This document shows positions 1 to 64,000 of a stretch of DNA of 64,000 bases, piece by piece. How positions within the stretch are numbered: the first letter of the stretch is position 1; every line of letters starts with the position of its first letter. A program made the position numbers and the translations under genes. The stretch is taken from the NCBI GenBank assembly GCA_000004985.1, contig GG738895.1; one strand, given 5' to 3'. Source of the DNA: Naegleria gruberi. Its lineage: Eukaryota. A model generated the notes under the pieces. The model was given only the letters and a program-made list of their open reading frames with translations. It was not told where the DNA came from and ran no database searches.

Positions 1-1
1 T

Positions 2-460
2 TGCATTGTTTCTACAATCCTCTTCTTAATTTCTGGTATTGCTCACTTCTTCCTTGGATATTGGCCATTGTACAAGGCTATGGATACTGGTGCCATTCCA
101 AGATTCATCATTTTCTTCATTGCCTATGCTGTTTCAATTATTTTCTGTGCTCTTGGTGTTGCTGGTTATTTGACTTATGGTTTCAGTGGTATTGTCACTG
201 CTATTTACTATTTCCCAACTGGTACATATGGAAGTATTGCTGGATTTGTTTGTAACTTGATCATGGCTGTCATTTGGTTCGCTTTGATGATCAATTATAT
301 CATCATTTTTATTATGGTTATTAAGGTCTTTAGAGCTCTTAAGGGATCTCTTAACAAGATTAAGGAATATGGTGCTGGTTTGGTTCAAAGTGGTGCTGCT
401 ACTGCTATCAGCTCAGCTGTCAAAAATACTATCAGTGGTGGTGGTAGTCAACAAGTTTAA
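2..460 (+). CDS. 3' part of a gene for a multi-pass membrane protein (possibly a permease-type transporter); the 5' end lies outside the window
   Basis: The frame is open from the window edge to TAA at 458-460. The translation is dominated by hydrophobic helices (...GIAHFFLGYWPLYKAMDTGAIPRFIIFFIAYAVSIIFCALGVAGYLTYGF...). No start codon is visible. Confidence 0.45.
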   Translation, partial: CIVSTILFLISGIAHFFLGYWPLYKAMDTGAIPRFIIFFIAYAVSIIFCALGVAGYLTYGFSGIVTAIYYFPTGTYGSIAGFVCNLIMAVIWFALMINYIIIFIMVIKVFRALKGSLNKIKEYGAGLVQSGAATAISSAVKNTISGGGSQQV

Positions 461-494
461 ATGTATTTATCTGTTTGAAAAATACATTAACAAT

Positions 495-1644
495 CTATAT
501 ACTCTGTAAATTTTCCAAATAATTAAATAACTTTTCTGTTTCTCTATAAATTATCGAAATGGTTTCTTGATGGAAGGAAATTTCTGGGGACAATTTGGCT
601 AATATGGAAGGTAGGGAAACACAAAAACGCAAGAAATGTGGTAAACCGTAAACCTGTGATGCTGGCTCTTTTACCTTATTTTTGAATGTAGAATTTTCAG
701 TAAGGTACAAAATTGAAAAGGGCTTCTCAAAACAGCCATCAAAAAACTGTAACAGACCGTCCATGGAATATTTTAAAGCACCAAAATCATCCTTTGAACT
801 TTCCTCATTTGCCTTCACATAGGCACAAATAATGCCTCTCACTGACTTGCTCTCGTCCTCAATTAATGAATGTTCCTTTTCCTCTTTTGAGACTTGACAA
901 TAATCCTTGTATAGATATTCTTTAATCCATTGAGGAATTTTAAGTGATGGTGTTGATGGCTCGATATCATTCTGTGATGATGGGGAGGACTCGGTTGTTG
1001 TTTCTGTTTTGGAGCTTTCTGTCTTTTCTGTTGTTTTTCTCTTTCGTTTCAAATCCTTCTTTTCAGATGTCTTTTCTTCATTTTTTTCTTTTGCTTCCTC
1101 TGTTTGCATGTCAGTATTAGAAGAAGGTGTTTTTTCTGAACTATTATCATGATTCTTTAATTCAGAGCTTGATGGCTCTGAAACAGTTGTGCTACTTGTT
1201 TCTTCTGATGTATCTGTTGGCACTAAATTATCATCCGCATCAGGTACATATTTCTCACATGTTGATTCCAATGAAGCAATGTAGGTTTTAATTTTTCCAT
1301 TTTTACCTCCCAGTAACTTGTCTTTAAATATTTTAATTTCATTCTCCTTTGTCAATTCTTTAAATTCACAATCTTGAATTTTAATTTCAAATTTATCACT
1401 CGTTCTGAAAATCACTGCCTCATATCCTCCATCTATTTTACCAGTAATCTATAAATATTATCATGAAAGAAGATCATGTTTAAAAAGTTTAATGAAGAAA
1501 TCAAAAAATTCTTTCCGAAATTTAAATTCCATCATTCATACCTACCTTTATAAGAAAATATAAATTCTTATCCTTCACTGTTGGGATTGGTCTACAAAAA
1601 ACCTTGTCATTTGGTGATAAAGTTGCCGGATCAAAAGAAGACAT
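495..1644 (-). CDS. hypothetical protein of about 350 aa in 2 exons (1644..1546 and 1448..495). It has a beta-rich PH/RanBD-like N-terminus (ITGKIDGGYEAVIFRTSDKFEIKIQDCEFKEL), an acidic Ser/Thr/Glu/Lys-rich linker and a conserved C-terminal domain
   Basis: ATG at 1644 (minus strand) sits after an A-run. The GTAGGT donor and ...ATTTATAG acceptor define an intron at 1449..1545. That splice joins exon 1 in frame to the long ORF 495..1415. Confidence 0.5.
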
Positions 1645-1743
1645 TTTTTTAAATATTAATTTTTATGTTTTTTATAATAATCTTCCATTGACGATGTTAA
1701 TGAGCCTTTAGAGTCTTAGAGACACCCCTTCGTGGTTTAAAAT

Positions 1744-2581
1744 TTAATCAATATATCTTTGCTTGAAGGCCTTTCCAGTTTCGTAATCTTCAGGAGAAAC
1801 TCTGAAGAATGGAAGGAAGTCTTCTCTCTTCAAGTTTTCAGAATCAAGTTCTTCCATTTCGGAACGAACCCACAAAACGTATGGACGCAAGTAGGCAACG
1901 TCATCTTCTGGCTTAGTCCATTGTTCTCTTGGCAGTCTCTTTTGGTTAACAGACAAGTCAAAAGCACGAGCAAGACGCTTTTCACGAGCACGACGAACTT
2001 CTTCTGGCAATCTGTTGAGAGCTTCAATAATCATTGGATCTTCATCGTTGAGGATATCATCATATAAGAGACCAAAAGTTTGATAACGCATAGAGCTTCT
2101 GTAGGCCAAAGTGACGAAACGATCAGCCTTTTCCCACATTGAGAGATCAGTGTATGGGATTTCAGTGTATTTGGTCCATGGGTTTTGAATTGGGAAACTA
2201 AATGTTGATGTATTTAGTGTTTTTTGTTTTTCATATTGTTGTTTTTATAATTTCCAAAATATTGATGATGGTCAAGTGATAATTGTTTGCGCGGTATTCC
2301 AATATGACAAGAAAGTGTACATCAAGATGATATGTTGACGATGAAATTAATTTCCAACAATAAAACACGACCGTGATGATGATTAAAAATTTTCTCTTCT
2401 TGGCTTTTTCTACTTACGCTTCATAAACGTTGAATTCACCTCTCTTATCAGCAACAGCAACAGTGTCGACAACATCTGGAACAACTGAAGCAGGTAAAAT
2501 TCCTTTAGGGAAGAAGTTCTTGTTGAGGACGAGCATTTCGTTGACGAAACGATAGCCGGTAGCGGCAAGACCACGGAGCAT
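1744..2581 (-). CDS. QCR7: cytochrome b-c1 complex subunit 7 (QCR7/UQCRB)-like protein. Exon 2 (2197..1744) carries the QCR7 homology (LPREQWTKPEDDVAYLRPYV resembles human LPKEQWTKYEEENFYLEPY). Putative exon 1 (2581..2418) adds a 55-aa N-terminal extension across an approximately 220-nt intron (2198..2417)
   Basis: Homology was recalled from memory. Exon 1 ends GAAGC|GTAAGTAG and exon 2 follows ...CATTTAG|TTTCCC, which keeps the frame. Caveat: the exon-1 ORF also reads straight into TAA at the donor, so it could be a separate small ORF. Confidence 0.55.
2247..2317. repeat. copy A of a duplicated promoter-like segment (ATAATTTCCAAAATATTGATGATG...ATGACAAGAAAGTG), located inside the QCR7-like intron
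   Basis: Both ends match 2701..2734 (ATAATTTCCAATATTCAATGATGACAAGAAAGTG). Copy A carries an internal 37-nt insertion relative to copy B. Confidence 0.6.
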
Positions 2582-2700
2582 TTTTTTTGAGTTGAAGCGA
2601 TTTTACAATAGTGAGCATTTATGGTTTTAATAGAGAACATAACAGCTGCTAAAGCTAGTAAGAACAATATTATGGCAATCACAACAACAATTGTTTTTCA

Positions 2701-2734
2701 ATAATTTCCAATATTCAATGATGACAAGAAAGTG
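2701..2734. repeat. copy B of the same segment, in the divergent promoter region between the QCR7-like gene and TOP3
   Basis: Matches copy A at 2247..2317, read directly from the sequence. Confidence 0.6.
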
Positions 2735-2871
2735 AGAGGGAGTTTTTATTCATATTTTGTTTTAATTAAAACAAAATTGATGAGAGGCTTTCGTTCCGAA
2801 TTTTTTTTTACGTTAGGTTTGTGATTGAATTCCTACAAACACTGGAAGCCTCTAAAAAACAAACAAAAAAA

Positions 2872-5800
2872 ATGTCTTCACGTTATCAAAATGCTGGTGG
2901 AGGAGGTAATTACAATAATAGACAAGGACCACACCAGAAAGTGTTATGTGTAGCTGAAAAACCAGAGGCTGCCAAACAAATTGCCACAATTTTAAGTGCA
3001 GGAAAATTTCAGAGGAGAGAAGGAAAATCCAAGTTTAACAAGATATTTGAATTTGAATATAGAATGAATGGTGTTGTTGTAACAATGTCAGTCACATCGG
3101 TTTTAGGTCATTTGATGGAGTTGGGTTTTGATCCGAAATTAAAATCGTGGACATCTTGTGATCCGATTACTTTGATGGATCCTGCAACACCTGTATTTCG
3201 GAATGTGCCAGAGAAGAATTTAGAAATTCAACAAAACCTAGAACAAGAAGCAAGATATGCCACAAAATTATTGCTGTGGCTCGATTGTGATAGAGAAGGA
3301 GAAAATATTGCATTTGAAGTGATTGAAGTTTGCAAGAAGGTAAATCGAAGCCTTTCCATTGAAAATGATTCAATTCTCAGGGCAAGATTTTCAGAGTTTA
3401 CAGCTGCAGCAATCAATAGGGCAATTAGAAATTTGGAAAGACCAAATGTATTGGATAGTATGGCTGTAGATACGAGACAGGAATTGGATTTGAGAATTGG
3501 AGCCTCTTTTACTCGTTTTCAGTCACTCAGACTCAAAAAGAAGTTTCAAGGAATTACAGCAGATTATATTAGTTATGGACCATGCCAATTTCCAACATTG
3601 GGATTTGTGGTAAAGAGAGATTTAATTATCAAGAACTTTGAATCGGAATCATTTTGGACTTTAAATTGTACACACGATATGGGAGAGGAAGGCAAGGCTC
3701 AATTTCTATGGAAGAGAGGTAGGCTTTTTGACCAATTGACTTGCTTGGTCATTTACGAGTTGTGTGTTGAAGCTCAAAGGGCTAGAGTGGTCAATGTGGA
3801 AAAAAAAAGAAGATACAAATACAGACCAGATCCATTGAATACAATTGAATTGCAAAAATTGGCATCTCAGAAATTGAAAATGGGTTCACACGAAACTATG
3901 AAGGTTGCTGAATCATTGTATAATAAGGGTTTTATCAGTTATCCTAGAACAGAAACTAACAATTACAATCAATTCCAGGATGATGATTTGAAACGACTTG
4001 TAAATGAACACACATCAAATCCAACATGGGGTGGTTATGCTTCAGATCTATTGAATGGAGGTTATCAAAAGCCACCTAGTGGAAAGCAAGATGATAAGGC
4101 GCATCCTCCAATTCACCCTCTCAAAGGTGATTGTAATTCCAATGATTCAAAGGAACAAGCTCTCTATGAATTGATTGCAAGACACTTTTTAGCATGTTGT
4201 TCAAAGGATGCTGTCGGTGCCGAGACTAAGGTTATCATTTCAATTGCCAACGAAGAGTTTACTTGCTCTGGATTGATGGTTGAACAAAAGAACTTTTTGG
4301 AAATTTGGAAGTATGATAGATGGTCGGATAAGAGTATTCCAGTTTTCAATGCAGGTCAAGAGTTTATCCCAACCTCATTATTGATGGATCATGGTGAAAC
4401 TCGTCCACCTCCTCATCTTTCTGAATCAGATTTGATTTCTGCTATGGATTCTAATGGTATCGGTACTGATGCCACTGTTGCTCAACACATTAAAACCATC
4501 CAGGAGAGAGGCTATGTCATCAAGAAAGGAAATAGATTTGAAGCCACCAACTTGGGAATGGCACTCTTGCAAGGATATGATCTCATTGGATACGAATTAT
4601 CAACTCCTAATTTGAGATCAAAGATGGAAAAGGATATGCTTAGTATTTCAAAAGGAGAACAATCCAAGGAAGCAGTCATTCACCAAAGCTTGTCCATGTA
4701 CAAACATGTATATATTCAAATTTGTAAATCAGCTTATTTATTGGATAAGGCGGTACAACAACATTTTCCAACTCTTGGTGAAGGACAGAGCAGAGTTTTA
4801 GGAAGAGGATTTTCACTATGTTCCTGTAAGAATCCAATGGACTTGAAGGAGCAGGATGGAAATAATTTCCTTCATTGTAAAAATTGTAGTGATTCATATC
4901 CTCTTCCTTCTAAATCAGAATATGAAAGTATTGAAGATGTTTGCCCAATTTGTAATTTCCAGATACTTAACATTATCACACAAAAGAACACTTCATACAA
5001 GCTGTGTCCTCACTGTTTCAATAATCCCCCAGAAATTGAAAATTCAAATGAATCTTTTGCTAATGGATTCAAATGCTTTAACTGTACATTTACTGGTTGT
5101 AAATATTCGAGAAAGAAGGATGCCGTAGTAAGGAAATGTCAGAAATGTTCCAACAATTTAGTAGTAAGGCAACGAAAGAATGATACCTCCCTTTATATTG
5201 GATGTAAGGGGTTCCCAAATTGTAAATCTGCAGTGTGGCTTCCAAAGTCAATCGAAAAGGCTGATTTGACAACTGAAAAGTGCAACAGGTGTAGTACTCG
5301 TTCGGATACTGTGTATAGATTGAAATTTACATTTGCCCAAGGAACACTTCTACCTCCAGGTGTTAATAGAGAACATACAACTTGTGTATTTTGTGATCAG
5401 GACTTTGATGAGGCTTTCAATATTAATTTGAATTCCCTTAATGGTGATTCAGGTGGTGCTTCTTCCCATGGAGTGCTTGTACACAACTCTACATCGAATA
5501 ATAGAAACATGCCAAATAGAAGTCCAACAATTGCTGGTGGTGGTTATGGAAATAGAACAAGTCCAGTTGGGGCAACAGGGAGAAATATTGCTGCAAGACA
5601 GAATAATACACCACCACCTAATCAAATGACTTTGGATAGAATGTTGGGCAAGAGAACAAGAGTTGATAATAATAATGGAAATAATAATAGCAACCCACCT
5701 CCTCAAAATTCTTACCAAAGAAACAATACATCTCCAAGAAATCAATTCGGAAACAATCATGGCGGTAGTGGATCTGGTGATGTTGTATGTACAAATTGTA

Positions 5801-5919
5801 GCTCTGCACCAGAAATTTTCACTTGTAAGCAGGGAGAAAACCAAGGGAGACAATTTTACAAATGTCCAAATAAGGATAAGGACGAGGCTTGTAAAAAGTT
5901 TTTCAAATGGGTTGATTAA
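2872..5919 (+). CDS. TOP3: DNA topoisomerase III (type IA; Toprim plus Topo-IA core) with C-terminal zinc-ribbon and GRF-type zinc-finger repeats and an Asn/Gly-rich low-complexity tail
   Basis: Single ORF of 1016 aa starting at AAAAAAAATG (2872). Type IA motifs are present (VLCVAEKPEAAKQIA; YISYPRTETN with the active-site Tyr; GFISYPRTET context). Several C-x2-C...C-x2-C zinc fingers precede a C-terminal FYKCP GRF finger. Confidence 0.85.
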   Translation: MSSRYQNAGGGGNYNNRQGPHQKVLCVAEKPEAAKQIATILSAGKFQRREGKSKFNKIFEFEYRMNGVVVTMSVTSVLGHLMELGFDPKLKSWTSCDPITLMDPATPVFRNVPEKNLEIQQNLEQEARYATKLLLWLDCDREGENIAFEVIEVCKKVNRSLSIENDSILRARFSEFTAAAINRAIRNLERPNVLDSMAVDTRQELDLRIGASFTRFQSLRLKKKFQGITADYISYGPCQFPTLGFVVKRDLIIKNFESESFWTLNCTHDMGEEGKAQFLWKRGRLFDQLTCLVIYELCVEAQRARVVNVEKKRRYKYRPDPLNTIELQKLASQKLKMGSHETMKVAESLYNKGFISYPRTETNNYNQFQDDDLKRLVNEHTSNPTWGGYASDLLNGGYQKPPSGKQDDKAHPPIHPLKGDCNSNDSKEQALYELIARHFLACCSKDAVGAETKVIISIANEEFTCSGLMVEQKNFLEIWKYDRWSDKSIPVFNAGQEFIPTSLLMDHGETRPPPHLSESDLISAMDSNGIGTDATVAQHIKTIQERGYVIKKGNRFEATNLGMALLQGYDLIGYELSTPNLRSKMEKDMLSISKGEQSKEAVIHQSLSMYKHVYIQICKSAYLLDKAVQQHFPTLGEGQSRVLGRGFSLCSCKNPMDLKEQDGNNFLHCKNCSDSYPLPSKSEYESIEDVCPICNFQILNIITQKNTSYKLCPHCFNNPPEIENSNESFANGFKCFNCTFTGCKYSRKKDAVVRKCQKCSNNLVVRQRKNDTSLYIGCKGFPNCKSAVWLPKSIEKADLTTEKCNRCSTRSDTVYRLKFTFAQGTLLPPGVNREHTTCVFCDQDFDEAFNINLNSLNGDSGGASSHGVLVHNSTSNNRNMPNRSPTIAGGGYGNRTSPVGATGRNIAARQNNTPPPNQMTLDRMLGKRTRVDNNNGNNNSNPPPQNSYQRNNTSPRNQFGNNHGGSGSGDVVCTNCSSAPEIFTCKQGENQGRQFYKCPNKDKDEACKKFFKWVD

Positions 5920-6060
5920 TTTATTTCAATACGAACCTATTGTTTCACATTGTCTTAATACCTTCTTGAAAGTGTTTACAAATAACCCAGACAATTATAA
6001 TGCAATTTAATCAAACCACCGTGAAATTAGAACTTTGATCAGAAACAACGAGTAGAAAAA

Positions 6061-6213
6061 ATGTCATCATGTACACAATTCACATCACTTCCCTATGAAA
6101 TTCTTCTTCATATTTTATCGTTCGGCGTTGATAAATGCTCATTAAATCACAAAGTTATTCAATTTATTGCTAATTTTCAATCATTGAACAAGAAAATTTC
6201 ATCAATATTTTGA
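6061..6213 (+). CDS. small F-box-like ORF (MSSCTQFTSLPYEILLHILSFGVDKCSL...). It is either a separate micro-gene or a 5' exon of the downstream Ras-like gene
   Basis: ATG at 6061, TGA at 6211. LPYEILLHIL fits the F-box L-P-x-E-I-L pattern. Candidate introns 6127..6271 or 6154..6271 would fuse it in frame to the Ras-like exon at 6272. Confidence 0.3.
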   Translation: MSSCTQFTSLPYEILLHILSFGVDKCSLNHKVIQFIANFQSLNKKISSIF

Positions 6214-6292
6214 TAATTTCTGGTTGGACATATTCGAAAATTGTTATGGAATTTCGCTTCAATCCAACCAGGTGCAATTATTAAAAGAAGAA

Positions 6293-7114
6293 ATGTTACA
6301 AAAGAAAACTCTGGGAAGGAAAATATTGTTGGCGAAGTATATCAAATATAATATTTGGAAAAGTGCTAAATTAAATGAAGATGATCGAATTAGAGTTGTA
6401 ATGATAGGGGATGGAGCAGTTGGTAAGTATAGTTGAGGAATTTTGTTTGACTTTAGAATAGGAAAAAGTGCAATAACAACTTATTTCATTCAAGGAAAGT
6501 TCAATACAGAGTACGATCCAACAATAGGTATTGTATAATTGAAATTCATAAGTTTATTCAAATTTAAAGATGATTTTTATAGAAAGGAAATACAAGTGAA
6601 TAATTTCAAGTCAATTATTGAAGTGATTGACTTGGCTGGTCCTGAAGAATATTATTCAGTTAGAGAATCGCATTGGAGGAGTGGAGATTGTTTCATTATT
6701 GTATGTGACGTGAATAACAGAGATTCTTTGGAGGAAGCTAAAATTTTATTACATCAATTGGTTGTTGTAAAAAATTCAACTAATTTTCCAGTTGTTTTTG
6801 CATTGAATAAGATTGATTTATTGGAATATTTGGAAAAAGAGAAAATAGTGGAAGAATACAAAAGAGATATTGAATCAACCACTTGTCTATATTTGGGAAA
6901 TAGTTCAATACTTGATTGTAGTGCAAGAACAGGAGAAAATATTAATTATTTATTTGATGAATGTGTTAGGCGAACGAGGTTTAATTCAATTGGTAACTTA
7001 AAGCTTCTGAAAGATGTAATCAAATATGATTCAAATTTTATTGAAATTTGCCTTAATGGTAATGATGATGTGGAAAATAATAAGAAAAAAGCAAAGAAAT
7101 GTTTTATTATGTGA
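6293..7114 (+). CDS. Ras-family small GTPase in 3 exons (6293..6422, 6462..6527, 6570..7114) with an N-terminal extension before the P-loop
   Basis: After splicing the motifs read G1 GDGAVGKS, then TEYDPTI(D), G3 DLAGPEEY, G4 NKIDL and SAR. Introns at 6423..6461 (GTAAGT...AATAG) and 6528..6569 (GTATTG...TTTAAAG). The frame is open upstream to 6224 but the first ATG is at 6293. Confidence 0.7.
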
Positions 7115-7344
7115 TTATGGAAAACATGAATAACAACATTGTTACGAAAAATAAGAAGGTTTACTCTATACTTGGGCGCATACAGAATAATTGTAATGTT
7201 AACTGTTTTCCGTTGGATTTCCATCTACAGTAATTCAACCTTGTTGCACAATCAACTACAGTAACAACATTCACTCACACCAACACACAGAATTCCGCTT
7301 CAAAAAAACCACCTCAATTCTCACTCAAAAACAACACAAAGAAA

Positions 7345-7986
7345 ATGGGTAACATAATGGCTTTATCTGTTGTTGCTATGCAACAAGGAATGGTCTCCAA
7401 GAATGTAACACCAGTATTATTCGCCTTTGGATTTACATCCTTGGTTTTCCTTATCAAATACTTGGTACAGGAGGTAATCATGTTGGTCATTCAAGGTACA
7501 AAAGAGGCCGAACCAAAAACATTTGACGACATTAAGAAGGTTAACTTGGATGAGCTTCCTAAGGAATTGGCCAATAACAAACGTTCAATTTATGAGAGGC
7601 TGAGAAGAATTAAGAAGGAAGACTTTGAATTTATTGTCATGTTCGTTTTTATTGCTGCTTCGTATCTTATATCCACAAGTGGTGCTTCCAATTACACCTT
7701 TACATCAACTTCAAAATCCACCGAATCAAATGTTAATACATTAATAGTTTGGAGTGATCTTTCAATTGCCAATTCAGTAATTGGATGCCTATTCATTGTT
7801 GCATTCTTTGTGTTGAGAGTTATCAGTCTCGTGATGATATTTGTACAATCTAAAACCCTCATTCAGAACATTATTAGAATAGTGACCTTTGTTTACCTTG
7901 CACTTTTTGGATTGTTTGTACTTATTATGATATTCATGTTTAATTTTTATGTTCAGGTCATTGTACCTAGCAAAGTTAATGCTTAA
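7345..7986 (+). CDS. hypothetical 4-TM membrane protein
   Basis: ORF of 213 aa with four clear hydrophobic helices and an A-rich start context. Confidence 0.45.
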   Translation: MGNIMALSVVAMQQGMVSKNVTPVLFAFGFTSLVFLIKYLVQEVIMLVIQGTKEAEPKTFDDIKKVNLDELPKELANNKRSIYERLRRIKKEDFEFIVMFVFIAASYLISTSGASNYTFTSTSKSTESNVNTLIVWSDLSIANSVIGCLFIVAFFVLRVISLVMIFVQSKTLIQNIIRIVTFVYLALFGLFVLIMIFMFNFYVQVIVPSKVNA

Positions 7987-8108
7987 TGGTTGTTTTATAT
8001 TTTAAATCTAAACTAAAAACTAGTTTTTCACTTGGTTTACAATAATTTTAAATATTATTAAATATTCAAGTTTTTTATTAAAAACAATAAAAAAAACAAG
8101 CACACGAT

Positions 8109-8528
8109 ATGATGTACGGAATACGGTTCATGAATAGAAATCAATCTCCAAGCCATAAGGAAGATCGTGCCCAATATAACCAACCATCAAATGAGAGTTT
8201 GATCACGGAGAAGAAATTATTCATGATTGAGTGCAAGATTGAACTTCTAAATATTTTGCAATCGTCATCAATTGATCATCAACCGACAAATGGGAATTTA
8301 TTAACAAATAATTGTAATAGTAATACTAATAATAATAATTCATCATCATTGTCATTATCAGCTGAAGGGAGAATTAAATATTATTCGGATCAGTTGGAGG
8401 AGGCTAAGAAGATTGTGCAAGATTTAAAGTTTATCCAATTGGTTATGAATGAAAGTAATTTGGATGTATTGGAACGATTAAAGATTCAAGTTGTGGATCC
8501 AGAGGAAGAAGAAATGCAGAAAATCTAA
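8109..8528 (+). CDS. hypothetical Asn/Ser-rich protein with a C-terminal coiled-coil-like segment
   Basis: ORF of 139 aa with a poly-N tract typical of this genome. No recognisable domain. Confidence 0.35.
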   Translation: MMYGIRFMNRNQSPSHKEDRAQYNQPSNESLITEKKLFMIECKIELLNILQSSSIDHQPTNGNLLTNNCNSNTNNNNSSSLSLSAEGRIKYYSDQLEEAKKIVQDLKFIQLVMNESNLDVLERLKIQVVDPEEEEMQKI

Positions 8529-8677
8529 ATTAAATTTTAGCATATTGAAAGAATTATTTGTAAACTCAGTAATATTAACTCCTTTTGCCAACTATCTCTT
8601 TTAACAAAATGCTAAAATTTCTATTGGAACTTGGTAACCAAGTGGCCATTAAGGGATTATTTTCATTCTGAATGTAT

Positions 8678-8749
8678 TCCCGTGTAGTCCAATGGCTAGG
8701 ATACCTGGCTTTCACCCAGGAGGTCCGGGTTCAATTCCCGGCATGGGAG
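8678..8749 (+). tRNA. tRNA-Glu (anticodon UUC)
   Basis: Canonical 72-nt cloverleaf: acceptor TCCCGTG/CATGGGA, D-loop with GG, anticodon arm CCTGG-CTTTCAC-CCAGG (UUC), T-arm CCGGG-TTCAATT-CCCGG. A T-run downstream (TTTTGTTTTTG) acts as a Pol III terminator. Confidence 0.9.
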
Positions 8750-8816
8750 AATCATTTTGTTTTTGAATTGTTTTGAATTGGTATTCATTTAGAGATAAAC
8801 AGAACTCTCTTAAAAA

Positions 8817-9685
8817 ATGTCTAGATCTACTTGTTCACCCTCTCTTGCATTCTCTCTCAATTTTAATCAGCTTGATGAAATTCTTGTGGATCAACAACCT
8901 GAAACAGTGGAAGATGTAGAAAATTATGAACAACCTCCAATCAGTGGATTTTCAATTCATGTTCCGAGTGATAGTTATGTTTTTGTATGGAATGATTGTC
9001 TTTGCCTTATGAATAGAACAACACGAAAAGTATTCAAACAGATGGAGAGTCCGTTGGTCCAATAGTTAATTTAATATTGCATAATGACCAGATTATTGTG
9101 ATGCATTTGGATGGAGTAATCACCTTACTAGATGTGAAGCAATTAATTGAATCTGATGAATTTGATAAAGCCAAGATATGGACAAGCCACACTTCCTGTC
9201 ATGACGCACTAATGGCAGCAATTATGGGTGATCATGTCTATATACCAGATAAGAAATTGGGAGTTGTAGTTTTGAATTTAAGTAATGGAGCAAGAAATGA
9301 AGTAATGGAACAATTGGTACCACAAATTGAGGATGGTATTGGAATTGTGTTTGCTTCAGAAACTGAAATGATTCTCTCCAGGAGTGGATCTTTGGAATTG
9401 TGGACTAGGCCATCGTATGATATTTCTGAAAAGTGGAGTTTGCAGGTGAAGAGAGAGGCTGCCAAGGAGAGGGGTTACTTGTTCCTATTCAATATGGCCT
9501 ATGAGAGGAGTAGTGAGCTACTCTATGTATTGGATTGTGATATAATGAGAGTGAGTGTCATTGGTAAGAATACTCTGGATATTATCAAGACATTTGGAGA
9601 GGATTTGAATTTGACTTCTATTTGTATTGATGAAGAGAAGGGTCATCTTTACTGTTGTTATAATAACATTGTAATTTACAATTAA
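8817..9685 (+). CDS. hypothetical protein in 2 exons (8817..9056 and 9092..9685, with a 35-nt intron at 9057..9091)
   Basis: Two adjacent ORFs are joined in frame by a GT...ACCAG splice. No recognisable domain. Confidence 0.35.
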
Positions 9686-9720
9686 TACTTTGATAATAAA
9701 ATCAAAATAATACCATGTAC

Positions 9721-9744
9721 AATAAATATTCAAAATTTACATTT
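9721..9744. repeat. 24-nt exact dispersed repeat AATAAATATTCAAAATTTACATTT, copy 1
   Basis: Identical to 47419..47442. Lies 36 nt after the stop of the 9685 gene. Confidence 0.7.
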
Positions 9745-9965
9745 GAAATACTGTTAATTTTTTATTAATCACGAATTTCTACGCAACTAACCACAAATTG
9801 CTACACATCAAAACGCAATTTTAAAAATATTCTAAACCGCAAATTCCTATGGAAATCAAGCTAAACAATTCGCTGTTTGCAGAACAGAATTTGCGATTTA
9901 AAAAGAGGAAAATTTGCGGTTAGTTCCGTAACAATTCGTACTTTATAAAGAATTAACAGTAAGCC

Positions 9966-11347
9966 TTAATCAGAAAAATGAAAGAAGACATCTGCAATCT
10001 TCCAAGCATTCCTAAAATTGAAATATTTAGAAATATTATGTTGATGAATTGCAATAATCAATGTATCGCTTGTTAATCCAACTTTCAAAACTGAGGTGGA
10101 TGCATCAATATTAGGAAAGAGCTGTCTCCACTTGAATTCAGTATATCTACCATCTGAGCTCAGCAAATTATTATCTCCTCCAATAAATACTGAATTGTCT
10201 CTAGTTAAAATTAGAGAATTGTATCCTCCACAGACAATATCCTGGATATTATTCAAATTAAATGAGTCTAGTATTTTGGGGCCTCTATTCACATCATATG
10301 TAAAATTAGGTGATATTCCAAATTGTTTAAAATTGAAATAGCCAAAAACGTAAATTTTTTGTGATTGTGTTAAAACTGCTACAAAAAACAATCCTGGTCT
10401 AACATCTGTCACAATTTCATGATCTAGATTTGGAACGCGAGTCCAATGGAAAGAATCGCTGGCCTCAATCAAACCATTCGCACCATAAGATCTATCTCCA
10501 ACTCCATAAAGATGGCCATTCTCAGTCAATATAAAGCTAGTATTATATGTACAATAAACTCTCTTAATCTTGTTTGGAATGTGATCGATATTGGAGACAA
10601 CCCATGAATCCGAATAATTATTAGTATTCACTCCCAGTTGACCATCTATAAACCAATCTAAATAATCCAATAATTTGTAAACCACTTACAATTCTGTCCA
10701 TATCCATACACCTTCCCCTTGTCAGTCAGCATTAAATTATGAGTTGATCCACAGGAAACATCCACAATTTTCTCTTCTTTAGTATCGAATGGTAAGGTTG
10801 TAATCTTTTTCAAATCATTTGGAATTTCACTCGTCGAGTCTGACATGTAAACAGCTCCACTACTAGTCCTGACTAATAAAAACCTTCTAAATCCAACCAT
10901 ATCCACCTCCTCATCAAACACCAATTTGTACAATACACATCCATCTGATATATACTTCCATACATATAACGTCCTTCTCGATTTACCAACCAACACAATA
11001 GAATCACCACACGAAATCTGCGTTACACGTTCATCAATTTCAAAAACCCAATATTGTGGAGTTTTTATCATCACTACAAGGCTTGATTCTCCATTTGTTG
11101 TTATTGGTCTTGAATATTCTTTTAAAACTTTTACATTCTCCAGATGATGATGATTAATATCATTGCTAATCATGTTGGTAATTGTTGTAGAATGATCAAC
11201 TTCCATTCCTTTCATCAATCCATTATTATCGGTATTGATCACGAATTCTTTTTGTTCGAGCTGGAAGATTTGATAGCCAGGTTTTGATGCTAAAAGATTG
11301 TCGTGCTCTTTTTCGTTGCATGGATTGCTGGCTGATCGTGTGAGCAT
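9966..11347 (-). CDS. RCC1-like repeat (beta-propeller) protein in 2 exons (11347..10690 and 10657..9966, with a 32-nt intron)
   Basis: Repeated G-x-V/L-Y-x-x-G-x-N...GQLG-like blades (GKVYGYGQN...; WFIDGQLGVN; NGHLYGVGDRSYGANGL). Intron 10658..10689 runs GTAAGT...TATTTAG and restores the frame. Confidence 0.5.
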
Positions 11348-11405
11348 TTTTTTTTTCTTTATTTTAAATACTTTACAATTTATTAATAATAGTATTTTTT
11401 ATTTA

Positions 11406-11918
11406 TTATAAAATGGAATTTATTAAAAGAGAAGAGAAATGAGCATTATGATAAATGTCAAGAAGGCAACTGGTGTTACTGAGATGGCACTTGAAACAGT
11501 TGAAGGAAGAGCAGCTCTGGTCAATCTGCATTGGAACTTTACTGGTTGACATTGGAAGAAGAGATGAACCACATTCCACACTCATTCTTTGACAGAAAGA
11601 TTTACAAATATTCATCGTACTTGTGGTTGAATTATAATACTTTTGAGAAATAGATGGCACACACTTTCCACACTGAGTAGCAGCCAAATATTTACGACAG
11701 AGGGTAGAGGCAGATTGACTTAACATAGTGCTCATAGCAGAAATCTGACTCACTTCAAAATCAGTACAACAAGAGGAAGAACGGATGTTAATACCACAAG
11801 TAATATCACAATTAGGACAAGCAAATGAACTAGTACCACCCTTATTTGGGCATGTTTCAGCCATGATGAAAGTGACAAAGAGGAATGTGCAAGCTAACGC
11901 ACACAATAGTTTGAACAT
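11406..11918 (-). CDS. small secreted cysteine-rich protein
   Basis: ORF of 170 aa with an N-terminal hydrophobic signal peptide (MFKLLCALACTFLFVTFIMA) and more than 20 Cys. Confidence 0.45.
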   Translation of the reverse strand: MFKLLCALACTFLFVTFIMAETCPNKGGTSSFACPNCDITCGINIRSSSCCTDFEVSQISAMSTMLSQSASTLCRKYLAATQCGKCVPSISQKYYNSTTSTMNICKSFCQRMSVECGSSLLPMSTSKVPMQIDQSCSSFNCFKCHLSNTSCLLDIYHNAHFSSLLINSIL

Positions 11919-12052
11919 GCTGCTGTTGTTGTTGTTTTGTTTTTTTCAATTCTTGTTAGGGCTTAAAATATTGACTGAATTTAAGGCACAATTCAGTAAG
12001 AGTAACTTTTTTGGATTTCTTGTTTACAAGCATCCGACCAATCATTGAATTT

Positions 12053-12085
12053 AGCTCCCGTATTCAAAAAGTGAATACGGGGGCT
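12053..12085. other. GC-rich near-perfect hairpin (14-bp stem, AAAAG loop), with an ATGCAAAT octamer 26 nt downstream
   Basis: The sequence AGCTCCCGTATTCA-AAAAG-TGAATACGGGGGCT sits as a GC island in AT-rich intergenic DNA. It lies between the 3' end of the phytochelatin synthase gene and the 5' end of the secreted-protein gene. Confidence 0.5.
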
Positions 12086-12234
12086 TTGTTAATTTTCACC
12101 AAACATGTGCATGCAAATTTTTCACACACTTATTTATTTGGTGGTCCTTGCTTTACTGTACAAGATGCAAAAGGTTGTTGAGGGTGCTTACTTGTGCTTG
12201 CATGTGCATTCGGAATCACGCATTACATTAATCG

Positions 12235-13725
12235 TTATTGACAAGTGCTCATTTCAATAAGAGCTTGAATTTGTTTGGTGATTTGGCTAATGTTGGATTC
12301 CAAAGCAGTTCTGCAGCATTGTGAAATGCACATGTCTCCGAATTGATGCTTCAACTTGCTAATAATTGCTCGTAAATTGAGGTCCTCAAATAATTCATTG
12401 GGCATGCTGATCAACAGAATTGCAATCACTATGGATTTGTTTCTATCCTTTTCAAATTCCATAATTTCCCTAAATAATTGGTATTCCTTTAAATTAGTAT
12501 ATATAGTAGTAATCTTGTCGTTCCATAAAGTCTTAATCAATTCATACTCTTCAGATTTAATATCTTTGTCTTCGTTGATTAATAAAGGCTCTACCAAGTC
12601 AAAGATGACAGGACTCAGTACTTGGACAATACTTTCAAAGAGAATCGTTTGAGTGAGGGATTCATTATTGACCTGATTCATTTTGGTAAAGTACACCTCA
12701 GTAATATTCCTAGTGAGGGTCATCAACTTGACAAGAGTTTCAGACCATTTTTCCTTGACAACAACTCTATAACAAATGGCATTTTCTGGCTTTTTAACTG
12801 CTTCTTTTTTAATTACAACAAATCCTCTAGATAATCCTGTTGAAGAATCTATAGGATACAATGCCTTCCACAATAAATCAAGTTTCACCCAATGAGGTGG
12901 ATATTTAAATCTTGCAACATCTAGAACTAGGACCATATCATTTTCTGCATTATAGGCAGCCAAAGGAGAAAAATGTCCACTGCAATATACATTATTTCAA
13001 TGTAAATTTCAATGAAAAATAAAACCTACGTTCCAGTTTGTCCCAAAGTAGATCGATCATAGCTCACAACAATAAATGATGGATCATTATCAATTTTTGA
13101 CAAATCATTTGATTCTATTGAATCAATAATGAATTTCCTAAATTCCTCCAATGAAGAATCCTGAGGTCTATAAACATGACAATCAGCTCCATTACATTTA
13201 GCCAAACAAGCAAATTGTCTCAAAGTAATTCCCTCCTTCTTTACAACTTCCAATGGAACACAACAATCAAAAAACTCCTCAGTAAACCATCTCCAAGGAT
13301 ATTTCCAAACTCTCTTCGGATCAATTTTCAAAGCATTCATAACATTTACAAGTGTTCCCAATCCACAATCTTTAAAATCATCAATCATTACCAATTAATA
13401 TTATTAATAATACCATTAAATCATCAAACATACAAGAAGGCTCAGCTTGTGTATGAAATTGTTCAATTAGCGGAAAGAACGAATGAGTATTTCCTTCCAT
13501 CAAACTCTGGGAAAATAATTTCCTTCCTTCGAGTGAGGAAAAGGCGACCAAATGCGAAGGTAATTCTCTTTGATAAAAGCCTTGTTCTCTCTTTTCCGAT
13601 TGTTTTGAATCCGATAATACTAATGATGAAGATGTTGTTGTATTTAATGATAAAGTTGTTGTTGAAGGAGATAATGATGATGAACAACCCTTTTTCTTAC
13701 ATGACGATCCACATTGTGCGCTCAT
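12235..13725 (-). CDS. PCS: phytochelatin synthase (glutathione gamma-glutamylcysteinyltransferase) in 3 exons (13725..13434, 13369..13030, 12979..12235)
   Basis: After splicing the translation matches PCS along the catalytic domain: [29 protein letters not shown] (catalytic Cys), KYPWRWF, QTGTGHFSP (His), [15 protein letters not shown] (Asp). Introns at 13370..13433 and 12980..13029 run GTATGT/GTAGGT ... AG. Confidence 0.85.
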
Positions 13726-13856
13726 TTTTTTTGATTTGATTTTTCCTTTCAACAACTCCGTTTAATTCTTCCTTTTTCGTCACTCATTTTGACTCAAGTT
13801 ATTCTAAAGTTTGAAAATCTATATTACTTGAATGGAAGAAAATTAAATTTTAATTA

Positions 13857-16800
13857 TTATTTAAAAGGTTTTTGTGCTTGTCTAATAATCATGTATAAAT
13901 GTGAATCTTGGAATGAATCATTCCTATCATAGATTGATAACAATTTTTCAATTAATTGAATTGGATCAAAATTGCATTGAGATGGTGGTTTTAACAGTGA
14001 GTGATAATATTTTGAATTGTAAACAATTTTTCCATTTTCATCAATATCACCTCTTCCAAAGGCTTCCATTTCTATTATATTATGAGGTTTTGGGGCCACG
14101 GATAAGAAATTGCAAATAATTGATTGTTCCCATTCATTCTTGAAATATAATGAACATGAAAGAATGAATAAATCTGGAAGGAATCTATTAAGTTTTGCAA
14201 TTCTAGTCACTCTATCAAATTGTGAATTCACAGAAGGGATAGAAAGTGAAAGATTATCATATAATAGTTCATCACTGATATGAATTCTTCTACTGAATCT
14301 ATTCAATGTGAAATTAATTCCTTTTCCATTTTCATTAATAAATTTAAATATTTGATTGGCTTCGTATGGACATATTAAAATTATATAATTATCATTCAAG
14401 GAGTGAACAAACCAATCTATTGGTCTCTTGTAATAATCAATTTTAGAGTCAATTGTTGAAATGACAACATTTTTCATACTTTTGGTTGCATAAATGTTAC
14501 CATTCCAAATATTAGGGAGATTGTAAAGTGCAAAAGTATCAGATAATAATTCTTTAACATTTAACATGGTGGAGATATTTGGCTTGAATCCCATAATTAG
14601 CAATTTCAAATTAGTGTCCAATTCAGGAATACAGGGTTCTAATTGAGGAGGTCTAAATACTTGCTTTTCTTCTTCTAATTCATTTTCCAATTCTCTTTCT
14701 TGTTCTTCATTCAGTGTTTGTGAGAATATTTCCATAGTATTGGTTGACAGTTTTTCAATAATTTTTGAAATATTACTCTCAAATATTGTACAAAGATTCT
14801 TTGTGTGTAACGATCTAAAATGTAATTCTTTCAATTTAAATATTTGTGATAATAATTGCTTCTTTCGTTCTAATCCATAAAATGATTGTAATTCAAGTAT
14901 TTCATCTTCAATATATTTGTCATAGTATTGTTGAATAAGTATTGATTTTCCTAATTCTTGATTTAACCATAGTTTATGACTGTAAATCAATCCTTGGACA
15001 GCCCATTGTAATAAATGATCCATTTCCATTTGTTTTGTATTGAAATGTGTCCAGTTAATTATTTCTCTTGTATTGACAGTATTATTCTCTGATAATTTCT
15101 TAATATGTGAATCAACTTCTTTGGATGCCCAGAATGAAACGGTGTGTCCATTCACAGAACATAATTGTCTCATTCTCATGCATGCTTGAACGAACCTTTC
15201 ATTTGAAAGACCATTTCCTAAAGTAACAGCAGCTCTTGTACTTTCTGGAAATTTAATATCCGTCCCTCTTGTATGTACGTCATCTATGTATGTAACACAT
15301 TGTTCTAACTTGTTTTTATATGGAGACAAATCAAAATTAGTAACATGATTATATCTATCTATGACAGTGAGTTCATCATTATCATTAAAATATATTGCAG
15401 CATGGATTTCGTTTGGATTTGAAATTTCTAACCAATATTGTGCCAATTCTTCATTTGTCATTTCTAACATTAGTGCTCCAACGTCTAGTAATACTCTTGT
15501 TGTTTTTTGTGAATTAGCAATAGATTGAATAATGTCTTTGCATGATTGTTCATTTGAAATAACGTGATATTCTTCATTCCTCAAAATGAATGATTCAACA
15601 TTTTTAGAAGTATCTAGTAATTCTTCTAATTCATTTGATTGAATCGAAATTGGTAATAAAAATGATTTTGTGCCACTGAAACCGCTTGATTGATGATTCT
15701 TTTGATTACTTAAATTCCAAGATGAGGAAGTCAACTTTTTAGGAAATTGTTTGCATTCTTTTGGAAATACACACTTATTTAAATAAAAGTCAATAGCTGC
15801 CATTGAATATTTAAAAAATGGAAAAACTACTTCCATTTTTTGATGATAATCGGATAAGTTAATATTTGATAAAGATTTCAATTGTTCAGGTATTTGATTC
15901 TGACCTTCTTCGACCCATTTACAATATTCCTTTTCTGGGTCATCCAATGATAGCAATTCTTCGAATATATATTCAAGTTGAGAATTATCTAATCCACTAT
16001 AATAATAGCTTAATAATGTTAATAAAATTGCGATATCTGGATGACCATATTCAGATCTTTCAGATGGTACGTCTTTGGCTCTAAATGGAACGGCAATTGA
16101 TCTGTTAAAACCAACTCCATAATTAACTCTCCATCTTCTTTCTAATACAAGCTCCAAGGTTCCATACGCTAATAATCCTCTTAGTATTAATAATGATTCC
16201 CACTGGCTTTCTTTAGAATATTGTCTAATTAATTTCAATGTAGAATCATTAATTTCTTCACATGTCAAAAATTGTTTAAATAAAAGTCTATGTTCTGGCT
16301 TGATAGAAATGAAAATTCCTTTCAAGTTTCCATCAAGAATATCATTAACAATATTTTCTACAAGCAATTCAAAAGCTTTTGAATCTAAAATTCTCAAATG
16401 AGGAAATGAATGTTCAAAATTATTCATTTCCCTAAGTTCGACACAAGACGACCCAAATGAATCGAATAAACCTTTAGAATGTTTCTTAATTGATCTAAAT
16501 ACTTTTTGTAAAACATTCCAACGTTGATCTCTACCATCAATTTTTAATTGATTTCCAATTGTATAAATTAGTTGATACCTGGCATGAAGGATTTCATCTG
16601 ATTCATCTAATAAATCTCTACAATTATTTTCTAACCAATCTTGAACTTTAAATAATTGTTGAAAAAGGTCCGATTTAGATTTGATAGATTCAATACATTT
16701 CAATTCAAATGATAATCTATATTCGGGAACTGTGATGAGAACGCCTCTAGCTTTCATACAATTCGAATATAATGTTTGCAGTAACTCACAATCTAGTACT

Positions 16801-19800
16801 TGATGATCTCTATTAAATGGTGTTACTAGTACTGGTTTATCCAATATTCCACCCAATTTGAATCTTAGTGAGTTATAATTTGATGACAGTAGAGATTTTA
16901 AAACAGTTAATCTAACTAATTGATTTTTGTTCTTTCCAAGTTCTAATATTAACATTGGAATGATTACAGATGATTTACCCTCTCCCATATTAAATTGCTG
17001 CAATATATATGATTAAATGAAAGAAATTAATAAATTATACATACCATTACCATATTATTATGTGAATGAATCATATGATTTGCAACTCTAACTTGAACTG
17101 GTCTAATCATTATATTCATTTCTATTTCTAATATTAACCAATATGGATGGTCAGATGGCTTCCAATTTTCATGACCCTTGTTTTCTAATTCTCTTGAATG
17201 AAGTGTTGTCATTTTGGAATACTCTAAAGCTTTTAATCTTTCAGCTCTTTGCAATAATGTTATTAAAACTCCATAACAACCAACTAAATTTTTCAATTTT
17301 TGATTAGTTTGGTCATCTAATAGTAATTTTAAAATATTGGTCTTTGTTACTCGTGGCCATAAGCCAGCAATATAGAGTGCTTGATTGGTGGTATTATCAT
17401 TTGGATGTAACACTTTTTGTATTAAATCTTCCATTTCCATATAAAGAATTTCAACATTATCATCAACTTGGCCAGTTTCAAAGACTCTAGTTGAGAATTC
17501 AATAATATTACTACTCAAATTATTTAGTTGATCAAAATAATCAACCAAAAAGGTCCATTTAGGTTTGCATGGACAATCTTGAATTTGTTTGAAAATTAAA
17601 GGGAATCTACTTGGTATGGTGTATGATGGCAAGTTATTCACCATAACTTGCAACTTTTCAAGGTAAGTATGGAGTTGATAATTTGCTTTCCTTTCCTCAA
17701 ATATAGTTCTCATCTTTTCCTTGTACGTATCCAGAATTAGACTGGATGATTCGAATGAAATATAAATACTATTAGAAGTTTTAAATGTTGAATAGGTATT
17801 AAGTAAATTATTGCTCATTTTTAACTTTTCCTCTGCGATTCTGTTATCATATTTATCTTGATTTTCTCTTGATAGTGTAACATATAAATCTCTGAATGAC
17901 CTTTTATGGTTGTCCAATATTTCTTGTATAGTATATGCATATACATCACATTCCTTGATATTCCTTTCCTTCTCAGAATGTGGATATGAGTACATGATTT
18001 TATCCTTATTAAGATAAATTAACCCTAATAAATTAACTAGCGTCTCATCAAATTCAAAATACATCAGCATTGTTAAAAAAATTATTAATTTTCTTTTAGA
18101 AAATTGTTGAATTTCATCGGTCAGTTTTGAAAAACACGACTTGATATCAACTGTCATCCAACCTTCAATAGTTTTCAAATCTGTTTTGCAATTCTGTGTT
18201 GAATTGATAATAGATTTTATACTATTCAAAGGTCCAAACATATTGTTCTTCAAAGAGTAACATAATTGTCTGCACTTATTGATTTCTTTGGCGTCGGAGT
18301 GAGTTTTCATCCAAAAACTAGAATCAGAGGATTCACTGTCTATTTCACAATCTTTAGAGTAATAGTGAATATCTTTAAAATACGCCTTCCAATAGAGTAA
18401 ATTTAGTATTATTTTTACTCTTTTCAATACTAATAGCTGAAAATAATTTTGAATTTTCTTTCTTAATTCGTTCGCATAATATCATATAGGAGTCTAATTG
18501 TACAATAGACGATAAATTATTATTCCATGTCGTTACTTGCATATCAGTTAAATGTTCTGGATAATAAGATCTCTGTGGAGATAATGTCGATATTAATTCA
18601 AGTAATTCAATCTCAAACTCTTTCATTGGAATATGTAATTGATAACAACGTTTAGATTTCAAGATAGATATTGCAGCTTCATATCCACACAATTTGGTGA
18701 ATGGATCAGGTAAGAAGTAAGAAGTACATCCATGCAAATATGCTAAATACAACCAACTTGCTAAACTTTGCTCTGCTTCCAATCTTTCCAGTTGTGCATT
18801 GACAGTATAGGTGAAGAAGGGAGGAGATGAAACAGAATTTAAATCAATATCTACTTTTACATGACCACTAATGTCTCTAGCTACTTGAATATCTCCATTA
18901 GGAATTACTAATACTGTATTTTTCGAATAGTTATCAACTAATTTGAGCCCTTTTTGCAATCCAATTAATGTTCCTATTTCAAAGTTAGTGGATACTGTCA
19001 TTCCAAATTGTTTACAAATAAATTGTGAGTAATTATTGGACAGAATAAATATTAATCCTTTTCTAGGTAATTCAACAAAAAGAGTATTATCTTGATAGTA
19101 AGAATGTACATGTTCATCTTTTTCAATTCTGCTCATAATTTTCATTATTTCTGTAAATATTTTACTTCTATTGTCTATAAAATATTTCTTATCCTTCATA
19201 TCTAATAACAATCTACTATTCAAATTCAAAGTATAATGAACCTTTGAGAAATTGGTATCTAAGAAAAACATTGGTCTAAATAAAATACAATTAGATTCCT
19301 TATCAATCCAATGACCATATTTTTCTTTGAGTTGAAAAGGTAAATCTTTTGCAAAATATTCATGCGGAAAATAAACTTTTTCCTTATTGTCCTTGGTTAT
19401 TTCACTGATAATTAAAATTTCTTGCTCGATTTGTGATATTAATTTAAATTTGAAAAAGCTTCCACCAAATGTGTTCTTAGTCACAAAGGACTTGAATTCT
19501 GATCCTGGTTGTACATCAAGGACTATTTAGTGTCAATACATCAACATTCTTCATATACTTACCCATATTTTGAAAAATTCTTTGATATTCATTGCTTTTT
19601 GTAATTATTTCTGGTAGCCGTCCAATAGGAGCATGATTTATCAATAATGTTCCGTTAATAATGTTAACTTGGATGAGAACTTCGTTAAATTTAACATAAT
19701 ACCAATTTTCAGATTCTGCATATTGATGCCATTTCAAATTCAATTCTTCTAAATTTCTAACTTCACTCCATTTTTCTTTCAGGAAAATGTTTAATTCAGA

Positions 19801-22800
19801 GCTATCTTTTAACGAATCATGAATTGAATCTTGAATTAATTGTGATGTCTTGATTGTTTCTCTGAACAATAACTTTCTAAATTGAGGGAGTGTATTTAAA
19901 CCAATATTATTCAAAAGTAAATTTTCGTAAATTATTGATCTCGCAAGCAACCATTTAGAAAAATCTCCTAGTAATCTCTGGGAAGAAAAAGGATGAAAAG
20001 TTAAACAGCAGCAACAAGCTGTTTCAGTTTGCAAGTTTCGAATGTTTGTGCACTCGATCGGATTGTCAATAATTTTGAGCAATACTTGTTCACTTTTAGA
20101 TAACCACACAAGGCAGAGTTCTCTAATATCAAGTAATAATTTCTCAACTCTGTTATGCAATCTAGTATTTTCACACATTTCCAAAAATTTTTTGGCACAA
20201 AATACAATGATTACTAATTGATTAATAGATTTCCAATTATTTTCAATTTTTTTCAATAATTTCTGAAGTAGTGAAACAAGCTCATTTGAAAAATTCAAAT
20301 CTCGAACAGGATCATTTGTTTCTCTCCACCAATCTCCTTTGGAAGGGCATGATTGTAATAAACTTTGGAGAATTAAAAAACAAACATCTTGTTCATCAAA
20401 AGAGAGTACGTTATTTGAAAGAACTTTGGCTAAATTATGCATTTGAAGACGATAGCCAGCCCTAAATGATCCAAATTCTATAAATTCTGTAAGAGGAAGT
20501 TTAGGATGACAATTAATTTGAGAGGATAAAACATCATTCTGGTTGTGGCAATAATTTCTAAGGAAAGGAATCAAGCTATTATACCTTCCATTCTTGTCTA
20601 GTAAAAATGAGCATTCTTCAACAATACTGGATTTTGAGAAATGTACGTACTTTCCATCGATAGAAATTCGAAGATTCAGAGCGTTTCTTTTTATAAATTC
20701 ATCTTCAGAATTCCTTGGGTGGTGTTGCTCTTTAGAGTAATGGGATCTCAAATAAGATTTTTGAGAGCTTGTTAAACTAACTCTATTGTGTTTAGTGTTA
20801 GAGTTGTGGTTTCTTAAATACTCTTTCCAAATTTCAGTGCAACCATTAGCTTTTTGCCTTGGATTGTAGTAGTTTACAATTTCAAAGAACTCAATCAATA
20901 CATTGCTCAAGCATCTAAACTCATCAGGAATTAGTAATTCAAAAATAACAGCATTTTTCAAATAATCCTCTTCTGGTAGAACTTTTTCGTATGGCGTAAC
21001 ACTCATTTCACTTGCCCGGTTCTGGTAGTAACATTTCGAACAATGAGATCTGCATTTGTAACGGCGATGGTATTCACTATAATATTCATCATGGGAAATT
21101 TTGCTAGCTTGTTCCAGGTATTCCTGATACGTTTGTTTTGCTTTTCTAACTTCATCTTTTTTAGCTTGGATTTTCTCTTGAATTTCTTTTTCAATATTTT
21201 CTCTCAACCGGATCATAGTTGGATTTCTGTTTGCATATCTGACAGAAAATGAATTTCGGCTTATTTCTGAAAGAAAATCAGGTTGATAAATAGCTGACTG
21301 TTCGAAATTATTGAAATAGGTTTCAAGTTCGAATAGATATTTCCATTCATCTTTTCTATTGAGGTTAATATAATTGAAAATTGAGGTATCAATACCAGTC
21401 TTGTACTCTTTAACCATAGATGATTGTTTTTGTGCAAATTCTATTAACTTTCTAATGATATTTAGACAAGTGAGAATCATTCTACTGAATCCCATTGGAT
21501 CAGTGGCATAAACTGTTTTTGCCACTACTACGTATTGTGTAAATAGGTTATTTAAATTATTAGGTGTACAGTGATAGTCTGTTATCATGTTCTTTCTAAC
21601 CCATTCTTCAATAATAAATAATTCAGATAAAGATGCTTCACCACCGTCTGTTTGACTAATCGTAAATTGAGAAATACTAAAAGATCTATTGAATGATTTT
21701 GGAACAATTTCACTTTCGTCAACTGTTTGTTGTTCTATTTCTCTGTAAAGGTTAATGACTTTTTCAGACTCAACCAATTGTTGATAAATATTATCAGACT
21801 TGTTGGCTGCTGAACCTAAAGTCAAATTAATTTTGGAGGTATCACTGCAAATAATATTCCAATTATTATCCAGATATTTTCTTTGTTCAGCAATAAACTT
21901 GTAGGCATAAGTCAAAATATGCTTGGTTTTAGGATCGTGCAAATCATCCAACTTTTTAAGTCTAATTGCTAGTTTTGAAATAACTTGTAATTTTACCTCA
22001 TCACTCATTTCATGGAAGTGCTTGTTAGCAATATGAATGAAATATTTCATCAATACTGCCTTATAATAAACTTTTCCATCATTCTCGCCATACTTCCAAA
22101 CAAGTAACAATTGCAAAATAATTTTGATGGACATCCACAATCCAGATCTCCTGTAAGGATGCATGGCATTGCTCCATTCAATTGAATTTCTAATCTTTTT
22201 GTTGATCATCTTCTCGTGAGCTAATTCACCACCAAGAAGAGCAACCAACCACTCTGTGATAATTACTGAAGAAACTACATCACGCCCTTCATCTTCTTTA
22301 CTGCCAGCTTTTGTTGATTTTGGTCTTATTTGACCTATTTGATTCGAAAACAAATCTTGCAACAAAGTGGCAAGCTCATCAGAGCAAAGCATTGAGAGAT
22401 TCTCATCCTTGACACTGATAGTAACCTCAGGATAAAGTGTTACAAGATCGCCACACCTAGACATAATCTCCTTGTTGTTTGGATGCACTGTAAATACTGA
22501 AACTTTAGCAGATTGTCCCTTCTCCTTACGAATGATCAAACATGCATTACAGTTTTGAATATAGAGAGGAAGTATAACATTAGCATTGGTATCAAGTAAA
22601 CTTTGTACTTGGCCACCGTCTAAACCAAGTTTGGAGTCAATCTCATCCACATCTTCTTGAACAGACATCCAATTTGTAAATGCCTTCTGAACATCTGCAA
22701 ATTCAACGGCTAATTCATCCATTTTCAAAAATTGGACAAACTCTAAAAGATGAAGTAAATCATAGCCAACAGTCTCTTGTGATGGCAATTTTTTCAATAA

Positions 22801-22842
22801 AAACAAGTCACACAAGAATGTGTCTAGAAATTGTGTTGACAT
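13857..22842 (-). CDS. giant protein of about 2940 aa carrying DUF3638 (MGEGKS P-loop-like motif) and DUF3645 (HTRGTD motif) domains, in 4 exons (22842..19563, 19522..18431, 18372..17051, 16997..13857)
   Basis: Four long collinear minus-strand ORFs joined by short introns: 19523..19562 (GTAAGT..AAATAG), 18373..18430 (alternative donor at 18418), and 16998..17050 (GTAATG..TTGCAG). NMGEGKSSVIIPML is at the start of exon 4 and DDVHTRGTDIKFPESTRAAVTLGNGLS at about 15200-15310. The total coding length is divisible by 3. Confidence 0.7.
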
Positions 22843-22897
22843 TTTTTTGATTATTGACTTCTGACTACTCGCCTACAACACTCTTATTGATAATTAG

Positions 22898-23007
22898 GAG
22901 GTTGTGAATTCCCAACCTCTTCTGTTTATGTTTTCCGAAGGGTTGGGAAGTCTAACAAATTTTTTCCGAAGGTTGGGAAGTCTGAACATTTTTTTAATTT
23001 TTCGGAG
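22898..23007. promoter_or_regulatory. upstream motif cluster of the giant gene. It comprises a 7-bp-stem hairpin GAGGTTG-TGAATTCC-CAACCTC (22898..22919), then two tandem copies of a 33-bp unit TTTTCCGAAGG(G)TTGGGAAGTCT(A/G)AACA(A/T)TTTT (22931..22997), then a partial third TTTTCGGAG
   Basis: Direct reading. It lies 55-165 nt upstream of the ATG at 22842 on the minus strand and just downstream of the stop of the ankyrin/F-box gene. Confidence 0.5.
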
Positions 23008-23040
23008 TGCAATATTGGCGGCTTTGAAAGATTGTTGGTG

Positions 23041-25686
23041 TTAAAATAATCCATCCTCAATCCATTGAATGGCTGTACGTCGATCTTCTGTGAAAACCAC
23101 TCTAGTAATTGCCTCTCCTTCTTTTTCATGAACAGTGAGATAACCAGATCCTCTATCCCTCAGAATGGCTTCACTCTTCTGTTTCTGAAAGGTGTTTGCA
23201 GTGTTAACAGAGTAGCATAAATCCTTGCAATAAGTATCGCATCCATAAAACGATTCCTGCTGACACACGTTGGAAATCATGCTGTCGTCACTGTAGTAAG
23301 TGCTATCGGATGAGTGAATGCTTTCACCATCGTAATCAGGATCCATTTCTTCTTCCGTTTCATCATCTAAATAAACAGATTCAAATTGATCTTCAATAAC
23401 ATCGACTAGGGTTTTGAGAATTGTGTCGTCTTGAATGAAATTTCTCAATTGTTCATGAACTTGCTCTGGTTGTAAATTCAAATTTTCCACAAACTCATCT
23501 CTGAACCTCTGGAGATTATAAGTTTTCCTAGAGTTCATAAAAGAAAAGTACTCTTGAATTAGCTCTGTTTTAGACGCTACCAAAATGTGGGCCAAAGTGA
23601 TATCACTTGCAATAACATAATCTCTTCCAGAAAACTCTGCAATATCTTGAGCTAGTTTGAAATTATTGGCTAAAAATTGCTCACTTGCTTGTTGGATGAG
23701 CATCTTGCCATTTGGAAGTACATTTGTATCATTTTTGTAATCCATGAGAACTTCTTCAATTAATAAATTAATACGTGCTTTAGGAAGAATTAAATCTTTT
23801 CTTGTTATGAATTCTGGACCAAGACCTTGTGAGATTGAATCTTCCTTTTCATCATCTATAGTTTCATTCTCGTCCTGAATTTCATCCTCTTCAGCAGGTG
23901 GTTTTGAATTTGGTCTTCTTTTTAATATTTTAATAAGTGGCCAGTTGTCTTCGTCATAGGGTAGCTCACTAAAAGAGTTTGTTTCCTCTAAATACTCTCC
24001 TTGATAGGGATTCCATCTTACTAGTTCGAGTTCTTCGAGGGGTTTTCTAATTTTTCTCAAATTTTCATTATATATATAATCCGTATATGGATTTCTCTTT
24101 CGCTTCAAAGAGGTTTGATTTTTGACCTGACTTTCAAGCCATTCATAAGACAAGCCGTACTCACTTTCAGATTCGTCAGAAATATAATCATCGTATTCAT
24201 ATGATCTTTCGAGCCATGTTTCCACAGTAACAAACTCTTTCAAAGGTTCATGCTCTTCTTTTTCTCTCCATTGCACCGAAGTGGAATATTCATCTCCACC
24301 ATCAAACCAAACATCTGCATCCATTTTCTCCAAAGAAAGTTTGTGAATATCATTCAGTCTATCTACTTCCTTAATTTTTTCATTGATTTTGATAGCTACT
24401 TTGATATCTCCATACTTTTCTTGAAGAAGCCTATATATTTTTTCCTTTTCAGAGCTTTCATCAATTTGAGATAGAATACAAGGTGTAAGTCTCTTACCAT
24501 TATAAATAATTCTTGATTGTACAAAAGGGTTCGCAAAATACTTGTTAATTAACAAGTCGGAGATTTCAACATTTCCTCTTTGGATGGAATAATGAAGAGC
24601 TGTCAGACCAGCTGCATCATGAATGTATGTTTTCACATGCGCTTCAAGAGGAACATTTAAACTTGGATTATTAGAAATATTGGCAAGATTAGAATGGAAT
24701 TTAGTGCCCACATTCAGACACCACTCTAATAGAGTCGAACTACTGATCCAAACAGCCAAGTGTTGTAAATAAAAGCTCTTTGACATTGGAGGTATCAAGA
24801 ACTCTAAGGACTCTGTTCTCTTAAAATTCATCTTAATGCCAACATCACAAAATCTCATTCTTTCCACCTTGATTCCACAATCTCTAAGTCTTTTCATAAT
24901 TTGGGTTACCATACAAGTGCTGCTACCATCAATCAAAGTATTGATACCATTAAACTTTTCTACAATATATAACAAGTACTTTCTTGGAATACAAGAGGAA
25001 ATACCATCCAATTCATTCCAACATGTTGTGATATCGTCAAATAGACTTGGTGTTTCAATAACATTCAATAGATTTGTATTGAACACAATCTGATCATTCC
25101 ACTCAATTTCATTTGGTTTCTCCTCCCAAGAATTCACCAATTTAACAGCAGGTTCCAATAATTTCTCAAAAAACATTTCAATCATAACATTAACTTGATT
25201 CGATCCAAGATGAGCCAGCATCTCTCTTCCAATACATACCTGAATCAAAGCTTTCAACATTAGAATATTTTCTTCTGTTGATGAATATGCATCAAGCCAC
25301 TCTGCAAATTTTTCAAATAAATTGCCTTGCTCATCATCATCCGATTCATAACAAATCAACTCATCATTACCTTTGTAATAGACAACCAACTGATCATCAT
25401 GTTTAGTAAAGTCCTTGAATTTGTTTCTTTGTGTTCGGAACAATAATTTATCAATGAAGGCATGAGTTGGAAAGTACATTCCTACAATATCAAAATATTC
25501 CTTGTTTCTAAATTGACTCAAAAAGGGCTGCCAAAAACCTTCCCGATCCTCACTTATTACTCGGAAGGTTTTATTGATATGTCTAAAGGTGAGAATTTGA
25601 CGAAATAATTGATAGGGATCGCATTGCAAGTAAAAGATGTTTTGCAAAATTTCACAGGGAAGATCGTCAAGGTTGGGTGAAACCAT
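23041..25686 (-). CDS. F-box plus ankyrin-repeat protein
   Basis: ORF of 881 aa. N-terminal F-box (LPCEILQNIFYLQCDPYQLFRQILTFRHINKTF). An ankyrin-like repeat (TALHYSIQRGNVEISDLLINKYFANP). An acidic C-terminus. Confidence 0.6.
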   Translation of the reverse strand: MVSPNLDDLPCEILQNIFYLQCDPYQLFRQILTFRHINKTFRVISEDREGFWQPFLSQFRNKEYFDIVGMYFPTHAFIDKLLFRTQRNKFKDFTKHDDQLVVYYKGNDELICYESDDDEQGNLFEKFAEWLDAYSSTEENILMLKALIQVCIGREMLAHLGSNQVNVMIEMFFEKLLEPAVKLVNSWEEKPNEIEWNDQIVFNTNLLNVIETPSLFDDITTCWNELDGISSCIPRKYLLYIVEKFNGINTLIDGSSTCMVTQIMKRLRDCGIKVERMRFCDVGIKMNFKRTESLEFLIPPMSKSFYLQHLAVWISSSTLLEWCLNVGTKFHSNLANISNNPSLNVPLEAHVKTYIHDAAGLTALHYSIQRGNVEISDLLINKYFANPFVQSRIIYNGKRLTPCILSQIDESSEKEKIYRLLQEKYGDIKVAIKINEKIKEVDRLNDIHKLSLEKMDADVWFDGGDEYSTSVQWREKEEHEPLKEFVTVETWLERSYEYDDYISDESESEYGLSYEWLESQVKNQTSLKRKRNPYTDYIYNENLRKIRKPLEELELVRWNPYQGEYLEETNSFSELPYDEDNWPLIKILKRRPNSKPPAEEDEIQDENETIDDEKEDSISQGLGPEFITRKDLILPKARINLLIEEVLMDYKNDTNVLPNGKMLIQQASEQFLANNFKLAQDIAEFSGRDYVIASDITLAHILVASKTELIQEYFSFMNSRKTYNLQRFRDEFVENLNLQPEQVHEQLRNFIQDDTILKTLVDVIEDQFESVYLDDETEEEMDPDYDGESIHSSDSTYYSDDSMISNVCQQESFYGCDTYCKDLCYSVNTANTFQKQKSEAILRDRGSGYLTVHEKEGEAITRVVFTEDRRTAIQWIEDGLF

Positions 25687-25871
25687 TTTTTTTCAAAGTT
25701 GACTCATAATATCAATCCACTTTACATACAGATATTCCATTGTAAACTTCACCAATGCATTATTGATTTCTTATTGTTTCAATTTTTACCGCCATTTTTC
25801 TGAATGACTATTTAGATTGGAGCGATTAGATCACACCAAAAATCAGCGCTGAAAATTCACTTTGAAAAAAA

Positions 25872-28095
25872 ATGTTCCCGCTGCAATCTAGGTTATCTTT
25901 CAAGGCATCCTTGTCGAGAATCGCAAGTAGTGGCTTGTTGTTGTTCTTATTGTTTGCTGTTGTTTTGGAATGCTCCTGCTTGATGAGTGTTGTATTGGCT
26001 GCTGCTAATCGTGGAAAGATCAATATTTTACAACAATCAAAGATGATCAAGAATAATAACAAGGCTCCTTCTGTTATTGTTGGAAAAGAAGCTGGATTTA
26101 TTGTTCCACCATTGGAATCGTATGGTGCTGCTCCGTATCCAGAATATGCTCATCACCATTTGGTGTGGATTAATGGAGAGAAACAAAGTCAACAGGGAAT
26201 TATTAATTTGGTAAATTCTTACCTTGCTAATGGTATTCCTGTTGGATCAGTGGATTTGGAGGCTGGTTGGAGTACTGGCATTAATAATTTTGTGCCAAAT
26301 CAGTAAGTTTTGTATTGTTGGAATAATGTGAAATATTCTATAATTCATTCTGATTCAACAGAAGTAAATTCCCAAACCTTTACCAATTGGTCAAGCAATT
26401 ACACAAGATGAATGTAAAGGTATTTTGTTGGGCTACACCATTGGTCAATACTGATTCTCCAAATTATAAGGATGGATACAATCGTGGATATTATTTGAAT
26501 GGAGGAAGAGAAATTGAATGGTGGAAAGGACGCGGAAGTTTCATTGATTATAGTAATCCTGATGCTGTTAATTGGTGGCATAATCAATTGGATAATGTAT
26601 TGATTTTGAACAAGACTGATGGAGAAGGAATTGATGGATGGGTAGGTTTGAATATTTCAATTTACAATAGTTAACAAAAATCTTAAAGAAAACTGACGGT
26701 ACTGATCCATATCTCTATGAATTGTTACCTTACATCTACGGTAAAAAAGGAAAAATTTCAGAATCTGATTATTCCAGCATGTATTACAATGATTACTTGT
26801 CTTATTCTCAAAAAGTTAGAGGACTTGATAATGCCTTGCTTGTTTCTAGAGCAACTGATTCATTCCTTGGAGCTGCCTTCTTTAAATTCGCCCCAAGAGA
26901 TGTTGTTTTTAATGGATGGGTTGGTAACAAGTATGCAAACTATTTCGGCTTGAAGGAAACTGTGAAAAACATGTTCCACTCTTCGTGGGATAATTATGTT
27001 GGATTCACCACTGAAATTGCTGGTTATTCTGGAATGAGAGCTGATGATAAGGTATTATATATTAGATGGTTCCAATTGGCAGCCTTTACAAGTGCAATGC
27101 ACAATGGAGGGTATGATCTTCATGAACGTAAGTACTGAATTATTTGCAAGATCTGACATTGAATTTTATCTAGCTTGGCTTTTCAATGATGCCAACGTAA
27201 CTGCTCTCTACAGAAAATTCACTCAAGCTCACATGGAAATTGTTCCTTATTTATACACAACTGGTATTTCAGCATATGCTTCTAAAACTAGTATGATTTC
27301 TCCGCTCAAGTAAGTTTGAAATTCTTTTTCTTTATACTAACTCTCAAAAGTTCACATACAATTTTGGATCCAAGTATTTGGACATTCTACCTTGGAACAG
27401 ATATGCTCGTCAATCCAATCTTTGATTTCCCGGGAGAAGTAAATGTGTTCTTCCCATTTGGAACATGGGTTGATTACTTTGATCATGACATGTCATTTGG
27501 AGGTGGTGTTGTCCCAATGTTCAATATCACTTTCAATTACACTCTCACATTAACTGATTTCCCAGCCTATTACAGAGCTGGTAGTATTTTACCATTGAAT
27601 ATTACTACAAATCATGTCAATGTGTTTGGTAATGCTAAAAGAAATGCTGGATATTTAACCTTGGCCATTCACTATCCAATTGTTGACCAAGTCCAAGAAA
27701 AGGTAATCTATTCTCACGGTATTAAAGTTACCTATTTGAGAAAGACAATTGACAATACAATGATTATTGAAATATCAGCTCCAAATGGTTTCAGAGGAGA
27801 ACATGCTGATAGAAATCTCAAATACTTGTTGGATATTCGTGGATTACTTCCATCTCACTTTGAAGGATACACAGTTTCTCAATACTCAATGGATGCTGAC
27901 AAGTTTGTCGAGATGAGCAAACACAAATTATCCAATGATTTTAACAATTCAAAAGAAAGCTCATTCCACCACAATGAAAATCCATCCTTCTACACTCTTC
28001 GTAAACCAAACGGAAAGCGTTTGAAATTGAAACAACAACACTTGTGGATTAAGGTTCATGATGTCAGTAAGGGTGTTAGAATTTTGATTAAATAA
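25872..28095 (+). CDS. glycoside hydrolase family 31 (alpha-glucosidase-like) in 5 exons, with introns at about 26303..26361, 26642..26688, 27128..27173 and 27310..27350
   Basis: N-terminal signal peptide. GH31 catalytic-domain motifs (KFPNLYQLVKQLHKMNVKVFCWATP; GIDGW-KTDGTDPY; WIGNKYANYFGLKETV; RWFQLAAFTSAMHNGG). All introns are GT(A/G)AGT...AG and restore the frame. Confidence 0.75.
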
Positions 28096-28395
28096 ATCCC
28101 AAACAGTTACAATCAAGTTTAATCATATAATTCTAATACAACAAACACTTTATGTGGGATCTAATACAACAAACAATTAGAATTCCATATTGTTATGGAA
28201 TAAATTTGTCAGTTGTTAGAAATCGTTACAATGAAACTGAAGTTCTTTGTCAAGTGAAATCACTGACGCAGAACCGTCTTCATTGTCGCTTCAGGACTTC
28301 ACACGTCAAACAAAAAACAGAAACTTTTAAAAAAAATCCATAACACCTACCAGTTGAATCTGCAAGAAACAACATTCACACCAACAAAACAACAA

Positions 28396-29433
28396 ATGTC
28401 AAAATCACCAAGAGAATACAAGCCACTAATCAGAGGAGACACCATCCAGCTTAGAATCATCAACGGTTTTGATCTGGAAGCAGCCGATGCGAATGGACTG
28501 AGTGATCCATTTATTATAGGAGAAACTGTTGATCCACAATTATTAAAATTCGATAAATTCAAGACGAAAATAATGAAAAAGACATTGTCACCTGTTTGGA
28601 ATGAAACTTTTGATTTGGGGAGTGTAAAGTTGACTTGTGGAAAGATTTTAGTTAAATTAACAGTGATGGATTGGGATAGATTTTCAAAAGATGTAGGTTT
28701 TAATAGTTTCCTTTTTGGGAAATATAGTAATTTCTAATTTTGGAAAATTTAGGATTTTATTGGAGAAACAATTATCGAAATTGATGGAAGTTTGCAAATC
28801 AATAGAGAAACAATTAGGGATTATCAATTAGAAAAAGTCAGTACTGGAACTGTCAAAATTGGAATTACCGTCACTCGTCCAGAAGACACTGCTCAAATTT
28901 TATCAATTGCCCAAAAAATACTTAGAGATACAACTCATTATCATGAATTATTGTCAAATCAGAATTTTATTTTATCATGTACCATTCCTGGTTGTTTCTC
29001 ATCTGCTGAAGTTAAGGCAGATCGAGTGACATCTGTCATTGCAAAAAATCATGAAACATTTTCATTACAAATTTACAATTTATCATTAATGAGCTATGAT
29101 CAGGAAAGAGTAAAGATGGTTCATGAGGAGGTTTTTAAAGTAGGAAAGGATTTGACAGTTATTGAAAAAGATTCGGATATTACACCAATTTTTGCAACCT
29201 TATTTGCTGCTCCAATATTTGAGAAAGTTCACCTTTCGATTTTCAAATACGAAAGGGATACCATTGGAAAGACATTGTATGTCTATGCACTGAAACCAAA
29301 ACAATTTCACATGATGATTGCTATGGTTTATTCAACTTCAGAATCTCACATTTCAACTGAGAGAGAATTGCTATTACAATATGTGGCAACTAAAATGAAT
29401 ATTACTGAATTACAACACACAACCAATCAATAA
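28396..29433 (+). CDS. C2-domain protein in 2 exons (28396..28692 and 28753..29433)
   Basis: The C2 hallmark is restored by splicing: ...MDWDRFSKD|DFIGETIIEIDG, with the intron at 28693..28752 (GTAGGT...AATTTAG). The upstream beta-strands read LRIINGFDLEAADANGLSDPFI. Confidence 0.7.
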
Positions 29434-29586
29434 ATGATTGTTTTAATTAATGCATACTTTATATTTATTTATTTTGTTATTTACAGTGATTACTACCTTG
29501 AGGCAAAGAAATAGATATATGTGTTCAATAAATATTGAAGAGACATATTACAGACTCTATGCTTGATTCTCTTCCACAATTAGTGA

Positions 29587-30762
29587 TTATTTCTCATTCA
29601 ATTTCTGTTCCATGAACAGGTTTTCGTTTTCGATCAGTTCCTGCTCCTCCAGGGAATAACTTTCTTTAAGCTCCAAATAAATTTCATAAAAAGCTCCAAA
29701 CCATGAGAGGACAGAACATGCCACATTCTTGAAATGTTCAACATTATGACCACAATGAACACCTACTATTCTGCTGGAAAATTTGTGTGACTGGATATAG
29801 TCTTTGAAAGCAGTTTTGTTCTTTTGCAAAATATCAGATGTTCTATAAAGATCCATAAACTCATTGACTTGATGGTTTCCTATAAATATTGGCCCACCAG
29901 AGCTAGATTCGGTCGTTGTAGCATTGTGGAAGATCTTATTTTCCTTAATATCAGTGATCCACCCAAGTGAAAATTCTACCGCTTCCTTTGGTATCATTCT
30001 ACTCAGTGTTAAAAAATCAATGCCTATTTCTTTTGCTTTCATTTCTATTGACTTTAAAGATGGAGAACATAAACCAACAAGTAAAATGTTGTAAACATCA
30101 TCCTCGCCTGTAGATTCATTAGCTGCAAGCGAGGGTGAGGGTATAACATTTCCTCCAAATTGATCTTTAGAAATGCTACAATCTGATCCCTCAAACGAAA
30201 GCAAAGCCCAATCTTGCGAAACATTGTTCCTCTCATATTTTCCACATTTTACAACCTTGCACGAGATGGAATCTGTTCTCTCAAATAAATCTCTGACATT
30301 AGTAAAACTAACAACTAGATTTTTCACTTCAAAATCTACTCCATCTTTGCTCTGGTGAGACACAACACAATGAGCACAAGTTATCAAGTAATTAATTGAA
30401 TTCTCTCTAAATGGTGATATTAGAAAGGCTGTTCCTGTGGTAATTACTTGTTGCAAGGGTTTGTTTGGTTGAGTCAGTTCCATCTCGGCAACAATGGTGC
30501 ACGTTCTTTGTTTTAAATACTTTAAATGTTGATTGCAATTGTAGCATCTAATATACTTTGGAAGAATGTATTGATGGTGGACTGTATCATCACATTCATC
30601 ATTAGTACCTGATTTCCAATTTGGGTCCTTCTTAAAAATTAGAGTTTCAGAAGAACAATCCTCATCACCAGCTGGTTGATTGTTTAGGTGTGAATTACTA
30701 ACAACAAAATTAAGATTCAAAATTTCCAACTCTTCAACAAAATCCTCCTCTGTTGAATGCAT
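29587..30762 (-). CDS. trypsin-like serine peptidase domain protein
   Basis: ORF of 391 aa with TCAHCV (His motif) and SSGGPIF (GDSGGP-like Ser motif) in the expected order. Confidence 0.5.
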   Translation of the reverse strand: MHSTEEDFVEELEILNLNFVVSNSHLNNQPAGDEDCSSETLIFKKDPNWKSGTNDECDDTVHHQYILPKYIRCYNCNQHLKYLKQRTCTIVAEMELTQPNKPLQQVITTGTAFLISPFRENSINYLITCAHCVVSHQSKDGVDFEVKNLVVSFTNVRDLFERTDSISCKVVKCGKYERNNVSQDWALLSFEGSDCSISKDQFGGNVIPSPSLAANESTGEDDVYNILLVGLCSPSLKSIEMKAKEIGIDFLTLSRMIPKEAVEFSLGWITDIKENKIFHNATTTESSSGGPIFIGNHQVNEFMDLYRTSDILQKNKTAFKDYIQSHKFSSRIVGVHCGHNVEHFKNVACSVLSWFGAFYEIYLELKESYSLEEQELIENENLFMEQKLNEK

Positions 30763-30913
30763 TTTTTAGGTTGAGATCACAACCAATTTTGATCTTAGAG
30801 GTCGCCTTAATACTGAGTGAAAGAACCTAAATTTTGCAAGCTAACCCACGCACACAGTTGTCGGACCAGCAAAGACGTAATGTGCAAACTAACAATAATT
30901 GTTTTCCTATTTT

Positions 30914-33900
30914 TTATTGGAATGGAGAAACTGATGACCTAGGGGATGATGTTGCAGGAGAATCTGGAGTGTTATTGCCAGCAGAAGTACGGGAAGTTAA
31001 AGGAGCATCCGAGGTACGAATATCTGTCATTCTGGATCTTCTGTGTTGTAACTCTCTGAAGGAGACTTCTGATTGAATGACATCTTCAGAGGAGGTGGAA
31101 ACGAATAGTGGACTCACAGATTTACGAGGTGTATCAATTTCTATATTCATTTCTTCTCTCAATACTTCCACAACTTGTTTGTAATGATTACTAGTGACAA
31201 ATCTTTCATAAGTGTCGATCATTAGGAGGGAAATTACTCTTTGAATAGGGTCGAAAATGTCAGCTCTAATGCTGTCGTCATTTTCATTTAAAAGCTCCAC
31301 TTCAATTTCCTTTACCATTCTTCGAGAGAGGTTTAGTTCTCTCTCAGATCCTAAGCGTAAGTACTCGTCATAGATCTTTCTTCCTTCCTCGAGTTGTTTT
31401 GAAGAATCCATTAGGGCTTTATATTCCTCAACACGTGCCCAGAAAAGAATATTCTCCTCAGAGTGTTCCAGCTCACAATAGGAAACAAAATAGGGTCTCA
31501 GTTTTTCGCTCGATCTAATAACTTCCAACTCTACATTAACTTCCTTATTGTCATCATTGCTAATATTGGAAGGAATATTGAGTGAGGAATTGTACTTGTA
31601 CTCAATTGTTATATCATCAACATCACGTTGCTTTAGAATACAAATCTTATTTGATACATTGGTATCCAGATATTTGAACAGGTATTCCATTAGATCTTTT
31701 TGTGAACCAAAATCATCTTTGAACCACTCGAAAATCTTGGATACATAAATGGTGTTGGTCTCCAAATCAATTCTAGTCTCTCTTTGGATGTATTCTCTGG
31801 TGGCCTTATCAATTTCACTTTCCATATTTTCCAAGGTGAAGAGATTAAACTTTGGAGAACCCATATCGGCTCTGAAAAGACAAAAATGGATTCTTGGATC
31901 AAATTCTGGAATTCTCAAATTACTGATAGCGTTGAGAAGTGGATTGTCATCCTCACTTGATGTCTTGAATAACTTTTCCCTAAACGATGAGGATATCGAG
32001 TCCTTACCAACATTGATATTTCCACTAGACTTTCTTTGATATTTTTCTCCTCTAAGAATACCATGAGCAATCATGTCCAAGCTCAATTTGTATCTTCCAA
32101 TCATGTACTTTTTTTTTCTGAAGAACCTCTTTCTCAGTAAAAAGTTGGTAGGTTTACCACAAGTTATCAGAGCATGCAATACCATAATGTTGTGAATATT
32201 GATAAAGAAGCACTTTCTAAAAGTAGGATCAAGCATTGTTGTCGTGTCAATCTTTTGCAGCTTTCTCATTTCATTGAGAATTGTAACAAAATGTTCACTG
32301 AAAGCAAAACCTTGATAGTCGAAAATTGGCAGATCGTTATACTTTGAGCTTTGATCATATTTCATCATAATTTCCTTTCCTACTTGTTTAATGACTCGGT
32401 AAATGGACATGAAGGATGATTGTGGCTCGAAAACACCAATCATGTTTGGATCTATATTGAGTGTATTGGAATTTTCATATTCATCAGTGAAAATGTAGAG
32501 AACATTTGGATCATCTTCAAACTTGGAGGTAAACTTGTCCATATTGATAAAAACCATTCTGTCCATCATTTGTTGAGCAAACCAGGCTGCGTCTAATCGC
32601 AAAAACTTGTCATGACTATTTTCTTTAATCCAATCGACTATATCAGAACCACTGAATGATTTGGCATGCATTCTATTGAATTTAGACCGAATCAAGTTCT
32701 TTTGTCTCGATATTCCTGCCTTCAATCTTTGCACAAAGGACTTTTCATCCTCCTCAAAGTTATATATACAGAGTGTTAAATCCTCAGTTGGATCAAAGAG
32801 TGGATTTGTTGTAATGTACTCCTCATCGTAGAGAGGATTAATGAATGATATTTCTTGCTCGTATAAACTATTTACAATTCTTTCACCTTCCTCGAATAAT
32901 CCACAATTGAACACTTCTTCAAATTCTTCATCATCGAGCTCATCCTCGTCCGTGTAGGTTTTTGGAGAAGTGAAATCCTCAAAACCTTTACTTCCCAGGG
33001 TGTGGAAGATTTGCTTGTGAACCCATTGTTGCTTTCTATAATCATCAATTATCCTCTTGATTTTATGAGAAATGAGTTGGGATTCCAATATTTTCTTTAC
33101 CACTGATTTGGATCTTCGCTTCTCACCATCCAACATGGAATTAATATTTTCCTGGTACGTGTTGTAATTAGTCTTTCTAAAGTATTTGGCGTAATCTTCA
33201 TTCTTTTCAATTTCTACATCTTTAAAAACACTTCCAATATTGAATGAAATGGTACTAGAGGAACTGAGAGCTTCAGCAAAATGACCACTCTTGCTTTCCA
33301 TCTGGTTTCTGGTTTCAGCAATAGATTTGAGACTGTGTGAGCTCATAATATCCATTCCACTAAAAGAATTGACAACAACAGGAGAGGATGTTTCTTCCTC
33401 ATCATTACAAGTAGCATCATCGTCACTACTGGCATCATTAATTGAAGAAGTGTGGCCAGACTCTGTCAAGTCTCCATTATTCATTTCCGTATCTACAGTG
33501 TCAATTGATGTCAGAATATTATCAGTAGAGTCGGTACTAAAGGTACTAGTGTTTCCTTCCTGTTTATCTGACTGAGGAGAGACAATTTCTATGGTTATGT
33601 TATTACTTTCTCTAACTTTTTGCAAAATTGACTCTACAATTGTTTTGATGACTTGTTTTGTTTCTTCTTTGATGTTATTTTCCTTTTCTTCTTGTTGATT
33701 GATTTGATTAATAGCTGTTGTTTCCACAATAATTGGAGTTATTGTTGGAATTGTTTCAGTAATTTGTTCGTTCTCTTCCTCAGGTTTGGAGATTGGAAAT
33801 GATTCTGTTAAAGTAATTGCTGATGTTTCTTCTATTGATGAATCAATAGTAGTTATTGTTGAAGGTTGTTGTTGTTGTTCTACTTCTTGTTGAACTAATT

Positions 33901-34999
33901 CATGGTTAATTTCAAGAGTTTCAATTGAAGAAATCTCATTGATTTCTTCTGAAATTGGCTTGATTTCTACACAAATCTCTTCTTTTTCTTTTGGAGAAGG
34001 CAATTGTTGCTCTTGTTCTGATTTGTGTAAATTTTCAGACTGTACAGATTGTTCTTGTTGTTTAGAAAGTATTTCATTTGATTTGTGAATCTTATTAGTA
34101 GTAGCATTAGAGGTTGTTTTTTGTATGAGTTGAGTAAATTTCAAAATGGTTTGACTCACTCGGGATGGTTTACTACTATTAGCACTAATTGAAACTACTT
34201 CTAATTCCTTCTTATTTGATGATGATGATTTATCCACATTGAATTCAGGTAGGGATGATGTTGTTTTCCTTGTTTCACTTGTTGCTGCTGGTATGGTATT
34301 GTTACTACTTTGTATGGATAGGGATTTTGATGGAGTTGTATAATTATTACTTGTTGTTGATGTGATTTCATGTTGTTGTTGTTTATCAGAAGATGATGAC
34401 GAAGATGATGGTGAAGATTGAAAATAGGCAGAAAGGTTCTTATTGATGGAAGTAATACTCTTTACAGGGGATATAAAACTATTGTTATTATTACTAGTAG
34501 TAGTAGAAGAGGTTACAGGTGTGGTTGCAGTCGTGACTGGTAAATAATCAATCTAAAATCAAGTCAAGTCAATATATATAATTATAATCAATTCGTTCAA
34601 AATTGTATTATATTATATGGATGATAATTAATATGATGAAATCAGCAATGATAATGATTATTCAGCACAATGACAAATATCGTGTTGATGATGATGAACA
34701 AAAAACACAAAAATTCAACAAAATACAAAAAACACAATATAACCTACCCGCACAGAATGTCTCGTCTTGACTGGATTTCGTGGTGTTGTTGAAGGACTAT
34801 TCAAGGTAGCATTCTCCTCTTTTTTAATATTTTCTTCCCAGAGTTGTTTTAGCTGTGAGACTCTACTAGAGAGTGGAGTGGATAAAGAAGTAGATGAAGA
34901 AGATGATAATGGAGAAGTGGTGATATTGGAAATGTTGTTGTTGTTTAGAGCAGATAGGTTGAGAGAGGGCGTACTTGTTGCACCACCTTCTTGTGTCAT
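30914..34999 (-). CDS. large RGS-domain protein (DEP-like plus DUF547-like plus a C-terminal RGS domain) with a Ser/Thr/Asn-rich N-terminus, in at least 2 exons (34999..34744 and 34536..30914)
   Basis: The C-terminal RGS domain reads PYFVSYCELEHSEENILFWARVEEYKAL. A DEP-like stretch reads GSDIVDWIKENSHD. The first exon is joined via an intron of about 207 nt (34537..34743, weak GTTATA donor). The exon 1 boundary is approximate. Confidence 0.6.
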
Positions 35000-35328
35000 T
35001 TTGTTCTTGAGTGTTGATTAATTGCACTTGACGTTTGATCAATCTACTCGAAAGTTCTTTGTGGTGTTGTGTTCATGATAATCCCGACTTGGAAAGTTGA
35101 AGCTCTGTATGTTGGTGGATTTTCTGTTTAAGAAGAAACAATTGATTTGATTTAAGCGATAGATTAACAAAATATGACTTTCTAATGTAAAGATATATAG
35201 TAACAATAATTTAACATTCATTAGATTTGAACAGTCTATGATAAAATCATGATAGAAACCCAAACCTTGAAATTCTGGAATATTACTGCACAAATTTTAA
35301 TTGTGTACTAAGAAGCCACATACCACAA

Positions 35329-35400
35329 GGTAATAAGTGCGTTTTGTGAAGTTACAATCTTAATATATTAATGTATTTCCTTATACCTTTGCGCTTATTG
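35329..35400. repeat. degenerate direct repeat, copy 1 (GGTAATAAGTGCGTTTTGTGAAGTTACAATCTTAATATA...CTTATTG), in the divergent promoter region
   Basis: About 80% identical to 35660..35740 (GGTATTGTGCGAGTTTTTATGAAGTTCCAATCTCAATATA...CTTATTG). Confidence 0.5.
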
Positions 35401-35659
35401 CCAAAGAATCTTTGGGTGACGCTGTAGTTGGTTACAAGTGTTTGGATTCATTTCAGTTGAGATGTATCCTTGCCACCATGAGGAAAATGTAGAGAAACAA
35501 TATGGAAGAATATGCTGCTTGACATGAGGGTGTGTTGCTAGAAACTTTTGTTTATTTGACATTTCTTATTCCAAATCGCTTATTTATTATTCAACAATCA
35601 CAGTTAAAAACACAAGCATATACGGAGGAGTACCATTCCTTTAAGACAACATAGATGAC

Positions 35660-35740
35660 GGTATTGTGCGAGTTTTTATGAAGTTCCAATCTCAATATAA
35701 TTTCGTAATGCCTTAATGAAGGAAAAAGCATCTTATTCAT
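35660..35740. repeat. degenerate direct repeat, copy 2
   Basis: See copy 1. It lies between the RGS gene start (34999, minus strand) and the cyclase-like gene start (36029, plus strand). Confidence 0.5.
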
Positions 35741-36028
35741 ATGCCTTATTGAACATTTTTCACGCAAGAATCTCTTTCAATGACGATATATTATTATCTC
35801 CATCTCCATTTGAGTAAGTGCCGCCTTACTTTGTGGACGTTTTTCAAACTCACCTTAATAGAAAACCAAAAAATTAAAACAACAATAAACACCGATACAC
35901 TCTCTCAGAGGTATAATTCATCTCTCATCTGCGCTCGTGGAGTGTGTACTCGCATACTTGAAGAACTTGATACAAACAACAAATAACAACAACAATTTAT
36001 AAGAAGATAATATAGCATTCTTAACAAC

Positions 36029-38574
36029 ATGACAATGAATAATAAGGTAATTCCCTCAGTGGACGAGAGTATAACCATTAAGGGTGGTTTTAAAAGTGCA
36101 TATGCTGTTGATTCGACGGCCCAAGAGAATGAACAAACAAATAAGGACTTTGATGTTGAGGAAGATATATACCAAGCACCATTCCTATCTATCAAGTGCT
36201 TGCTAATCTTTGTAATCGTGTGTCTGGTCATTTGTACAGTCCTGTTATTGACCACAATTTGGGTCTCTGCTTATAGTACCAATGTTACACAGATGGGAAG
36301 CTCACTTCTTAAAGAACAAATTGAAAAATCGATAGCCTTTACAGATGAAACCATTTCAAAAGTTTTGACCGTTTCTCAGACAACAAAGAATATTATGTGG
36401 AAGGATTTTGATTACTCAGATATTGATACAGTCTATTCTTTAACTTACCGTATTTACAAGTCGTCCTATGAATTCTTGAGCTCTTTAATTGTGACGATAT
36501 ACTTTGGTGATACAATTGGTGGAAATATTGGTGTTCTAGTAATGGGTGGCGAACCTACTCAGATGTATATTAACGAAACAGGTCAATACTATTGGTATTG
36601 TAGGGATATTTTCAATAACGAGAATTGTAACATGTCGTCACCTTCTGAACCAGATATCGTGTTGGGTCCTTTTGACATGTCCAAGATTATGGGAGTAGCC
36701 CATAAATCTCCAAACAAACCAGGATATTCATTATCTTTCACTGATCCAACTTTACCTTCCATAACTTTTATGAGTTGTGTGAATTCACATCCAGCTGTAA
36801 ATACTTCCTTAACAAATGGAGAAGTTTATGATTGGTATTTTGGAATTGATATTAGTGTATCGTCCATCTCTAAATATCTGGAAGATGTTGCCAAACATGT
36901 TTCTGGAGCTGTTTCTTTTGCTATTGAAGTTGAAACTAACTATATTGTTGTTTGTAAGTTTACAATAATATTTTCAAGATTACATTAACAATTCAAGCGA
37001 GCTTTCCGGAAATTCCTGTTTCTGAATGGAGTGCAGATGGAGTGGAAACAAGAATGACACCTCTAACTTTCAAACAAGACAAGGTTAACATGATTGGACA
37101 ATTTATCTATTCAGAATTTTCCAATAATTTGAAATCACAACCTTGCGGAACTTACAGGTATTACTCATTGGATACAATCTTTGTGTCGTCCCATAGATTC
37201 TGTAAGGCTGGAGTTGATTGGTTCTTTGTCTTTTCAGAGCCCAAAATGAATTATATTGGTGACATGATTATTGCAATTATTGTTGGATTGAGTGCCAGTT
37301 TGCTTATTGTCATTGTTGGTGTGATATTGGGAGTAGTGTCATCAATTAGAATTGTCAAACCATTGAATAATTTGATTGAACAATTTTCATCTGTTTCTGA
37401 TATGAATTTGGAGAATATTAACATTTCTCATTCGAATTTTAAGGAAATTTCACTGTTGCAACATCACTTTGAAAGTATGGTCGCTAAAGTCAAACATTAT
37501 AGAAGTTTTATTCCATCCTACCTGATTGACCAATTGGATAAAGGTCAAGCCAGTGCTGCTCCTGCATTCCATAAGCATAGTAGCAGATTTAGAAAGGCAG
37601 GTGTCACTGATTCTGTCGATGGAAAGGGTTCATTCTCTTCAATATTTGATCAATCTGGAAGAAAGAAGAGTTCAAGATCTGGTAAGGGAGTTCCAAAATC
37701 ATTATTTAGATTAGGTCTTGAAAAGAAAACAGTGTCCTTTTCCTTAATTTATTTTGAAGGTCTTTCCAATTATATTACCAATGAATCCATTATTGATGAA
37801 GTTGTTTCTCTAATTGGTGACTTGATGCTTATCGTACAGAAAACCACAAAAGCTACCAATGGATTTACCAGTAATTTTGAACATAATTCAATTATATTAT
37901 CATGGAACTCAACTTCCGATTTGAGAAACCATGAAGAGACATGTCTACTTGCCACGATTCAAATCTTGGATCGATTAAATTCATCAATAGAGAATAAGTG
38001 GAAAGATAGAGGTTATTCCATGTCTTTCAGAACTGCAACAGTTTCACAAGATGTGTTTTGTGGAAACTTGGGAACAGATGAGGCTAAAACCTTTGCAGCT
38101 GTTGGAAGTCAGATCTATAACTTGCAACTATTGTTGAAACAGGCAACCAAGTTAAATATTCCATCCATTGTCACTCAAGAAATCTATGAAAAAACCAACA
38201 ATGTATATTGTTACAGATTTGTTGGTATTAAGAAATTACTCAATCATCATGAGACAGATACATACATGCAATGTACAATTCAACAAGATCACATTCTTCA
38301 CACTCCAAATCGTCTCTATCAATTAGGAGAGACAGTTTCAGATAAGGTTGAGGATGAAGAGTGGATGTACTCACTTTCTAAACAAAATGTAAAGAATGAT
38401 CGTTGGAAACATCACATTGATGGAGCCAATTCTCTTTTACAAGGAGATTACCAAGAGGCGATTGAACATTTCAACAATCATTTGCATTACCATTCAGATA
38501 CAAATTATGGACAAGTGGATAAAGCAACAGCATATTTACTTAAAAAGTGTTTGAAATTGAGTAAACAAGAATAA
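36029..38574 (+). CDS. receptor-like protein in 2 exons (36029..36953 and 36998..38574). It has an extracellular ligand-binding-like domain, a single TM, and a degenerate class III nucleotidyl cyclase homology domain
   Basis: Intron 36954..36997 runs GTAAGT...TTCAAG. The TM helix is IIAIIVGLSASLLIVIVGVILGVV. The cyclase-like fold (SFSLIYFEGLSNY...IGDLMLIV...FRTATVSQDVFCGNLGTDEAKTFAAVGSQIYNLQLL) has the first metal-binding Asp replaced (FEG instead of DIxGFT) and lacks the transition-state Arg. Confidence 0.55.
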
Positions 38575-38683
38575 TTATGGAAATAGCTTTACAACACAGT
38601 GTTGTAAACGTTTAATTGGTTCAAAAATGTTAATAAATTTTTTCGTCAATCATCAACTGAGTTGGAATTTATTCTCGGATTAA

Positions 38684-41600
38684 TCAACAACAGCAAGAAC
38701 AACAAGAAGATTTTGAAGATGATCCAGATAATCTCTTTCTTCTCGCTCTTAACACTAAAGCAATGACCACGACAATAATGATGACTACTGTTACAATGAT
38801 AATGAATGAACCACCCAAAGTAGTTGCCAGAATGATAATTTGTTCATTGTTGAGTGAAATTAAATCATTTCTCAATTGTGAAGGTTGCGGCATTCCCTTA
38901 TATTCCGAATTTGCCTTCTTATAATTCTTGTCAATTACTGAAAAGGAAGTCAAGTGAGAAGTTTTGCAAGTAATTAATTGAACATAATATAAAATACCAT
39001 CCACTACTTCCTCATTGTAATATTCAAAAGTGGTAGAAAGTCCTTCACTATTCCACAATTGCATGGAATTATCATAGAATGAACATGTCAAATTGAAAAG
39101 TGTCAAGTTGACTTTGGGAATGTAAACTTTTCCAAATGAAATTTGAATTGGCTCGTTTAGTTGTGAAATTTTCAAAGCTTGATTACTAGAAACGAAGCTC
39201 AATGTTATTACACTAGAAAGGACTTGACCTTTGGTTTCGTCCTTAGACACGGAGGCAATAATGGAAATGTCAGATTTTGGCACTTGATTAGTTTCATTTA
39301 GGTAGGATGATAATGAGCTTGGTAACTTGATAGAAAGCCCATCAAACTTCGTAAAGTTTACCACACGAGAATTCAAATCTTCAACTGTTCCAATAGTTTG
39401 AACAATAATTTCCCTATTCGAATCTTGAATTGGAGCTAGGCATGTGAAATTCTGTTGTTGAGAGAATGATCCTACACAGAACGGAGTAGAACAATCCTTT
39501 CCCAACCAACCTGCTCTACAAGTACATTGATTAGGTGCAGAACAAGTTCCATTTCCATAATTACAAACTTGCGGAGAATTAGCTGGTTGACCAAAACAAA
39601 GATCAATTTCACAATTTAAACCAGTTGAACCAACAGCACAGTTACAAGCATCATAATTTTGGCAATCACCTCTTCCAGAACAAACACTTGCATTTTCAAA
39701 GTGAATTCCAAAACAATTAAAATCTTGACAATACTTTCCATAATATCCAAAAGTACAATTGCATGTTTCTGAAGCAATGCATTGACCTCTTGAATTACAG
39801 ACATTCACATCGGTATTTTCCAAATCGTTACAATAGGTAATATTACAATTGAAACCTGAAAAACCTGGCTTACAAGAGCATGAATTGAGATTCGTACAGT
39901 TTCCATTACGATTATTACAAACTTGTGGAGAATTACTGGCATAACCATAGCAATAAGTAGCACCACAAGCACTTCCATAGAAACCACTATTACACAAACA
40001 CAAATCCTGTTGTAAACAAATTCCATTTCCAGAACAAACATTCAACTGATCTGCCTGCACACCGAAACATGACATGTTTCTTACTTCACAATAAGCTCCA
40101 CCAAATCCATTTTCACATAGGCACGACCGAGAAGCTTGGCATTGACCTCTTCCATTACAAACCTTTGGATCATCTGACATGACATCATTACAAATACTCA
40201 ACTCACAATTTGGACCTCCAAATCCTGGATTACAGGTGCAAAAATTGTAAAACCAACAAGAGCCATGTCCTGAACAAATCTTCTGATCATTAGCCTGCAC
40301 TCCATAGCATGTTTGGTTCAATTCTCTAGTGAGTGTGAAAATATTTCCTCTTGAGGCGAAGGAAATTTCCAAAAATGTCGATTCTTTCACATAAATTGCT
40401 TTTGGATTATCAAGTTGAGAGAAGGGTGGATTGTTCAGTCCCTCCTCTACGTATAGTATTGGAGTAATGAGACCATTAGTCATTGAGATTCTAATTGTTG
40501 ATTCTTCTCCAATGATAAATTCTTTTGTTTTGGTCACGAAGAAACTTGTTGGATATTTTAATTGGGCATTAATGGATTGAATGACAGTATCTCCTGTATC
40601 AGTTCCTCCACCAATGATTCTAATGGCATAGGTCTTGTTCATAACTTGATGGATGGCCATAGTTGTACTTCCTAAAAAGTAAATCATGCCATCAGAACTC
40701 ACAAATAAGGAAGTGATATCTTCCGTTCCAATGAATGCAGTATCAATGGTCAAATTTTGATAAATAATTCTAATTCTATTCTGTGAAGACACATAGATAT
40801 CATTGTTATACAGAGCTATTCCAGATGGATTAGGAACCGATGAAGATCGACCATTGACACCATCTTTGACATTACTGATCATTCCATCACCTGCCAACGT
40901 TTGAACTATTGAATTATTGTACTTGTTAACAAGATGATTTGCTGGTAGTATGTAAAACAAAGCCCCACTTTCATCTGCAACCATTCCACCAACTTGTTCA
41001 TCCGAAACAAGTGAAACTATTCCATTTTCTAGACGATTCATTCTTCTGAAAGGTGAATACTCGGCATATTCACTGAAAAACAATCTATTACTAGAGAATG
41101 TGAATGCATCAATTCTATTAAATGAAGAAAGCAATGGTGGTTGATTACTTGTTGCTACCAAAGTTCCAACAATAGTTGAGATTATTCCATTCTTACTGAT
41201 CTTTCGAATTCTTTGATTGTCGACATCGGCAAAGATGAGTTCATCATTCTCATTGACAACCATATCACCCACTGATGAAGTTTTACTATTAATGGCCAAA
41301 CCTCCATCACCTCCAAAACCATTTTCCATTCCTGCAATTTGCTCAAATTGTCCGCTTGTGTTAAATCTGAAAATTTTGTAAACTTCACATGCAAAATAAA
41401 CATTTCCATTCGAATCAACATCAAAATAAGGATTCAATGAATCTTTCCTGAATAGAGTCAATGCAGTTCCATTCTTGAAAACTTTGTAAAATGTACCCAT
41501 TTCCTGATCGAGAGCATAAAGAGTTTCGTTTACATATTTGGTTGAGTGACTATATTGTGGAAGATTCATAAAGAAAGTAGTATTGGAGGTTCGAATATCT

Positions 41601-42231
41601 AGTTTACGATATGAGCGGGTTGCTGATGATGAGGAGTAGAGTAATTCTCTTTCGTTTAGAATGTGAAGAGAATAGGCTGAACCTTGTAGAAAGTAAACAT
41701 TGGAGACAAGTCCAGTTTTGAAGGAAATTCTTCTGATCATTGCATTTCCACCATCGAGAATATATAAATATTCATTGTTTGGATCAACTGCTAATGAAGG
41801 TATGTATGATCTATTCGAAACATGTTAGTTTCATTTCAAACTAAACCATCCTAAACTTGTAAAACTTACGAAAAGAAAGCATATGTAGCCATAACAGAAT
41901 CTCCACTATACGGTATCAAACTGTTTACTCTAGAATTCCCACCAATCGTATACACATTTCCATTCTTATCAACCTTCTTGATTAGGGGACCTTCTGTGAA
42001 GAATAATTGACCATCTTTCCAAGCCAATGAACCAAGCTGATCAGAAACTCCATAACTAGTGGCTGGAATTCCATTCGTATAGTTGGAACCAACGATGGTT
42101 TTTAGACGATAGGTTGGAGTTTCGAATAGTGCACTCACATGAGATACACACATGCAACTGATTAGCAATAGTGATAAAACCACAGCCACGCACCACAAGA
42201 AACCAAAAGGAACTTTAGGATTTCTTGACAT
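38684..42231 (-). CDS. single-pass receptor in 2 exons (42231..41870 and 41810..38684): signal peptide, NHL-type beta-propeller repeats, tenascin-type EGF repeats, GPS-like motif (CKTSHLTSFSV), TM, and a Ser/Cys-rich tail
   Basis: Intron 41811..41869 runs GTAAGT...GAATAG and keeps the frame. There are more than 10 C-x-C-x-x-G-F/Y-x-G-x-x-C EGF units, and the TM helix is IIILATTLGGSFIIIVTVVIIIVVVIALVL. Confidence 0.7.
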
Positions 42232-43066
42232 TTTTTATGTAGATGTTGATCCACAAGTTTCTGATTTTTTTTATCCGAATGAGAAAGCTCCAACGAAGGA
42301 TACAAGGCGAAACTGATTTATCTAAATTAGATCAAGAGGAACACCTCTCCAATCAGTGAGGATCAAGCTAATCATGAGATGATGGTTACAAATCAAAGGT
42401 TTGATTTAACTTTTGAGATTTTCATGATCAGTTTTCAGTAATGTGGATTTTTGAGTTTGGATTTTGTGGATAAATTAACAAATATGAAAGTGGGTCAGAG
42501 TATATTTGATCTATACACTTTACTGTAATTAAAATATTGTAAGTGGATTAAATGTTCAAGAATCTTAATAGTTTAAGTATTTAAATTTTGGCGCCAAAAT
42601 AAATGAAAAATGTCTTATAATGCGTTTTCCTATCTGTTCCTTAATCTCTCTTGAATAAGATTATAGCATGAAATAATCTGCACTTGATGTTTTTTGTAAT
42701 TTATTGAAAGATTACAACAGTATTAACATTTAATATTATTTAAATAAATATTTAAAAAAAAATGCGCAAACAACAAGTTCTCTACGTGAGTTGAAAATCC
42801 GATGATTCAAATTCATCAATTTTTTTTTCATGATGATAACCATTGACAGAGTTACGGATCAAATGAATATTCCCTCGTTGGACATAAGGATCGGTTATTT
42901 GAGGAGTGTTTTGTATTGGGAGATGCAACACATATTAAGAGAATGGCTTGCGGAAGATCACACATTCTCTTTGAGAGTATGTTTGTGTAATGATTGAAAA
43001 TTAATTTATCTATATATTTAATATTTAATATTTAAAATATTGTGATTTTAATGATTTAATCTGCTG

Positions 43067-43984
43067 ATGATGAATTATATAAAAGCCTTTAATGGAGAAG
43101 TATTGTCTATTGGAAGAAATGATTATTCTCAATGTGCTATAAGAAAGGCTTCCGGAGGAGAATTAATTAGTAAACCAATGAATTGTCTTTACAAAGATGT
43201 TGGATGTGATGCCAAACCTCTCATCAAGCCTTTTAAATTTACAACTGGATGGTTTCATTCAACATTTATCTCAAACGATCAGAAGAGAATTTACTTTACT
43301 GGATATTATTCTGCCTATTCATCAATGGGACAGACAAAGGATACTTGTTTTTATGATATTACTGATACAGTATTGGAAAAGGATATGCTTGCTGATGATA
43401 GTTACAAAATTACTGATATTGGCAGTGGAGATCACTTTTTTGCATTTGTTGTAAATAACGAGTTTATTGTAGTTGTGGATCAAACAAGAAAAGTTTTTCA
43501 CATTCCAGATTTGAAGGAATTCTTGGTGTTCAAGTCAGGAGTTGCCTTCACAAGAGGAAATGGAAATTTATACTTGGCCAAGAATTATCCAGACAGTGTA
43601 AGCGAGTATGATGGAAAATTTGTGAAAAATCTTCGTTCTACATCTGTTGCCGATTCATTCTCATTCGTATTAAATGGACAAAATCTAAGATTTGGTCACA
43701 GTAATCAACATGGATCAATTGAGATTTACGAGTCGTTCTGTACTGCCTATCTATATGATTCAAAGGAACGTAAATTCCCAGATGAAAGATTTAAGAAAAT
43801 CAATGACGAATTAGAAAAGCACAAAGATTGGGAAATTCTCCAATTCATTACAGGTTCTGACAGTGTTCATATATTGTTGGGAATTAGAGAAACTAAGGAA
43901 GAGCAACGATTCTTTGAGAAATTGAGCAATATTAGACAAGGCACTCATTACACTGATATGCTTGTCAGCTACACTTTCAATTAG
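43067..43984 (+). CDS. hypothetical protein with weak RCC1-like repeats. It may have additional upstream exons in 42770-43060
   Basis: ORF of 305 aa (AFNGEVLSIGRNDYSQCA; GSGDHFFAFV; GSDSVHILLGI). The upstream exon candidates are unverified. Confidence 0.4.
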   Translation: MMNYIKAFNGEVLSIGRNDYSQCAIRKASGGELISKPMNCLYKDVGCDAKPLIKPFKFTTGWFHSTFISNDQKRIYFTGYYSAYSSMGQTKDTCFYDITDTVLEKDMLADDSYKITDIGSGDHFFAFVVNNEFIVVVDQTRKVFHIPDLKEFLVFKSGVAFTRGNGNLYLAKNYPDSVSEYDGKFVKNLRSTSVADSFSFVLNGQNLRFGHSNQHGSIEIYESFCTAYLYDSKERKFPDERFKKINDELEKHKDWEILQFITGSDSVHILLGIRETKEEQRFFEKLSNIRQGTHYTDMLVSYTFN

Positions 43985-44161
43985 TAATCCTTCCAAATAA
44001 TCTTAATCTTGCATGACAAAGCGAGAAATGGTTACACCATTTCAAACTCCGCTTCCCGTTTCTCTTGTTTGGAAATGTTTTACTAGTGAAATTACCCAAT
44101 CACCTTCATCAATCATTGAAAAGTGAAATGTGAAAATATCAAACAGAAAAAAAATACAACA

Positions 44162-46067
44162 ATGAAAAGACCATCCAAACAGCATACCAAGTTGGTGGTC
44201 CTGTTTGTTTTTCTAGTTCTATTGTTAATAGAATGTTGTTTATCGTCGAATCCGACGTTATCGTTTCTCACGAGCACTCCGTTCGAACAGTCAAATGTAT
44301 TGACAGCCATCAATCACAGAAATAATCATAATTCAGAAATTTACTATACCAATAACGTGCAAGAAACCACACAATCATCAAGCAAATGTGAAATTTTCGA
44401 TTTGATGGATCAAGCAGTTGCAGTTCCGTCCGATAGTGCTGCCAATGTGACTAACTATTACTCAACCAAGTCATGTAATTTCGTCAAGTTATTCGCAAGT
44501 GCAGGAGACTATATTCAATTGCAAGGAATTGATTTATTTTACGGACCTAAAGGAGTTTCTCTCTGTGGCATTAGTGATCCAAGTTTAATTTCCACAATCT
44601 ATCCAAGTTTTTCGTGTATGGATTTTTTAAATGACACCTTCACAAAGGAAGAAGGAATTTTGGAAGATCTCTCTGCAATTTCATCTCTATTGGAAGCAAG
44701 ATTTAATAATTCTAGTCCTGATCTGATTCAATGGCCATTCAAGGCCATGTCCAAAGCATTGGAACTTCAATTTGTGAACAAGACATCAACCACCAAAATT
44801 TCAGAATTATTGGATTTATACAATTATTGTAATTTCTGTTCTCATCCTAATTTTGCTTCGTTCCATGCAAAGAAGGCAGTTACACCAGCCCTTCAAATGC
44901 CAATGTTACAAAAAGCATTCACAAATTCACACTGTGGCTCTGGTATTCCAACATTGAATGCCATTGTAACCAATGAATATGATGGCTACTTTGTCACCAA
45001 TGTTGTCATTCAATGTACTTGTAGAGGTGGAGTGGTAACAAATGAGTGTGGAATTTTCTCTGAATTTTTATATCCAATGTTTTCTGGACCAGGTCTTCAT
45101 TCAATTTCATTGATTTTCTATACTTCCATTGGTGTTGTTTCCTTCTTTGTCAATTTCATTCCAATTTTAATGTTGTGTGTTAGAAGATTCCAAAAATCAT
45201 CACATGGTATCAGATCATTCTTTTATCACTTTTTGGATTTGAGATTGCAAGCTGCTGTTTTGTTCTTGTGTTCTGTGATTACTGCCATTACTTCAAGTTG
45301 TCTTGGTTTGGCAGAAAATTCATATGTTGTCTTGTTGATGACTATTGCTGCCTGTTTACAATTTATTTCAACTGTTCCAATTTTGTTCTGTTGGATTGAT
45401 GTCATTTATAGAACTGAAATGAATATGAAAGAAGCTTCATCCCTTGTTGTGTAAGTTAATTTTTAGAGCTTTTCTTATAATAATTTATTTGAAATAGTTC
45501 ACTTTCATTTGGTTTATCTTCAGCTTTGGTGTTTGCATTGGCATTGTATATTGTTGGTTATTCAATCCTTTCAACAGTTAGTGGATACAGAGTCTTGTTC
45601 ATCATTGTTCAAGTTTTCTTGATTGTTGTCATTATGGCTGCTGTCATGATTGCCATTATTTTGACAATTACAGCTGCCAGATTATTGTTCATTATTTCCA
45701 AAACAAAGAAGATTCAAATTTTCAGTTTCAGATTTACCAGATTCTTGTTATATGCAACAATTTGTGGTTCTCCATTCCTTTTGCAAGCAGCTTATTATAT
45801 TGTAATCATTATCGATACGTAAGTAGTTTCAATTTTCAATGAATTTCCAGCATTTTCTCAATAATAATTTGCACAATTCCCAATAATATGATAATAATAA
45901 TTTGAAATTACAGTAAGATGATTTGCAGATTCTATCTCATGTTTTCATACTATTTGGCATCCCTATGTGTCACTTTCATTTCATTTGGTTACATGTACAT
46001 TCTCTTTAACTCTGATGATGTCATGAAATGTTATCCATTCTTGGAGAAACTTTCAAAGAAGAAGTAA
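44162..46067 (+). CDS. orphan 7TM receptor-like protein in 3 exons (44162..45450, 45498..45818, 45914..46067) with a Cys-rich N-terminal ectodomain
   Basis: Signal peptide, an ectodomain with more than 10 Cys, and seven hydrophobic helices after splicing. The introns are GTAAGT...TAG/CAG and restore the frame. Confidence 0.55.
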
Positions 46068-47418
46068 TACTATAATTTCCATTTCATCATTAAACTACTA
46101 AATTATCAAAAATTGCAACTTTATTTGCAACGCCTCTATTAACAAATTGCCAATTGTTTTGTTAATCATTTCAGTTTGTTTTCGAATATGTACAACCAAT
46201 GTTCTATTCTCTTGTCAAAAATTCATATGAGCTTGCTGTCAAATCCACTTAAGTATTTGACCAAGCATATTGACATTCTAACGTTTAAATGATGAACTTT
46301 CCAACCAATCCATAAAGATGTACTCTACAGCTTCCTTGCTCAAATGTTGAGAGAGATGATTTGAAGAAATATGAGGAGTGGTAGAGAAGAGGATATTCGG
46401 TCTTGGAGATGATAATTTAACCGTAAGAGTTGGAGAAGCTCTCTTCTTTGATTGTTTACTTTCAGCAGGGTCAGTTCCTTGAGTCATGGTATAGCTAGGT
46501 ATTTAGTTATTTTGTTGAGTTGGTAAATTTAATAAGTATTAGTCGTTGATTATTTTAGCAGATATTTGTAGTGTGCTAAATTTATAAGATTCTTATAGTG
46601 ATACTATTATTATATTGTATGCAATATTGTAGATGATGATACAACTGCAGCACGAATACAATTTGATATAGGCTTTATATTTGTAATGATGATAAAGGAT
46701 GATGCGCACCAAGCTAATCAACAACAACTCGTACTTAATCAGCACCACCTCGATATTCGCTGCTGATAATGATGATGGTGGACAATCAATCCGAAAAGCA
46801 ACACACACTGCTTGTTTTTTTCAAAAATGTGTTTGTGGTAGATACCTTTGGATGCTGAACCATCATGAATCAATTATTTCCGGAATGTCACCGTTGTTGA
46901 AAGGATCGTTGATCGTTTTATCGGATTTTAAATTTTACGGTCGCTTTAAAAATAATTTTAAAAATTTAATTTTTGAAATACGTTTTGGGAGGGAAGGACT
47001 AATTTGGACTGGTAGTAAGTAGAGCTAAGGAAATCACTGTAGTCAAGGGAACAAATTTTTTGGTCCCTAGTTGATTTGGGTATTAAATTTATTGAGAATT
47101 TTGAATTTCAAATATTAGAGAGTTGACCAAAATGACAAATTCAGAATTTTACATGAAAACCAATGAAAATAATGAAGAAATAATTGTATTCATTGTATAT
47201 TCATTAGGGGAGATCATCTTGTTTAATTTTGGAAGGAAACATTCATATATTTGATTGTTTCAAAAAGGAAAATCTCTCTCCTGAAAATAATTTAGGAAAA
47301 TTGAATTATTTATCACAGTGAGATATAATCCCAATGGGAACAGGCACAAGTTGTATAAAACAGAATCATGTATAATAACATACAATAGAGCACTCATTGT
47401 GATATTCTTCAATTTTGT

Positions 47419-47442
47419 AATAAATATTCAAAATTTACATTT
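47419..47442. repeat. 24-nt exact dispersed repeat AATAAATATTCAAAATTTACATTT, copy 2
   Basis: Identical to 9721..9744. It lies 52 nt upstream of the ATG at 47494. Confidence 0.7.
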
Positions 47443-47493
47443 CCAAATTGAAAAACACTTTTGAAATCAAAGGACCTTGTGTTTCATTTCCAA

Positions 47494-48588
47494 ATGAAAC
47501 TTTTCAAAAAAATGATTCAACATCAACCTACTCTTCATGAAGACGATGAATCAATCACTTATTCGAATGATCATTTATTTGATTCACTCGGTGTTGATGT
47601 CATGATTGGAGAAATATTTCCACATTTTGAAGTTGAAACTCTACACTCAATTTTCACACTAGTATCCAAGTTTTGGTATGTGTGTGTTTGTTTGTATAGA
47701 GTGGAGTTTCTATCATTGAGAGGAGAATCGAATATTTTAGCTCTTTGTTCGAATTCTCCAAGAATGGTGGAAGTCAACAGTTTGGAGTTGATGCAATTGA
47801 GAGGTGAAACCTTGGTGATGAAAAGGATATTTCTTTCGGATAAGTGTTTTCCTAATAGATTTTCTTCACTTACTAGTCTTTCGTTTTATGGATCGAAAAT
47901 TGGAGATTCTTCTCTCAAATATTTAACACATTCGGCTATCTTACCTAATTTAACTGAATTGGATCTGTATCACAATAACATTACTGATAAAGGAATGAAA
48001 TCCATTTGTGAAGGAAATTTGAAACTTTCCATTCTGAAACTCAATTTAAATCGTGTAGGAGATTTAGGTTTTGAATTTCTCAAAAATTCTCAAATTTTGA
48101 AAGAAAATTTAAAAGAACTTTACATGACCTACAATGAAGTTACATCAAAAGGATTGGAAATTCTGAGCGGAATGGAAAATTCACGTCTCGAAACCTTAGT
48201 TCTAGTGAGCAACCGAATAGAATCGAATATTACAAACTTCTGTGCTAGCTCTCTTGCATCTCAATTGAAACATTTAAATTTGTCAAATAACTTATTGGGA
48301 AATAGTGGAGTCTTGGACATTTGTTCGGGAAATTTTCAATCCTTAGAAACCTTAATATTATCAAAGAATGCAATTCCAAAGGAATCCATTAGTATGCTAT
48401 TTGAAAGTAGTAATGGATTAAATTTGAAGAAATTGAAACATTTGGATTTGTATGGAAATGATTATATTCAAGTTGACGAGTTGGCAATTCCAACTTTCAA
48501 TTCCTTAGAAACTCTAATCTTTTCACATAGCTATAGGAACCCTTATTACCACCTATTCTGGCAAACCAAACAATTTTCAGCAAATTAA
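47494..48588 (+). CDS. F-box-like plus leucine-rich-repeat (RNI-type) protein
   Basis: ORF of 364 aa with an N-terminal F-box-like segment and repeated LxxLxLxxNxI/L LRR units (LTELDLYHNNITDKG; LKELYMTYNEVTSKG; LKHLNLSNNLLGNSG). Confidence 0.6.
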   Translation: MKLFKKMIQHQPTLHEDDESITYSNDHLFDSLGVDVMIGEIFPHFEVETLHSIFTLVSKFWYVCVCLYRVEFLSLRGESNILALCSNSPRMVEVNSLELMQLRGETLVMKRIFLSDKCFPNRFSSLTSLSFYGSKIGDSSLKYLTHSAILPNLTELDLYHNNITDKGMKSICEGNLKLSILKLNLNRVGDLGFEFLKNSQILKENLKELYMTYNEVTSKGLEILSGMENSRLETLVLVSNRIESNITNFCASSLASQLKHLNLSNNLLGNSGVLDICSGNFQSLETLILSKNAIPKESISMLFESSNGLNLKKLKHLDLYGNDYIQVDELAIPTFNSLETLIFSHSYRNPYYHLFWQTKQFSAN

Positions 48589-48605
48589 TAAGGAATATTA
48601 ATTTT

Positions 48606-48614
48606 AAACCAAAA
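48606..48614 (+). promoter_or_regulatory. AAACCAAAA upstream element, 70 nt before tRNA-like gene 1
   Basis: The same 9-mer occurs 69-71 nt upstream of all four tRNA-like genes. An A/T-rich TATA-like stretch sits around -30. Confidence 0.6.
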
Positions 48615-48675
48615 ATGATTTGAATTATTAAAAGAAAATTCACAAATATAGTTAGTGGGAAGATTGCAGATTTGT

Positions 48676-48751
48676 GGGTGAATAGTTTAATTGGGAGAAC
48701 GTAGCCGTTGCACTAGAAGCTAAGGCGGTAGATCGAACCTACCTTCACCTA
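48676..48751 (+). ncRNA. tRNA-shaped ncRNA gene 1 (76 nt) with an enlarged variable loop. It is followed by TTTTT at 48760..48764
   Basis: Acceptor GGGTGAA/TTCACCT, U8, D-arm GTTT-AATTGGGA-GAAC, stem TAGCC/AGCTA with 11-nt loop GTTGCACTAGA, variable AGGC, T-arm GGTAG-ATCGAAC-CTACC, discriminator A. Confidence 0.6.
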
Positions 48752-48871
48752 CGCTTAGCTTTTTCCCCACCAATTCTTAATAATTATTTAATAATACTAT
48801 ATAAATAATATTTAAAGAAATCATATCATACATTAATATTTAGGGTGAATATTTAAAGATATGATGTTAAA

Positions 48872-50472
48872 TTATGATTTTTCCTTTTCACTATTCTCTT
48901 CGTTCATCATAACCAATATTTGTTGAATAATTTCACATAAGGCAGTATCTTGGTCAGAATGCATCATTTCTTCGAGAGTATCCCTTATTCCACACTTATT
49001 CATTTCCTCTCTGAAATTATTGTTTTTCAATAGACTCAAAAGAGTACTCAAACAAATTTGGTTAACAGCTACTAATGACAATCCTTGATGAAGTATTGGT
49101 ACAACTCCAATCTTAATTAAATAATCAATAATATCGTCCGTTGCCGTAGTACATAAATTGTAGATAACATAGTAAGGTTCCTCTTTCACTATTAATTCGG
49201 TATTTTGTTTGACAGCTTCAATCACTAATTCAATAATTCCAGACTCAACAGCCGCTCTAATATGATCAATGGTTCCAGCAGTAATATTTGAAACGATAAA
49301 AATTGCTTCTTTCTTTAGAAAAGCATTCTCATTTAAAATGAAGGATGATAATGCAGATAATAATCGAATATTCAACATGTGGTCTGTATGAGAATTATTT
49401 CTTGTAACTATATATCCAACTAATTGAAGACAACCACTGAAAATATGAATATATTAACGTGAAATATTAAAGAATAATTTGAGAATAGATACTTACACTT
49501 GTATACTTGTACATTCAGAGGAAAGCAGCAAAATAACTTTTTCGATAATATTACCATAAGCTTGAATAAGTATTTCGATATGATCATCACTTATTGCTAT
49601 TTGAATAAGTGCCCAACAAACATTATTGACAACATCCTCATCAGAAGTATTAATTAATTTGGAGAGAACTGGCAGAACCATTTTGACATATTTGATAGAT
49701 ACATATGGTATTCCTCTCATCAAATTTACTAAGCACCATGAACCTAAATTAATCATAAGCCAATCATATCAAATAATATAGACCTACCCGTTCTTAGTAA
49801 ATTTACGAGAAATGTTTCATTTAAAAGATCTAATAAAGGCGTTAATACATCCCACTCCAGGACGAAATCTCTGAACCTGATAGAATCTCCACAAATATTT
49901 CCCAAAGCCCAAATGGCTTGTTCTCTCACGTTACAATCTGTCGAGTTTTTCAGTAGATTGATAAATGTAGGAACACATCCCAGCTCTACAACATGTGCTG
50001 TATCATATGGTGATCCACTAGCAATATTTGTCAATGACAATACTGATTCAAAAATCAATTTGTCAACCTGCACTTTTGTAATTGGATTTTCAGATTGATT
50101 ATTCCCATTTTCAATAGTGTAATATTTTGTAATATTCTCATGATCAAGAAAGTTTACCAACATTTTTGTACTACCGGCTTCAATGACCTTTCGAATATTG
50201 GCCGGTCGGTTATCCTCTCTCACTAATAGGCTTCTAATTGTCGTTACAGTTTCCAATACAGTTTTAAAGGAATTACATTGCATATCCAAATAATAATTTA
50301 AAATTCCGAGTTGATCAAGAGACAAGACTATTTCTCTTCTCTTGAGATGACGATTGCAAAATTTGGTTCGGGATTTATCAGAAATGCTTTTTCTAATTTT
50401 TTGTTTTTCTTTCCAAATGATTGCATTGGCGTGGAAAGATGATGAAATTGTTGCTGATTGTTGTTCACGCAT
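48872..50472 (-). CDS. importin-alpha-like (armadillo-repeat karyopherin) in 3 exons (50472..49788, 49743..49497, 49436..48872)
   Basis: ARM repeats carrying the importin-alpha W/N ladder (AIWALGNICGDS; GSWCLVNLMRG; VVNNVCWALIQIAISDD). Introns at 49744..49787 and 49437..49496 (GTAGGT/GTAAGT...AG). Confidence 0.7.
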
Positions 50473-50638
50473 TTTTTTTTAAAAATTTGCTTGGAAATGA
50501 AAAATTCCATAAATATTTATGCAATCATTGTAAACTAAAAGATACAACAGCAATGATTGAAAATTTATTGAATGAAACCAAATATTTGCATAAATAGCAT
50601 ACAAGTTTTATCAATTTTTCGATAATGTTATTAATTTT

Positions 50639-50647
50639 AAACCAAAA
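50639..50647 (+). promoter_or_regulatory. AAACCAAAA upstream element, 71 nt before tRNA-like gene 2
   Basis: See 48606. Confidence 0.6.
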
Positions 50648-50709
50648 ACTGTTGGAAATTTCCAAATAAAATTTCTCGAAAAAGGTTAATTATGAAATTG
50701 ATTTTTTGT

Positions 50710-50784
50710 GGGTGAATAGTTTAGTGGGAGAACATAGAAGGTACGGTAGATTCTAAGGCGGTAGATCGAAACTACCTTCACCTA
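50710..50784 (+). ncRNA. tRNA-shaped ncRNA gene 2 (75 nt). It is followed by TTTT/TTTTT at 50793..50805
   Basis: Acceptor GGGTGAA/TTCACCT, D-arm GTTT-AGTGGGA-GAAC, stem TAGAA/TTCTA (perfect) with 11-nt loop GGTACGGTAGA, variable AGGC, T-arm GGTAG-ATCGAAA-CTACC. Confidence 0.6.
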
Positions 50785-50871
50785 CACAAAACTTTTAAAT
50801 TTTTGAGTTTACAATAAATGTTTATTTTCTTTAAATAGGCATTTTCAATGCAATTTAAAAAGAATAATTGT

Positions 50872-50880
50872 AAACCAAAA
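50872..50880 (+). promoter_or_regulatory. AAACCAAAA upstream element, 69 nt before tRNA-like gene 3
   Basis: See 48606. Confidence 0.6.
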
Positions 50881-50940
50881 GATTGATTGACATATTTTGA
50901 GAACTTTTACAATAATGATTGGTTCGAATTTCTGATTAGT

Positions 50941-51016
50941 AGGTGAATAGTTTAATTGGGAGAATGCAGTGGTCTATGTTGAATCTGCGGTGGTAGATCG
51001 AAACTACCTTCGCCTA
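50941..51016 (+). ncRNA. tRNA-shaped ncRNA gene 3 (76 nt). It is followed by TTTTT at 51020..51024
   Basis: Acceptor AGGTGAA/TTCGCCT (one G-U pair), D-arm GTTT-AATTGGGA-GAAT, stem (G)CAGT/(A)CTGC with 11-nt loop GTCTATGTTGA, variable CGGT, T-arm GGTAG-ATCGAAA-CTACC. This is the weakest stem of the four copies. Confidence 0.5.
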
Positions 51017-51152
51017 CTCTTTTTCCCTCCAAAATATGAGATAAATCATTTGATGCCTAGAAGACAAAGTACTGTTGAGATATATGATAAAGATCAAGTT
51101 TAAAAAATATGTGGAAATGTCATCATCTCTTTGAATATAGAAAATTAATTGT

Positions 51153-51161
51153 AAACCAAAA
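51153..51161 (+). promoter_or_regulatory. AAACCAAAA upstream element, 71 nt before tRNA-like gene 4
   Basis: See 48606. Confidence 0.6.
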
Positions 51162-51223
51162 ATTGAATTACAATATTTTTAGAAATTTCACAATTAGGGT
51201 TGAGATCATAATTGGTCGTTGTT

Positions 51224-51300
51224 AGGTGAATGGTTTAATTGGGAGAACGCAGAGGTCCAGAGTAGAATCTGAGGTGGCAGATCGAAACTGCCTTCACCTA
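51224..51300 (+). ncRNA. tRNA-shaped ncRNA gene 4 (77 nt). It is followed by TTTTT at 51303..51307
   Basis: Acceptor AGGTGAA/TTCACCT, D-arm GTTT-AATTGGGA-GAAC, stem CAGAG/ATCTG with 12-nt loop GTCCAGAGTAGA, variable AGGT, T-arm GGCAG-ATCGAAA-CTGCC. The T-stem change is compensatory relative to copies 1-3. Confidence 0.6.
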
Positions 51301-51368
51301 ACTTTTTACAACAATATTAAATTTTTTTAAATATTGTAAAGTTTTATTATAAATATACACAGTTTCCA

Positions 51369-51734
51369 CTAATCTTCAAATTGAGGTGGTCTTTCATGAT
51401 CTGCAGAAGGTTCTCCTTTAAAAACTTTTGAAGTTCCCTTTCCAACAGTTTCCTTGTCGATGGAGGACGAAACTCCTCTTTGCATATTAACTTCTGGATT
51501 GTAATTAGTTGAGATTGGATCAAATCTCGATTCTGGAATGTGTTCTGATGAATGGTGAGGATGACTAGTTTCGAATAATTCTGAATCTCTTCCAACAAGA
51601 TTACCTGAATGATGTTGTTGTTGGGAATTGTTTAGGATAGGTTGTTTATCATCTTGGCCAACTGATAATGAAGATGATCTGCCAGTGGAGGGAAGTGGTG
51701 GAGAGCCACCAAGAGATGGTCGATTTGGAAACAT
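51369..51734 (-). CDS. hypothetical Ser/Gln/His-rich small protein
   Basis: ORF of 121 aa with low complexity. It lies between the tRNA-like cluster and the NHL/EGF gene. Weak call. Confidence 0.3.
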   Translation of the reverse strand: MFPNRPSLGGSPPLPSTGRSSSLSVGQDDKQPILNNSQQQHHSGNLVGRDSELFETSHPHHSSEHIPESRFDPISTNYNPEVNMQRGVSSSIDKETVGKGTSKVFKGEPSADHERPPQFED

Positions 51735-51911
51735 TTTTTTATATTCGAAACTTGGTAATTTCCAACTTTAAAGAATTTTAAAAAAGGAAAGTTTACTTTT
51801 GGGATGTTAAAAATCGTACATGCTTCCCACCAATCATCAAACTGTGCTGGAAGATTCTAGTTGTTGGCATCAGAAAGTAGACGAAAGAAAGGGAACCATT
51901 AGAAAAAAAAA

Positions 51912-54900
51912 ATGGTAAAGCTCTGGTATTTTCTGACAGTTTTATTGTCAATATTGATACTAGTGAGCCATTCATGTCAAGCAAAAGTCATTGATCCAAA
52001 TTCTCTCAACGCGGCAGTTGCTACTCATCTATACGAAAGAAAATTTCTGGGAGCTTTATGTGATGGAACTACTGGACTTGCATGTTATACTGGATATGTA
52101 AAACAAACCTTTCTCTACAATGAAACAGAATTGTATTTTACTAATAGTTTTACCAAGTCCATTAACAAGTATAATCTTCAGACGAAAGTGGTGGAAACTA
52201 TTGTTGGAACAGGTTCTTATCACAGAGCTCCTTTAACGCTCAGCGATTTGTATGCAACTCCAAAGGAAACTAATATTGGAGAACCTAATAGCGTTGCTGT
52301 TTATCAAGGATTCGTCTACTTTACAACAATTGAAAATACTGACGTGATTTTCAGAGTCAAAAGTGAAGGTAGTGGACTTGTTACAATCTTTGCTGGTGTT
52401 TCTGGGTCAACTGGTTATAATCCTTTGGTAATTTCAAGAACCTCTTCACCACTTTCTGGTCCAACTTATCTGAATTTCTATTCGAATGGTAATTTAATCT
52501 TGTATGAGAGTGAAATTTGTACCATTCGATTAATTTCTGGTAATAATATTACAACACTCGCAGGAAATGGCCTATGCAACTATGCCTATGTAAACAACAC
52601 ACTTTCGAATGGAATTTCGGCCATGACAATTTCCACCGATCAAATACTCTACATTTCCACACCTAGTGGAGTTATAATGAAATGGAATGGTGCAGATTTC
52701 GTAACTGTCTATGACACCCAAGCTTTTGTCAGCAGTTTGGCAGCAAACTCTGCAAATATTTACTTTACAACAGATACGAATGAGTTAAGCTCAGTTTCTA
52801 TTGATGGTTCGAATAGAGTTGTGTTGATGGGACCTAATCTAGGTTTCATGAGTGATGGCCAAGTTCTTTCTGGTGGAAAGACTGCCTCTCCAATGGCATT
52901 GTCCATTAGTAAGGCAAGTTCAACATTATTCTTTTCCGAAAATGGAAATGCCAGAATTAGAACTTATTTAAATGCCAATGTTAAAACCCTTATTGGATTT
53001 AGCTCATCAGGTTCAGCAGCTACTACTCTTGTCAATCCAACAAAGATGGCTCTCGTTGGATCCAATCTCTATGTTTTAGAGACCATGTCCGGCAGCATCC
53101 TCAATTATGATGTTAGTGGAAACGCTCCTGCTGGAGGTGGTGGTTACAAATTAGTGACATCCATTGCAGGATGTTCCAGTATTGTTGCCATTAATAATAC
53201 AGTCTATGTTGGCTCAACTCTATATAATTCAGTGTATAAGATTGAGGGAACTAAGGCGATAAGAATTGCTGGAAATGGAACTAATTTATCTAGTGGAGAT
53301 GGAAAGTATGCGAATGCTTCAACCATTTCAAATCCATTGGCGTTGGCTTCTGATTCGAGTGGAAGTTTATACATTCTTTCTACAAATATTATTAGAAAGG
53401 TCGATAAGAATGGAATCATTTCCACTCTATACAATTATTTTAGCACTGGATTGAATGATATTTACATTAGTGAAAAGGATGAAATATTAATCAGTGATTT
53501 GAAAGGTTATGTTTATCAATTGACCTGTACAACAGATTTATTTCAATTTTGTGGCTATATCCAAATTGCTGGTGTTTCTAATGGATTAGCCAGAAGTGTT
53601 GGTTTTAATAATGCATTAGAAGTGCCAATTAAGCCACTCACCATCTCTGCAGTGTCAAATTTCAAAACTGGTTACTGGAATACTTTGTTAATTTCTGAAT
53701 CGACAAGTATTTCAGTAGTTTCAGAAGGACTTATTTCTGGATTAGTCTACAATCCAAAGAATAGCCCAACAGTTAGTTTTCAAACCCTTCAAGTGACTGG
53801 CTTTGCAGTCAACCAAACCAATGGAGTCATTTACGTTTCAGGTCCTTACGGAATTTCAACATTAACTCCTTACAAATTACCAAGGGAAGCTTGTCCATGT
53901 TCTGGAAATGGAATTTGCTATTCGAATAATCCAAATCTCTGTCTTTGTGATCAAGGATGGAGTGGAACCAAATGTGCACTTCCATTGTGTAATGGAATTC
54001 TTTCTACAAATCCACAAGTTTGTACGAATGGTCAAGGAGTTTGTAGTGCTCCAGATAGTTGTGTTTGTAAATCTGGATTTGTTGGAACTCAATGTCAAAT
54101 TCCATTCTGTGTAGGATCAACTCTGAATGAAAACTTTACTTGTTCTGAAAGTCAGTCAAATTCGGGAAGCAATTCATCGACAAGTACAAAACAGGAAATT
54201 ATTGTTGAGGTTGTTGAGACAGTGACTGATCTAAATTCCAAGAATTTGACATTTACTACTGTTGACACTATTGAAGTTGTCTTTCCTTCAAACTTTTCAA
54301 GTTATCTTTCACAAACCATTTCACAAATTGCCAATAATCCAATTACACTAGTTTCGTCTGTGGTTGACTCTACAAATTCAAGCACTAATCCAAGTGAAAA
54401 TCCTGTCAAACCTCAACTCGTAGTCAGTCCAGTAATCACTCTCTCACTATTTACCAATTCTTCCATGATAATTTCTGTGAAAAACTTGGAGAAACCAATC
54501 GAATTACTCTTCACAAATATTCAACTCTCAAAAATTGAATCTTCCTCCAATCTTACATGCATGTTTTTCGATACCTCAATCAATGATTGGAGCGACGAAG
54601 GAATTTCCTCAAAAATCATTTCCATTCAACAAGCCGATTCTCAATTCGTAATTTCCATGAAATGTGAAACGAAACATTTAACTTCCTTTGCAGTAATTGA
54701 TAAGAATTATAAGAAACAAGTTTCGTCTCCCAATGAAGGAGGAAACAAAATACCAGCAACTGTTTCTGAATGGAAAAGTCAATTGGAAGGATTGAGTGAA
54801 AGTGAAATTATTGCAATTTCAGTTTCGATTGGTGGATCATGTTTGATTATTGCAACTTTGGCGATTTTAATTAGTGTAGTTTGTATCATTGTCATGAAGA

Positions 54901-54929
54901 GAAAGAAAAATCGTTGTTTAACCATTTAA
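51912..54929 (+). CDS. paralog of the 38684..42231 receptor: signal peptide, NHL-type repeats, tenascin-type EGF repeats, GPS-like motif (MKCETKHLTSFAV) and TM, in a single exon
   Basis: ORF of 1005 aa. The domain order and many local motifs are shared with the minus-strand paralog (for example IVGTGSYH/ILAGDGMISN, CxCxxGFxGxxC units, HLTSFAVIDKNYKK versus HLTSFSVIDKNYKK). The C-terminal TM helix is IIAISVSIGGSCLIIATLAILISVVCIIV. Confidence 0.7.
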   Translation: MVKLWYFLTVLLSILILVSHSCQAKVIDPNSLNAAVATHLYERKFLGALCDGTTGLACYTGYVKQTFLYNETELYFTNSFTKSINKYNLQTKVVETIVGTGSYHRAPLTLSDLYATPKETNIGEPNSVAVYQGFVYFTTIENTDVIFRVKSEGSGLVTIFAGVSGSTGYNPLVISRTSSPLSGPTYLNFYSNGNLILYESEICTIRLISGNNITTLAGNGLCNYAYVNNTLSNGISAMTISTDQILYISTPSGVIMKWNGADFVTVYDTQAFVSSLAANSANIYFTTDTNELSSVSIDGSNRVVLMGPNLGFMSDGQVLSGGKTASPMALSISKASSTLFFSENGNARIRTYLNANVKTLIGFSSSGSAATTLVNPTKMALVGSNLYVLETMSGSILNYDVSGNAPAGGGGYKLVTSIAGCSSIVAINNTVYVGSTLYNSVYKIEGTKAIRIAGNGTNLSSGDGKYANASTISNPLALASDSSGSLYILSTNIIRKVDKNGIISTLYNYFSTGLNDIYISEKDEILISDLKGYVYQLTCTTDLFQFCGYIQIAGVSNGLARSVGFNNALEVPIKPLTISAVSNFKTGYWNTLLISESTSISVVSEGLISGLVYNPKNSPTVSFQTLQVTGFAVNQTNGVIYVSGPYGISTLTPYKLPREACPCSGNGICYSNNPNLCLCDQGWSGTKCALPLCNGILSTNPQVCTNGQGVCSAPDSCVCKSGFVGTQCQIPFCVGSTLNENFTCSESQSNSGSNSSTSTKQEIIVEVVETVTDLNSKNLTFTTVDTIEVVFPSNFSSYLSQTISQIANNPITLVSSVVDSTNSSTNPSENPVKPQLVVSPVITLSLFTNSSMIISVKNLEKPIELLFTNIQLSKIESSSNLTCMFFDTSINDWSDEGISSKIISIQQADSQFVISMKCETKHLTSFAVIDKNYKKQVSSPNEGGNKIPATVSEWKSQLEGLSESEIIAISVSIGGSCLIIATLAILISVVCIIVMKRKKNRCLTI

Positions 54930-55000
54930 TTCATTGTAAAATATATAATACTATTTAATACAAGTTACAAAAAAAATTATTTAAAAAAATATTAAAAAAA

Positions 55001-56462
55001 ATGCAGCAACATCACAATCAACCTTTCCCGTCCAATTCATCATCATCATCATCACTACCACATCACCATCATCATCAAAATAATAATATTCACCAAATAG
55101 TTAATCATCAACATTACATGGAAAATCCGCTTTCCCGAATAAATTTCCGAGCAGAAAAACAATTTCTCGAAAGGCGGGAATTTTATGGCAAGTGTAGGAA
55201 CGTGGAAGAGTTTGAAAAGTTGGAGAAGATATTTGAGAATGTGTACAAGGCAAGGGATTTGAAGAGTAATGAGATTGTGGCGTTGAAGAGATTAGATTTT
55301 AGTTCGAGATATGAGGAGGGAATTTCGTTGGCTTATTTGAGAGAAATTTCATATTTGCAACAATTTTGTCAAGAATTGAAACATGGAAATATTTTGGGAT
55401 TGAGGGAGATGGTGGTTGGAAGTAAATTGGATAGTGTATTTATTGTGATGGATTTTATAGAGAATGATTTGACGACTGTGATTGATAAATCAAAGAGATT
55501 TGCATTGCTTGAATCGGAAATTAAGTGTATAATGTTACAAATTTTAGAGGGTGTGAATTATTTACATGAAAATTTGATTATTCATAGGTAAATATTCGAT
55601 TTTGAATGATTCAAAACCTTTGAGTAGAGATTTAAAACCCTCTAACATTTTATATGATAGAGGAATTATTAAGATTATTGATTTTGGATTGGCAAGGAGT
55701 GACACAAAGTTTTTGGATGGAGATCTCGCCTATGGAAGTAGTCATCAAAAGGACTCTATCATTGAAATGTTCAAGAAAAAGACGCCAAATCTCATAACCC
55801 TCTGGTATAGACCTTTAGAACTCTTGTTGGGGACATTGGACTATGACAAGTCGATTGATATGTGGAGTGTTGGATGTATTTTTGCTGAAATACTATTGAG
55901 GAGGCCATTATTTGGAGCTGATACTGAAATTCAAGCATTTGATATGATATTCAAACTGTTAGGAGCACCAAGTGAATCATGGCTCAAGTCAGGGAATTTC
56001 CCTTCTGCCTCCAAATACCTTTCCCCTAATTTACTGAAAAAGTATGAAAATGTGAATGCCCGTGAAAATATTAGAAGAACATTCTCTCAAGCTAATGTAG
56101 ATCCGAAATGTATTGACCTCATTGAAAAGCTTCTCGTTATTGATCCAAAGAAACGACTCACATGTAAGGAAGCACTCAATCATGACTATTTCAAGACTTA
56201 TCCACTTGCATGCTCACCCAAACAATTACCCTCCTTTATTGAGAGAGATTTTGTGCAATATAAACGATCATCACACAATCATCGTCATTTATACGATGAT
56301 GACAATTATGAGAGAGATGGTTATCAGCATCAGCAGCACCACCATCAGCACAATAATTATTCCACACATAACGATCAGCACAACGAATATCAGCAACACA
56401 ACAAACGAGGAAGAAATGATTACAATTCCGAAAGAAATGATCAGTGGAAGAAACGAAAGTAA
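55001..56462 (+). CDS. CDK-like Ser/Thr protein kinase in 2 exons (55001..55587 and 55628..56462) with His/Gln/Asn-rich termini
   Basis: Intron 55588..55627 (GTAAAT...GAGTAG) restores IHRDLKPSNIL. The DFGLAR motif, a WYRPLELLLG (APE-like) segment and a CDK-like CMGC insert are present. The glycine-rich loop is degenerate (LEKIFENVYKARD where GEGTYGVV is expected). Confidence 0.65.
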
Positions 56463-56610
56463 CAATATTCGCCAATCCATCCAATAATGAGCTCATTCAA
56501 GAAATCAAAAAACCAATATTACAAAATTCAATTAAATATTAATATATAATAGTTTAAATAAAAGTAAACACAAAAATTGTGATTATTTTCCAATAACAAT
56601 CACACACATA

Positions 56611-57243
56611 TTAGAGATTCTTTGAAAGCCAATCCAGACCTTCCTTCAATCCATCACCACTCACAGCACTACACAATTGCAAATTCCACACTTGTTTAAT
56701 TTCCTTCAATCCCAAAAACGATTCCAATTTTTCTCTGGACTTGTTTGCTTCATCCAGATCTTGTTTGTTGGCAAATATCAGAATTTTAGCTTTGGCCAAC
56801 AAGGGATCATTAATTACGGAAAATAATTCTTCTTTACATTCTTCCATTCTGTCACTATCCGCAGAATCTACAACAAAGACAAGAGCTTGTGATTTGGAAA
56901 AGTAATGTTTCCAAAGTGTTCTCACTTGTTTTTGTCCACCTAGTGAAATTAAAGTGACATTTTTGAAATTATTGAATCAAAATTAAAATCATCATTAGAT
57001 GTAGTACATACCTAAATCCCACATACACAATTTAGTTCCGTTGTAATCCAACTCTTCTACATTGAAACCAATAGTTGGAATCGTCTGTATTGTTTGATTA
57101 ATTTGAAGTTTATAGAGAATGCTTGTTTTACCAGCGCCATCAAGACCTAAAAATTTAATGGGATGATGACAGAGATACTACATACCTAGAAGAAGTATTC
57201 TTGGTGGCGAGAGAGCGAATAATGGTTTTATAAAATTGCCCAT
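56611..57243 (-). CDS. ARL2: ARF-like small GTPase, closest to ARL2, in 3 exons (57243..57186, 57146..57012, 56939..56611)
   Basis: Spliced protein: [33 protein letters not shown]...[17 protein letters not shown]...[10 protein letters not shown]...IFANKQDL...CSAVSGDGL. Introns at 57147..57185 and 56940..57011 (GTATGT...TAG). Confidence 0.75.
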
Positions 57244-57408
57244 GTTTGACAGTTGGCAGGTAGAGGTTGAATGATGGTAATACTCCTTTTGGCGTTTTTT
57301 TTGTTGTTTTTTGCGCTTATTCCGGTTTGTTTTCCACTACGATATTTGTTGAACACAAGCATCAAAATAACAAATTCAATATTCTTAACTTTAAATATCT
57401 ATTCGAAT

Positions 57409-59230
57409 CTAATGAATCTTATTATCTGAAACTGTAGAACATATCGAACTGTCCTTTGTTACAAATGAATTGTCTGGTGGAACATAGGTAGAGTCTCGGT
57501 TATCTTTAAAGGAATCATCTTTTCCAATGAAAGGTTCTTCATTTTCTGCAGAATGTTCATTTAGGATAATCTTCTTACTCTTCTCCAATGTTGAAAAGAT
57601 CTTTCTCACAACGTTGCAATTGTAGCACTCTTTAACGTGTTCCTTGTCAAACATGGTTGACATGGTATTGAGAAATGCACAAAATGCAAAAAGTGGCGAG
57701 ATGAAATCAAAATAGTATACAATGCTGAATTCTAATGAACTAGTTCCTTTTAACGTAAGAATATAACTTGCTGTACTCAACAAAAGGGGAATTGCAAGTG
57801 TCAAGGTAAGAAGAACGAATCTTTTAAAATACTATACTCATTGTAATGAATTAGAAGCCATTGCTACTTACTGTTGTTTTGAAAAAGTTGACATTTGTTA
57901 CAGTTCTCAATGCTTTCACCAATCTTATTGAAAGAATGATAAAGAGTGTTGAGGTAACCACAAGTGGGACATACCACGCCACAATGACACTGATAATACC
58001 GTTCGGTATTAAACTCTCGCCGATCATTATGAATAAACTTGTTGTAATTACTGATAAAAAACAACAAGCGTAAATAACACCAGCCCCAAAGGTTAAAATC
58101 TTGAAAATCTTACTGTTTGCCTGTTCCTTTGTTGTTAAGAACATGTAAATTCTGTCAAAAACCAAAAACGCTGGCAACATTGCATAGTAAATAGAGAATA
58201 GAGCTATGGCTGAGAATATCGTTCCCATTCCATACAGTATCAGATTATCAGAGAATGGAGGAGATATTGAATAGCATGTGACCAGAATCTCTCCAATTGT
58301 TGAAGTTATCAAGAGGAATAGAGTTGACAACTCAACAGATCTAAACTTTCTTCTTTTAACAATATGAACAAAATAAGGAATCACAACAAGGAAGAAACTC
58401 AGCACAACTGTTGGAATGCCAAACAAGAAAACGACAACTATTCTCGAAACGACTGGTGAATTTGAAAATTCTACAAAACAATCACTCGAAAAGGCATTGA
58501 GAGAAGAACAATAGCAAATAAATGGAGTCAATAAACTGAGATATCTGTCATTGGCAAAATAAATGGGTATTCCTTTCGAAAATCCTCCACAAAGAAAGGT
58601 CGAAGGATATTCCACCATTGTTGAATTGTCCAGACTCATCTTCCAATCAATAATTTTCAAGTGATGTTGCAGATAGTTCTTGGCACTCGAACAATACTGA
58701 CAATAATTAATTGCCATATAATCGGAAGTGTTTCTTCTCTGATACAACTCAAGACAATCCAAATCCTTGAATAATGAACATAAATCCTCTCTTTCCCTAC
58801 TAGCAACCACAGGAGAATATTGAAATTTGTTGCTGCTTGCATCTCCAAAGTATATCGATCGGATCGTTAAGGGAATCATTACTTTCTCACAACCAAAAGC
58901 GAAGGGTAATTCAGGAAACTTGTCCATGAATTCAGAATTCCATTCCACTTTTTCAAATACATACTCTCTTCCCGGTTTAATAAAGAAGGAACAATTCTTC
59001 CACTCCCCATCGACATAATCATTCTTATTAAATTGTATATTATTTCTTTCCGTACTTAGTCCATTCACCATTAAGGCACTACTCATCAAACAAAACCACA
59101 TCATTGTTATTATCATCATCATCATGTACATTAATAAATTATTCTTCCTTCCATTTCCCTTACACTTTCTATAAGCACATCGCCCGAGTGCTCTAGAAAA
59201 AAACGCACAAAAACTCGCAGCTGTTTTCAT
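57409..59230 (-). CDS. orphan 7TM receptor-like protein in 2 exons (59230..57872 and 57831..57409) with a Cys-rich N-terminal ectodomain
   Basis: Signal/TM helix, then an ectodomain with many Cys, then seven hydrophobic helices. The 40-nt intron 57832..57871 (GTAAGT...GTATAG) joins the two ORFs in frame. Confidence 0.5.
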
Positions 59231-59494
59231 CCTCCTGTTTTTTTAATTGATTAAATATCTAAACACAATACGTAAGGAAAAAGAAAGCCGCTTTCAAGTG
59301 TATTAATAGCTTTGCCTTATCTGTTTGAAGATCTTCAATTATGATAATAAGGAAAGCGTAGCAGGCACTATTAAGGATATTGTCCAATATTATAAATATA
59401 AAATCGCCTATATTATAAATAATGGACGTATACAACAACCTTCCATTACAAAACCAAATAACTTTCATTCAAGCAAATATAATACATTTAAAAA

Positions 59495-61318
59495 ATGGCG
59501 TTCCTTCTTGGTCGTATGAAGATGAACTTTGGGAGACTCACTTCATCATCTTCATCACCCACAAATGTATCCACAACGATAGCAGCAAATTCAGCCGCCG
59601 ATTTTCAGTCAAATGCAAATTCAATATCATCACCATCTTTATCATCGTCGTCATCATTGTTTTTTCCATCGGGTGATGAATTAATAATTGTGAATATTTT
59701 AGAGTTTTTAAATTCGGGTGTGGTGGATATTATTGCGTGTGCTAATGTTTGTTCGGATTGGAGGAGAGTGTGTGAGTCTGCTTTGGTTGATTTGCAATTT
59801 TCTAATCATGTGTATAGTAGAAAGATATTAGGAAAGGTTTATAGAGAAATTGAGAATCCAGACAAGTATCGTTTCTTTGATTATTTCTCATCGATAAAGA
59901 TTACATTGCCAAATAGTGAAGTATCTCAGAATATTATACAGAGATTGCTGAAAACAAAAAAGTGTGAAAAATTGGGATTGAGGAATTTCAAAGTCAAGTT
60001 TAGTGAAATTTATAAGAAAAATATCGTTGCTGCGAGGATAAAGTTTATAGAGCTGAGCAAGTGTGAAGTGGATTCATTGGAATATTTCGATAAAATATTT
60101 CCCAACTTGAAGAGTTTCAAATTTAGTGGAACAATACAAAAGTCATCTATTGAGAGCTTTGTAAAAACAACATTTACTAATTTGGAGTCTATTAATTTGG
60201 AAATTCAGACAGAGGAACAATTTACCTGTTTGGTTTGTCCAAAAAATCCGTGTGTAAATATGAAAGAATTTCAGCTCTACTCCAAATTGCAAAACTGTGG
60301 TGATTATCAAGTCAAGTTCAATAGAGAATTCTTCCCAAATATGAAATCTCTATTCTTTTCCATGCATTCAGCTTACAATGAAAAGGTATTACAAAATTGT
60401 GATTTGGAAGTTGACTCTTTACGGATAAGGGCAAGAGTTTCATCTGTGGCTCTCTCAAAGTTGACCAGTCTCGTCCATTTGGAAGTCAAGACACTTTCAA
60501 GTTTGGATAATTTACGACTACCAAATTTAAAAACCCTCACACTAGATAGTAATTATGATTCGAAATCTCACACAGTCAAGCTTCCATACATGCACTTGCC
60601 AAACCTTGAGAGCTTGACCATTTCGGATAGAAAAGGCATTGTGGAACTTTCTAACTTGATTCAGTTTACAAAATTGAAAACTCTCGATATTGATTGCGAT
60701 TCACTGAAAGAGGTTAAAACCGTTCGAGAATTAAAAACATTGGAAGATATTTCAATTGGTTGTCATTTCAAAGAAGGAGGCATTGAACATTTGGCAGATT
60801 TGAAAATTACCAAGTTGAGAATATTTTCAGGTCAAGTAGAAAACGAGAATATGTATGTCATTTCCCAATTGGAGCATTTGAAACACTTGGAAATTACAAT
60901 TGAAACTATTGGACAATTGGTGCTCCTTTCAGAAGGAAAACTTTCAAATCTAACCTATATCAAATTCTACAAGACGAAGAAGCGTCTGGATTTATATGGA
61001 GCATTGGCTCAAGCTAACTGTAAAAACCTTGTACAAATCAAATTCCAGAGTTTGGATATTCGCTCGGCAAGTGAATTATTACTCAATAATCCATTTCCAA
61101 AGTTGAGAATTTTAAAATTAAGGAAATCATTTGACTTGAAAACAGCAAAGCACTTGGATTTGTTGAAAGTACTTTTAACTACTGATAGCTCTGAATCTCC
61201 ACTACAGGAAATTCACATAAAATGCAAAGGAGACTATACTAACAATAAGGAAATTCAACAAATGATTGAAAAATCATCAAGAATCTTATACATTCAACCA
61301 AGAAATAGCAAGAAATGA
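59495..61318 (+). CDS. F-box-like plus leucine-rich-repeat protein
   Basis: ORF of 607 aa. F-box-like segment (LIIVNILEFLNSGVVDIIACANVCSDWRRVC) followed by more than 12 LRR-like units (LPNLKTLTLDSN; LPNLESLTISD; LKTLDIDCDSL ...). Confidence 0.6.
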   Translation: MAFLLGRMKMNFGRLTSSSSSPTNVSTTIAANSAADFQSNANSISSPSLSSSSSLFFPSGDELIIVNILEFLNSGVVDIIACANVCSDWRRVCESALVDLQFSNHVYSRKILGKVYREIENPDKYRFFDYFSSIKITLPNSEVSQNIIQRLLKTKKCEKLGLRNFKVKFSEIYKKNIVAARIKFIELSKCEVDSLEYFDKIFPNLKSFKFSGTIQKSSIESFVKTTFTNLESINLEIQTEEQFTCLVCPKNPCVNMKEFQLYSKLQNCGDYQVKFNREFFPNMKSLFFSMHSAYNEKVLQNCDLEVDSLRIRARVSSVALSKLTSLVHLEVKTLSSLDNLRLPNLKTLTLDSNYDSKSHTVKLPYMHLPNLESLTISDRKGIVELSNLIQFTKLKTLDIDCDSLKEVKTVRELKTLEDISIGCHFKEGGIEHLADLKITKLRIFSGQVENENMYVISQLEHLKHLEITIETIGQLVLLSEGKLSNLTYIKFYKTKKRLDLYGALAQANCKNLVQIKFQSLDIRSASELLLNNPFPKLRILKLRKSFDLKTAKHLDLLKVLLTTDSSESPLQEIHIKCKGDYTNNKEIQQMIEKSSRILYIQPRNSKK

Positions 61319-61923
61319 TTTTTTCTCAATGAATAGCATTGTCAACAACCTCAATGAGAAACTCGTCCACCTGGGAAATAATGAATCATGAGACAATTCG
61401 CACAAGGTGCTTCTTTTTTCCAACCACCTTTTGCGTATCCTAAACTTTGCCGAGAGTTTCTTTTTGGATGAAGCTTTCTGTCGTACATATTACTTTCTGG
61501 TGATACTGACTTTATAATATTGAAATGTACGACACCTTCTCCTTCTAGAATCTAATTGCAGGTCTCCAACATTATAGACGACACCTCACAACATTATCAA
61601 CTCTAAAAACCTGGCCATTATTTTGAATTTTCAACGAAATTATAATGAAGAAAATCTTACAACTGTTTTCTCATTAAGGATTCAATCCCTTCAAATCCAA
61701 CAACAATAATTTCGGTATTACAAGAGTGAAGAATCATCTGTTACTCACTACCAAAAAACCAACTTCTCAATTTGAAACAAATTGGAAATGGAAAATTTTC
61801 GTAAATGGATGGAGCATTTATAGTTAAGAAGTTTGAAACAACACAATTTGACCGTTGTTCCCTTCTTGTTGAAAAGTTATCAGAAAAAAAGAACGAATCA
61901 CAAACTCATTTAGACGATTAAAA

Positions 61924-64000
61924 ATGTTGAATGTTAATTACTGTTGGTTGAATCATCAACAGAGGACAATTATGAAGAATCATGTGAGGAAGATTATTTT
62001 AAATGACAAATCGAAAAGATTGAACATGTTGGCAATGTTTGTTTGGTTTTGCTTGGTGCTGTGTTTGGTGTTAATAGCTTTTAGAGTGGCATTACTTCAA
62101 TTCGATCAGTCATTCTTTAATAATAATATTCAATTTCACACAACTCCATTGATACATTCATCTTCAATTAGATCATCAGCAAAAACATTGATAAGGAGGA
62201 ATTTGGAAGGTAGCAATTCACAGAAGAGATTACCACTTTCATCTTCATTGGAAATTCGACCTCAGCTTGATAAGTCAACGTTGGATTTCTCAAAGAAATC
62301 ATCAATAGCAACACTTGATGATTTGGAAAAGTTTGTCAATTCGCCACTGCAGGTGAATCCTCGTCAAGTGGAGAGAGCATTTGCTGCCTTTCTGTCAGTT
62401 TCGTCTAATGACAGAAAAGCTTTCGATTACATGATTGGAGTTTTATCTCTTTTTCAGAGTATCAAGATGAATACACAAGACATTCAACAAAATCCATTCA
62501 TTCTCGTCCTAGTTCCACCAAGAATGAATGTTGAAAAGTCATCAGTCGAAAAGACACTATACTTTATGGAACAAATTGTAAATAATTTAAGTGAACAAGA
62601 TCGACAATATTTTCACTTTTTCATTGCTAGATATATTGACAATCCAACGAATGGCAAGCACTCAGCTTCAAATTCAGTAGAGAGGAGATACATGGACACG
62701 TTCAATAAGATTCACATGTGGAGATTGGATGAATTTGGTTACAAAAAGGTTATCTATTTGGATGCGGATGTGGTGATTCTGAGACCAGAGATTGATCATT
62801 TGTTTAAATGTGGACACTTTTGTGCTGTTAGTGATTTGTGTGTACCAGATTATTTCAATGGTGGATTGATGGTTTTGAAACCTGATACGAAAGTTTTTCT
62901 TGACATGAAGGAGAAAATGGGATTGAAAGAATATCAGAGTTATGATGGTGGAGAACAGGGTTTTATTAACAAGTACTTTAATTTTCAGAAGGATAGCAAG
63001 TTTTGGCCTTTGGAAAAGCTTGCAAGAGAATCTGAATTGGCCAATCCTGTGGGTGGTTCAATTGACTTGCAAGAAAGTGTCAAGGATGATGTTTACAGAC
63101 TTCCATTCAATTACAATGGTCAAGTTCCTTTGATTTTCATCTCAAAATTAGGTTGGAACAAAAAGTTTGGTGACAAATTCGTGGCTGTTCACATAACTCT
63201 TCCTCTGAAACCCTGGGAATTTATTTCCTTTCCAATATTTGATGTTTCTTATTATTGGTATGCTTACTTTAGATTTACAAATGTTTATAGAACCTTTCCA
63301 TGGACCCTCTTCACTGTTAATATCATGCTGGTTTTGAGTGGTTTTGTAATTCTTGACAGAGTGTTGAATAGTAAGAGAAAGCTCACTTCAATATATGGCA
63401 TGCAGTGGATGGTGTCATCTATTGAAGATAGAATTAACAAGTTGAGTGGAATGAATGATAGTAGAGAATCCATGTTTACAACAATGGTATTGAATTTCGT
63501 CCCAATATTTCTCATAATCCCAACAACTGTAATTCCTGTCATTATCTACATGACTCAGTTATTTGTACAACATTATGATCCACACATGATTTGGTTGAAC
63601 TTGATTATTAGTGTTGGCGCTGGTGCTTTCATTGCATTGGGGTTGTTTTCATTGCTGGTTTCGTCTTGCACTCCCTCGAATATTTCCTTAATGAAATCAC
63701 CTTCCACAATTGTTGATTATGAACAATTAGAGAATAGACTTGGAGTTTCCAATGGCACTGGATTGAATTATTGTTTTTGGATTATGATATTTGTGAGCTA
63801 TATGTTTTTAGGATTCTTTTCACTCTTCTTGCTTCCATCATTCCTGTTTGGTTATATTTCCATCAACATTGCATGCACAATATTGTACAGTACCATCTTG
63901 TTGGCATTGGTGATATTTAAGGTTATTACTCCATTGGCTAACCAGGTAATTTTGCATTCTATCCGTGGAGGAGATTTGTCAGTCAAGAAGTCTTGTGAAA
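61924..64000 (+). CDS. glycosyltransferase family 8 (glycogenin-like) domain fused to a C-terminal multi-pass membrane region. The 3' end lies outside the window
   Basis: Continuous frame from ATG 61924 to the window end, checked codon by codon. N-terminal TM anchor, GT8 motifs (VIYLDADVVIL DxD; FNGGLMVLKP; DGGEQGFINKYF), then at least 6 hydrophobic helices from about 63290. Confidence 0.65.
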   Translation, partial: MLNVNYCWLNHQQRTIMKNHVRKIILNDKSKRLNMLAMFVWFCLVLCLVLIAFRVALLQFDQSFFNNNIQFHTTPLIHSSSIRSSAKTLIRRNLEGSNSQKRLPLSSSLEIRPQLDKSTLDFSKKSSIATLDDLEKFVNSPLQVNPRQVERAFAAFLSVSSNDRKAFDYMIGVLSLFQSIKMNTQDIQQNPFILVLVPPRMNVEKSSVEKTLYFMEQIVNNLSEQDRQYFHFFIARYIDNPTNGKHSASNSVERRYMDTFNKIHMWRLDEFGYKKVIYLDADVVILRPEIDHLFKCGHFCAVSDLCVPDYFNGGLMVLKPDTKVFLDMKEKMGLKEYQSYDGGEQGFINKYFNFQKDSKFWPLEKLARESELANPVGGSIDLQESVKDDVYRLPFNYNGQVPLIFISKLGWNKKFGDKFVAVHITLPLKPWEFISFPIFDVSYYWYAYFRFTNVYRTFPWTLFTVNIMLVLSGFVILDRVLNSKRKLTSIYGMQWMVSSIEDRINKLSGMNDSRESMFTTMVLNFVPIFLIIPTTVIPVIIYMTQLFVQHYDPHMIWLNLIISVGAGAFIALGLFSLLVSSCTPSNISLMKSPSTIVDYEQLENRLGVSNGTGLNYCFWIMIFVSYMFLGFFSLFLLPSFLFGYISINIACTILYSTILLALVIFKVITPLANQVILHSIRGGDLSVKKSCE

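What the first reader, a model, noticed from the sequence alone, without database searches (positions are those of the whole stretch)
13857..22842. Gene of about 9 kb encoding a roughly 2940-aa DUF3638/DUF3645 giant protein
Four collinear ORFs joined by three short introns of 40-58 nt encode a single huge protein. Exon 4 opens with NMGEGKSSVIIPML, the GxxGKS P-loop-like signature of DUF3638. About 560 residues later the HTRGTD signature of DUF3645 follows (DDVHTRGTDIKFPESTRAAVTLGNGLSNERFVQACMRMRQL). Proteins with this domain pair are large eukaryotic proteins of unknown function as far as I know. The remaining roughly 2000 residues have no motif I can name. Its promoter carries the repeated GGTTGGGAAGTCT motif (see next finding).
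Basis: partly seen in the sequence, partly recalled or inferred. Interest (0 to 1): 0.5.

Follow-up and report, generated by a model that had tools for sequence, protein, structure and literature searches.

The report
Giant SecA-like ATPase gene in Naegleria
This 9-kb stretch is one real gene of the amoeba Naegleria gruberi. It encodes a protein of about 2,950 residues from a large, widespread and unstudied eukaryotic family, whose engine is an ATP-driven motor folded like the bacterial protein-export motor SecA and whose biological job is still unknown.

Summary
On the minus strand, 22842-13857, four collinear ORFs join into one open frame of about 2,950 aa. Pfam finds DUF6606 (3e-39), DUF3638 (6.8e-78) and DUF3645 (1.3e-15). 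The product aligns end to end with giants of about 3,000 aa from Willaertia, chytrids, Hydra and many fungi.

Introns 1 (40 nt) and 3 (47 nt) are confirmed by gap-free homolog alignment. Junction 2 may be a 46/58-nt intron or a 1-nt frameshift.

One detail is wrong. HTRGTD is not DUF3645, which is the AVPFRAKD...GHPD loop about 275 residues upstream. HTRGTD is helicase motif V of a second RecA domain that no Pfam model covers.

AlphaFold2 plus Foldseek puts the core closest to SecA (E 4e-8), then MDA5/RIG-I and DinG. Six collinear motifs match E. coli SecA, and a 290-aa insertion sits where SecA carries its preprotein-binding domain. A profile-profile test against SecA is not significant.

This is a new member of a catalogued DUF family, apparently missing from public protein sets. 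Function remains inferred.

The parts
13857..22842 (-). Whole coding region of the giant gene (ATG 22842-22840, stop 13859-13857). Working model is 2,950 aa.
   Evidence: Collinear with Willaertia P0303 over aa 13-2949. The termini match those of homologs.
19563..22842 (-). Exon 1 (aa 1-1093)
   Evidence: ORF. tblastn of the model back onto the window.
19523..19562 (-). Intron 1, 40 nt, GTAAGT...ATAG
   Evidence: Only this acceptor restores VLDVQPGSEF, which aligns without gaps to homologs.
18419..19522 (-). Exon 2
18373..18418 (-). Junction 2. It is modelled as a 46-nt intron (alternative donor at 18430 gives 58 nt), but it may instead be a 1-nt frameshift within about 18400-18440.
   Evidence: This is unresolved.
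17045..18372 (-). Exon 3
16998..17044 (-). Intron 3, 47 nt, GTATGT...TTGCAG
   Evidence: It gives NNMVM|QFNMGEGKS, which matches Willaertia EN-MVMQFNMGEGKT.
13857..16997 (-). Exon 4 (includes the stop codon)
22033..22806 (-). Pfam DUF6606 (aa 13-270). It lies within aa 1-333, a beta lobe between two helical clusters. I infer that this is the part that matches the cysteine-protease-like domain plus cap of Legionella AnkD/AnkH.
19723..21645 (-). All-alpha scaffold (aa about 400-1040). It includes a Cys/His knuckle at aa 590-604 (window 21031-21075) and the conserved N769/Q775/C778.
   Evidence: AF2 secondary structure. Only generic alpha-solenoid matches. Conservation.
17357..19704 (-). Unmodelled middle region: a conserved block at aa 1047-1460 (includes H1357, D1366 and W1426), then a poorly conserved linker at aa 1461-1800.
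   Evidence: Conservation profile. No Pfam hit.
16470..17173 (-). Pfam DUF3638 (aa 1862-2080), which is the first RecA-like domain. It holds the Q-motif IRPVQ (17093-17107), Walker A NMGEGKSS (16968-16991), Walker B LLDESDE (16593-16613) and QLIYTIG (16554-16574).
   Evidence: Pfam 6.8e-78. Invariant residues G1909, G1911, K1912, D2035, E2036 and D2038. AF2 and Foldseek. Motif comparison with E. coli SecA. Weak Pfam DEAD hit, E 0.015.
15684..16553 (-). Helical insertion of about 290 aa (aa 2053-2342) between QLIYTIG and GFSGT. This is the same topological site as the PPXD (preprotein cross-linking domain) of SecA. It contains Pfam DUF3645 (aa 2204-2231, window 16017-16100), an invariant loop predicted with low confidence.
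   Evidence: Invariant residues A2206, V2207, P2208, K2212 and D2225.
15090..15683 (-). Motif III GFSGT (15669-15683) and the second RecA-like domain, with motif V HTRGTDI (15255-15275) and motif VI FVQACMRMRQL (15162-15194). No Pfam model covers this stretch.
   Evidence: AF2 strands and helices. Foldseek hits to SecA, MDA5 and DinG. SecA AGRGTDI and QLRGRSGRQG. No Pfam hit here.
13860..15071 (-). A 39-residue helix after RecA2 (aa 2547-2585), a disordered acidic EEQERE stretch, and a C-terminal alpha/beta region (aa about 2590-2950).
   Evidence: AF2. Lower conservation and occupancy.
22931..22990 (.). Two tandem 30-nt units in the 198-bp intergenic promoter. Each holds an exact GGTTGGGAAGTCT (plus strand, so the reverse complement relative to the gene). 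A degenerate inverted copy lies at 22905-22917.
   Evidence: With 2 mismatches allowed, 7 of 100 shuffles give 3 or more matches. The tandem 30-nt units are the stronger evidence.

Best explanation
This is a single, apparently intact nuclear gene of Naegleria gruberi. It encodes a giant multidomain ATPase of about 2,950 aa from the DUF6606-DUF3638-DUF3645 family.

Shown:
- The core (aa about 1860-2540) is a superfamily-2, two-RecA 'DEAD motor'.
- All nucleotide-handling motifs are present and conserved across the family: Q-motif, Walker A GEGKS, Walker B DESDE, motif III GFSGT, motif V HTRGTDI and motif VI QxCMRMR.
- Its predicted structure is closest to SecA.
- A helical domain of about 290 aa, carrying the invariant DUF3645 loop, is inserted at the same point of RecA1 where SecA carries its substrate clamp (PPXD).
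- A long helix follows RecA2.
- Part of the N-terminal 1,093 aa (about 235 aligned residues) has the fold of the AnkD/AnkH clan-CE-like 'cysteine protease-like' domain.
- DUF6606 lacks a conserved Cys/His.
- About 700 residues of alpha-solenoid follow.

Inferred:
- The AnkD/AnkH-like part is aa 1-333 (DUF6606). The tools do not report which residues matched.
- ATP binding and hydrolysis at the RecA1/RecA2 cleft opens and closes the DUF3645-bearing insertion. This grips and moves a polymer substrate (polypeptide or nucleic acid).
- The DUF6606 pseudo-protease module and the solenoid act as the recognition and scaffolding platform.

Relatives keep the motor but swap the N-terminus for TIR, ankyrin or redoxin/NZF modules. 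The family is patchy and expanded in particular lineages. I therefore favour a surveillance, conflict or quality-control role over a housekeeping one. The substrate and the biological role are not established.
For: One gene:
- Frame analysis.
- Gap-free homolog alignment across junctions 1 and 3 and at both termini.
- Full-length collinearity with Willaertia P0303 at 34% identity.

Organism:
- The neighbouring Topo III ORF is 100% identical to N. gruberi P0027.

Family:
- Pfam hits far above their cut-offs.
- 4,393 representative clusters at E<=1e-3 and 1,405 at E<=1e-30.

Motor:
- AF2 model of aa 1790-2950, pLDDT 74.6, core blocks at 80-95.
- Foldseek against PDB: ranks 1-5 are all SecA or SecA2 (E 3.9e-8 to 8.9e-8), followed by MDA5/RIG-I/LGP2, DinG/XPD and UvrB.
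- Six collinear motifs are shared with E. coli SecA, with comparable spacing.
- Walker A and B residues are invariant in 27-30 family members.
- Weak Pfam DEAD hit.

N-terminus:
- AF2 pLDDT 78.8.
- AnkH and AnkD are described as ankyrin + clan-CE-like protease-like domain + cap (PMC6712400). LegA15 is reported as an atypical GTPase (PMC9757750).

Modularity and variability:
- P0148 carries TIR + Ank, P0147 carries Ank, and P0026 carries redoxin + zf-RanBP on the same core.
- DUF3638 genes appear among expanded or lineage-specific fungal genes and in a microsporidian large gene family (PMC6627653, PMC6237848 and PMC5423893).
Against: - No experiment exists on any family member, so ATPase activity, substrate and role are all inferred.
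- SecA-specific kinship is not supported at sequence-profile level. hhalign of the family against one SecA gives E 0.46, and against an 81-sequence SecA alignment E 0.3. hmmsearch of the family profile against PDB sequences finds nothing.
- Foldseek E-values for SecA and MDA5 differ by only about 4-fold, and TM-scores are low (0.26-0.44), as expected for flexible multidomain models.
- The inserted domain is helical, not PPXD-like.
- The fold-search tools do not report which residues matched AnkD/AnkH. Assigning the match to aa 1-333 rests on secondary-structure pattern only.
- aa 1094-1789 were not modelled.
- Junction 2 could be a frameshift. If real, it would make this copy a pseudogene.
- No PADLOC or NCBIfam defence model matches.
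Confidence: 0.6

Rival explanations
1. The motor works on nucleic acid, not polypeptide. On this view the protein is a giant RNA/DNA helicase or a nucleic-acid sensor of the RIG-I/MDA5 or DinG/XPD type, and the SecA resemblance reflects only the shared SF2 fold.
For: MDA5, RIG-I, LGP2, Dicer, DinG, XPD and UvrB all match at E 1e-7 to 1e-4, just behind SecA. There is a weak Pfam DEAD-helicase hit. A relative fused to TIR (P0148) recalls helicase-based immune sensors. DUF6606 has many conserved basic residues (K215, R231, R232, K261, K290, R294, K297).
Against: Motif wording (GEGK[ST], G[MF][ST]GT, RGTDI) and the insertion site after the strand that follows Walker B match SecA rather than RIG-I-like helicases. 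In RIG-I-like helicases the Hel2i insertion sits in the second RecA domain (the Hel2i placement is from my own knowledge). No recognisable nucleic-acid-binding domain was found by Pfam.
Confidence: 0.25
2. It is a deubiquitinase or Ubl protease, as the automatic UniRef name 'ubiquitinyl hydrolase 1' for homologs implies.
For: UniRef names several homologs this way, including N. lovaniensis and Hydra. The N-terminal region matches a clan-CE-like protease-like domain. A distant relative carries ubiquitin-binding-type zf-RanBP fingers. C778, H1357 and D1366 are conserved in at least 90% of members.
Against: Pfam finds no DUB or Ulp domain of any kind (UCH, USP, OTU, MINDY, Josephin, Peptidase_C48). 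DUF6606 has no conserved Cys or His. C778 and H1357 are 580 residues apart, and C778 sits in an all-alpha region. The VTD-DUB paper does not cover this family. The name is machine-propagated and no experiment was found.
Confidence: 0.07
3. The locus is a recently disabled pseudogene in this strain. Junction 2 is a genuine 1-nt frameshift, which would also explain why no N. gruberi protein for it is in public sets.
For: Homology continues in the downstream frame inside the proposed intron 2. Only about 40 nt separate the two coding frames, and the donors GTAAAA and GTATTG are weaker than the GTAAGT and GTATGT of introns 1 and 3. No N. gruberi protein was found by an exhaustive search.
Against: The other 8.8 kb have no stop or frameshift, and all catalytic motifs are intact. 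A canonical GT..AG intron of typical size restores the frame in a poorly conserved linker. An assembly error in the A-run is equally possible.
Confidence: 0.15
4. It is a horizontally acquired or mobile-element-borne gene rather than an old resident gene.
For: The phyletic distribution is patchy: Heterolobosea, chytrids, Dikarya, Hydra, a fungus gnat, and by literature ciliates and microsporidia, plus distant Chlamydiales giants. The CDS has the lowest GC and GC3 (30.1% and 23.6%) of 15 ORFs in the window.
Against: The gene has host-type short introns. It is tightly packed between host genes, with 198 bp to the upstream gene. No flanking terminal or direct repeats were found. Its closest relatives are other heteroloboseans (Willaertia 52%, N. 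lovaniensis 53% over the core), which fits vertical descent.
Confidence: 0.1

Closest known systems
Pfam DUF6606-DUF3638-DUF3645 giant proteins (for example Willaertia magna KAL9653555, and fungal 'ubiquitinyl hydrolase 1' entries of about 3,100 aa)
   Same: All three Pfam domains occur in the same order, the length is the same (about 3,000 aa), and the alignment is collinear end to end. All motor motifs are conserved.
   Different: Identity is only 25-38% to fungal members and 34-52% to Willaertia. Several family-conserved residues are replaced here (D467I, R513F, R646S, H843N). This copy is not present in the public protein collection.
SecA preprotein translocase motor (PDB 3jv2, 1tf2, 6sxh, 4uaq; E. 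coli SecA)
   Same: It is the best structural match. The shared collinear motifs are RxxxVQ, GEGK[TS], DExD, [PQ]LI[IY][ST]G, G[MF][TS]GT, RGTDI and an arginine-rich motif VI. A large domain is inserted at the PPXD site, and a long helix follows the second RecA domain.
   Different: - No Pfam SecA model matches.
- Profile-profile comparison is not significant.
- The inserted domain is helical and about 290 aa, not an alpha/beta PPXD.
- The protein is about 3 times larger, eukaryotic and non-plastid.
- There is no evidence of a partner channel.
RIG-I-like and DinG/XPD SF2 helicases
   Same: They share the two-RecA fold with accessory insertions. Foldseek E-values are 1e-7 to 1e-4.
   Different: Motif wording and insertion topology fit SecA better. 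No CARD, CTD, FeS or Arch domains were detected.
Legionella effectors AnkD (7ew8) and AnkH/LegA15 (6mca, 7kj6, 7xql)
   Different: Sequence identity is 8-10%. There are no ankyrin repeats. The His-Asp-Cys triad and the GNCSWANV motif of AnkH have no conserved counterpart in DUF6606.

Membership tests
DUF3638/DUF3645 (+DUF6606) giant protein family | PF12340 (DUF3638) match above the gathering score, containing the GEGKS P-loop | tested here: met
   261.5 bits against a cut-off of 31, aa 1862-2080
DUF3638/DUF3645 (+DUF6606) giant protein family | PF12359 (DUF3645) match above the gathering score | tested here: met
   56.8 bits against a cut-off of 25, at AVPFRAKD...GHPD (aa 2204-2231), not at HTRGTD
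DUF3638/DUF3645 (+DUF6606) giant protein family | PF20255 (DUF6606) at the N-terminus | tested here: met
   135.4 bits against a cut-off of 27, aa 13-270
DUF3638/DUF3645 (+DUF6606) giant protein family | Full-length collinearity with members of about 3,000 aa | tested here: met
   aa 13-2949 against 23-3098 of Willaertia P0303. The termini coincide.
SF2 helicase-like (DEAD-motor) ATPases | Two tandem RecA-like domains | tested here: met
   AF2 model. 71 PDB matches at E<=1e-3. All of the 50 listed are SF2 ATPases: SecA, RIG-I-like/Dicer, DinG/XPD, UvrB, a pre-60S ribosome chain and two chromatin remodellers.
SF2 helicase-like (DEAD-motor) ATPases | Motifs Q, I, II, III, V and VI in canonical order and conserved | tested here: met
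   Read directly from the sequence and the family alignment. Weak Pfam DEAD hit, E 0.015, below the cut-off.
SecA family | Match to SecA sequence models, or significant profile similarity | tested here: not met
   No SecA Pfam hit. hhalign E 0.46 and 0.3.
SecA family | Closest fold is SecA, with SecA-type motif wording | tested here: met
   Foldseek ranks 1-5 are SecA or SecA2. GEGK[TS], G[MF][TS]GT and RGTDI are shared.
SecA family | PPXD inserted in NBD1, and HSD/HWD after NBD2 | tested here: inconclusive
   The insertion is at the same site but helical and twice as long. A 39-residue helix follows RecA2. No residue-level superposition was available.
SecA family | Drives polypeptides through the SecYEG channel | not testable with these tools
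   This needs biochemistry.
Deubiquitinase / Ubl protease ('ubiquitinyl hydrolase 1') | Recognisable DUB or Ulp catalytic domain | tested here: not met
   No such Pfam hit.
Deubiquitinase / Ubl protease ('ubiquitinyl hydrolase 1') | Conserved catalytic Cys and His in the protease-like fold | tested here: not met
   The DUF6606 alignment has no conserved Cys or His. C778 and H1357 are conserved elsewhere, but their proximity was not tested.
AnkH/AnkD cysteine-protease-like domain | Fold match | tested here: met
AnkH/AnkD cysteine-protease-like domain | His-Asp-Cys triad in rGHa / D/NRg / GNCSWANV motifs (PMC6712400) | tested here: not met
   These motifs are absent from DUF6606.

The most novel reading that the evidence does not exclude
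The DUF6606-DUF3638-DUF3645 family may be an unrecognised class of eukaryotic cytosolic SecA-type polymer-threading machines. In this reading a SecA-like DEAD motor, whose clamp is the DUF3645 insertion, is coupled to a catalytically dead Ubl-protease-like reader (DUF6606). The machine would serve ubiquitin-linked protein extraction, or act as an innate-immune sensor and effector whose N-terminal module can be exchanged (TIR, ankyrin, NZF/redoxin). It would be ancient enough to be shared by Heterolobosea, fungi and cnidarians.
Probability: 0.15. Interest if true: 0.75.

Novelty: new member of a known kind. Interest (0 to 1): 0.42.

Why it matters
The family is large: about 4,400 clusters at 50% identity, most members near 3,000 aa. 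It spans fungi, protists, some animals and Chlamydiales, yet essentially no literature exists and the machine-assigned enzyme name is probably misleading.

Three results turn a pair of DUFs into a testable hypothesis with point mutants (K1912A, E2036Q, the DUF3645 loop):
- The engine is a complete SF2 motor that resembles SecA.
- HTRGTD/QxCMRMR are helicase motifs V and VI in a domain that Pfam does not model.
- The N-terminal region contains a protease-like fold, most likely DUF6606, which lacks a catalytic Cys/His.

For N. gruberi specifically, the gene appears to be missing from the public protein set, so the model given here is a usable annotation. None of this changes the fact that the gene is an ordinary member of an already catalogued family.

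Tried and rejected
- **VTD deubiquitinases:** I suspected these were the source of the 'ubiquitinyl hydrolase' name. The paper (PMC9741609) does not mention these DUFs or giant ATPases, so I dropped the idea.
- **Sequence searches against PDB:** exon 4 alone gave no hit. The full family profile gave only two chance hits at E about 1.
- **PADLOC and NCBIfam scans of the four exon ORFs:** nothing.
- **Literature by Pfam/InterPro accession:** nothing. By DUF name there were six papers, and the five I opened mention them only in passing.
- **The look-up of encoding contigs:** neither the neighbouring ORF nor N. gruberi Topo III is on record, so I could not view the reference annotation.
- **Word-indexed homolog searches:** they returned only 26-35 proteins and missed the heterolobosean orthologs later found by the exhaustive search (against 51). 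They could therefore not be used to deepen the AF2 alignment.
- **hhalign against SecA (one sequence, then 81 sequences):** the motor motifs aligned correctly, but the result was not significant.
- **Upstream alternative introns for junction 2:** all would delete conserved residues, so I rejected them.
- **Search for a paralog in the window:** none found.
- **Flanking repeats of a mobile element:** none found.
- **QNCNAC as a protease active site in DUF6606:** rejected. The Cys is Ala in the family consensus, and the segment is a beta-hairpin turn.

Full report
**What is in the sequence**

The feature lies on the minus strand. Four long ORFs follow one another at 22842-19516 (1,108 aa, ATG start), 19484-18375, 18427-17027 and 17003-13857. 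In DNA of about 30% GC, stop codons make up roughly 8% of random codons (my estimate), so ORFs of more than 1,000 codons cannot be chance.

I enumerated every GT..AG pair near the three junctions. All combinations with the required length modulo 3 give a single open frame of 2,930-2,950 aa.

**The junctions**

Homolog alignment fixes two junctions.
- Intron 1 is 19562-19523 (40 nt, GTAAGT..ATAG). It gives ...YQRIFQNMVLDVQPGSEFKSFVT..., which aligns without gaps to Willaertia ...YNRIFGNHVFEVQPGSSYNTFVT....
- Intron 3 is 17044-16998 (47 nt, GTATGT..GCAG). It gives ...NNMVMQFNMGEGKS against Willaertia ...ENMVMQFNMGEGKT.

The N-terminus (MSTQFLDTFLCDLFLLKKLP) and the C-terminus (...QAQKPFK*) coincide with those of homologs. 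The whole product is collinear with Willaertia P0303 (aa 13-2949 against 23-3098, 34% identity). My working model has 2,950 aa: exons 22842-19563, 19522-18419, 18372-17045 and 16997-13857.

Junction 2 is not secure. A 46-nt (18418-18373) or 58-nt (18430-18373) GT..AG intron restores the frame. However, the downstream frame is already open inside that interval and encodes LLYWKAYFKDIHYYS. This resembles Willaertia KEYWRSINYYS and chytrid KAYWQSCEFYG at the same alignment position. The upstream frame is clearly coding to about 18440. Only about 40 A-rich nucleotides separate the two frames, which is too short for an intron. A 1-nt frameshift, whether an assembly error or a real lesion, is therefore about as likely as an intron. 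Either way the difference is 15-19 residues in a poorly conserved linker.

**Organism and setting**

The ORF at 2872-5916 is 100% identical over 1,015 aa to 'predicted protein [Naegleria gruberi]', a topoisomerase III. The next-best named hit is Willaertia magna at 59%. The window is therefore N. gruberi nuclear DNA.

The neighbours are ordinary host genes:
- a weakly ankyrin-like ORF that ends 198 bp upstream of the ATG;
- a DEP-DUF547-RGS protein;
- two EGF/teneurin-like proteins.

No paralog of the giant gene lies in the window, and no terminal repeats flank it. Its CDS has the lowest GC (30.1%) and GC3 (23.6%) of the 15 long ORFs examined.

**Family**

Pfam gives three hits (numbering is that of the 2,950-aa model):
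- DUF6606, aa 13-270, E 3e-39;
- DUF3638, aa 1862-2080, E 6.8e-78;
- DUF3645, aa 2204-2231, E 1.3e-15.

Its motif assignment is wrong in one respect. DUF3645 is the loop SIAVPFRAKDVPSERSEYGHPD, not HTRGTD (aa 2479), which lies outside all Pfam hits.

An exhaustive HMMER scan of 1.84 billion representatives with the 720-aa core found 4,393 clusters at E<=1e-3 and 1,405 at E<=1e-30. The best were Willaertia magna (52%) and a 681-aa Naegleria lovaniensis fragment (53%). After these came a fungus gnat, chytrids, Hydra vulgaris and many Dikarya.

No N. gruberi protein appeared. The clusters of the two best hits contain only Willaertia and N. lovaniensis sequences. The gene therefore seems absent from the public N. 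gruberi protein set.

More distant relatives keep DUF3638 (most also DUF3645) but carry other modules: TIR + ankyrin (P0148), ankyrin (P0147), and redoxin + zf-RanBP (P0026). A 3,074-aa Chlamydiales protein has DUF3638 only.

Literature is almost nil. These DUFs appear only in gene lists, a figure legend or passing mentions: among expanded or lineage-specific fungal genes, in a microsporidian large gene family, and as two newly detected Tetrahymena genes.

**The motor**

AlphaFold2 on aa 1790-2950 with 29 homologs gave pLDDT 74.6, with the core mostly at 80-95. Foldseek against PDB returned 71 matches at E<=1e-3:
- ranks 1-5 are SecA or SecA2 (3jv2, 6sxh, 2ibm, 1tf2; E 3.9e-8 to 8.9e-8);
- then MDA5/RIG-I/LGP2, DinG/XPD and UvrB.

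I fetched E. coli secA and compared motifs directly.

| Motif | E. coli SecA | Giant protein |
|---|---|---|
| Q-motif | MRHFDVQ | MIRPVQ |
| Walker A | MRTGEGKTL | FNMGEGKSS |
| Walker B | LVDEVDSIL | LLDESDEIL |
| Strand after Walker B | TPLIISG | YQLIYTIG |
| Motif III | AGMTGTA | SGFSGTK |
| Motif V | AGRGTDI | HTRGTDI |
| Motif VI | QLRGRSGRQG | VQACMRMRQL |

The order is the same and the spacing is comparable. Walker A to Walker B is 104 aa in SecA and 126 aa here. Motif III to motif V is 120 aa and 138 aa.

Between the strand after Walker B and motif III, SecA carries its 160-aa preprotein cross-linking domain (PPXD). At the same site the giant protein carries a helical insertion of about 290 aa whose centre is the invariant DUF3645 loop. 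That loop is predicted with low confidence, which is typical of a functional loop. A 39-residue helix follows RecA2, as the helical scaffold domain does in SecA.

Walker A and B residues are invariant, and motif V residues nearly so, across 27-30 members. This argues for a working ATPase.

There are caveats. Profile-profile comparison with SecA is not significant: E 0.46 with one sequence, and E 0.3 with an alignment of 81 SecA sequences that I assembled. TM-scores are low. MDA5 is only about 4-fold behind SecA in E-value. I therefore call it SecA-like, not a SecA family member.

In passing, Zhang et al. 2012 (PMC3482391) list 'SecA-like helicase-related domains' among Amoebophilus effector modules, next to Otu peptidases. 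I could not tell whether that is the same family.

**The N-terminal half**

AlphaFold2 on exon 1 (aa 1-1093, 24 homologs) gave pLDDT 78.8.
- Residues 1-333 form a beta lobe between two helical clusters.
- Residues 400-1040 are nearly all helical.

[quoted passage not shown] LegA15 was later reported to be an atypical GTPase (PMC9757750).

The tools do not report the matched residues. From the secondary-structure pattern I infer that the match is aa 1-333, that is DUF6606.

The DUF6606 alignment has no conserved Cys or His. Its conserved residues are mostly basic (K215, R231, R232, K261, K290, R294, K297; motif PWRRSP). It cannot be a canonical CE protease and is more likely a binding module.

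This weak protease-like ancestry, or co-occurrence with Otu domains in other proteins, may lie behind the automatic UniRef name 'ubiquitinyl hydrolase 1'. No DUB domain is detectable.

C778, H1357 and D1366 are conserved in at least 90% of members.

**Mechanism and verdict**

Shown:
- one gene;
- family membership;
- a complete, conserved SF2 motor that resembles SecA, with an insertion at the PPXD site;
- an N-terminal AnkD/AnkH-like fold, and a DUF6606 domain without a catalytic Cys/His.

Inferred:
- that the AnkD/AnkH-like fold is DUF6606 (aa 1-333);
- ATP-driven clamp movements of the DUF3645 insertion on a polymer substrate;
- DUF6606 plus the solenoid acting as a recognition scaffold;
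- a conflict, surveillance or quality-control role, suggested by N-terminal module swapping (TIR, ankyrin, NZF/redoxin), patchy distribution and lineage-specific expansions.

The rivals are a nucleic-acid helicase or sensor, a true DUB, a frameshifted pseudogene, and a horizontally acquired gene. They are scored separately.

The gene is a new and apparently unannotated member of a catalogued but uncharacterised family. It is of moderate interest, mainly because the fold assignments make the family experimentally approachable.

Noticed in passing
window 22905-22990: The 198-bp promoter region holds two tandem 30-nt units (TTTT(T)CCGAAGG(G)TTGGGAAGTCT...). Each has an exact GGTTGGGAAGTCT. A degenerate inverted copy (GGTTGGGAATTCA) lies at 22905-22917. 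No other copies occur in the 64-kb window.
   Followed up: partly
window 13857-22842: No N. gruberi protein for this gene exists in the 15-billion-protein collection. The best representatives are Willaertia (52%) and N. lovaniensis (53%), and their clusters hold no N. gruberi member, although the neighbouring Topo III is present at 100%. The gene seems unannotated in the reference proteome.
   Followed up: partly
window 18373-18440: Junction 2 may be a 1-nt frameshift in an A-rich run rather than an intron. The downstream frame inside the 'intron' encodes LLYWKAYFKDIHYYS, which is homologous to Willaertia KEYWRSINYYS.
   Followed up: partly
window 13857-22842 against other ORFs: The giant CDS has the lowest GC (30.1%) and GC3 (23.6%) of 15 long ORFs in the window. 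The others have GC 32-37% and GC3 26-36%.
   Followed up: no
window 16017-16100 (aa 2204-2231): In a non-significant hhalign alignment, the DUF3645 consensus RWRVxYGLD...LAVPYRAKDxP pairs with the conserved SecA segment EFxxIYGLEVVVIPTNxPMxRxD that follows motif III. This may be a coincidence or a trace of common descent.
   Followed up: no
window 20509-20511 (C778) and 18734-18763 (H1357..D1366): C778 (in QxxCP), H1357 and D1366 (in LAYLHxxTSxxLPDP) are conserved in at least 90% of family members. They are the only candidates for a thiol-protease-like site, but they are 580 residues apart and their spatial proximity was not tested.
   Followed up: no
window 21031-21075 (aa 590-604): There is a Cys/His cluster (HRRYKCRSHCSKC; family consensus C-x14-H-x3-C-x2-C) in a low-confidence loop of the helical scaffold. 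It could be a small zinc knuckle.
   Followed up: no
P0148, P0147, P0026, P0152 (L002 9168-18392): Distant relatives carry the same motor on other modules: TIR + ankyrin (5,393 aa), ankyrin (5,213 aa), and redoxin + zf-RanBP (4,256 aa). A 3,074-aa protein of a Chlamydiales bacterium has DUF3638 only.
   Followed up: partly
window 2872-5916, 30914-34237, 38684-41740, 51912-54929: Neighbouring genes are an intronless topoisomerase III-alpha with a GRF zinc finger, a DEP-DUF547-RGS protein, and two large EGF/teneurin-like proteins, one with a weak GPS motif.
   Followed up: partly

Follow-up and report, generated by a model that had tools for sequence, protein, structure and literature searches.

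A conserved upstream element precedes four tRNA-like units of Naegleria gruberi and may form part of a composite Pol III promoter

In plants, the promoters of snRNA genes carry the upstream element (USE) RTCCCACATCG at -70, followed at -28/-30 by a TATA box, an arrangement used by both Pol II and Pol III (PMC9845283). The ncRNA genes of dictyostelids have the DUSE, [AT]CCCA[CT]AA, some 60 nt before the start site, with just two consecutive Cs in some dictyostelid groups (PMC7919456). Type 3 promoters, a class that includes tRNA-Sec, combine a PSE at -50/-60 with a TATA box at -30, and type 2 genes are known with non-canonical -30 boxes (e.g. TTCAAGTA or TTCTAGTA) plus upstream factor sites (PMC7279448). 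For Brf2, reports come from vertebrates only (PMC4671959). A literature search found nothing published on promoter elements of Pol III or snRNA genes in Heterolobosea. Vertebrate tRNA-Sec has a 9-bp acceptor-type stem, and its gene has a type 3 promoter (PSE and TATA box) with an internal B box.

Four tRNA-like units lie within a 2.7-kb locus of the Naegleria gruberi DNA analysed here, a stretch of 64 kb referred to below as the window. An earlier note on this DNA had reported an identical 9-mer, AAACCAAAA, upstream of each unit, and this is borne out in all four, with starts at 48606, 50639, 50872 and 51153. These starts precede tRNA position 1 (48676, 50710, 50941 and 51224 in units 1 to 4) by 70, 71, 69 and 71 nt, and the first base of the extended terminal stem by 68, 69, 67 and 68 nt. 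The conserved element is longer than the claimed 9-mer and forms a 16-mer, TAATTKTAAACCAAAA, at about -75/-60, counted from where the terminal stem begins. On the plus strand it reads as TAATTTTAAACCAAAA in unit 1 (48599..48614, -75..-60 from the stem start) and unit 2 (50632..50647, -76..-61), and as TAATTGTAAACCAAAA in unit 3 (50865..50880, -74..-59) and unit 4 (51146..51161, -75..-60). All four are exact matches to the 16-mer, whose sole variable position (T or G) tracks a subfamily split between units 1 and 2 and units 3 and 4.

The whole window contains four exact matches to TAATTKTAAACCAAAA, every one at the tRNA-like units, against about 0.001 expected from base composition; the 16-mer itself is rich in A and low in complexity, and the genome has about 33% G+C. 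Taken alone, the 9-mer is only mildly unusual in number (8 found in the window vs 3.6 expected, with at least 8 in 2 of 100 shuffles), and the signal lies in the fixed position and the extended motif. The four copies elsewhere had been said to fall only within coding sequence, which does not hold for the one at 35863, as it appears intergenic, some 166 nt before the ATG at 36029. The statement that the canonical tRNA-Glu, the sole canonical tRNA gene of the window, lacks the motif is correct. This gene is also the only other ncRNA gene of the window, in which no snRNA-type gene was found. A search of the window for copies of the 9-mer that differ by no more than one base, lie clear of long ORFs and have a T5 run after them returned no gene with the same promoter beyond the four units.

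Conservation is unevenly distributed along the copies. Pairwise identity reaches 0.94-1.00 in the 16-mer, 0.78-0.85 in the RNA, 0.52-0.69 in the spacers (0.54 +/- 0.03 when these are shuffled) and 0.45-0.61 in the flanks, and per-column identity is 0.96 in the upstream element and 0.46 in the spacers. That the 16-mer is better kept than the RNA, with the spacers at shuffled level, argues for selection on the motif and its spacing. The spacer from the element to the stem measures 59, 60, 58 and 59 nt in units 1 to 4. Because the distance from the element to the following unit is fixed, whereas that from the end of the preceding unit to the next element varies (about 80 and 129 nt), the motif can be assigned to the downstream gene. 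The four copies are paralogues arranged in tandem or near-tandem, with periods of 233 and 281 bp, and the motif might on this account be a functionless leftover of the segmental duplications behind them, a history with which the lone T/G position following the split of units 1 and 2 from units 3 and 4 would agree. We regard it as highly improbable, however: flanks and spacers are at shuffled-sequence identity, yet the 16-mer is 94-100% identical, above the RNA, and spacer length has been kept within 1 nt of 59 despite the turnover of its sequence. Short-tract gene conversion could in principle keep the motif segment identical, although an RNA less conserved than the motif would then be odd. 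Judged on four paralogues at one 2.7-kb locus of one genome, the upstream element is real and probably functional.

Closer to the units, the TATA-like stretches that the earlier note placed near -30 do not stand out from the surrounding DNA. The best TATA-hexamer matches in -36..-20 are 5, 4, 5 and 4 of 6 in units 1 to 4, as in background, where 53% of AT-rich windows score 4 and 40% score 5. The stretch named for unit 2, TAATTATG, lies at about -23..-16 and not at -35..-25, and a canonical TATA box is absent from all four units. The alignment instead contains a weakly conserved block, TTYWCRAWWA (box 2), at -36/-23 (columns 44-62), with a per-column identity of 0.63 vs 0.46 in the spacers. 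On the plus strand it reads ATTCACAAATATAG in unit 1 (48638..48651, -36..-23), TTTCTCGAAAAAGG in unit 2 (50672..50685), the copy with most divergence, ACTTTTACAATAAT in unit 3 (50903..50916) and ATTTCACAATTAGG in unit 4 (51185..51198).

The RNAs themselves can be folded as a cloverleaf with a 9-bp terminal stem, in which 98.9% of cells are paired over 22 pairs and 4 pairs have changes on both sides; register-shifted controls are all paired at 38-47%. Unit 1 (48674..48752, plus strand) is 79 nt long, with a 9-bp terminal stem, a 13-nt "anticodon" loop, an A-box-like sequence at 48683-48696 and a T arm at 48727-48743 (44.3 bits with Rfam tRNA, 101 bits with our own model, R1). Unit 2 (50708..50785, plus) has 78 nt, a 9-bp terminal stem, a 5-bp anticodon-type stem with an 11-nt loop and a T arm at 50760-50776 (46.7 and 95.5 bits). 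Unit 3 (50939..51017, plus; 79 nt) has a 9-bp terminal stem, a 15-nt loop and a T arm at 50992-51008 (35.4 and 97.3 bits). In unit 4 (51221..51302, plus; 82 nt), the terminal stem reaches 10 bp through a matching one-base insertion on both strands, the loop has 14 nt, and the T arm (51276-51292) carries a compensatory change, GGCAG/CTGCC (41.9 and 99.5 bits). The conserved tertiary positions U8, A14, G18G19, U55 and C56 are present, and an A-box-like TAGTTTAATTGGG and a B-box-like AGATCGAAACT are kept in all four units. All four exceed the Rfam tRNA gathering score (with 35-47 bits), which implies A and B boxes. The "anticodon" loops have 11-15 nt and no coherent anticodon; a 7-nt loop with U33 was not found. 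The RNAs form an unexplained small-RNA family, with an oversized and variable loop, that appears to be under structural selection.

Every unit is followed by a T5 run, as had been claimed, at 48760..48764 in unit 1, 50800-50804 in unit 2 (after a T4 run at 50793-50796), 51020..51024 in unit 3 and 51303..51307 in unit 4, where it directly abuts the stem (all plus strand). Like the motif, its spacing, the differential conservation and the structural covariation, these T runs are observed directly. They also bear on the idea that the motif is transcribed, as part of a 5' leader or as a processing signal in a longer Pol II or Pol III precursor from which RNase P and RNase Z release the RNA. The tRNA-like fold would permit such processing, and a tandem array can in principle be read as a polycistron. 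This arrangement is nevertheless very unlikely, given that a T4-T5 run of its own would halt Pol III before the next unit in each case, that the leader from motif to RNA is not conserved, and that the 2-3 extra base pairs conserved in the terminal stem suggest that the stem ends are the transcript ends.

Several known RNA classes were considered and rejected. Vault RNAs resemble the units in coming from Pol III genes in tandem, in their A/B boxes and terminal stem and in a middle part that varies, but were set aside because no Rfam Vault match was obtained at E<=10, because the T arm of the units lies directly next to the acceptor strand, as it does in genuine tRNAs, and because Naegleria spp. 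are reported without full-length MVP (major vault protein) genes (PMC12547018). Eukaryotic tRNA-Sec, with its 9/4 fold, long variable arm and UCA, does not agree with the units, in which the acceptor-type stem has 9-10 bp but the T stem has 5 bp, the variable region has 4 nt and UCA is absent. As to decoding tRNAs with introns, ARAGORN with default settings finds nothing, with or without introns, and relaxed settings give 3-5-nt "introns" at four different positions, read as Stop, Tyr, Gln and Trp; no reading yields U33 and a 7-nt loop in all four units. As to a viral origin, two scans made on viral contigs were empty or gave a chance match without a T arm.

The units had been interpreted as type 3 Pol III genes and not as ordinary tRNA genes, a contrast that goes too far. 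An external element near -70 and T-run terminators are present, and the upstream element of all four units lies at a fixed distance (-75/-60), comparable to the -50 to -70 of type 3 genes; A-box-like and B-box-like sequences, however, are intact and a canonical TATA box is lacking. The combination known from mixed promoters, in which intragenic A and B boxes are joined by a conserved -30 box and by another site farther upstream, occurs here at the sequence level, and a mixed type-2-plus-upstream promoter seemingly fits better than pure type 3. Among the systems compared, type 2 genes with 5'-flank elements (7SL, vault, EBER and 4.5SH/4.5SI RNA) are the best match, sharing A/B boxes, a non-canonical -30 box and an upstream site with the Naegleria units. 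Their upstream sites are CRE/ATF or Sp1 at -50 or -60/-90, whereas that of Naegleria is an unrelated A-rich 16-mer, and their RNAs are unrelated to the Naegleria units. Vertebrate tRNA-Sec is also similar in its tRNA-shaped product, its 9-bp acceptor-type stem and its upstream elements, which let the 5' end of the stem be the transcript start. It differs in that the Naegleria units have no UCA anticodon and no TATA box, a variable arm of 4 nt, and a T stem of 5 bp instead of 4.

This mixture of features also allows the 16-mer to be a family-specific activator or repressor site that tunes an ordinary type 2 (A/B-box) Pol III gene, and not a general equivalent of the snRNA-type PSE/USE. CRE or Sp1 sites have been described upstream of type 2 genes (PMC7279448), and the intact A/B boxes, the passing of the Rfam tRNA threshold, the canonical tRNA-Glu without the motif and the missing TATA box all agree with such a role. 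A rigid spacing of 58-60 nt and a position at -70 would, in contrast, sooner be expected of a core promoter element than of an activator site, and we view the family-specific site as possible, if somewhat unlikely. The external element near -70, the weak block near -30 and the T runs fit a Pol III unit with upstream control, of the kind seen in tRNA-Sec and U6 genes and in the USE/TATA promoters of plants, and the 16-mer is most likely a Pol III promoter element like those of plants, animals and slime moulds. In our judgement it is fairly probable that Pol III transcribes the four units in Naegleria gruberi, under a composite promoter.

Under a composite promoter, TAATTKTAAACCAAAA at -75/-60 would bind a sequence-specific factor, the likeliest candidate being a SNAPc-like complex or another Myb-type factor, the block TTYWCRAWWA at -36/-23 would seat TFIIIB/TBP, and the intragenic A-box-like and B-box-like sequences would serve TFIIIC. 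The rigid 58-60-bp spacer may place the start of transcription on the first G of the 9-10-bp terminal stem, or no more than a few bases away from it, and termination is predicted at the T4-T5 run, 0-14 nt beyond the stem. The product would be an RNA of about 85-100 nt with a tRNA-like L-shape and an 11-15-nt loop in place of the anticodon loop, and this loop makes a decoding role improbable. That the units are expressed at all, from this start site, by Pol III and with such a factor bound, is proposed here from sequence features.

Comparison with the plant USE shows an element centred near -65/-70, rigid spacing, a second element at about -30, termination at T runs (in the Pol III members of plants) and a core containing CCA in both. 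The sequences differ (TAAACCAAAA here vs TCCCACATCG in plants), and the Naegleria units, from the lineage Discoba, are tRNA-like, with A/B boxes and without a canonical TATA box, unlike plant snRNA genes. A parallel to the DUSE had also been drawn. Both are short, C-containing, A-rich motifs near -60, and the DUSE is needed in front of genes for small ncRNAs, genes that often have T runs at their ends; the Naegleria element, however, is 16 nt long and starts at -75, and AACCAAAA differs from the DUSE consensus at 2 of 8 positions. Because the host is Naegleria gruberi (Heterolobosea) and not a dictyostelid, the DUSE is at most a cross-supergroup analogue. It may be suggested, as a tentative and rather doubtful proposal, that TAATTKTAAACCAAAA does in heteroloboseans what the PSE, the plant USE and the DUSE do elsewhere, and drives a previously undescribed family of non-decoding tRNA-shaped RNAs. 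If so, no snRNA-type/Pol III core promoter element would have been defined before it in this deep eukaryotic lineage, and the RNA family would be a constant scaffold displaying a variable 11-15-nt loop.

Such RNAs might mimic tRNAs or act as decoys for them, or might correspond in function to the SRP tRNA-like RNA of trypanosomatids. That RNA, sRNA-76/sRNA-85, is also a small non-decoding tRNA-shaped RNA from another Discoba lineage (PMC2800229). It is not known to be a multi-copy family with variable loops. The Pol III small-RNA genes of trypanosomatids rely on adjacent tRNA genes for their promoters and not on an upstream motif (PMC4950102). The 16-mer would be a modest, lineage-specific addition to the known upstream Pol III promoter elements. 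A defined upstream element at fixed spacing would offer a search handle for ncRNA genes that are still unannotated in Naegleria, the pathogen N. fowleri among them, a candidate promoter for the expression of guide RNAs or small RNAs in these amoebae, and an added data point on how widely eukaryotes share the layout of a -70 element plus a -30 element.

Relatives of the family were sought elsewhere. A pattern scan of metagenomes gave 20 loci; these are without exception chance matches within GC-rich coding DNA, and the covariance model recognised none of them at the site of the match. Prokaryote genomes gave three chance matches, none recognised by the model. The contigs inspected for synteny in other heteroloboseans (those of an Arm homologue, a Naegleria-like organism and Willaertia magna) contained no such unit. 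For the Arm-repeat and teneurin-like genes next to the units, no close orthologues are recorded. Two ORFs of the window, that of topoisomerase III and one of 1005 aa, match N. gruberi proteins at 100% identity, the former an NCBI entry.

The 9-mer AAACCAAAA that the earlier note had placed upstream of four tRNA-like units on the + strand (units 1-4, at 48674-48752, 50708-50785, 50939-51017 and 51221-51302) is present at 48606, 50639, 50872 and 51153. As claimed, its start lies 69-71 nt from tRNA position 1 in all four units, which corresponds to 67-69 nt from the first base of their extended terminal stem. The 9-mer occurs eight times in the window, always on the + strand, against 3.6 copies expected, a count reached in 2 of 100 shuffles. 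A four-locus alignment showed that the conserved element is longer, a 16-mer upstream element TAATTKTAAACCAAAA beginning at 48599, 50632, 50865 and 51146, and these are its only exact matches in the window (about 0.001 copies expected from base composition). The next-best matches, at 35856 and 50525, have two mismatches each. The first of these (TAATAGAAAACCAAAA, 35856-35871) is apparently intergenic, about 158 nt before an ATG at 36029, and is followed by no T-run terminator. The second (TCATTGTAAACTAAAA, 50525-50540), 107 nt 5' of the unit 2 motif and with no unit behind it, could represent a copy in decay. When the window was scanned for 9-mers with no more than one mismatch that lie clear of long ORFs and precede a T5 run, the four units were the only motif-bearing genes recovered. 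The one other ncRNA gene found in the window is a canonical tRNA-Glu(UUC) at 8678-8749 (Rfam tRNA, 67 bits), its only ordinary tRNA gene, which served as a control. This gene has no motif resembling the upstream element within the 150 nt preceding it, as the earlier note had stated, and T4 and T5 runs start 6 nt past its end.

Three of the units form a tandem array with periods of 233 and 281 bp; the remaining one lies 2 kb away, beyond an Arm-repeat gene. Because the four units are paralogues, the probability of chance occurrence is not an appropriate null, and the test that matters is one of differential decay. Pairwise identity is 0.94-1.00 for the 16-mer and 0.78-0.85 for the RNA, and falls to 0.52-0.69 in the 58-60-nt spacer (shuffled spacers 0.54 +/- 0.03, maximum 0.63), 0.49-0.59 in the 60 nt 5' of the 16-mer and 0.45-0.61 in the 60 nt 3' of the RNA. 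Per-column identities agree with these values (upstream element 0.96, spacers 0.46-0.49, a block at -40/-22 0.63, RNA 0.78). The motif is hence better conserved than the RNA itself, and the remaining DNA is saturated. Together with a spacer length kept at 58-60 nt in all four units, we take this as good evidence of purifying selection acting on a cis-element and its spacing. The motif belongs to the gene that follows it, since its distance from the unit before is variable (about 80 and 129 nt). T runs follow every unit, as had been noted earlier (T5 at 48760; T4 at 50793 and T5 at 50800; T5 at 51020; T5 at 51303). The existence of the motif, of its constant spacing and of the terminators is confirmed, and a function for the motif is very probable.

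Searched singly, units 1-4 score 44.3, 46.7, 35.4 and 41.9 bits against the Rfam tRNA model, all four passing its gathering score of 29 bits, but the match requires the 7-nt anticodon loop to be replaced by 13, 11, 15 and 14 nt, respectively. When the units are fitted to a cloverleaf whose terminal stem has 9 bp, 98.9% of cells pair and four pairs are changed on both sides, whereas register-shifted controls give 38-47% paired. Unit 4 gains a tenth terminal-stem pair from matching one-base insertions on both strands. The units keep U8, A14, G18G19, A21, U55, C56 and G53-C61. Their T loop, AUCGAAA with A54 and A60 (AUCGAAC in unit 1, 48732-48738), is the one known from eukaryotic initiator tRNA, where it disfavours binding of elongation factor. 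An A1-U72 pair is present in units 3 and 4 as well. The A-box region TAGTTTAATTGGG and the B-box region AGATCGAAACT are near the tRNA consensus (TRGCNNAGTGG and GGTTCGANNCC, respectively). The edges of the oversized loop are conserved (5' GGU or CGU, 3' UAGAA or UUGAA) and its middle is variable, being UGCAC in unit 1 (loop 48706-48718), ACGG in unit 2 (50739-50749), CUAUG in unit 3 (50970-50984) and CCAGAG in unit 4 (51254-51267). The units look like an invariant scaffold on which a variable loop is presented.

The enlarged loops could be read as intron-containing anticodon arms of decoder tRNAs. ARAGORN called none of the four units, either by default, where it reported only the tRNA-Glu at 8677-8750, or with introns allowed at the default threshold. 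Relaxed settings gave calls for Stop, Tyr, Gln and Trp with 'introns' of 3-5 nt at four different positions, and no coherent decoder reading emerges. A tRNA-Sec is ruled out by T stem, variable arm and anticodon alike. Vault RNA is unlikely, since there is no Rfam match, T arm and acceptor strand meet as in a true tRNA, and Naegleria has been reported to be without full-length MVP (PMC12547018). The nearest candidate analogue in Discoba, a literature lead, is the non-decoding tRNA-like RNA contained in the trypanosomatid SRP (PMC2800229).

The earlier note had proposed a snRNA-type external promoter with TATA-like stretches near -30. The upstream element stands, but internal boxes are also present and there is no TATA box. 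Hexamers scored in -36..-20 gave best TATA matches of 5, 4, 5 and 4 of 6, which is the background level of AT-rich 17-nt windows elsewhere in the window (53% score 4 and 40% score 5), and the stretch named for unit 2 actually lies at about -23/-16. The modestly conserved block at -36/-23 (ATTCACAAATATAG, TTTCTCGAAAAAGG, ACTTTTACAATAAT and ATTTCACAATTAGG) bears more resemblance to the non-canonical '-30 boxes' found in flank-controlled type-2 genes, for example TTCAAGTA and TTCTAGTA (PMC7279448), than to a TATA box. The proposal should be restated as a putative Naegleria mixed promoter, comprising an upstream element and internal boxes without a TATA box. In the model we infer, which extends to polymerase, factor, start site and expression, the units would be Pol III transcription units with a composite promoter, in which the 16-mer at -75/-60 would be bound by a sequence-specific factor, the -36/-23 block occupied by TFIIIB and the A and B boxes bound by TFIIIC. 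Transcription would start at or near the G opening the terminal stem and terminate inside the T run.

This layout is like that of plant snRNA promoters, with an upstream element at -70 and a TATA box at -28/-30 (PMC9845283), of type 3 promoters, which include tRNA-Sec (PMC7279448), of known type-2 genes with flank elements (PMC7279448) and of genes with a DUSE, at about -60 (PMC7919456). The last comparison, drawn in the earlier note, holds for position but not for host. The topoisomerase III ORF (2821-5919) is 100% identical to a 'predicted protein [Naegleria gruberi]' (NCBI) from a contig of 333,733 bp, as is the 1005-aa ORF adjoining the tRNA-like locus to an N. gruberi protein, and the window is gene-dense with about 33% G+C. 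These findings place it in the nuclear genome of a heterolobosean (Discoba) rather than a dictyostelid, and the DUSE link is an analogy, nothing further.

No relatives of the RNA were found in JGI metagenomes (20 matches, all chance), viral contigs, prokaryote genomes or contigs of an Arm homologue, a Naegleria-like organism and Willaertia. No published work was found on promoters of Pol III or snRNA genes in Naegleria, nor on tRNA-like RNAs of these amoebae. Close orthologues of the genes flanking the units are not on record. The Arm/importin-alpha-like gene between unit 1 and units 2-4 (48872-50472, - strand) has two introns, both short at about 50-60 nt. Its 239-aa first exon, used as query, returned four distant matches and no N. 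gruberi protein, so the gene model is probably absent from public annotation. Elsewhere, a series of very large ORFs (1048, 466, 369 and 1108 aa) at 13857-22842 on the - strand, with DUF3638, DUF3645 and DUF6606 domains, probably belongs to one or two giant genes. Two paralogous proteins of teneurin-like type, carrying EGF and NHL domains, are encoded at 38684-41740 (-) and 51912-54929 (+), the latter having no relative below E = 1e-60 besides the N. gruberi protein itself, and one of the two contains a weak match to the GPS motif.

Follow-up and report, generated by a model that had tools for sequence, protein, structure and literature searches.

Non-decoding look-alikes of tRNA are rare. They include the tRNA-like RNA found in the trypanosomatid signal recognition particle (SRP), mascRNA, vault RNA, and the cell-wall tRNAs of bacteria. 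Each of them revealed a reuse of the tRNA processing and binding machinery for other jobs. Pol III transcribes the vault RNAs, which have a terminal stem and a variable centre; their genes combine internal A and B boxes with upstream elements and occur as clusters of paralogues. Upstream elements of the PSE/TATA type are also found in eukaryotic tRNA-Sec genes, where transcription starts at or near the mature 5' end. Within the supergroup to which Naegleria belongs, the trypanosomatid SRP RNAs sRNA-76 and sRNA-85 provide a precedent for a non-decoding tRNA-like RNA, and sRNA-85 acts through tRNA-like contacts (PMC2800229). Trypanosomatids have in addition extragenic “tRNA-like” promoter elements, which have no cloverleaf fold and lie 104-106 bp 5' of a divergent snRNA or 7SL gene (PMC4950102).

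We analyzed a stretch of 64 kb of Naegleria gruberi DNA (hereafter, the window), in which a first-pass annotation had proposed a family of four tRNA-shaped genes with an enlarged anticodon loop. The dictyostelid RNAs used there as a frame of reference are not appropriate for this organism. Our preferred reading, to which we assign slightly less than even odds (a probability of roughly 0.45), is that the four units are paralogous functional Pol III genes for non-decoding tRNA mimics of about 76 nt, which keep the full L-shaped architecture of tRNA and have no decoding anticodon loop, either through loss or from the outset. A selected, promoter-equipped family of this kind in a free-living heterolobosean would be an independent case from a little-studied eukaryotic branch. 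Its upstream motif would also be the first candidate for an external Pol III promoter in Naegleria, of practical value in building expression tools for N. gruberi and N. fowleri, for example guide-RNA cassettes.

Four units with a tRNA cloverleaf

A pattern search found exactly four tRNA-shaped units in the 64 kb, all on the plus strand, with zero matches expected. They occupy positions 48676-48751 (c1, 76 nt up to and including the discriminator A), 50710-50784 (c2, 75 nt), 50941-51016 (c3, 76 nt), and 51224-51300 (c4, 77 nt). The covariance model R1, run over the whole window with filters off, gave them 94-98 bits (98.1, 94.5, 94, and 97.1, respectively); the next-best match in the window is a real tRNA-Glu with 19.6 bits. 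Neither R1 nor a repeat-family scan revealed other copies in the 64 kb. A protein-coding gene is flanked by units on both sides. Relatives were found neither in viral contigs, JGI metagenome contigs, and prokaryotic genomes nor in approximately 170 kb of N. fowleri, N. lovaniensis, Willaertia, Acrasis, and related DNA. With all members coming from one window, the family may be of very recent origin as regards its phylogenetic breadth; it is best read as probably lineage-restricted.

The elements of the tRNA body listed in the first-pass annotation are seen directly in the sequence: a 7-bp acceptor stem (R-GGTGAA/TTCRCCT) with discriminator A, U8, a 4-bp D stem, G18, G19, and A21, a 4-nt variable loop, and a 5-bp T stem. 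In a test of the cloverleaf with stems of 7, 4, 5, and 5 bp and with U8, G18, G19, A21, the 15:48 pair, U55, and C56, all of these were present, with the exception of the anticodon stem, which has 3-5 bp. Canonical pairs fill 94.3% of the paired cells of the four units, against 36-48% if the partners are slid, and RNAalifold found the cloverleaf without being supplied with it. The claim of a complete cloverleaf in four units of 75-77 nt was borne out. Single-fold thermodynamic z-scores are unimpressive (from -0.4 to -1.4). Every helix and the tertiary 15:48 pair show compensatory or wobble-only changes: four pairs, 15:48 among them, are changed on both sides, and all one-sided changes give G.U pairs, the statistics of this covariation being weak because there are only four sequences from a single locus. 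In particular, the reported compensatory change in the T stem, from GGTAG/CTACC to GGCAG/CTGCC (in c4), is real. The 1:72 pair is A1:U72 in c3 and c4, whereas c1 and c2 have G1.U72.

The T loop was described earlier as ATCGAAA in the whole family, which holds for c2-c4; in c1 it is ATCGAAC. Consequently, A54 is present in all four units and A60 in c2-c4, with C60 in c1. Such a loop had been likened to that of eukaryotic initiator tRNA. Trypanosomatid tRNA-Ala, with the box B GGATCGATACC, has A54 and A60 as well (PMC4950102), so the initiator-type T loop is not diagnostic.

Flanking elements and selection on the units

The 64 kb contain just four exact copies of the 10-mer TAAACCAAAA, each of them 70-72 nt 5' of one of the units, and its one-mismatch variants occur at chance level. 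This confirms the shared upstream AAACCAAAA and is stronger than what had been claimed for it. The genuine tRNA-Glu of the window does not have the exact TAAACCAAAA. The 10-mer lies within a distal block that is 89-100% identical across the copies, compared with about 48% in the adjoining flank. The block is TTAATTTTAAACCAAAA both in c1 (48598-48614, with TAAACCAAAA 71 nt before +1) and in c2 (50631-50647, 72 nt), ATAATTGTAAACCAAAA in c3 (50864-50880, 70 nt), and TTAATTGTAAACCAAAA in c4 (51145-51161, 72 nt); it is a putative PSE-like promoter element. Beyond a stretch of diverged sequence, the flank alignment shows a second conserved block at -40..-23, a TATA-like position: AAATTCACAAATATAGTT at 48636-48653 (c1), AATTTCTCGAAAAAGGTT at 50670-50687 (c2), GAACTTTTACAATAATGA at 50901-50918 (c3), and AATTTCACAATTAGGGTT at 51184-51201 (c4). 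The same alignment shows no conservation among the copies beyond -80. A solo degenerate distal block, AATCATTGTAAACTAAAAGAT (50523-50543, plus strand, family D14), is identical to the c3 block at 19 of 21 positions and has no unit downstream.

Each unit is followed by a T-run that begins 2-8 nt past the discriminator: TTTTT at 48760-48764 in c1 (8 nt past it, resembling a Pol III terminator), TTTT at 50793-50796 in c2, with a second run, TTTTT, a few nucleotides further on, TTTTT at 51020-51024 in c3, and TTTTT at 51303-51307 in c4. All of these blocks and runs are on the plus strand. Together they form the layout of a Pol III gene with a putative external promoter. Transcription would be driven by the distal TTAATTKTAAACCAAAA block at approximately -78..-62 and the TATA-like block at -40..-23, with help from a fair A box and a deviant B box inside the unit. 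The first base of the transcript would be the purine at +1 or lie slightly 5' of it, and the T-run would be the site of termination. It would then probably be trimmed and CCA-tailed as a tRNA, since the acceptor/T-arm minihelix, the discriminator A, and the tertiary contacts between the D and T loops are intact.

Outside the anticodon arm, the bodies of the closest pairs of copies are 89-93% identical, compared with 47-48% in their flanks (p = 5e-9 and 7e-8). The flanks are thus saturated even between the closest copies. Saturated flanks around a highly identical body mean that the four units are old paralogues under purifying selection rather than decaying SINEs. Taken with the compensatory and wobble changes in all helices and in 15:48, this upholds the suggestion that selection has acted on the RNA structure.

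These results bear on the reading that the units have no function as RNA. They could be tRNA-derived pseudogenes, a low-copy tRNA-derived repeat, or Pol III/TFIIIC sites that act at the DNA level as boundaries or promoters, like the A/B-box elements that serve trypanosomatid snRNA genes. The use of tRNA-like A and B boxes as extragenic promoters in Discoba (PMC4950102) is in line with this, as are the location of units on either side of a protein-coding gene, the Rfam tRNA gathering score reached by only two of the four units, the lack of relatives in the collections scanned, and a degenerate-looking anticodon arm, with mismatches in three of the four stems and a core that diverges at the neutral rate. 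On the other hand, more is conserved than the A and B boxes: the acceptor and T stems retain their two strands, changes in the stems are compensatory or wobble, and the tertiary 15:48 pair covaries. The contrast between body and flanks also speaks against this reading, and the putative external promoter and terminator are held at fixed spacing. No tail, target-site duplication, or dispersed copy was found in the 64 kb. The trypanosomatid layout moreover requires a divergent small-RNA gene about 105 bp 5' of box A, a region that here is not conserved and has no Rfam match. We therefore consider it unlikely that the units are without RNA function.

The enlarged loop at the anticodon position

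The loops that close the anticodon-position stems have 11 nt in c1 (GTTGCACTAGA, 48707-48717), c2 (GGTACGGTAGA, 50740-50750), and c3 (GTCTATGTTGA, 50972-50982), and 12 nt in c4 (GTCCAGAGTAGA, 51255-51266), all on the plus strand; the length of up to 13 nt given previously is an overestimate. The stem under the loop has only 3-5 bp, RNAalifold retains 4 bp of it, and three of the four units have mismatches in it. Its innermost pair is formed by c2 alone, and in c3 the stem consists of 3 bp (CAG/CTG) followed by U.U and G.A. The covariation reported for this stem is confirmed by the compensatory changes; a clean 5-bp stem is not. It was also stated that most copies lack U33. In fact, the second base of the loop is U in three of the four, and only in c2 is it G, which leaves c2 without U33.

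Could the units be genuine decoding tRNAs with unusually small introns of 4-5 nt? Spliced at the canonical 37/38 position, their anticodons would be UGC, UAC, CUA, and CCA; another position would give another set. All elements of the L-shape are present, and with relaxed thresholds ARAGORN makes tRNA calls with introns of 3-5 nt; with default settings it calls none of the four units. Rfam RF00005 (gathering score 29) reports c2 with 46.7 bits and c3 with 35.4 bits, leaves c1 and c4 unreported, and treats the loop as an insertion, of 11 nt in c2. The first-pass view that these are not ordinary tRNAs is in line with these results. Its rejection of a standard intron also stands: we enumerated all excision positions, and no register yields U33 and a purine at 37 in all four copies. 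The canonical position does so in only two, U33 is impossible in c2 in any register, and almost every register gives stop-codon anticodons. Some room for a splicing model is left by the invariant loop bases, namely the G at position 1, a U that precedes the conserved G-A by three bases, and the A at the end. The position-1 G and this U could pair, mimicking the 32:(-3) anticodon-intron pair of eukaryotic pre-tRNAs together with a 3-nt 3' bulge, and the putative positions 34 and 36 are common within each close pair of copies. Even so, an insert of 4-5 nt cannot form a bulge-helix-bulge, and the only enlarged anticodon loops that we found in the literature have 8-9 nt. Read in this way, c3 would be an amber suppressor on a 3-bp stem in an organism whose long open reading frames in the window use the standard code. 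Four isotypes would share one body with 85-93% identity, and the “Ala” copy would have no G3:U70. One body for four isotypes is contrary to the usual rules of synthetase identity. On this evidence, small-intron decoding tRNAs are quite improbable. If the units are indeed non-decoding, calls of tRNA finders at this locus with odd “introns”, or with suppressor or undetermined isotypes, should not be read as decoding tRNAs.

The loops share a frame, G-K-Y...U-W-G-A, and only a core of 4-6 nt varies. The claim that the loop differs in every copy is thus correct for the core, the frame being kept. Between closest pairs the core is 33-40% identical, compared with 47-48% in the flanks (Fisher p = 0.7-1.0). 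As it diverges no faster than the neutral flanks, the term “hypervariable” is not supported, and the proposed scaffold presenting a variable element of 8-12 nt shrinks to a variable part of 4-6 nt with neutral-rate divergence. Behind that proposal was the idea of a tRNA scaffold that carries an individual short “address” in each copy, like a guide or specifier, with each loop pairing with a distinct target. It is true that a different core is found in each copy within a conserved frame and scaffold, and that the core is not kept alike among the paralogues while its surroundings are. Nothing in the rate of core divergence, which equals that of the flanks, indicates diversifying or copy-specific selection, though, and with four old paralogues a display element is indistinguishable from a simply unconstrained loop. 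A core of 4-6 nt alone is too short for specific pairing, and there are just four copies. We give the address idea a slim chance. If the loops were copy-specific functional elements, the importance of the locus would be much higher. Similarly little weight can be put on a bolder version, a new class of Naegleria Pol III RNAs that would be produced, trimmed, supplied with CCA, and trafficked in the manner of tRNA and would act as adaptors or guides on an intact tRNA chassis, with an initiator-like 1:72 pair and T loop barring elongation and a loop specificity element in each paralogue.

From the features of the units we infer, on the reading as non-decoding mimics, that a loop of 11-12 nt on a weak stem of 3-5 bp could not present a canonical anticodon on the ribosome, so that the RNA would act through its conserved tRNA-like body. 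It is likely that a tRNA-binding protein or RNP has this RNA as its ligand, decoy, or structural partner. Two of its traits, the weak R1:U72 pair and the A54/A60 T loop, disfavor the use of elongation factor in eukaryotic initiator tRNA. The anticodon-position arm would be a mere hairpin, in which the closing frame is conserved and a core of 4-6 nt is free.

Comparison with known tRNAs and tRNA-like RNAs

The units share with canonical cytosolic tRNA (RF00005) a 7-bp acceptor, U8, a 4-bp D stem, G18, G19, and A21, a 4-nt variable loop, a 5-bp T stem with a 7-nt T loop, discriminator A, and a CCA that is not encoded. The tertiary partners 15:48, 18:55, and 19:56, the internal A and B boxes, and the T-run terminator are common to both, too. 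Canonical tRNA has a 7-nt loop on 5 bp, whereas the units have 11-12 nt on 3-5 bp and no register with U33 and a purine at 37 in all copies. They also differ in their conserved, putative external promoter and in their detection, two of the four passing the Rfam gathering score and none being called by ARAGORN with default settings. Like eukaryotic initiator tRNA-Met, they have A1:U72 (c3 and c4), the T loop AUCGAAA with A54 and A60 (c2-c4), and discriminator A. They lack CAU, do not show the three consecutive G-C pairs at the base of the anticodon stem, and have G20, not A20, so they are not initiators. The upstream promoter layout of tRNA-Sec genes is analogous to the distal and proximal blocks of the units, their putative promoter. 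Identity with tRNA-Sec is rejected: the acceptor/T geometry of the units is 7/5, not 9/4 or 8/5, and they have a 4-nt variable loop in place of a long variable arm, no 6-bp D stem, and UCA in none of the loops.

The extragenic promoter elements of trypanosomatids resemble the units in belonging to Discoba, in having A and B boxes, in their use of Pol III (predicted for the units), and in their intergenic location (PMC4950102). A companion promoter element is not what we see here: the units preserve a cloverleaf that covaries, and for a divergent gene neither conservation nor an Rfam match on either strand was found. With tRNA-derived SINEs and tRNA pseudogenes the units have in common a tRNA-related sequence and a defective anticodon region. 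They have no unrelated body, tail, or target-site duplications, end in a T-run, and keep their upstream blocks at a fixed distance, unlike SINEs.

Rfam has no match to the units in any family besides tRNA. This bears on the reading that the units correspond in Naegleria to a tRNA-like RNP component known from elsewhere, which could be the SRP sRNA-76/85 of trypanosomatids or a vault RNA. The resemblance to vault RNAs extends to Pol III transcription (predicted for the units) from internal as well as upstream promoter elements (putative in the units), to a terminal stem and a central part that varies, and to paralogues clustered in tandem. Vault RNAs are not full cloverleaves, unlike the units, and the Rfam Vault family gives no match even at E<=10. 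Homologues of MVP are reported for Naegleria. In Heterolobosea, MVP is described only in short forms, and TEP1, the vault-RNA-binding protein, is reported absent (PMC12547018), which speaks against identity with vault RNA. The SRP-related families of Rfam do not match the units either, by sequence or by model, and four diverged paralogues are unexpected for a stoichiometric SRP subunit; a counterpart of a known RNP component is accordingly very improbable. In favor of such a counterpart, sRNA-85 is tRNA-like yet non-canonical and cooperates with 7SL RNA on the ribosome (PMC2800229). Compared by description only, the trypanosomatid sRNA-76/85 and the Naegleria units are both tRNA-shaped, non-canonical, and non-decoding (for the units, on the preferred reading) and both come from Discoba; the former is encoded by a single gene, whereas the latter are four diverged paralogues.

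The four units and their genomic setting

Four tRNA-shaped units with an enlarged loop at the anticodon position, designated c1-c4, lie on the plus strand of the window at 48676-48751 (c1, 76 nt), 50710-50784 (c2, 75 nt), 50941-51016 (c3, 76 nt), and 51224-51300 (c4, 77 nt), each counted up to the discriminator A. The first-pass annotation had proposed four such units from the sequence alone, and a degenerate 21-nt pattern of the 3' half matches just these four, with 0 matches expected by chance. We also searched the whole 64 kb of the window, filters off, with R1, a covariance model built from c1-c4. The units score 94-98 bits. The next best score, 19.6 bits, belongs to the tRNA-Glu(TTC) at 8677-8750, and everything below it is noise. 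The family within the window has exactly four members, all on a single strand.

A protein-coding gene separates c1, on its 3' side, from c2-c4, which are arranged in tandem on its 5' side with spacings of 231 and 283 bp. This gene (48872-50472, minus strand, three exons, 498 aa) encodes an ARM-repeat, importin-alpha-like protein. Its best database identity to any importin alpha is at most 37%, and a Naegleria orthologue was not detected; it is a fast-evolving, lineage-specific paralogue. An ORF of 1005 aa located 600 bp downstream of c4 (51912-54929, plus strand) is identical to XP_002672731.1 from a 333,733-bp Naegleria gruberi scaffold. It is a teneurin-like EGF/NHL-repeat gene, and a second one is found at 38684-41740 on the minus strand. 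The best database relatives of XP_002672731.1 are bacterial NHL/beta-propeller proteins (at most 31% identity), with no eukaryotic orthologue among the returns, and its propeller part could be of bacterial origin. The host is a heterolobosean (Discoba) rather than a dictyostelid, and it uses the standard genetic code, since the long ORFs of the window run uninterrupted.

Cloverleaf structure and the enlarged loop

The alignment of c1-c4 has a textbook class I tRNA skeleton, in agreement with the cloverleaf first claimed for them. A 7-bp acceptor stem (RGGTGAA / TTCRCCT) is followed by U8 and R9, a 4-bp D stem with G18 G19 and A21 in its loop, a variable loop of 4 nt, and a 5-bp T stem. The proposed 7-nt T loop AUCGAAA is present in c2-c4; c1 has AUCGAAC instead. 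All units have discriminator A, and CCA is not encoded.

We counted canonical pairs in this cloverleaf and in the tertiary pair 15:48, using 3' partners slid by 1-3 columns as a control. Canonical pairs occupy 94.3% of the cells versus 36-48% in the control, figures that are indicative but not conclusive with n = 4 sequences. All one-sided changes are G.U wobbles (1:72 A-U/G.U, 4:69 U-A/U.G, 10:25 G-C/G.U), and four pairs are changed on both sides (27:43, 30:40, 51:63, 15:48). The covariation reported earlier for the anticodon-position stem is thus found at 27:43 (U-A twice, C-G twice) and at 30:40, and the compensatory change of the T stem at 51:63 (U-A three times, C-G once). The Levitt pair 15:48 is A-U twice, G-C once, and A.C once. 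RNAalifold, from which the structure was withheld, predicts the same cloverleaf. Single-sequence folding energy was dropped as a significance test because its z-scores (-0.4 to -1.4 for c1-c4, -1.8 for the genuine tRNA-Glu) are uninformative for AU-rich tRNA-like RNAs.

The anticodon arm departs in several respects from its first description. The stem is not a clean 5-bp helix: its innermost pair is formed in c2 alone, RNAalifold retains four pairs, and in c3 three pairs are followed by U.U and G.A. The loops (48707-48717, 50740-50750, 50972-50982, and 51255-51266 for c1-c4, plus strand) are indeed enlarged, but to 11, 11, 11, and 12 nt, not to 13. U33 had been considered missing from most copies, but three of the four have U as their second loop base. 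The loops differ from copy to copy only in a core of 4-6 nt, which is set in a conserved frame, G-K-Y on the 5' side and U-W-G-A on the 3' side. K-turn, sarcin-ricin, and extended-helix readings of the loop were rejected upon inspection, as no pairing other than G32.A and K33.G is common to all copies.

A loop of this kind could belong to a decoding tRNA with a micro-intron. In favor of splicing, the first loop base (an invariant G) and a U that invariably stands three bases 5' of the conserved G-A are reminiscent of the anticodon-intron pair of eukaryotic pre-tRNAs, and the G-A itself of their 3' bulge. Nevertheless, several results make such an intron quite unlikely. ARAGORN calls none of the four units by default, and relaxed thresholds give inconsistent calls with "introns" of 3-5 nt at odd positions. 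With the Rfam tRNA model, c2 (46.7 bits) and c3 (35.4 bits) reach the gathering score, the loop being treated as an insertion, and c1 and c4 are not reported. No other Rfam family matches c1-c4, even at E<=10. We then listed all contiguous excisions after which a 7-nt loop would remain. No position provides U33 and a purine at 37 in all four copies, in line with the initial view that a standard intron cannot be read here, and in c2 U33 is impossible under any excision. The canonical eukaryotic site after nucleotide 37 works in two of four copies; the anticodons would be UGC, UAC, CUA, and CCA. Four isotypes, including an amber suppressor, would then share one 85-93% identical body, and the "Ala" copy is devoid of G3:U70. 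A bulge-helix-bulge is impossible for an insert of 4-5 nt. The predicted RNAs of c1-c4 would be unable to decode in any standard way.

Two further excisions deserve mention. The conserved loop frame is exactly 7 nt long, and removal of the 4-5 nt core alone would give anticodons UUA, UUA, CUU, and CUA, three of which read stop codons. No intron type of this size is known at position 34/35, and we therefore regard this as a coincidence. A spliceosomal micro-intron (GU...AG is present in three of four loops) was rejected because its size is wrong and its excision would shrink the loop to about 1 nt.

Promoter-like blocks and selection

The 10-mer TAAACCAAAA, part of the 17-nt distal block TTAATTKTAAACCAAAA, has four exact copies in the window (0.7 expected), each located 70-72 nt upstream of a unit. 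Its one-mismatch variants are at chance level in the window (21 found, 18.9 expected) and have no associated feature. A second conserved block, AAnTTyaCAAnnAnnGTT, occupies -40..-23, which is where a TATA-like element would sit. The first base of every unit is a purine with a T before it, and a stretch of 4-5 T is found 2-8 nt past the discriminator; the sequence between the upstream blocks, the unit, and the T-run is diverged. Inside the units, the A box TAGTTTAATTGGG agrees fairly well with TRGCNNAGTGG, and the B box AGATCGAAACT has four mismatches to GGTTCGANTCC. We infer from this layout Pol III genes whose promoter has both external and internal parts. Mixed promoters of this kind are known for tRNA-Sec, vault, 7SL, and U6-type genes.

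The tRNA-Glu, the sole ordinary tRNA in the window, has a B box near the consensus and no exact TAAACCAAAA. It carries TTTTAACAAAATG at 8599-8611 (about -79..-67), loosely similar to TTTTAAACCAAAAATG of c1 at a similar distance; this could point to an upstream element general to Pol III genes in Naegleria, or it could be a chance occurrence in AT-rich DNA (n = 1). A solo, slightly degenerate distal block, AATCATTGTAAACTAAAAGAT at 50523-50543, is identical to the block of c3 in 19 of 21 positions. There is no tRNA-shaped unit about 70 nt downstream of it, and the own block of c2 lies 108 nt farther downstream; the solo block might be left over from a lost copy or serve as an additional upstream element.

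We divided the alignment of units and flanks into compartments and compared identities in the closest pairs, c1/c2 and c3/c4, with those of the flanks (Fisher test). Flanks outside the promoter blocks are 47-48% identical, which is saturation for AT-rich DNA. The body outside the anticodon arm is 93% (c1/c2) and 89% (c3/c4) identical (p 5e-9 and 7e-8), and the distal block 100% and 94%, with 89-100% over all pairs. Because body and distal block are conserved while the flanks are saturated, c1-c4 are old duplicates in which purifying selection maintains the RNA body, the putative promoter, and the terminator. Thus the initial judgment of selection rather than SINE decay is upheld: the units are neither recent copies nor decaying SINE heads. 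An element without any RNA function is, given such a contrast between body and flanks, rather unlikely. The role of a retroelement primer was rejected: nothing in the window could pair with the 3' end, whether CCA is added or not, except the antisense of the genes themselves.

The loop core is 40% (c1/c2) and 33% (c3/c4) identical (p 1.0 and 0.69 versus flanks). Nothing here shows the core outpacing neutral change, and so its description as hypervariable, or as an element presented by the scaffold, is unsupported by the present data; the core is merely not kept alike between paralogues. The suggestion of the first-pass annotation that each copy is a loop-specific adaptor or guide agrees with the differences between cores but is very unlikely at this level of divergence. 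Should the loops turn out to carry functional elements specific to each copy, the interest of the family would be much raised.

We conclude that c1-c4 are a genuine family under selection, apparently restricted to this lineage, of Pol III-type genes predicted to encode L-shaped look-alikes of tRNA. Their most likely mechanism, with a probability of about 0.45, is that of a non-decoding tRNA mimic. The tRNA machinery would make and process such an RNA, which would work via its conserved body, the enlarged loop being mostly free.

Search for relatives and comparison with known RNAs

Viral contigs contain no match to the 3'-half or the 5'-half pattern. The 3' half has seven matching loci in JGI metagenomes, all by chance in GC-rich bacterial coding sequence, and four chance matches (12-14 bits) in prokaryotic genomes. 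Other heteroloboseans were sampled via topoisomerase III: N. fowleri-like L008 and L013, N. lovaniensis L012, Willaertia magna L009, Acrasis kona L010, and L011, a JGI metagenome contig (about 123 kb, or about 170 kb with all fetched loci). These six loci contain no family member, no synteny past the anchor gene, and a single ordinary tRNA-Asn; the upstream motif has one chance match in them, inside a coding exon. A negative in some 0.17 Mb of other heteroloboseans carries little weight. The gene order UCR_14kD, Top3, RMP, TPR, TauE, DSPc is alike in L013 and L012; only Top3 is shared with positions 1-20000 of the N. gruberi window, and tRNA-Glu is not nearby in either locus. L011, with a topoisomerase III 50% identical to that of Naegleria, probably comes from a heterolobosean-like protist. 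Its tRNA-Asn(GTT) at 7105-7181, just upstream of the topoisomerase III gene, is ordinary and lacks TAAACCAAAA. In the literature we found no description of Naegleria tRNA-like RNAs, tRNA introns, or Pol III promoters, and no matching strings occur in the N. fowleri EV small RNAs 1-6 (abundant vesicle RNAs) or in the accompanying tRNA table.

The units would belong among tRNA-like non-coding RNAs, an already known kind. They differ from tRNA-Sec in geometry, variable arm, and anticodon and resemble it only in the style of their putative promoter. Their T loop AUCGAAA (AUCGAAC in c1) and weak R1:U72 pair are reminiscent of initiator tRNA, but they have neither CAU nor a G-C-rich anticodon stem. 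A54/A60 is also found in trypanosomatid tRNA-Ala, with box B GGATCGATACC (PMC4950102). The extragenic tRNA-like promoter elements of trypanosomatids are not cloverleaves and lie 104-106 bp from a divergent snRNA (PMC4950102), whereas the region beyond -80 of c1-c4 is unconserved and empty (alignment; Rfam scan).

A role as a component of the vault or of SRP is highly improbable. Vault RNA resembles c1-c4 in general design; there is no Rfam match to it, and Heterolobosea are reported to lack TEP1 (PMC12547018). On the side of SRP, the trypanosomatid tRNA-like RNA sRNA-76/85 (PMC2800229) is the nearest functional precedent for c1-c4 in the same supergroup.
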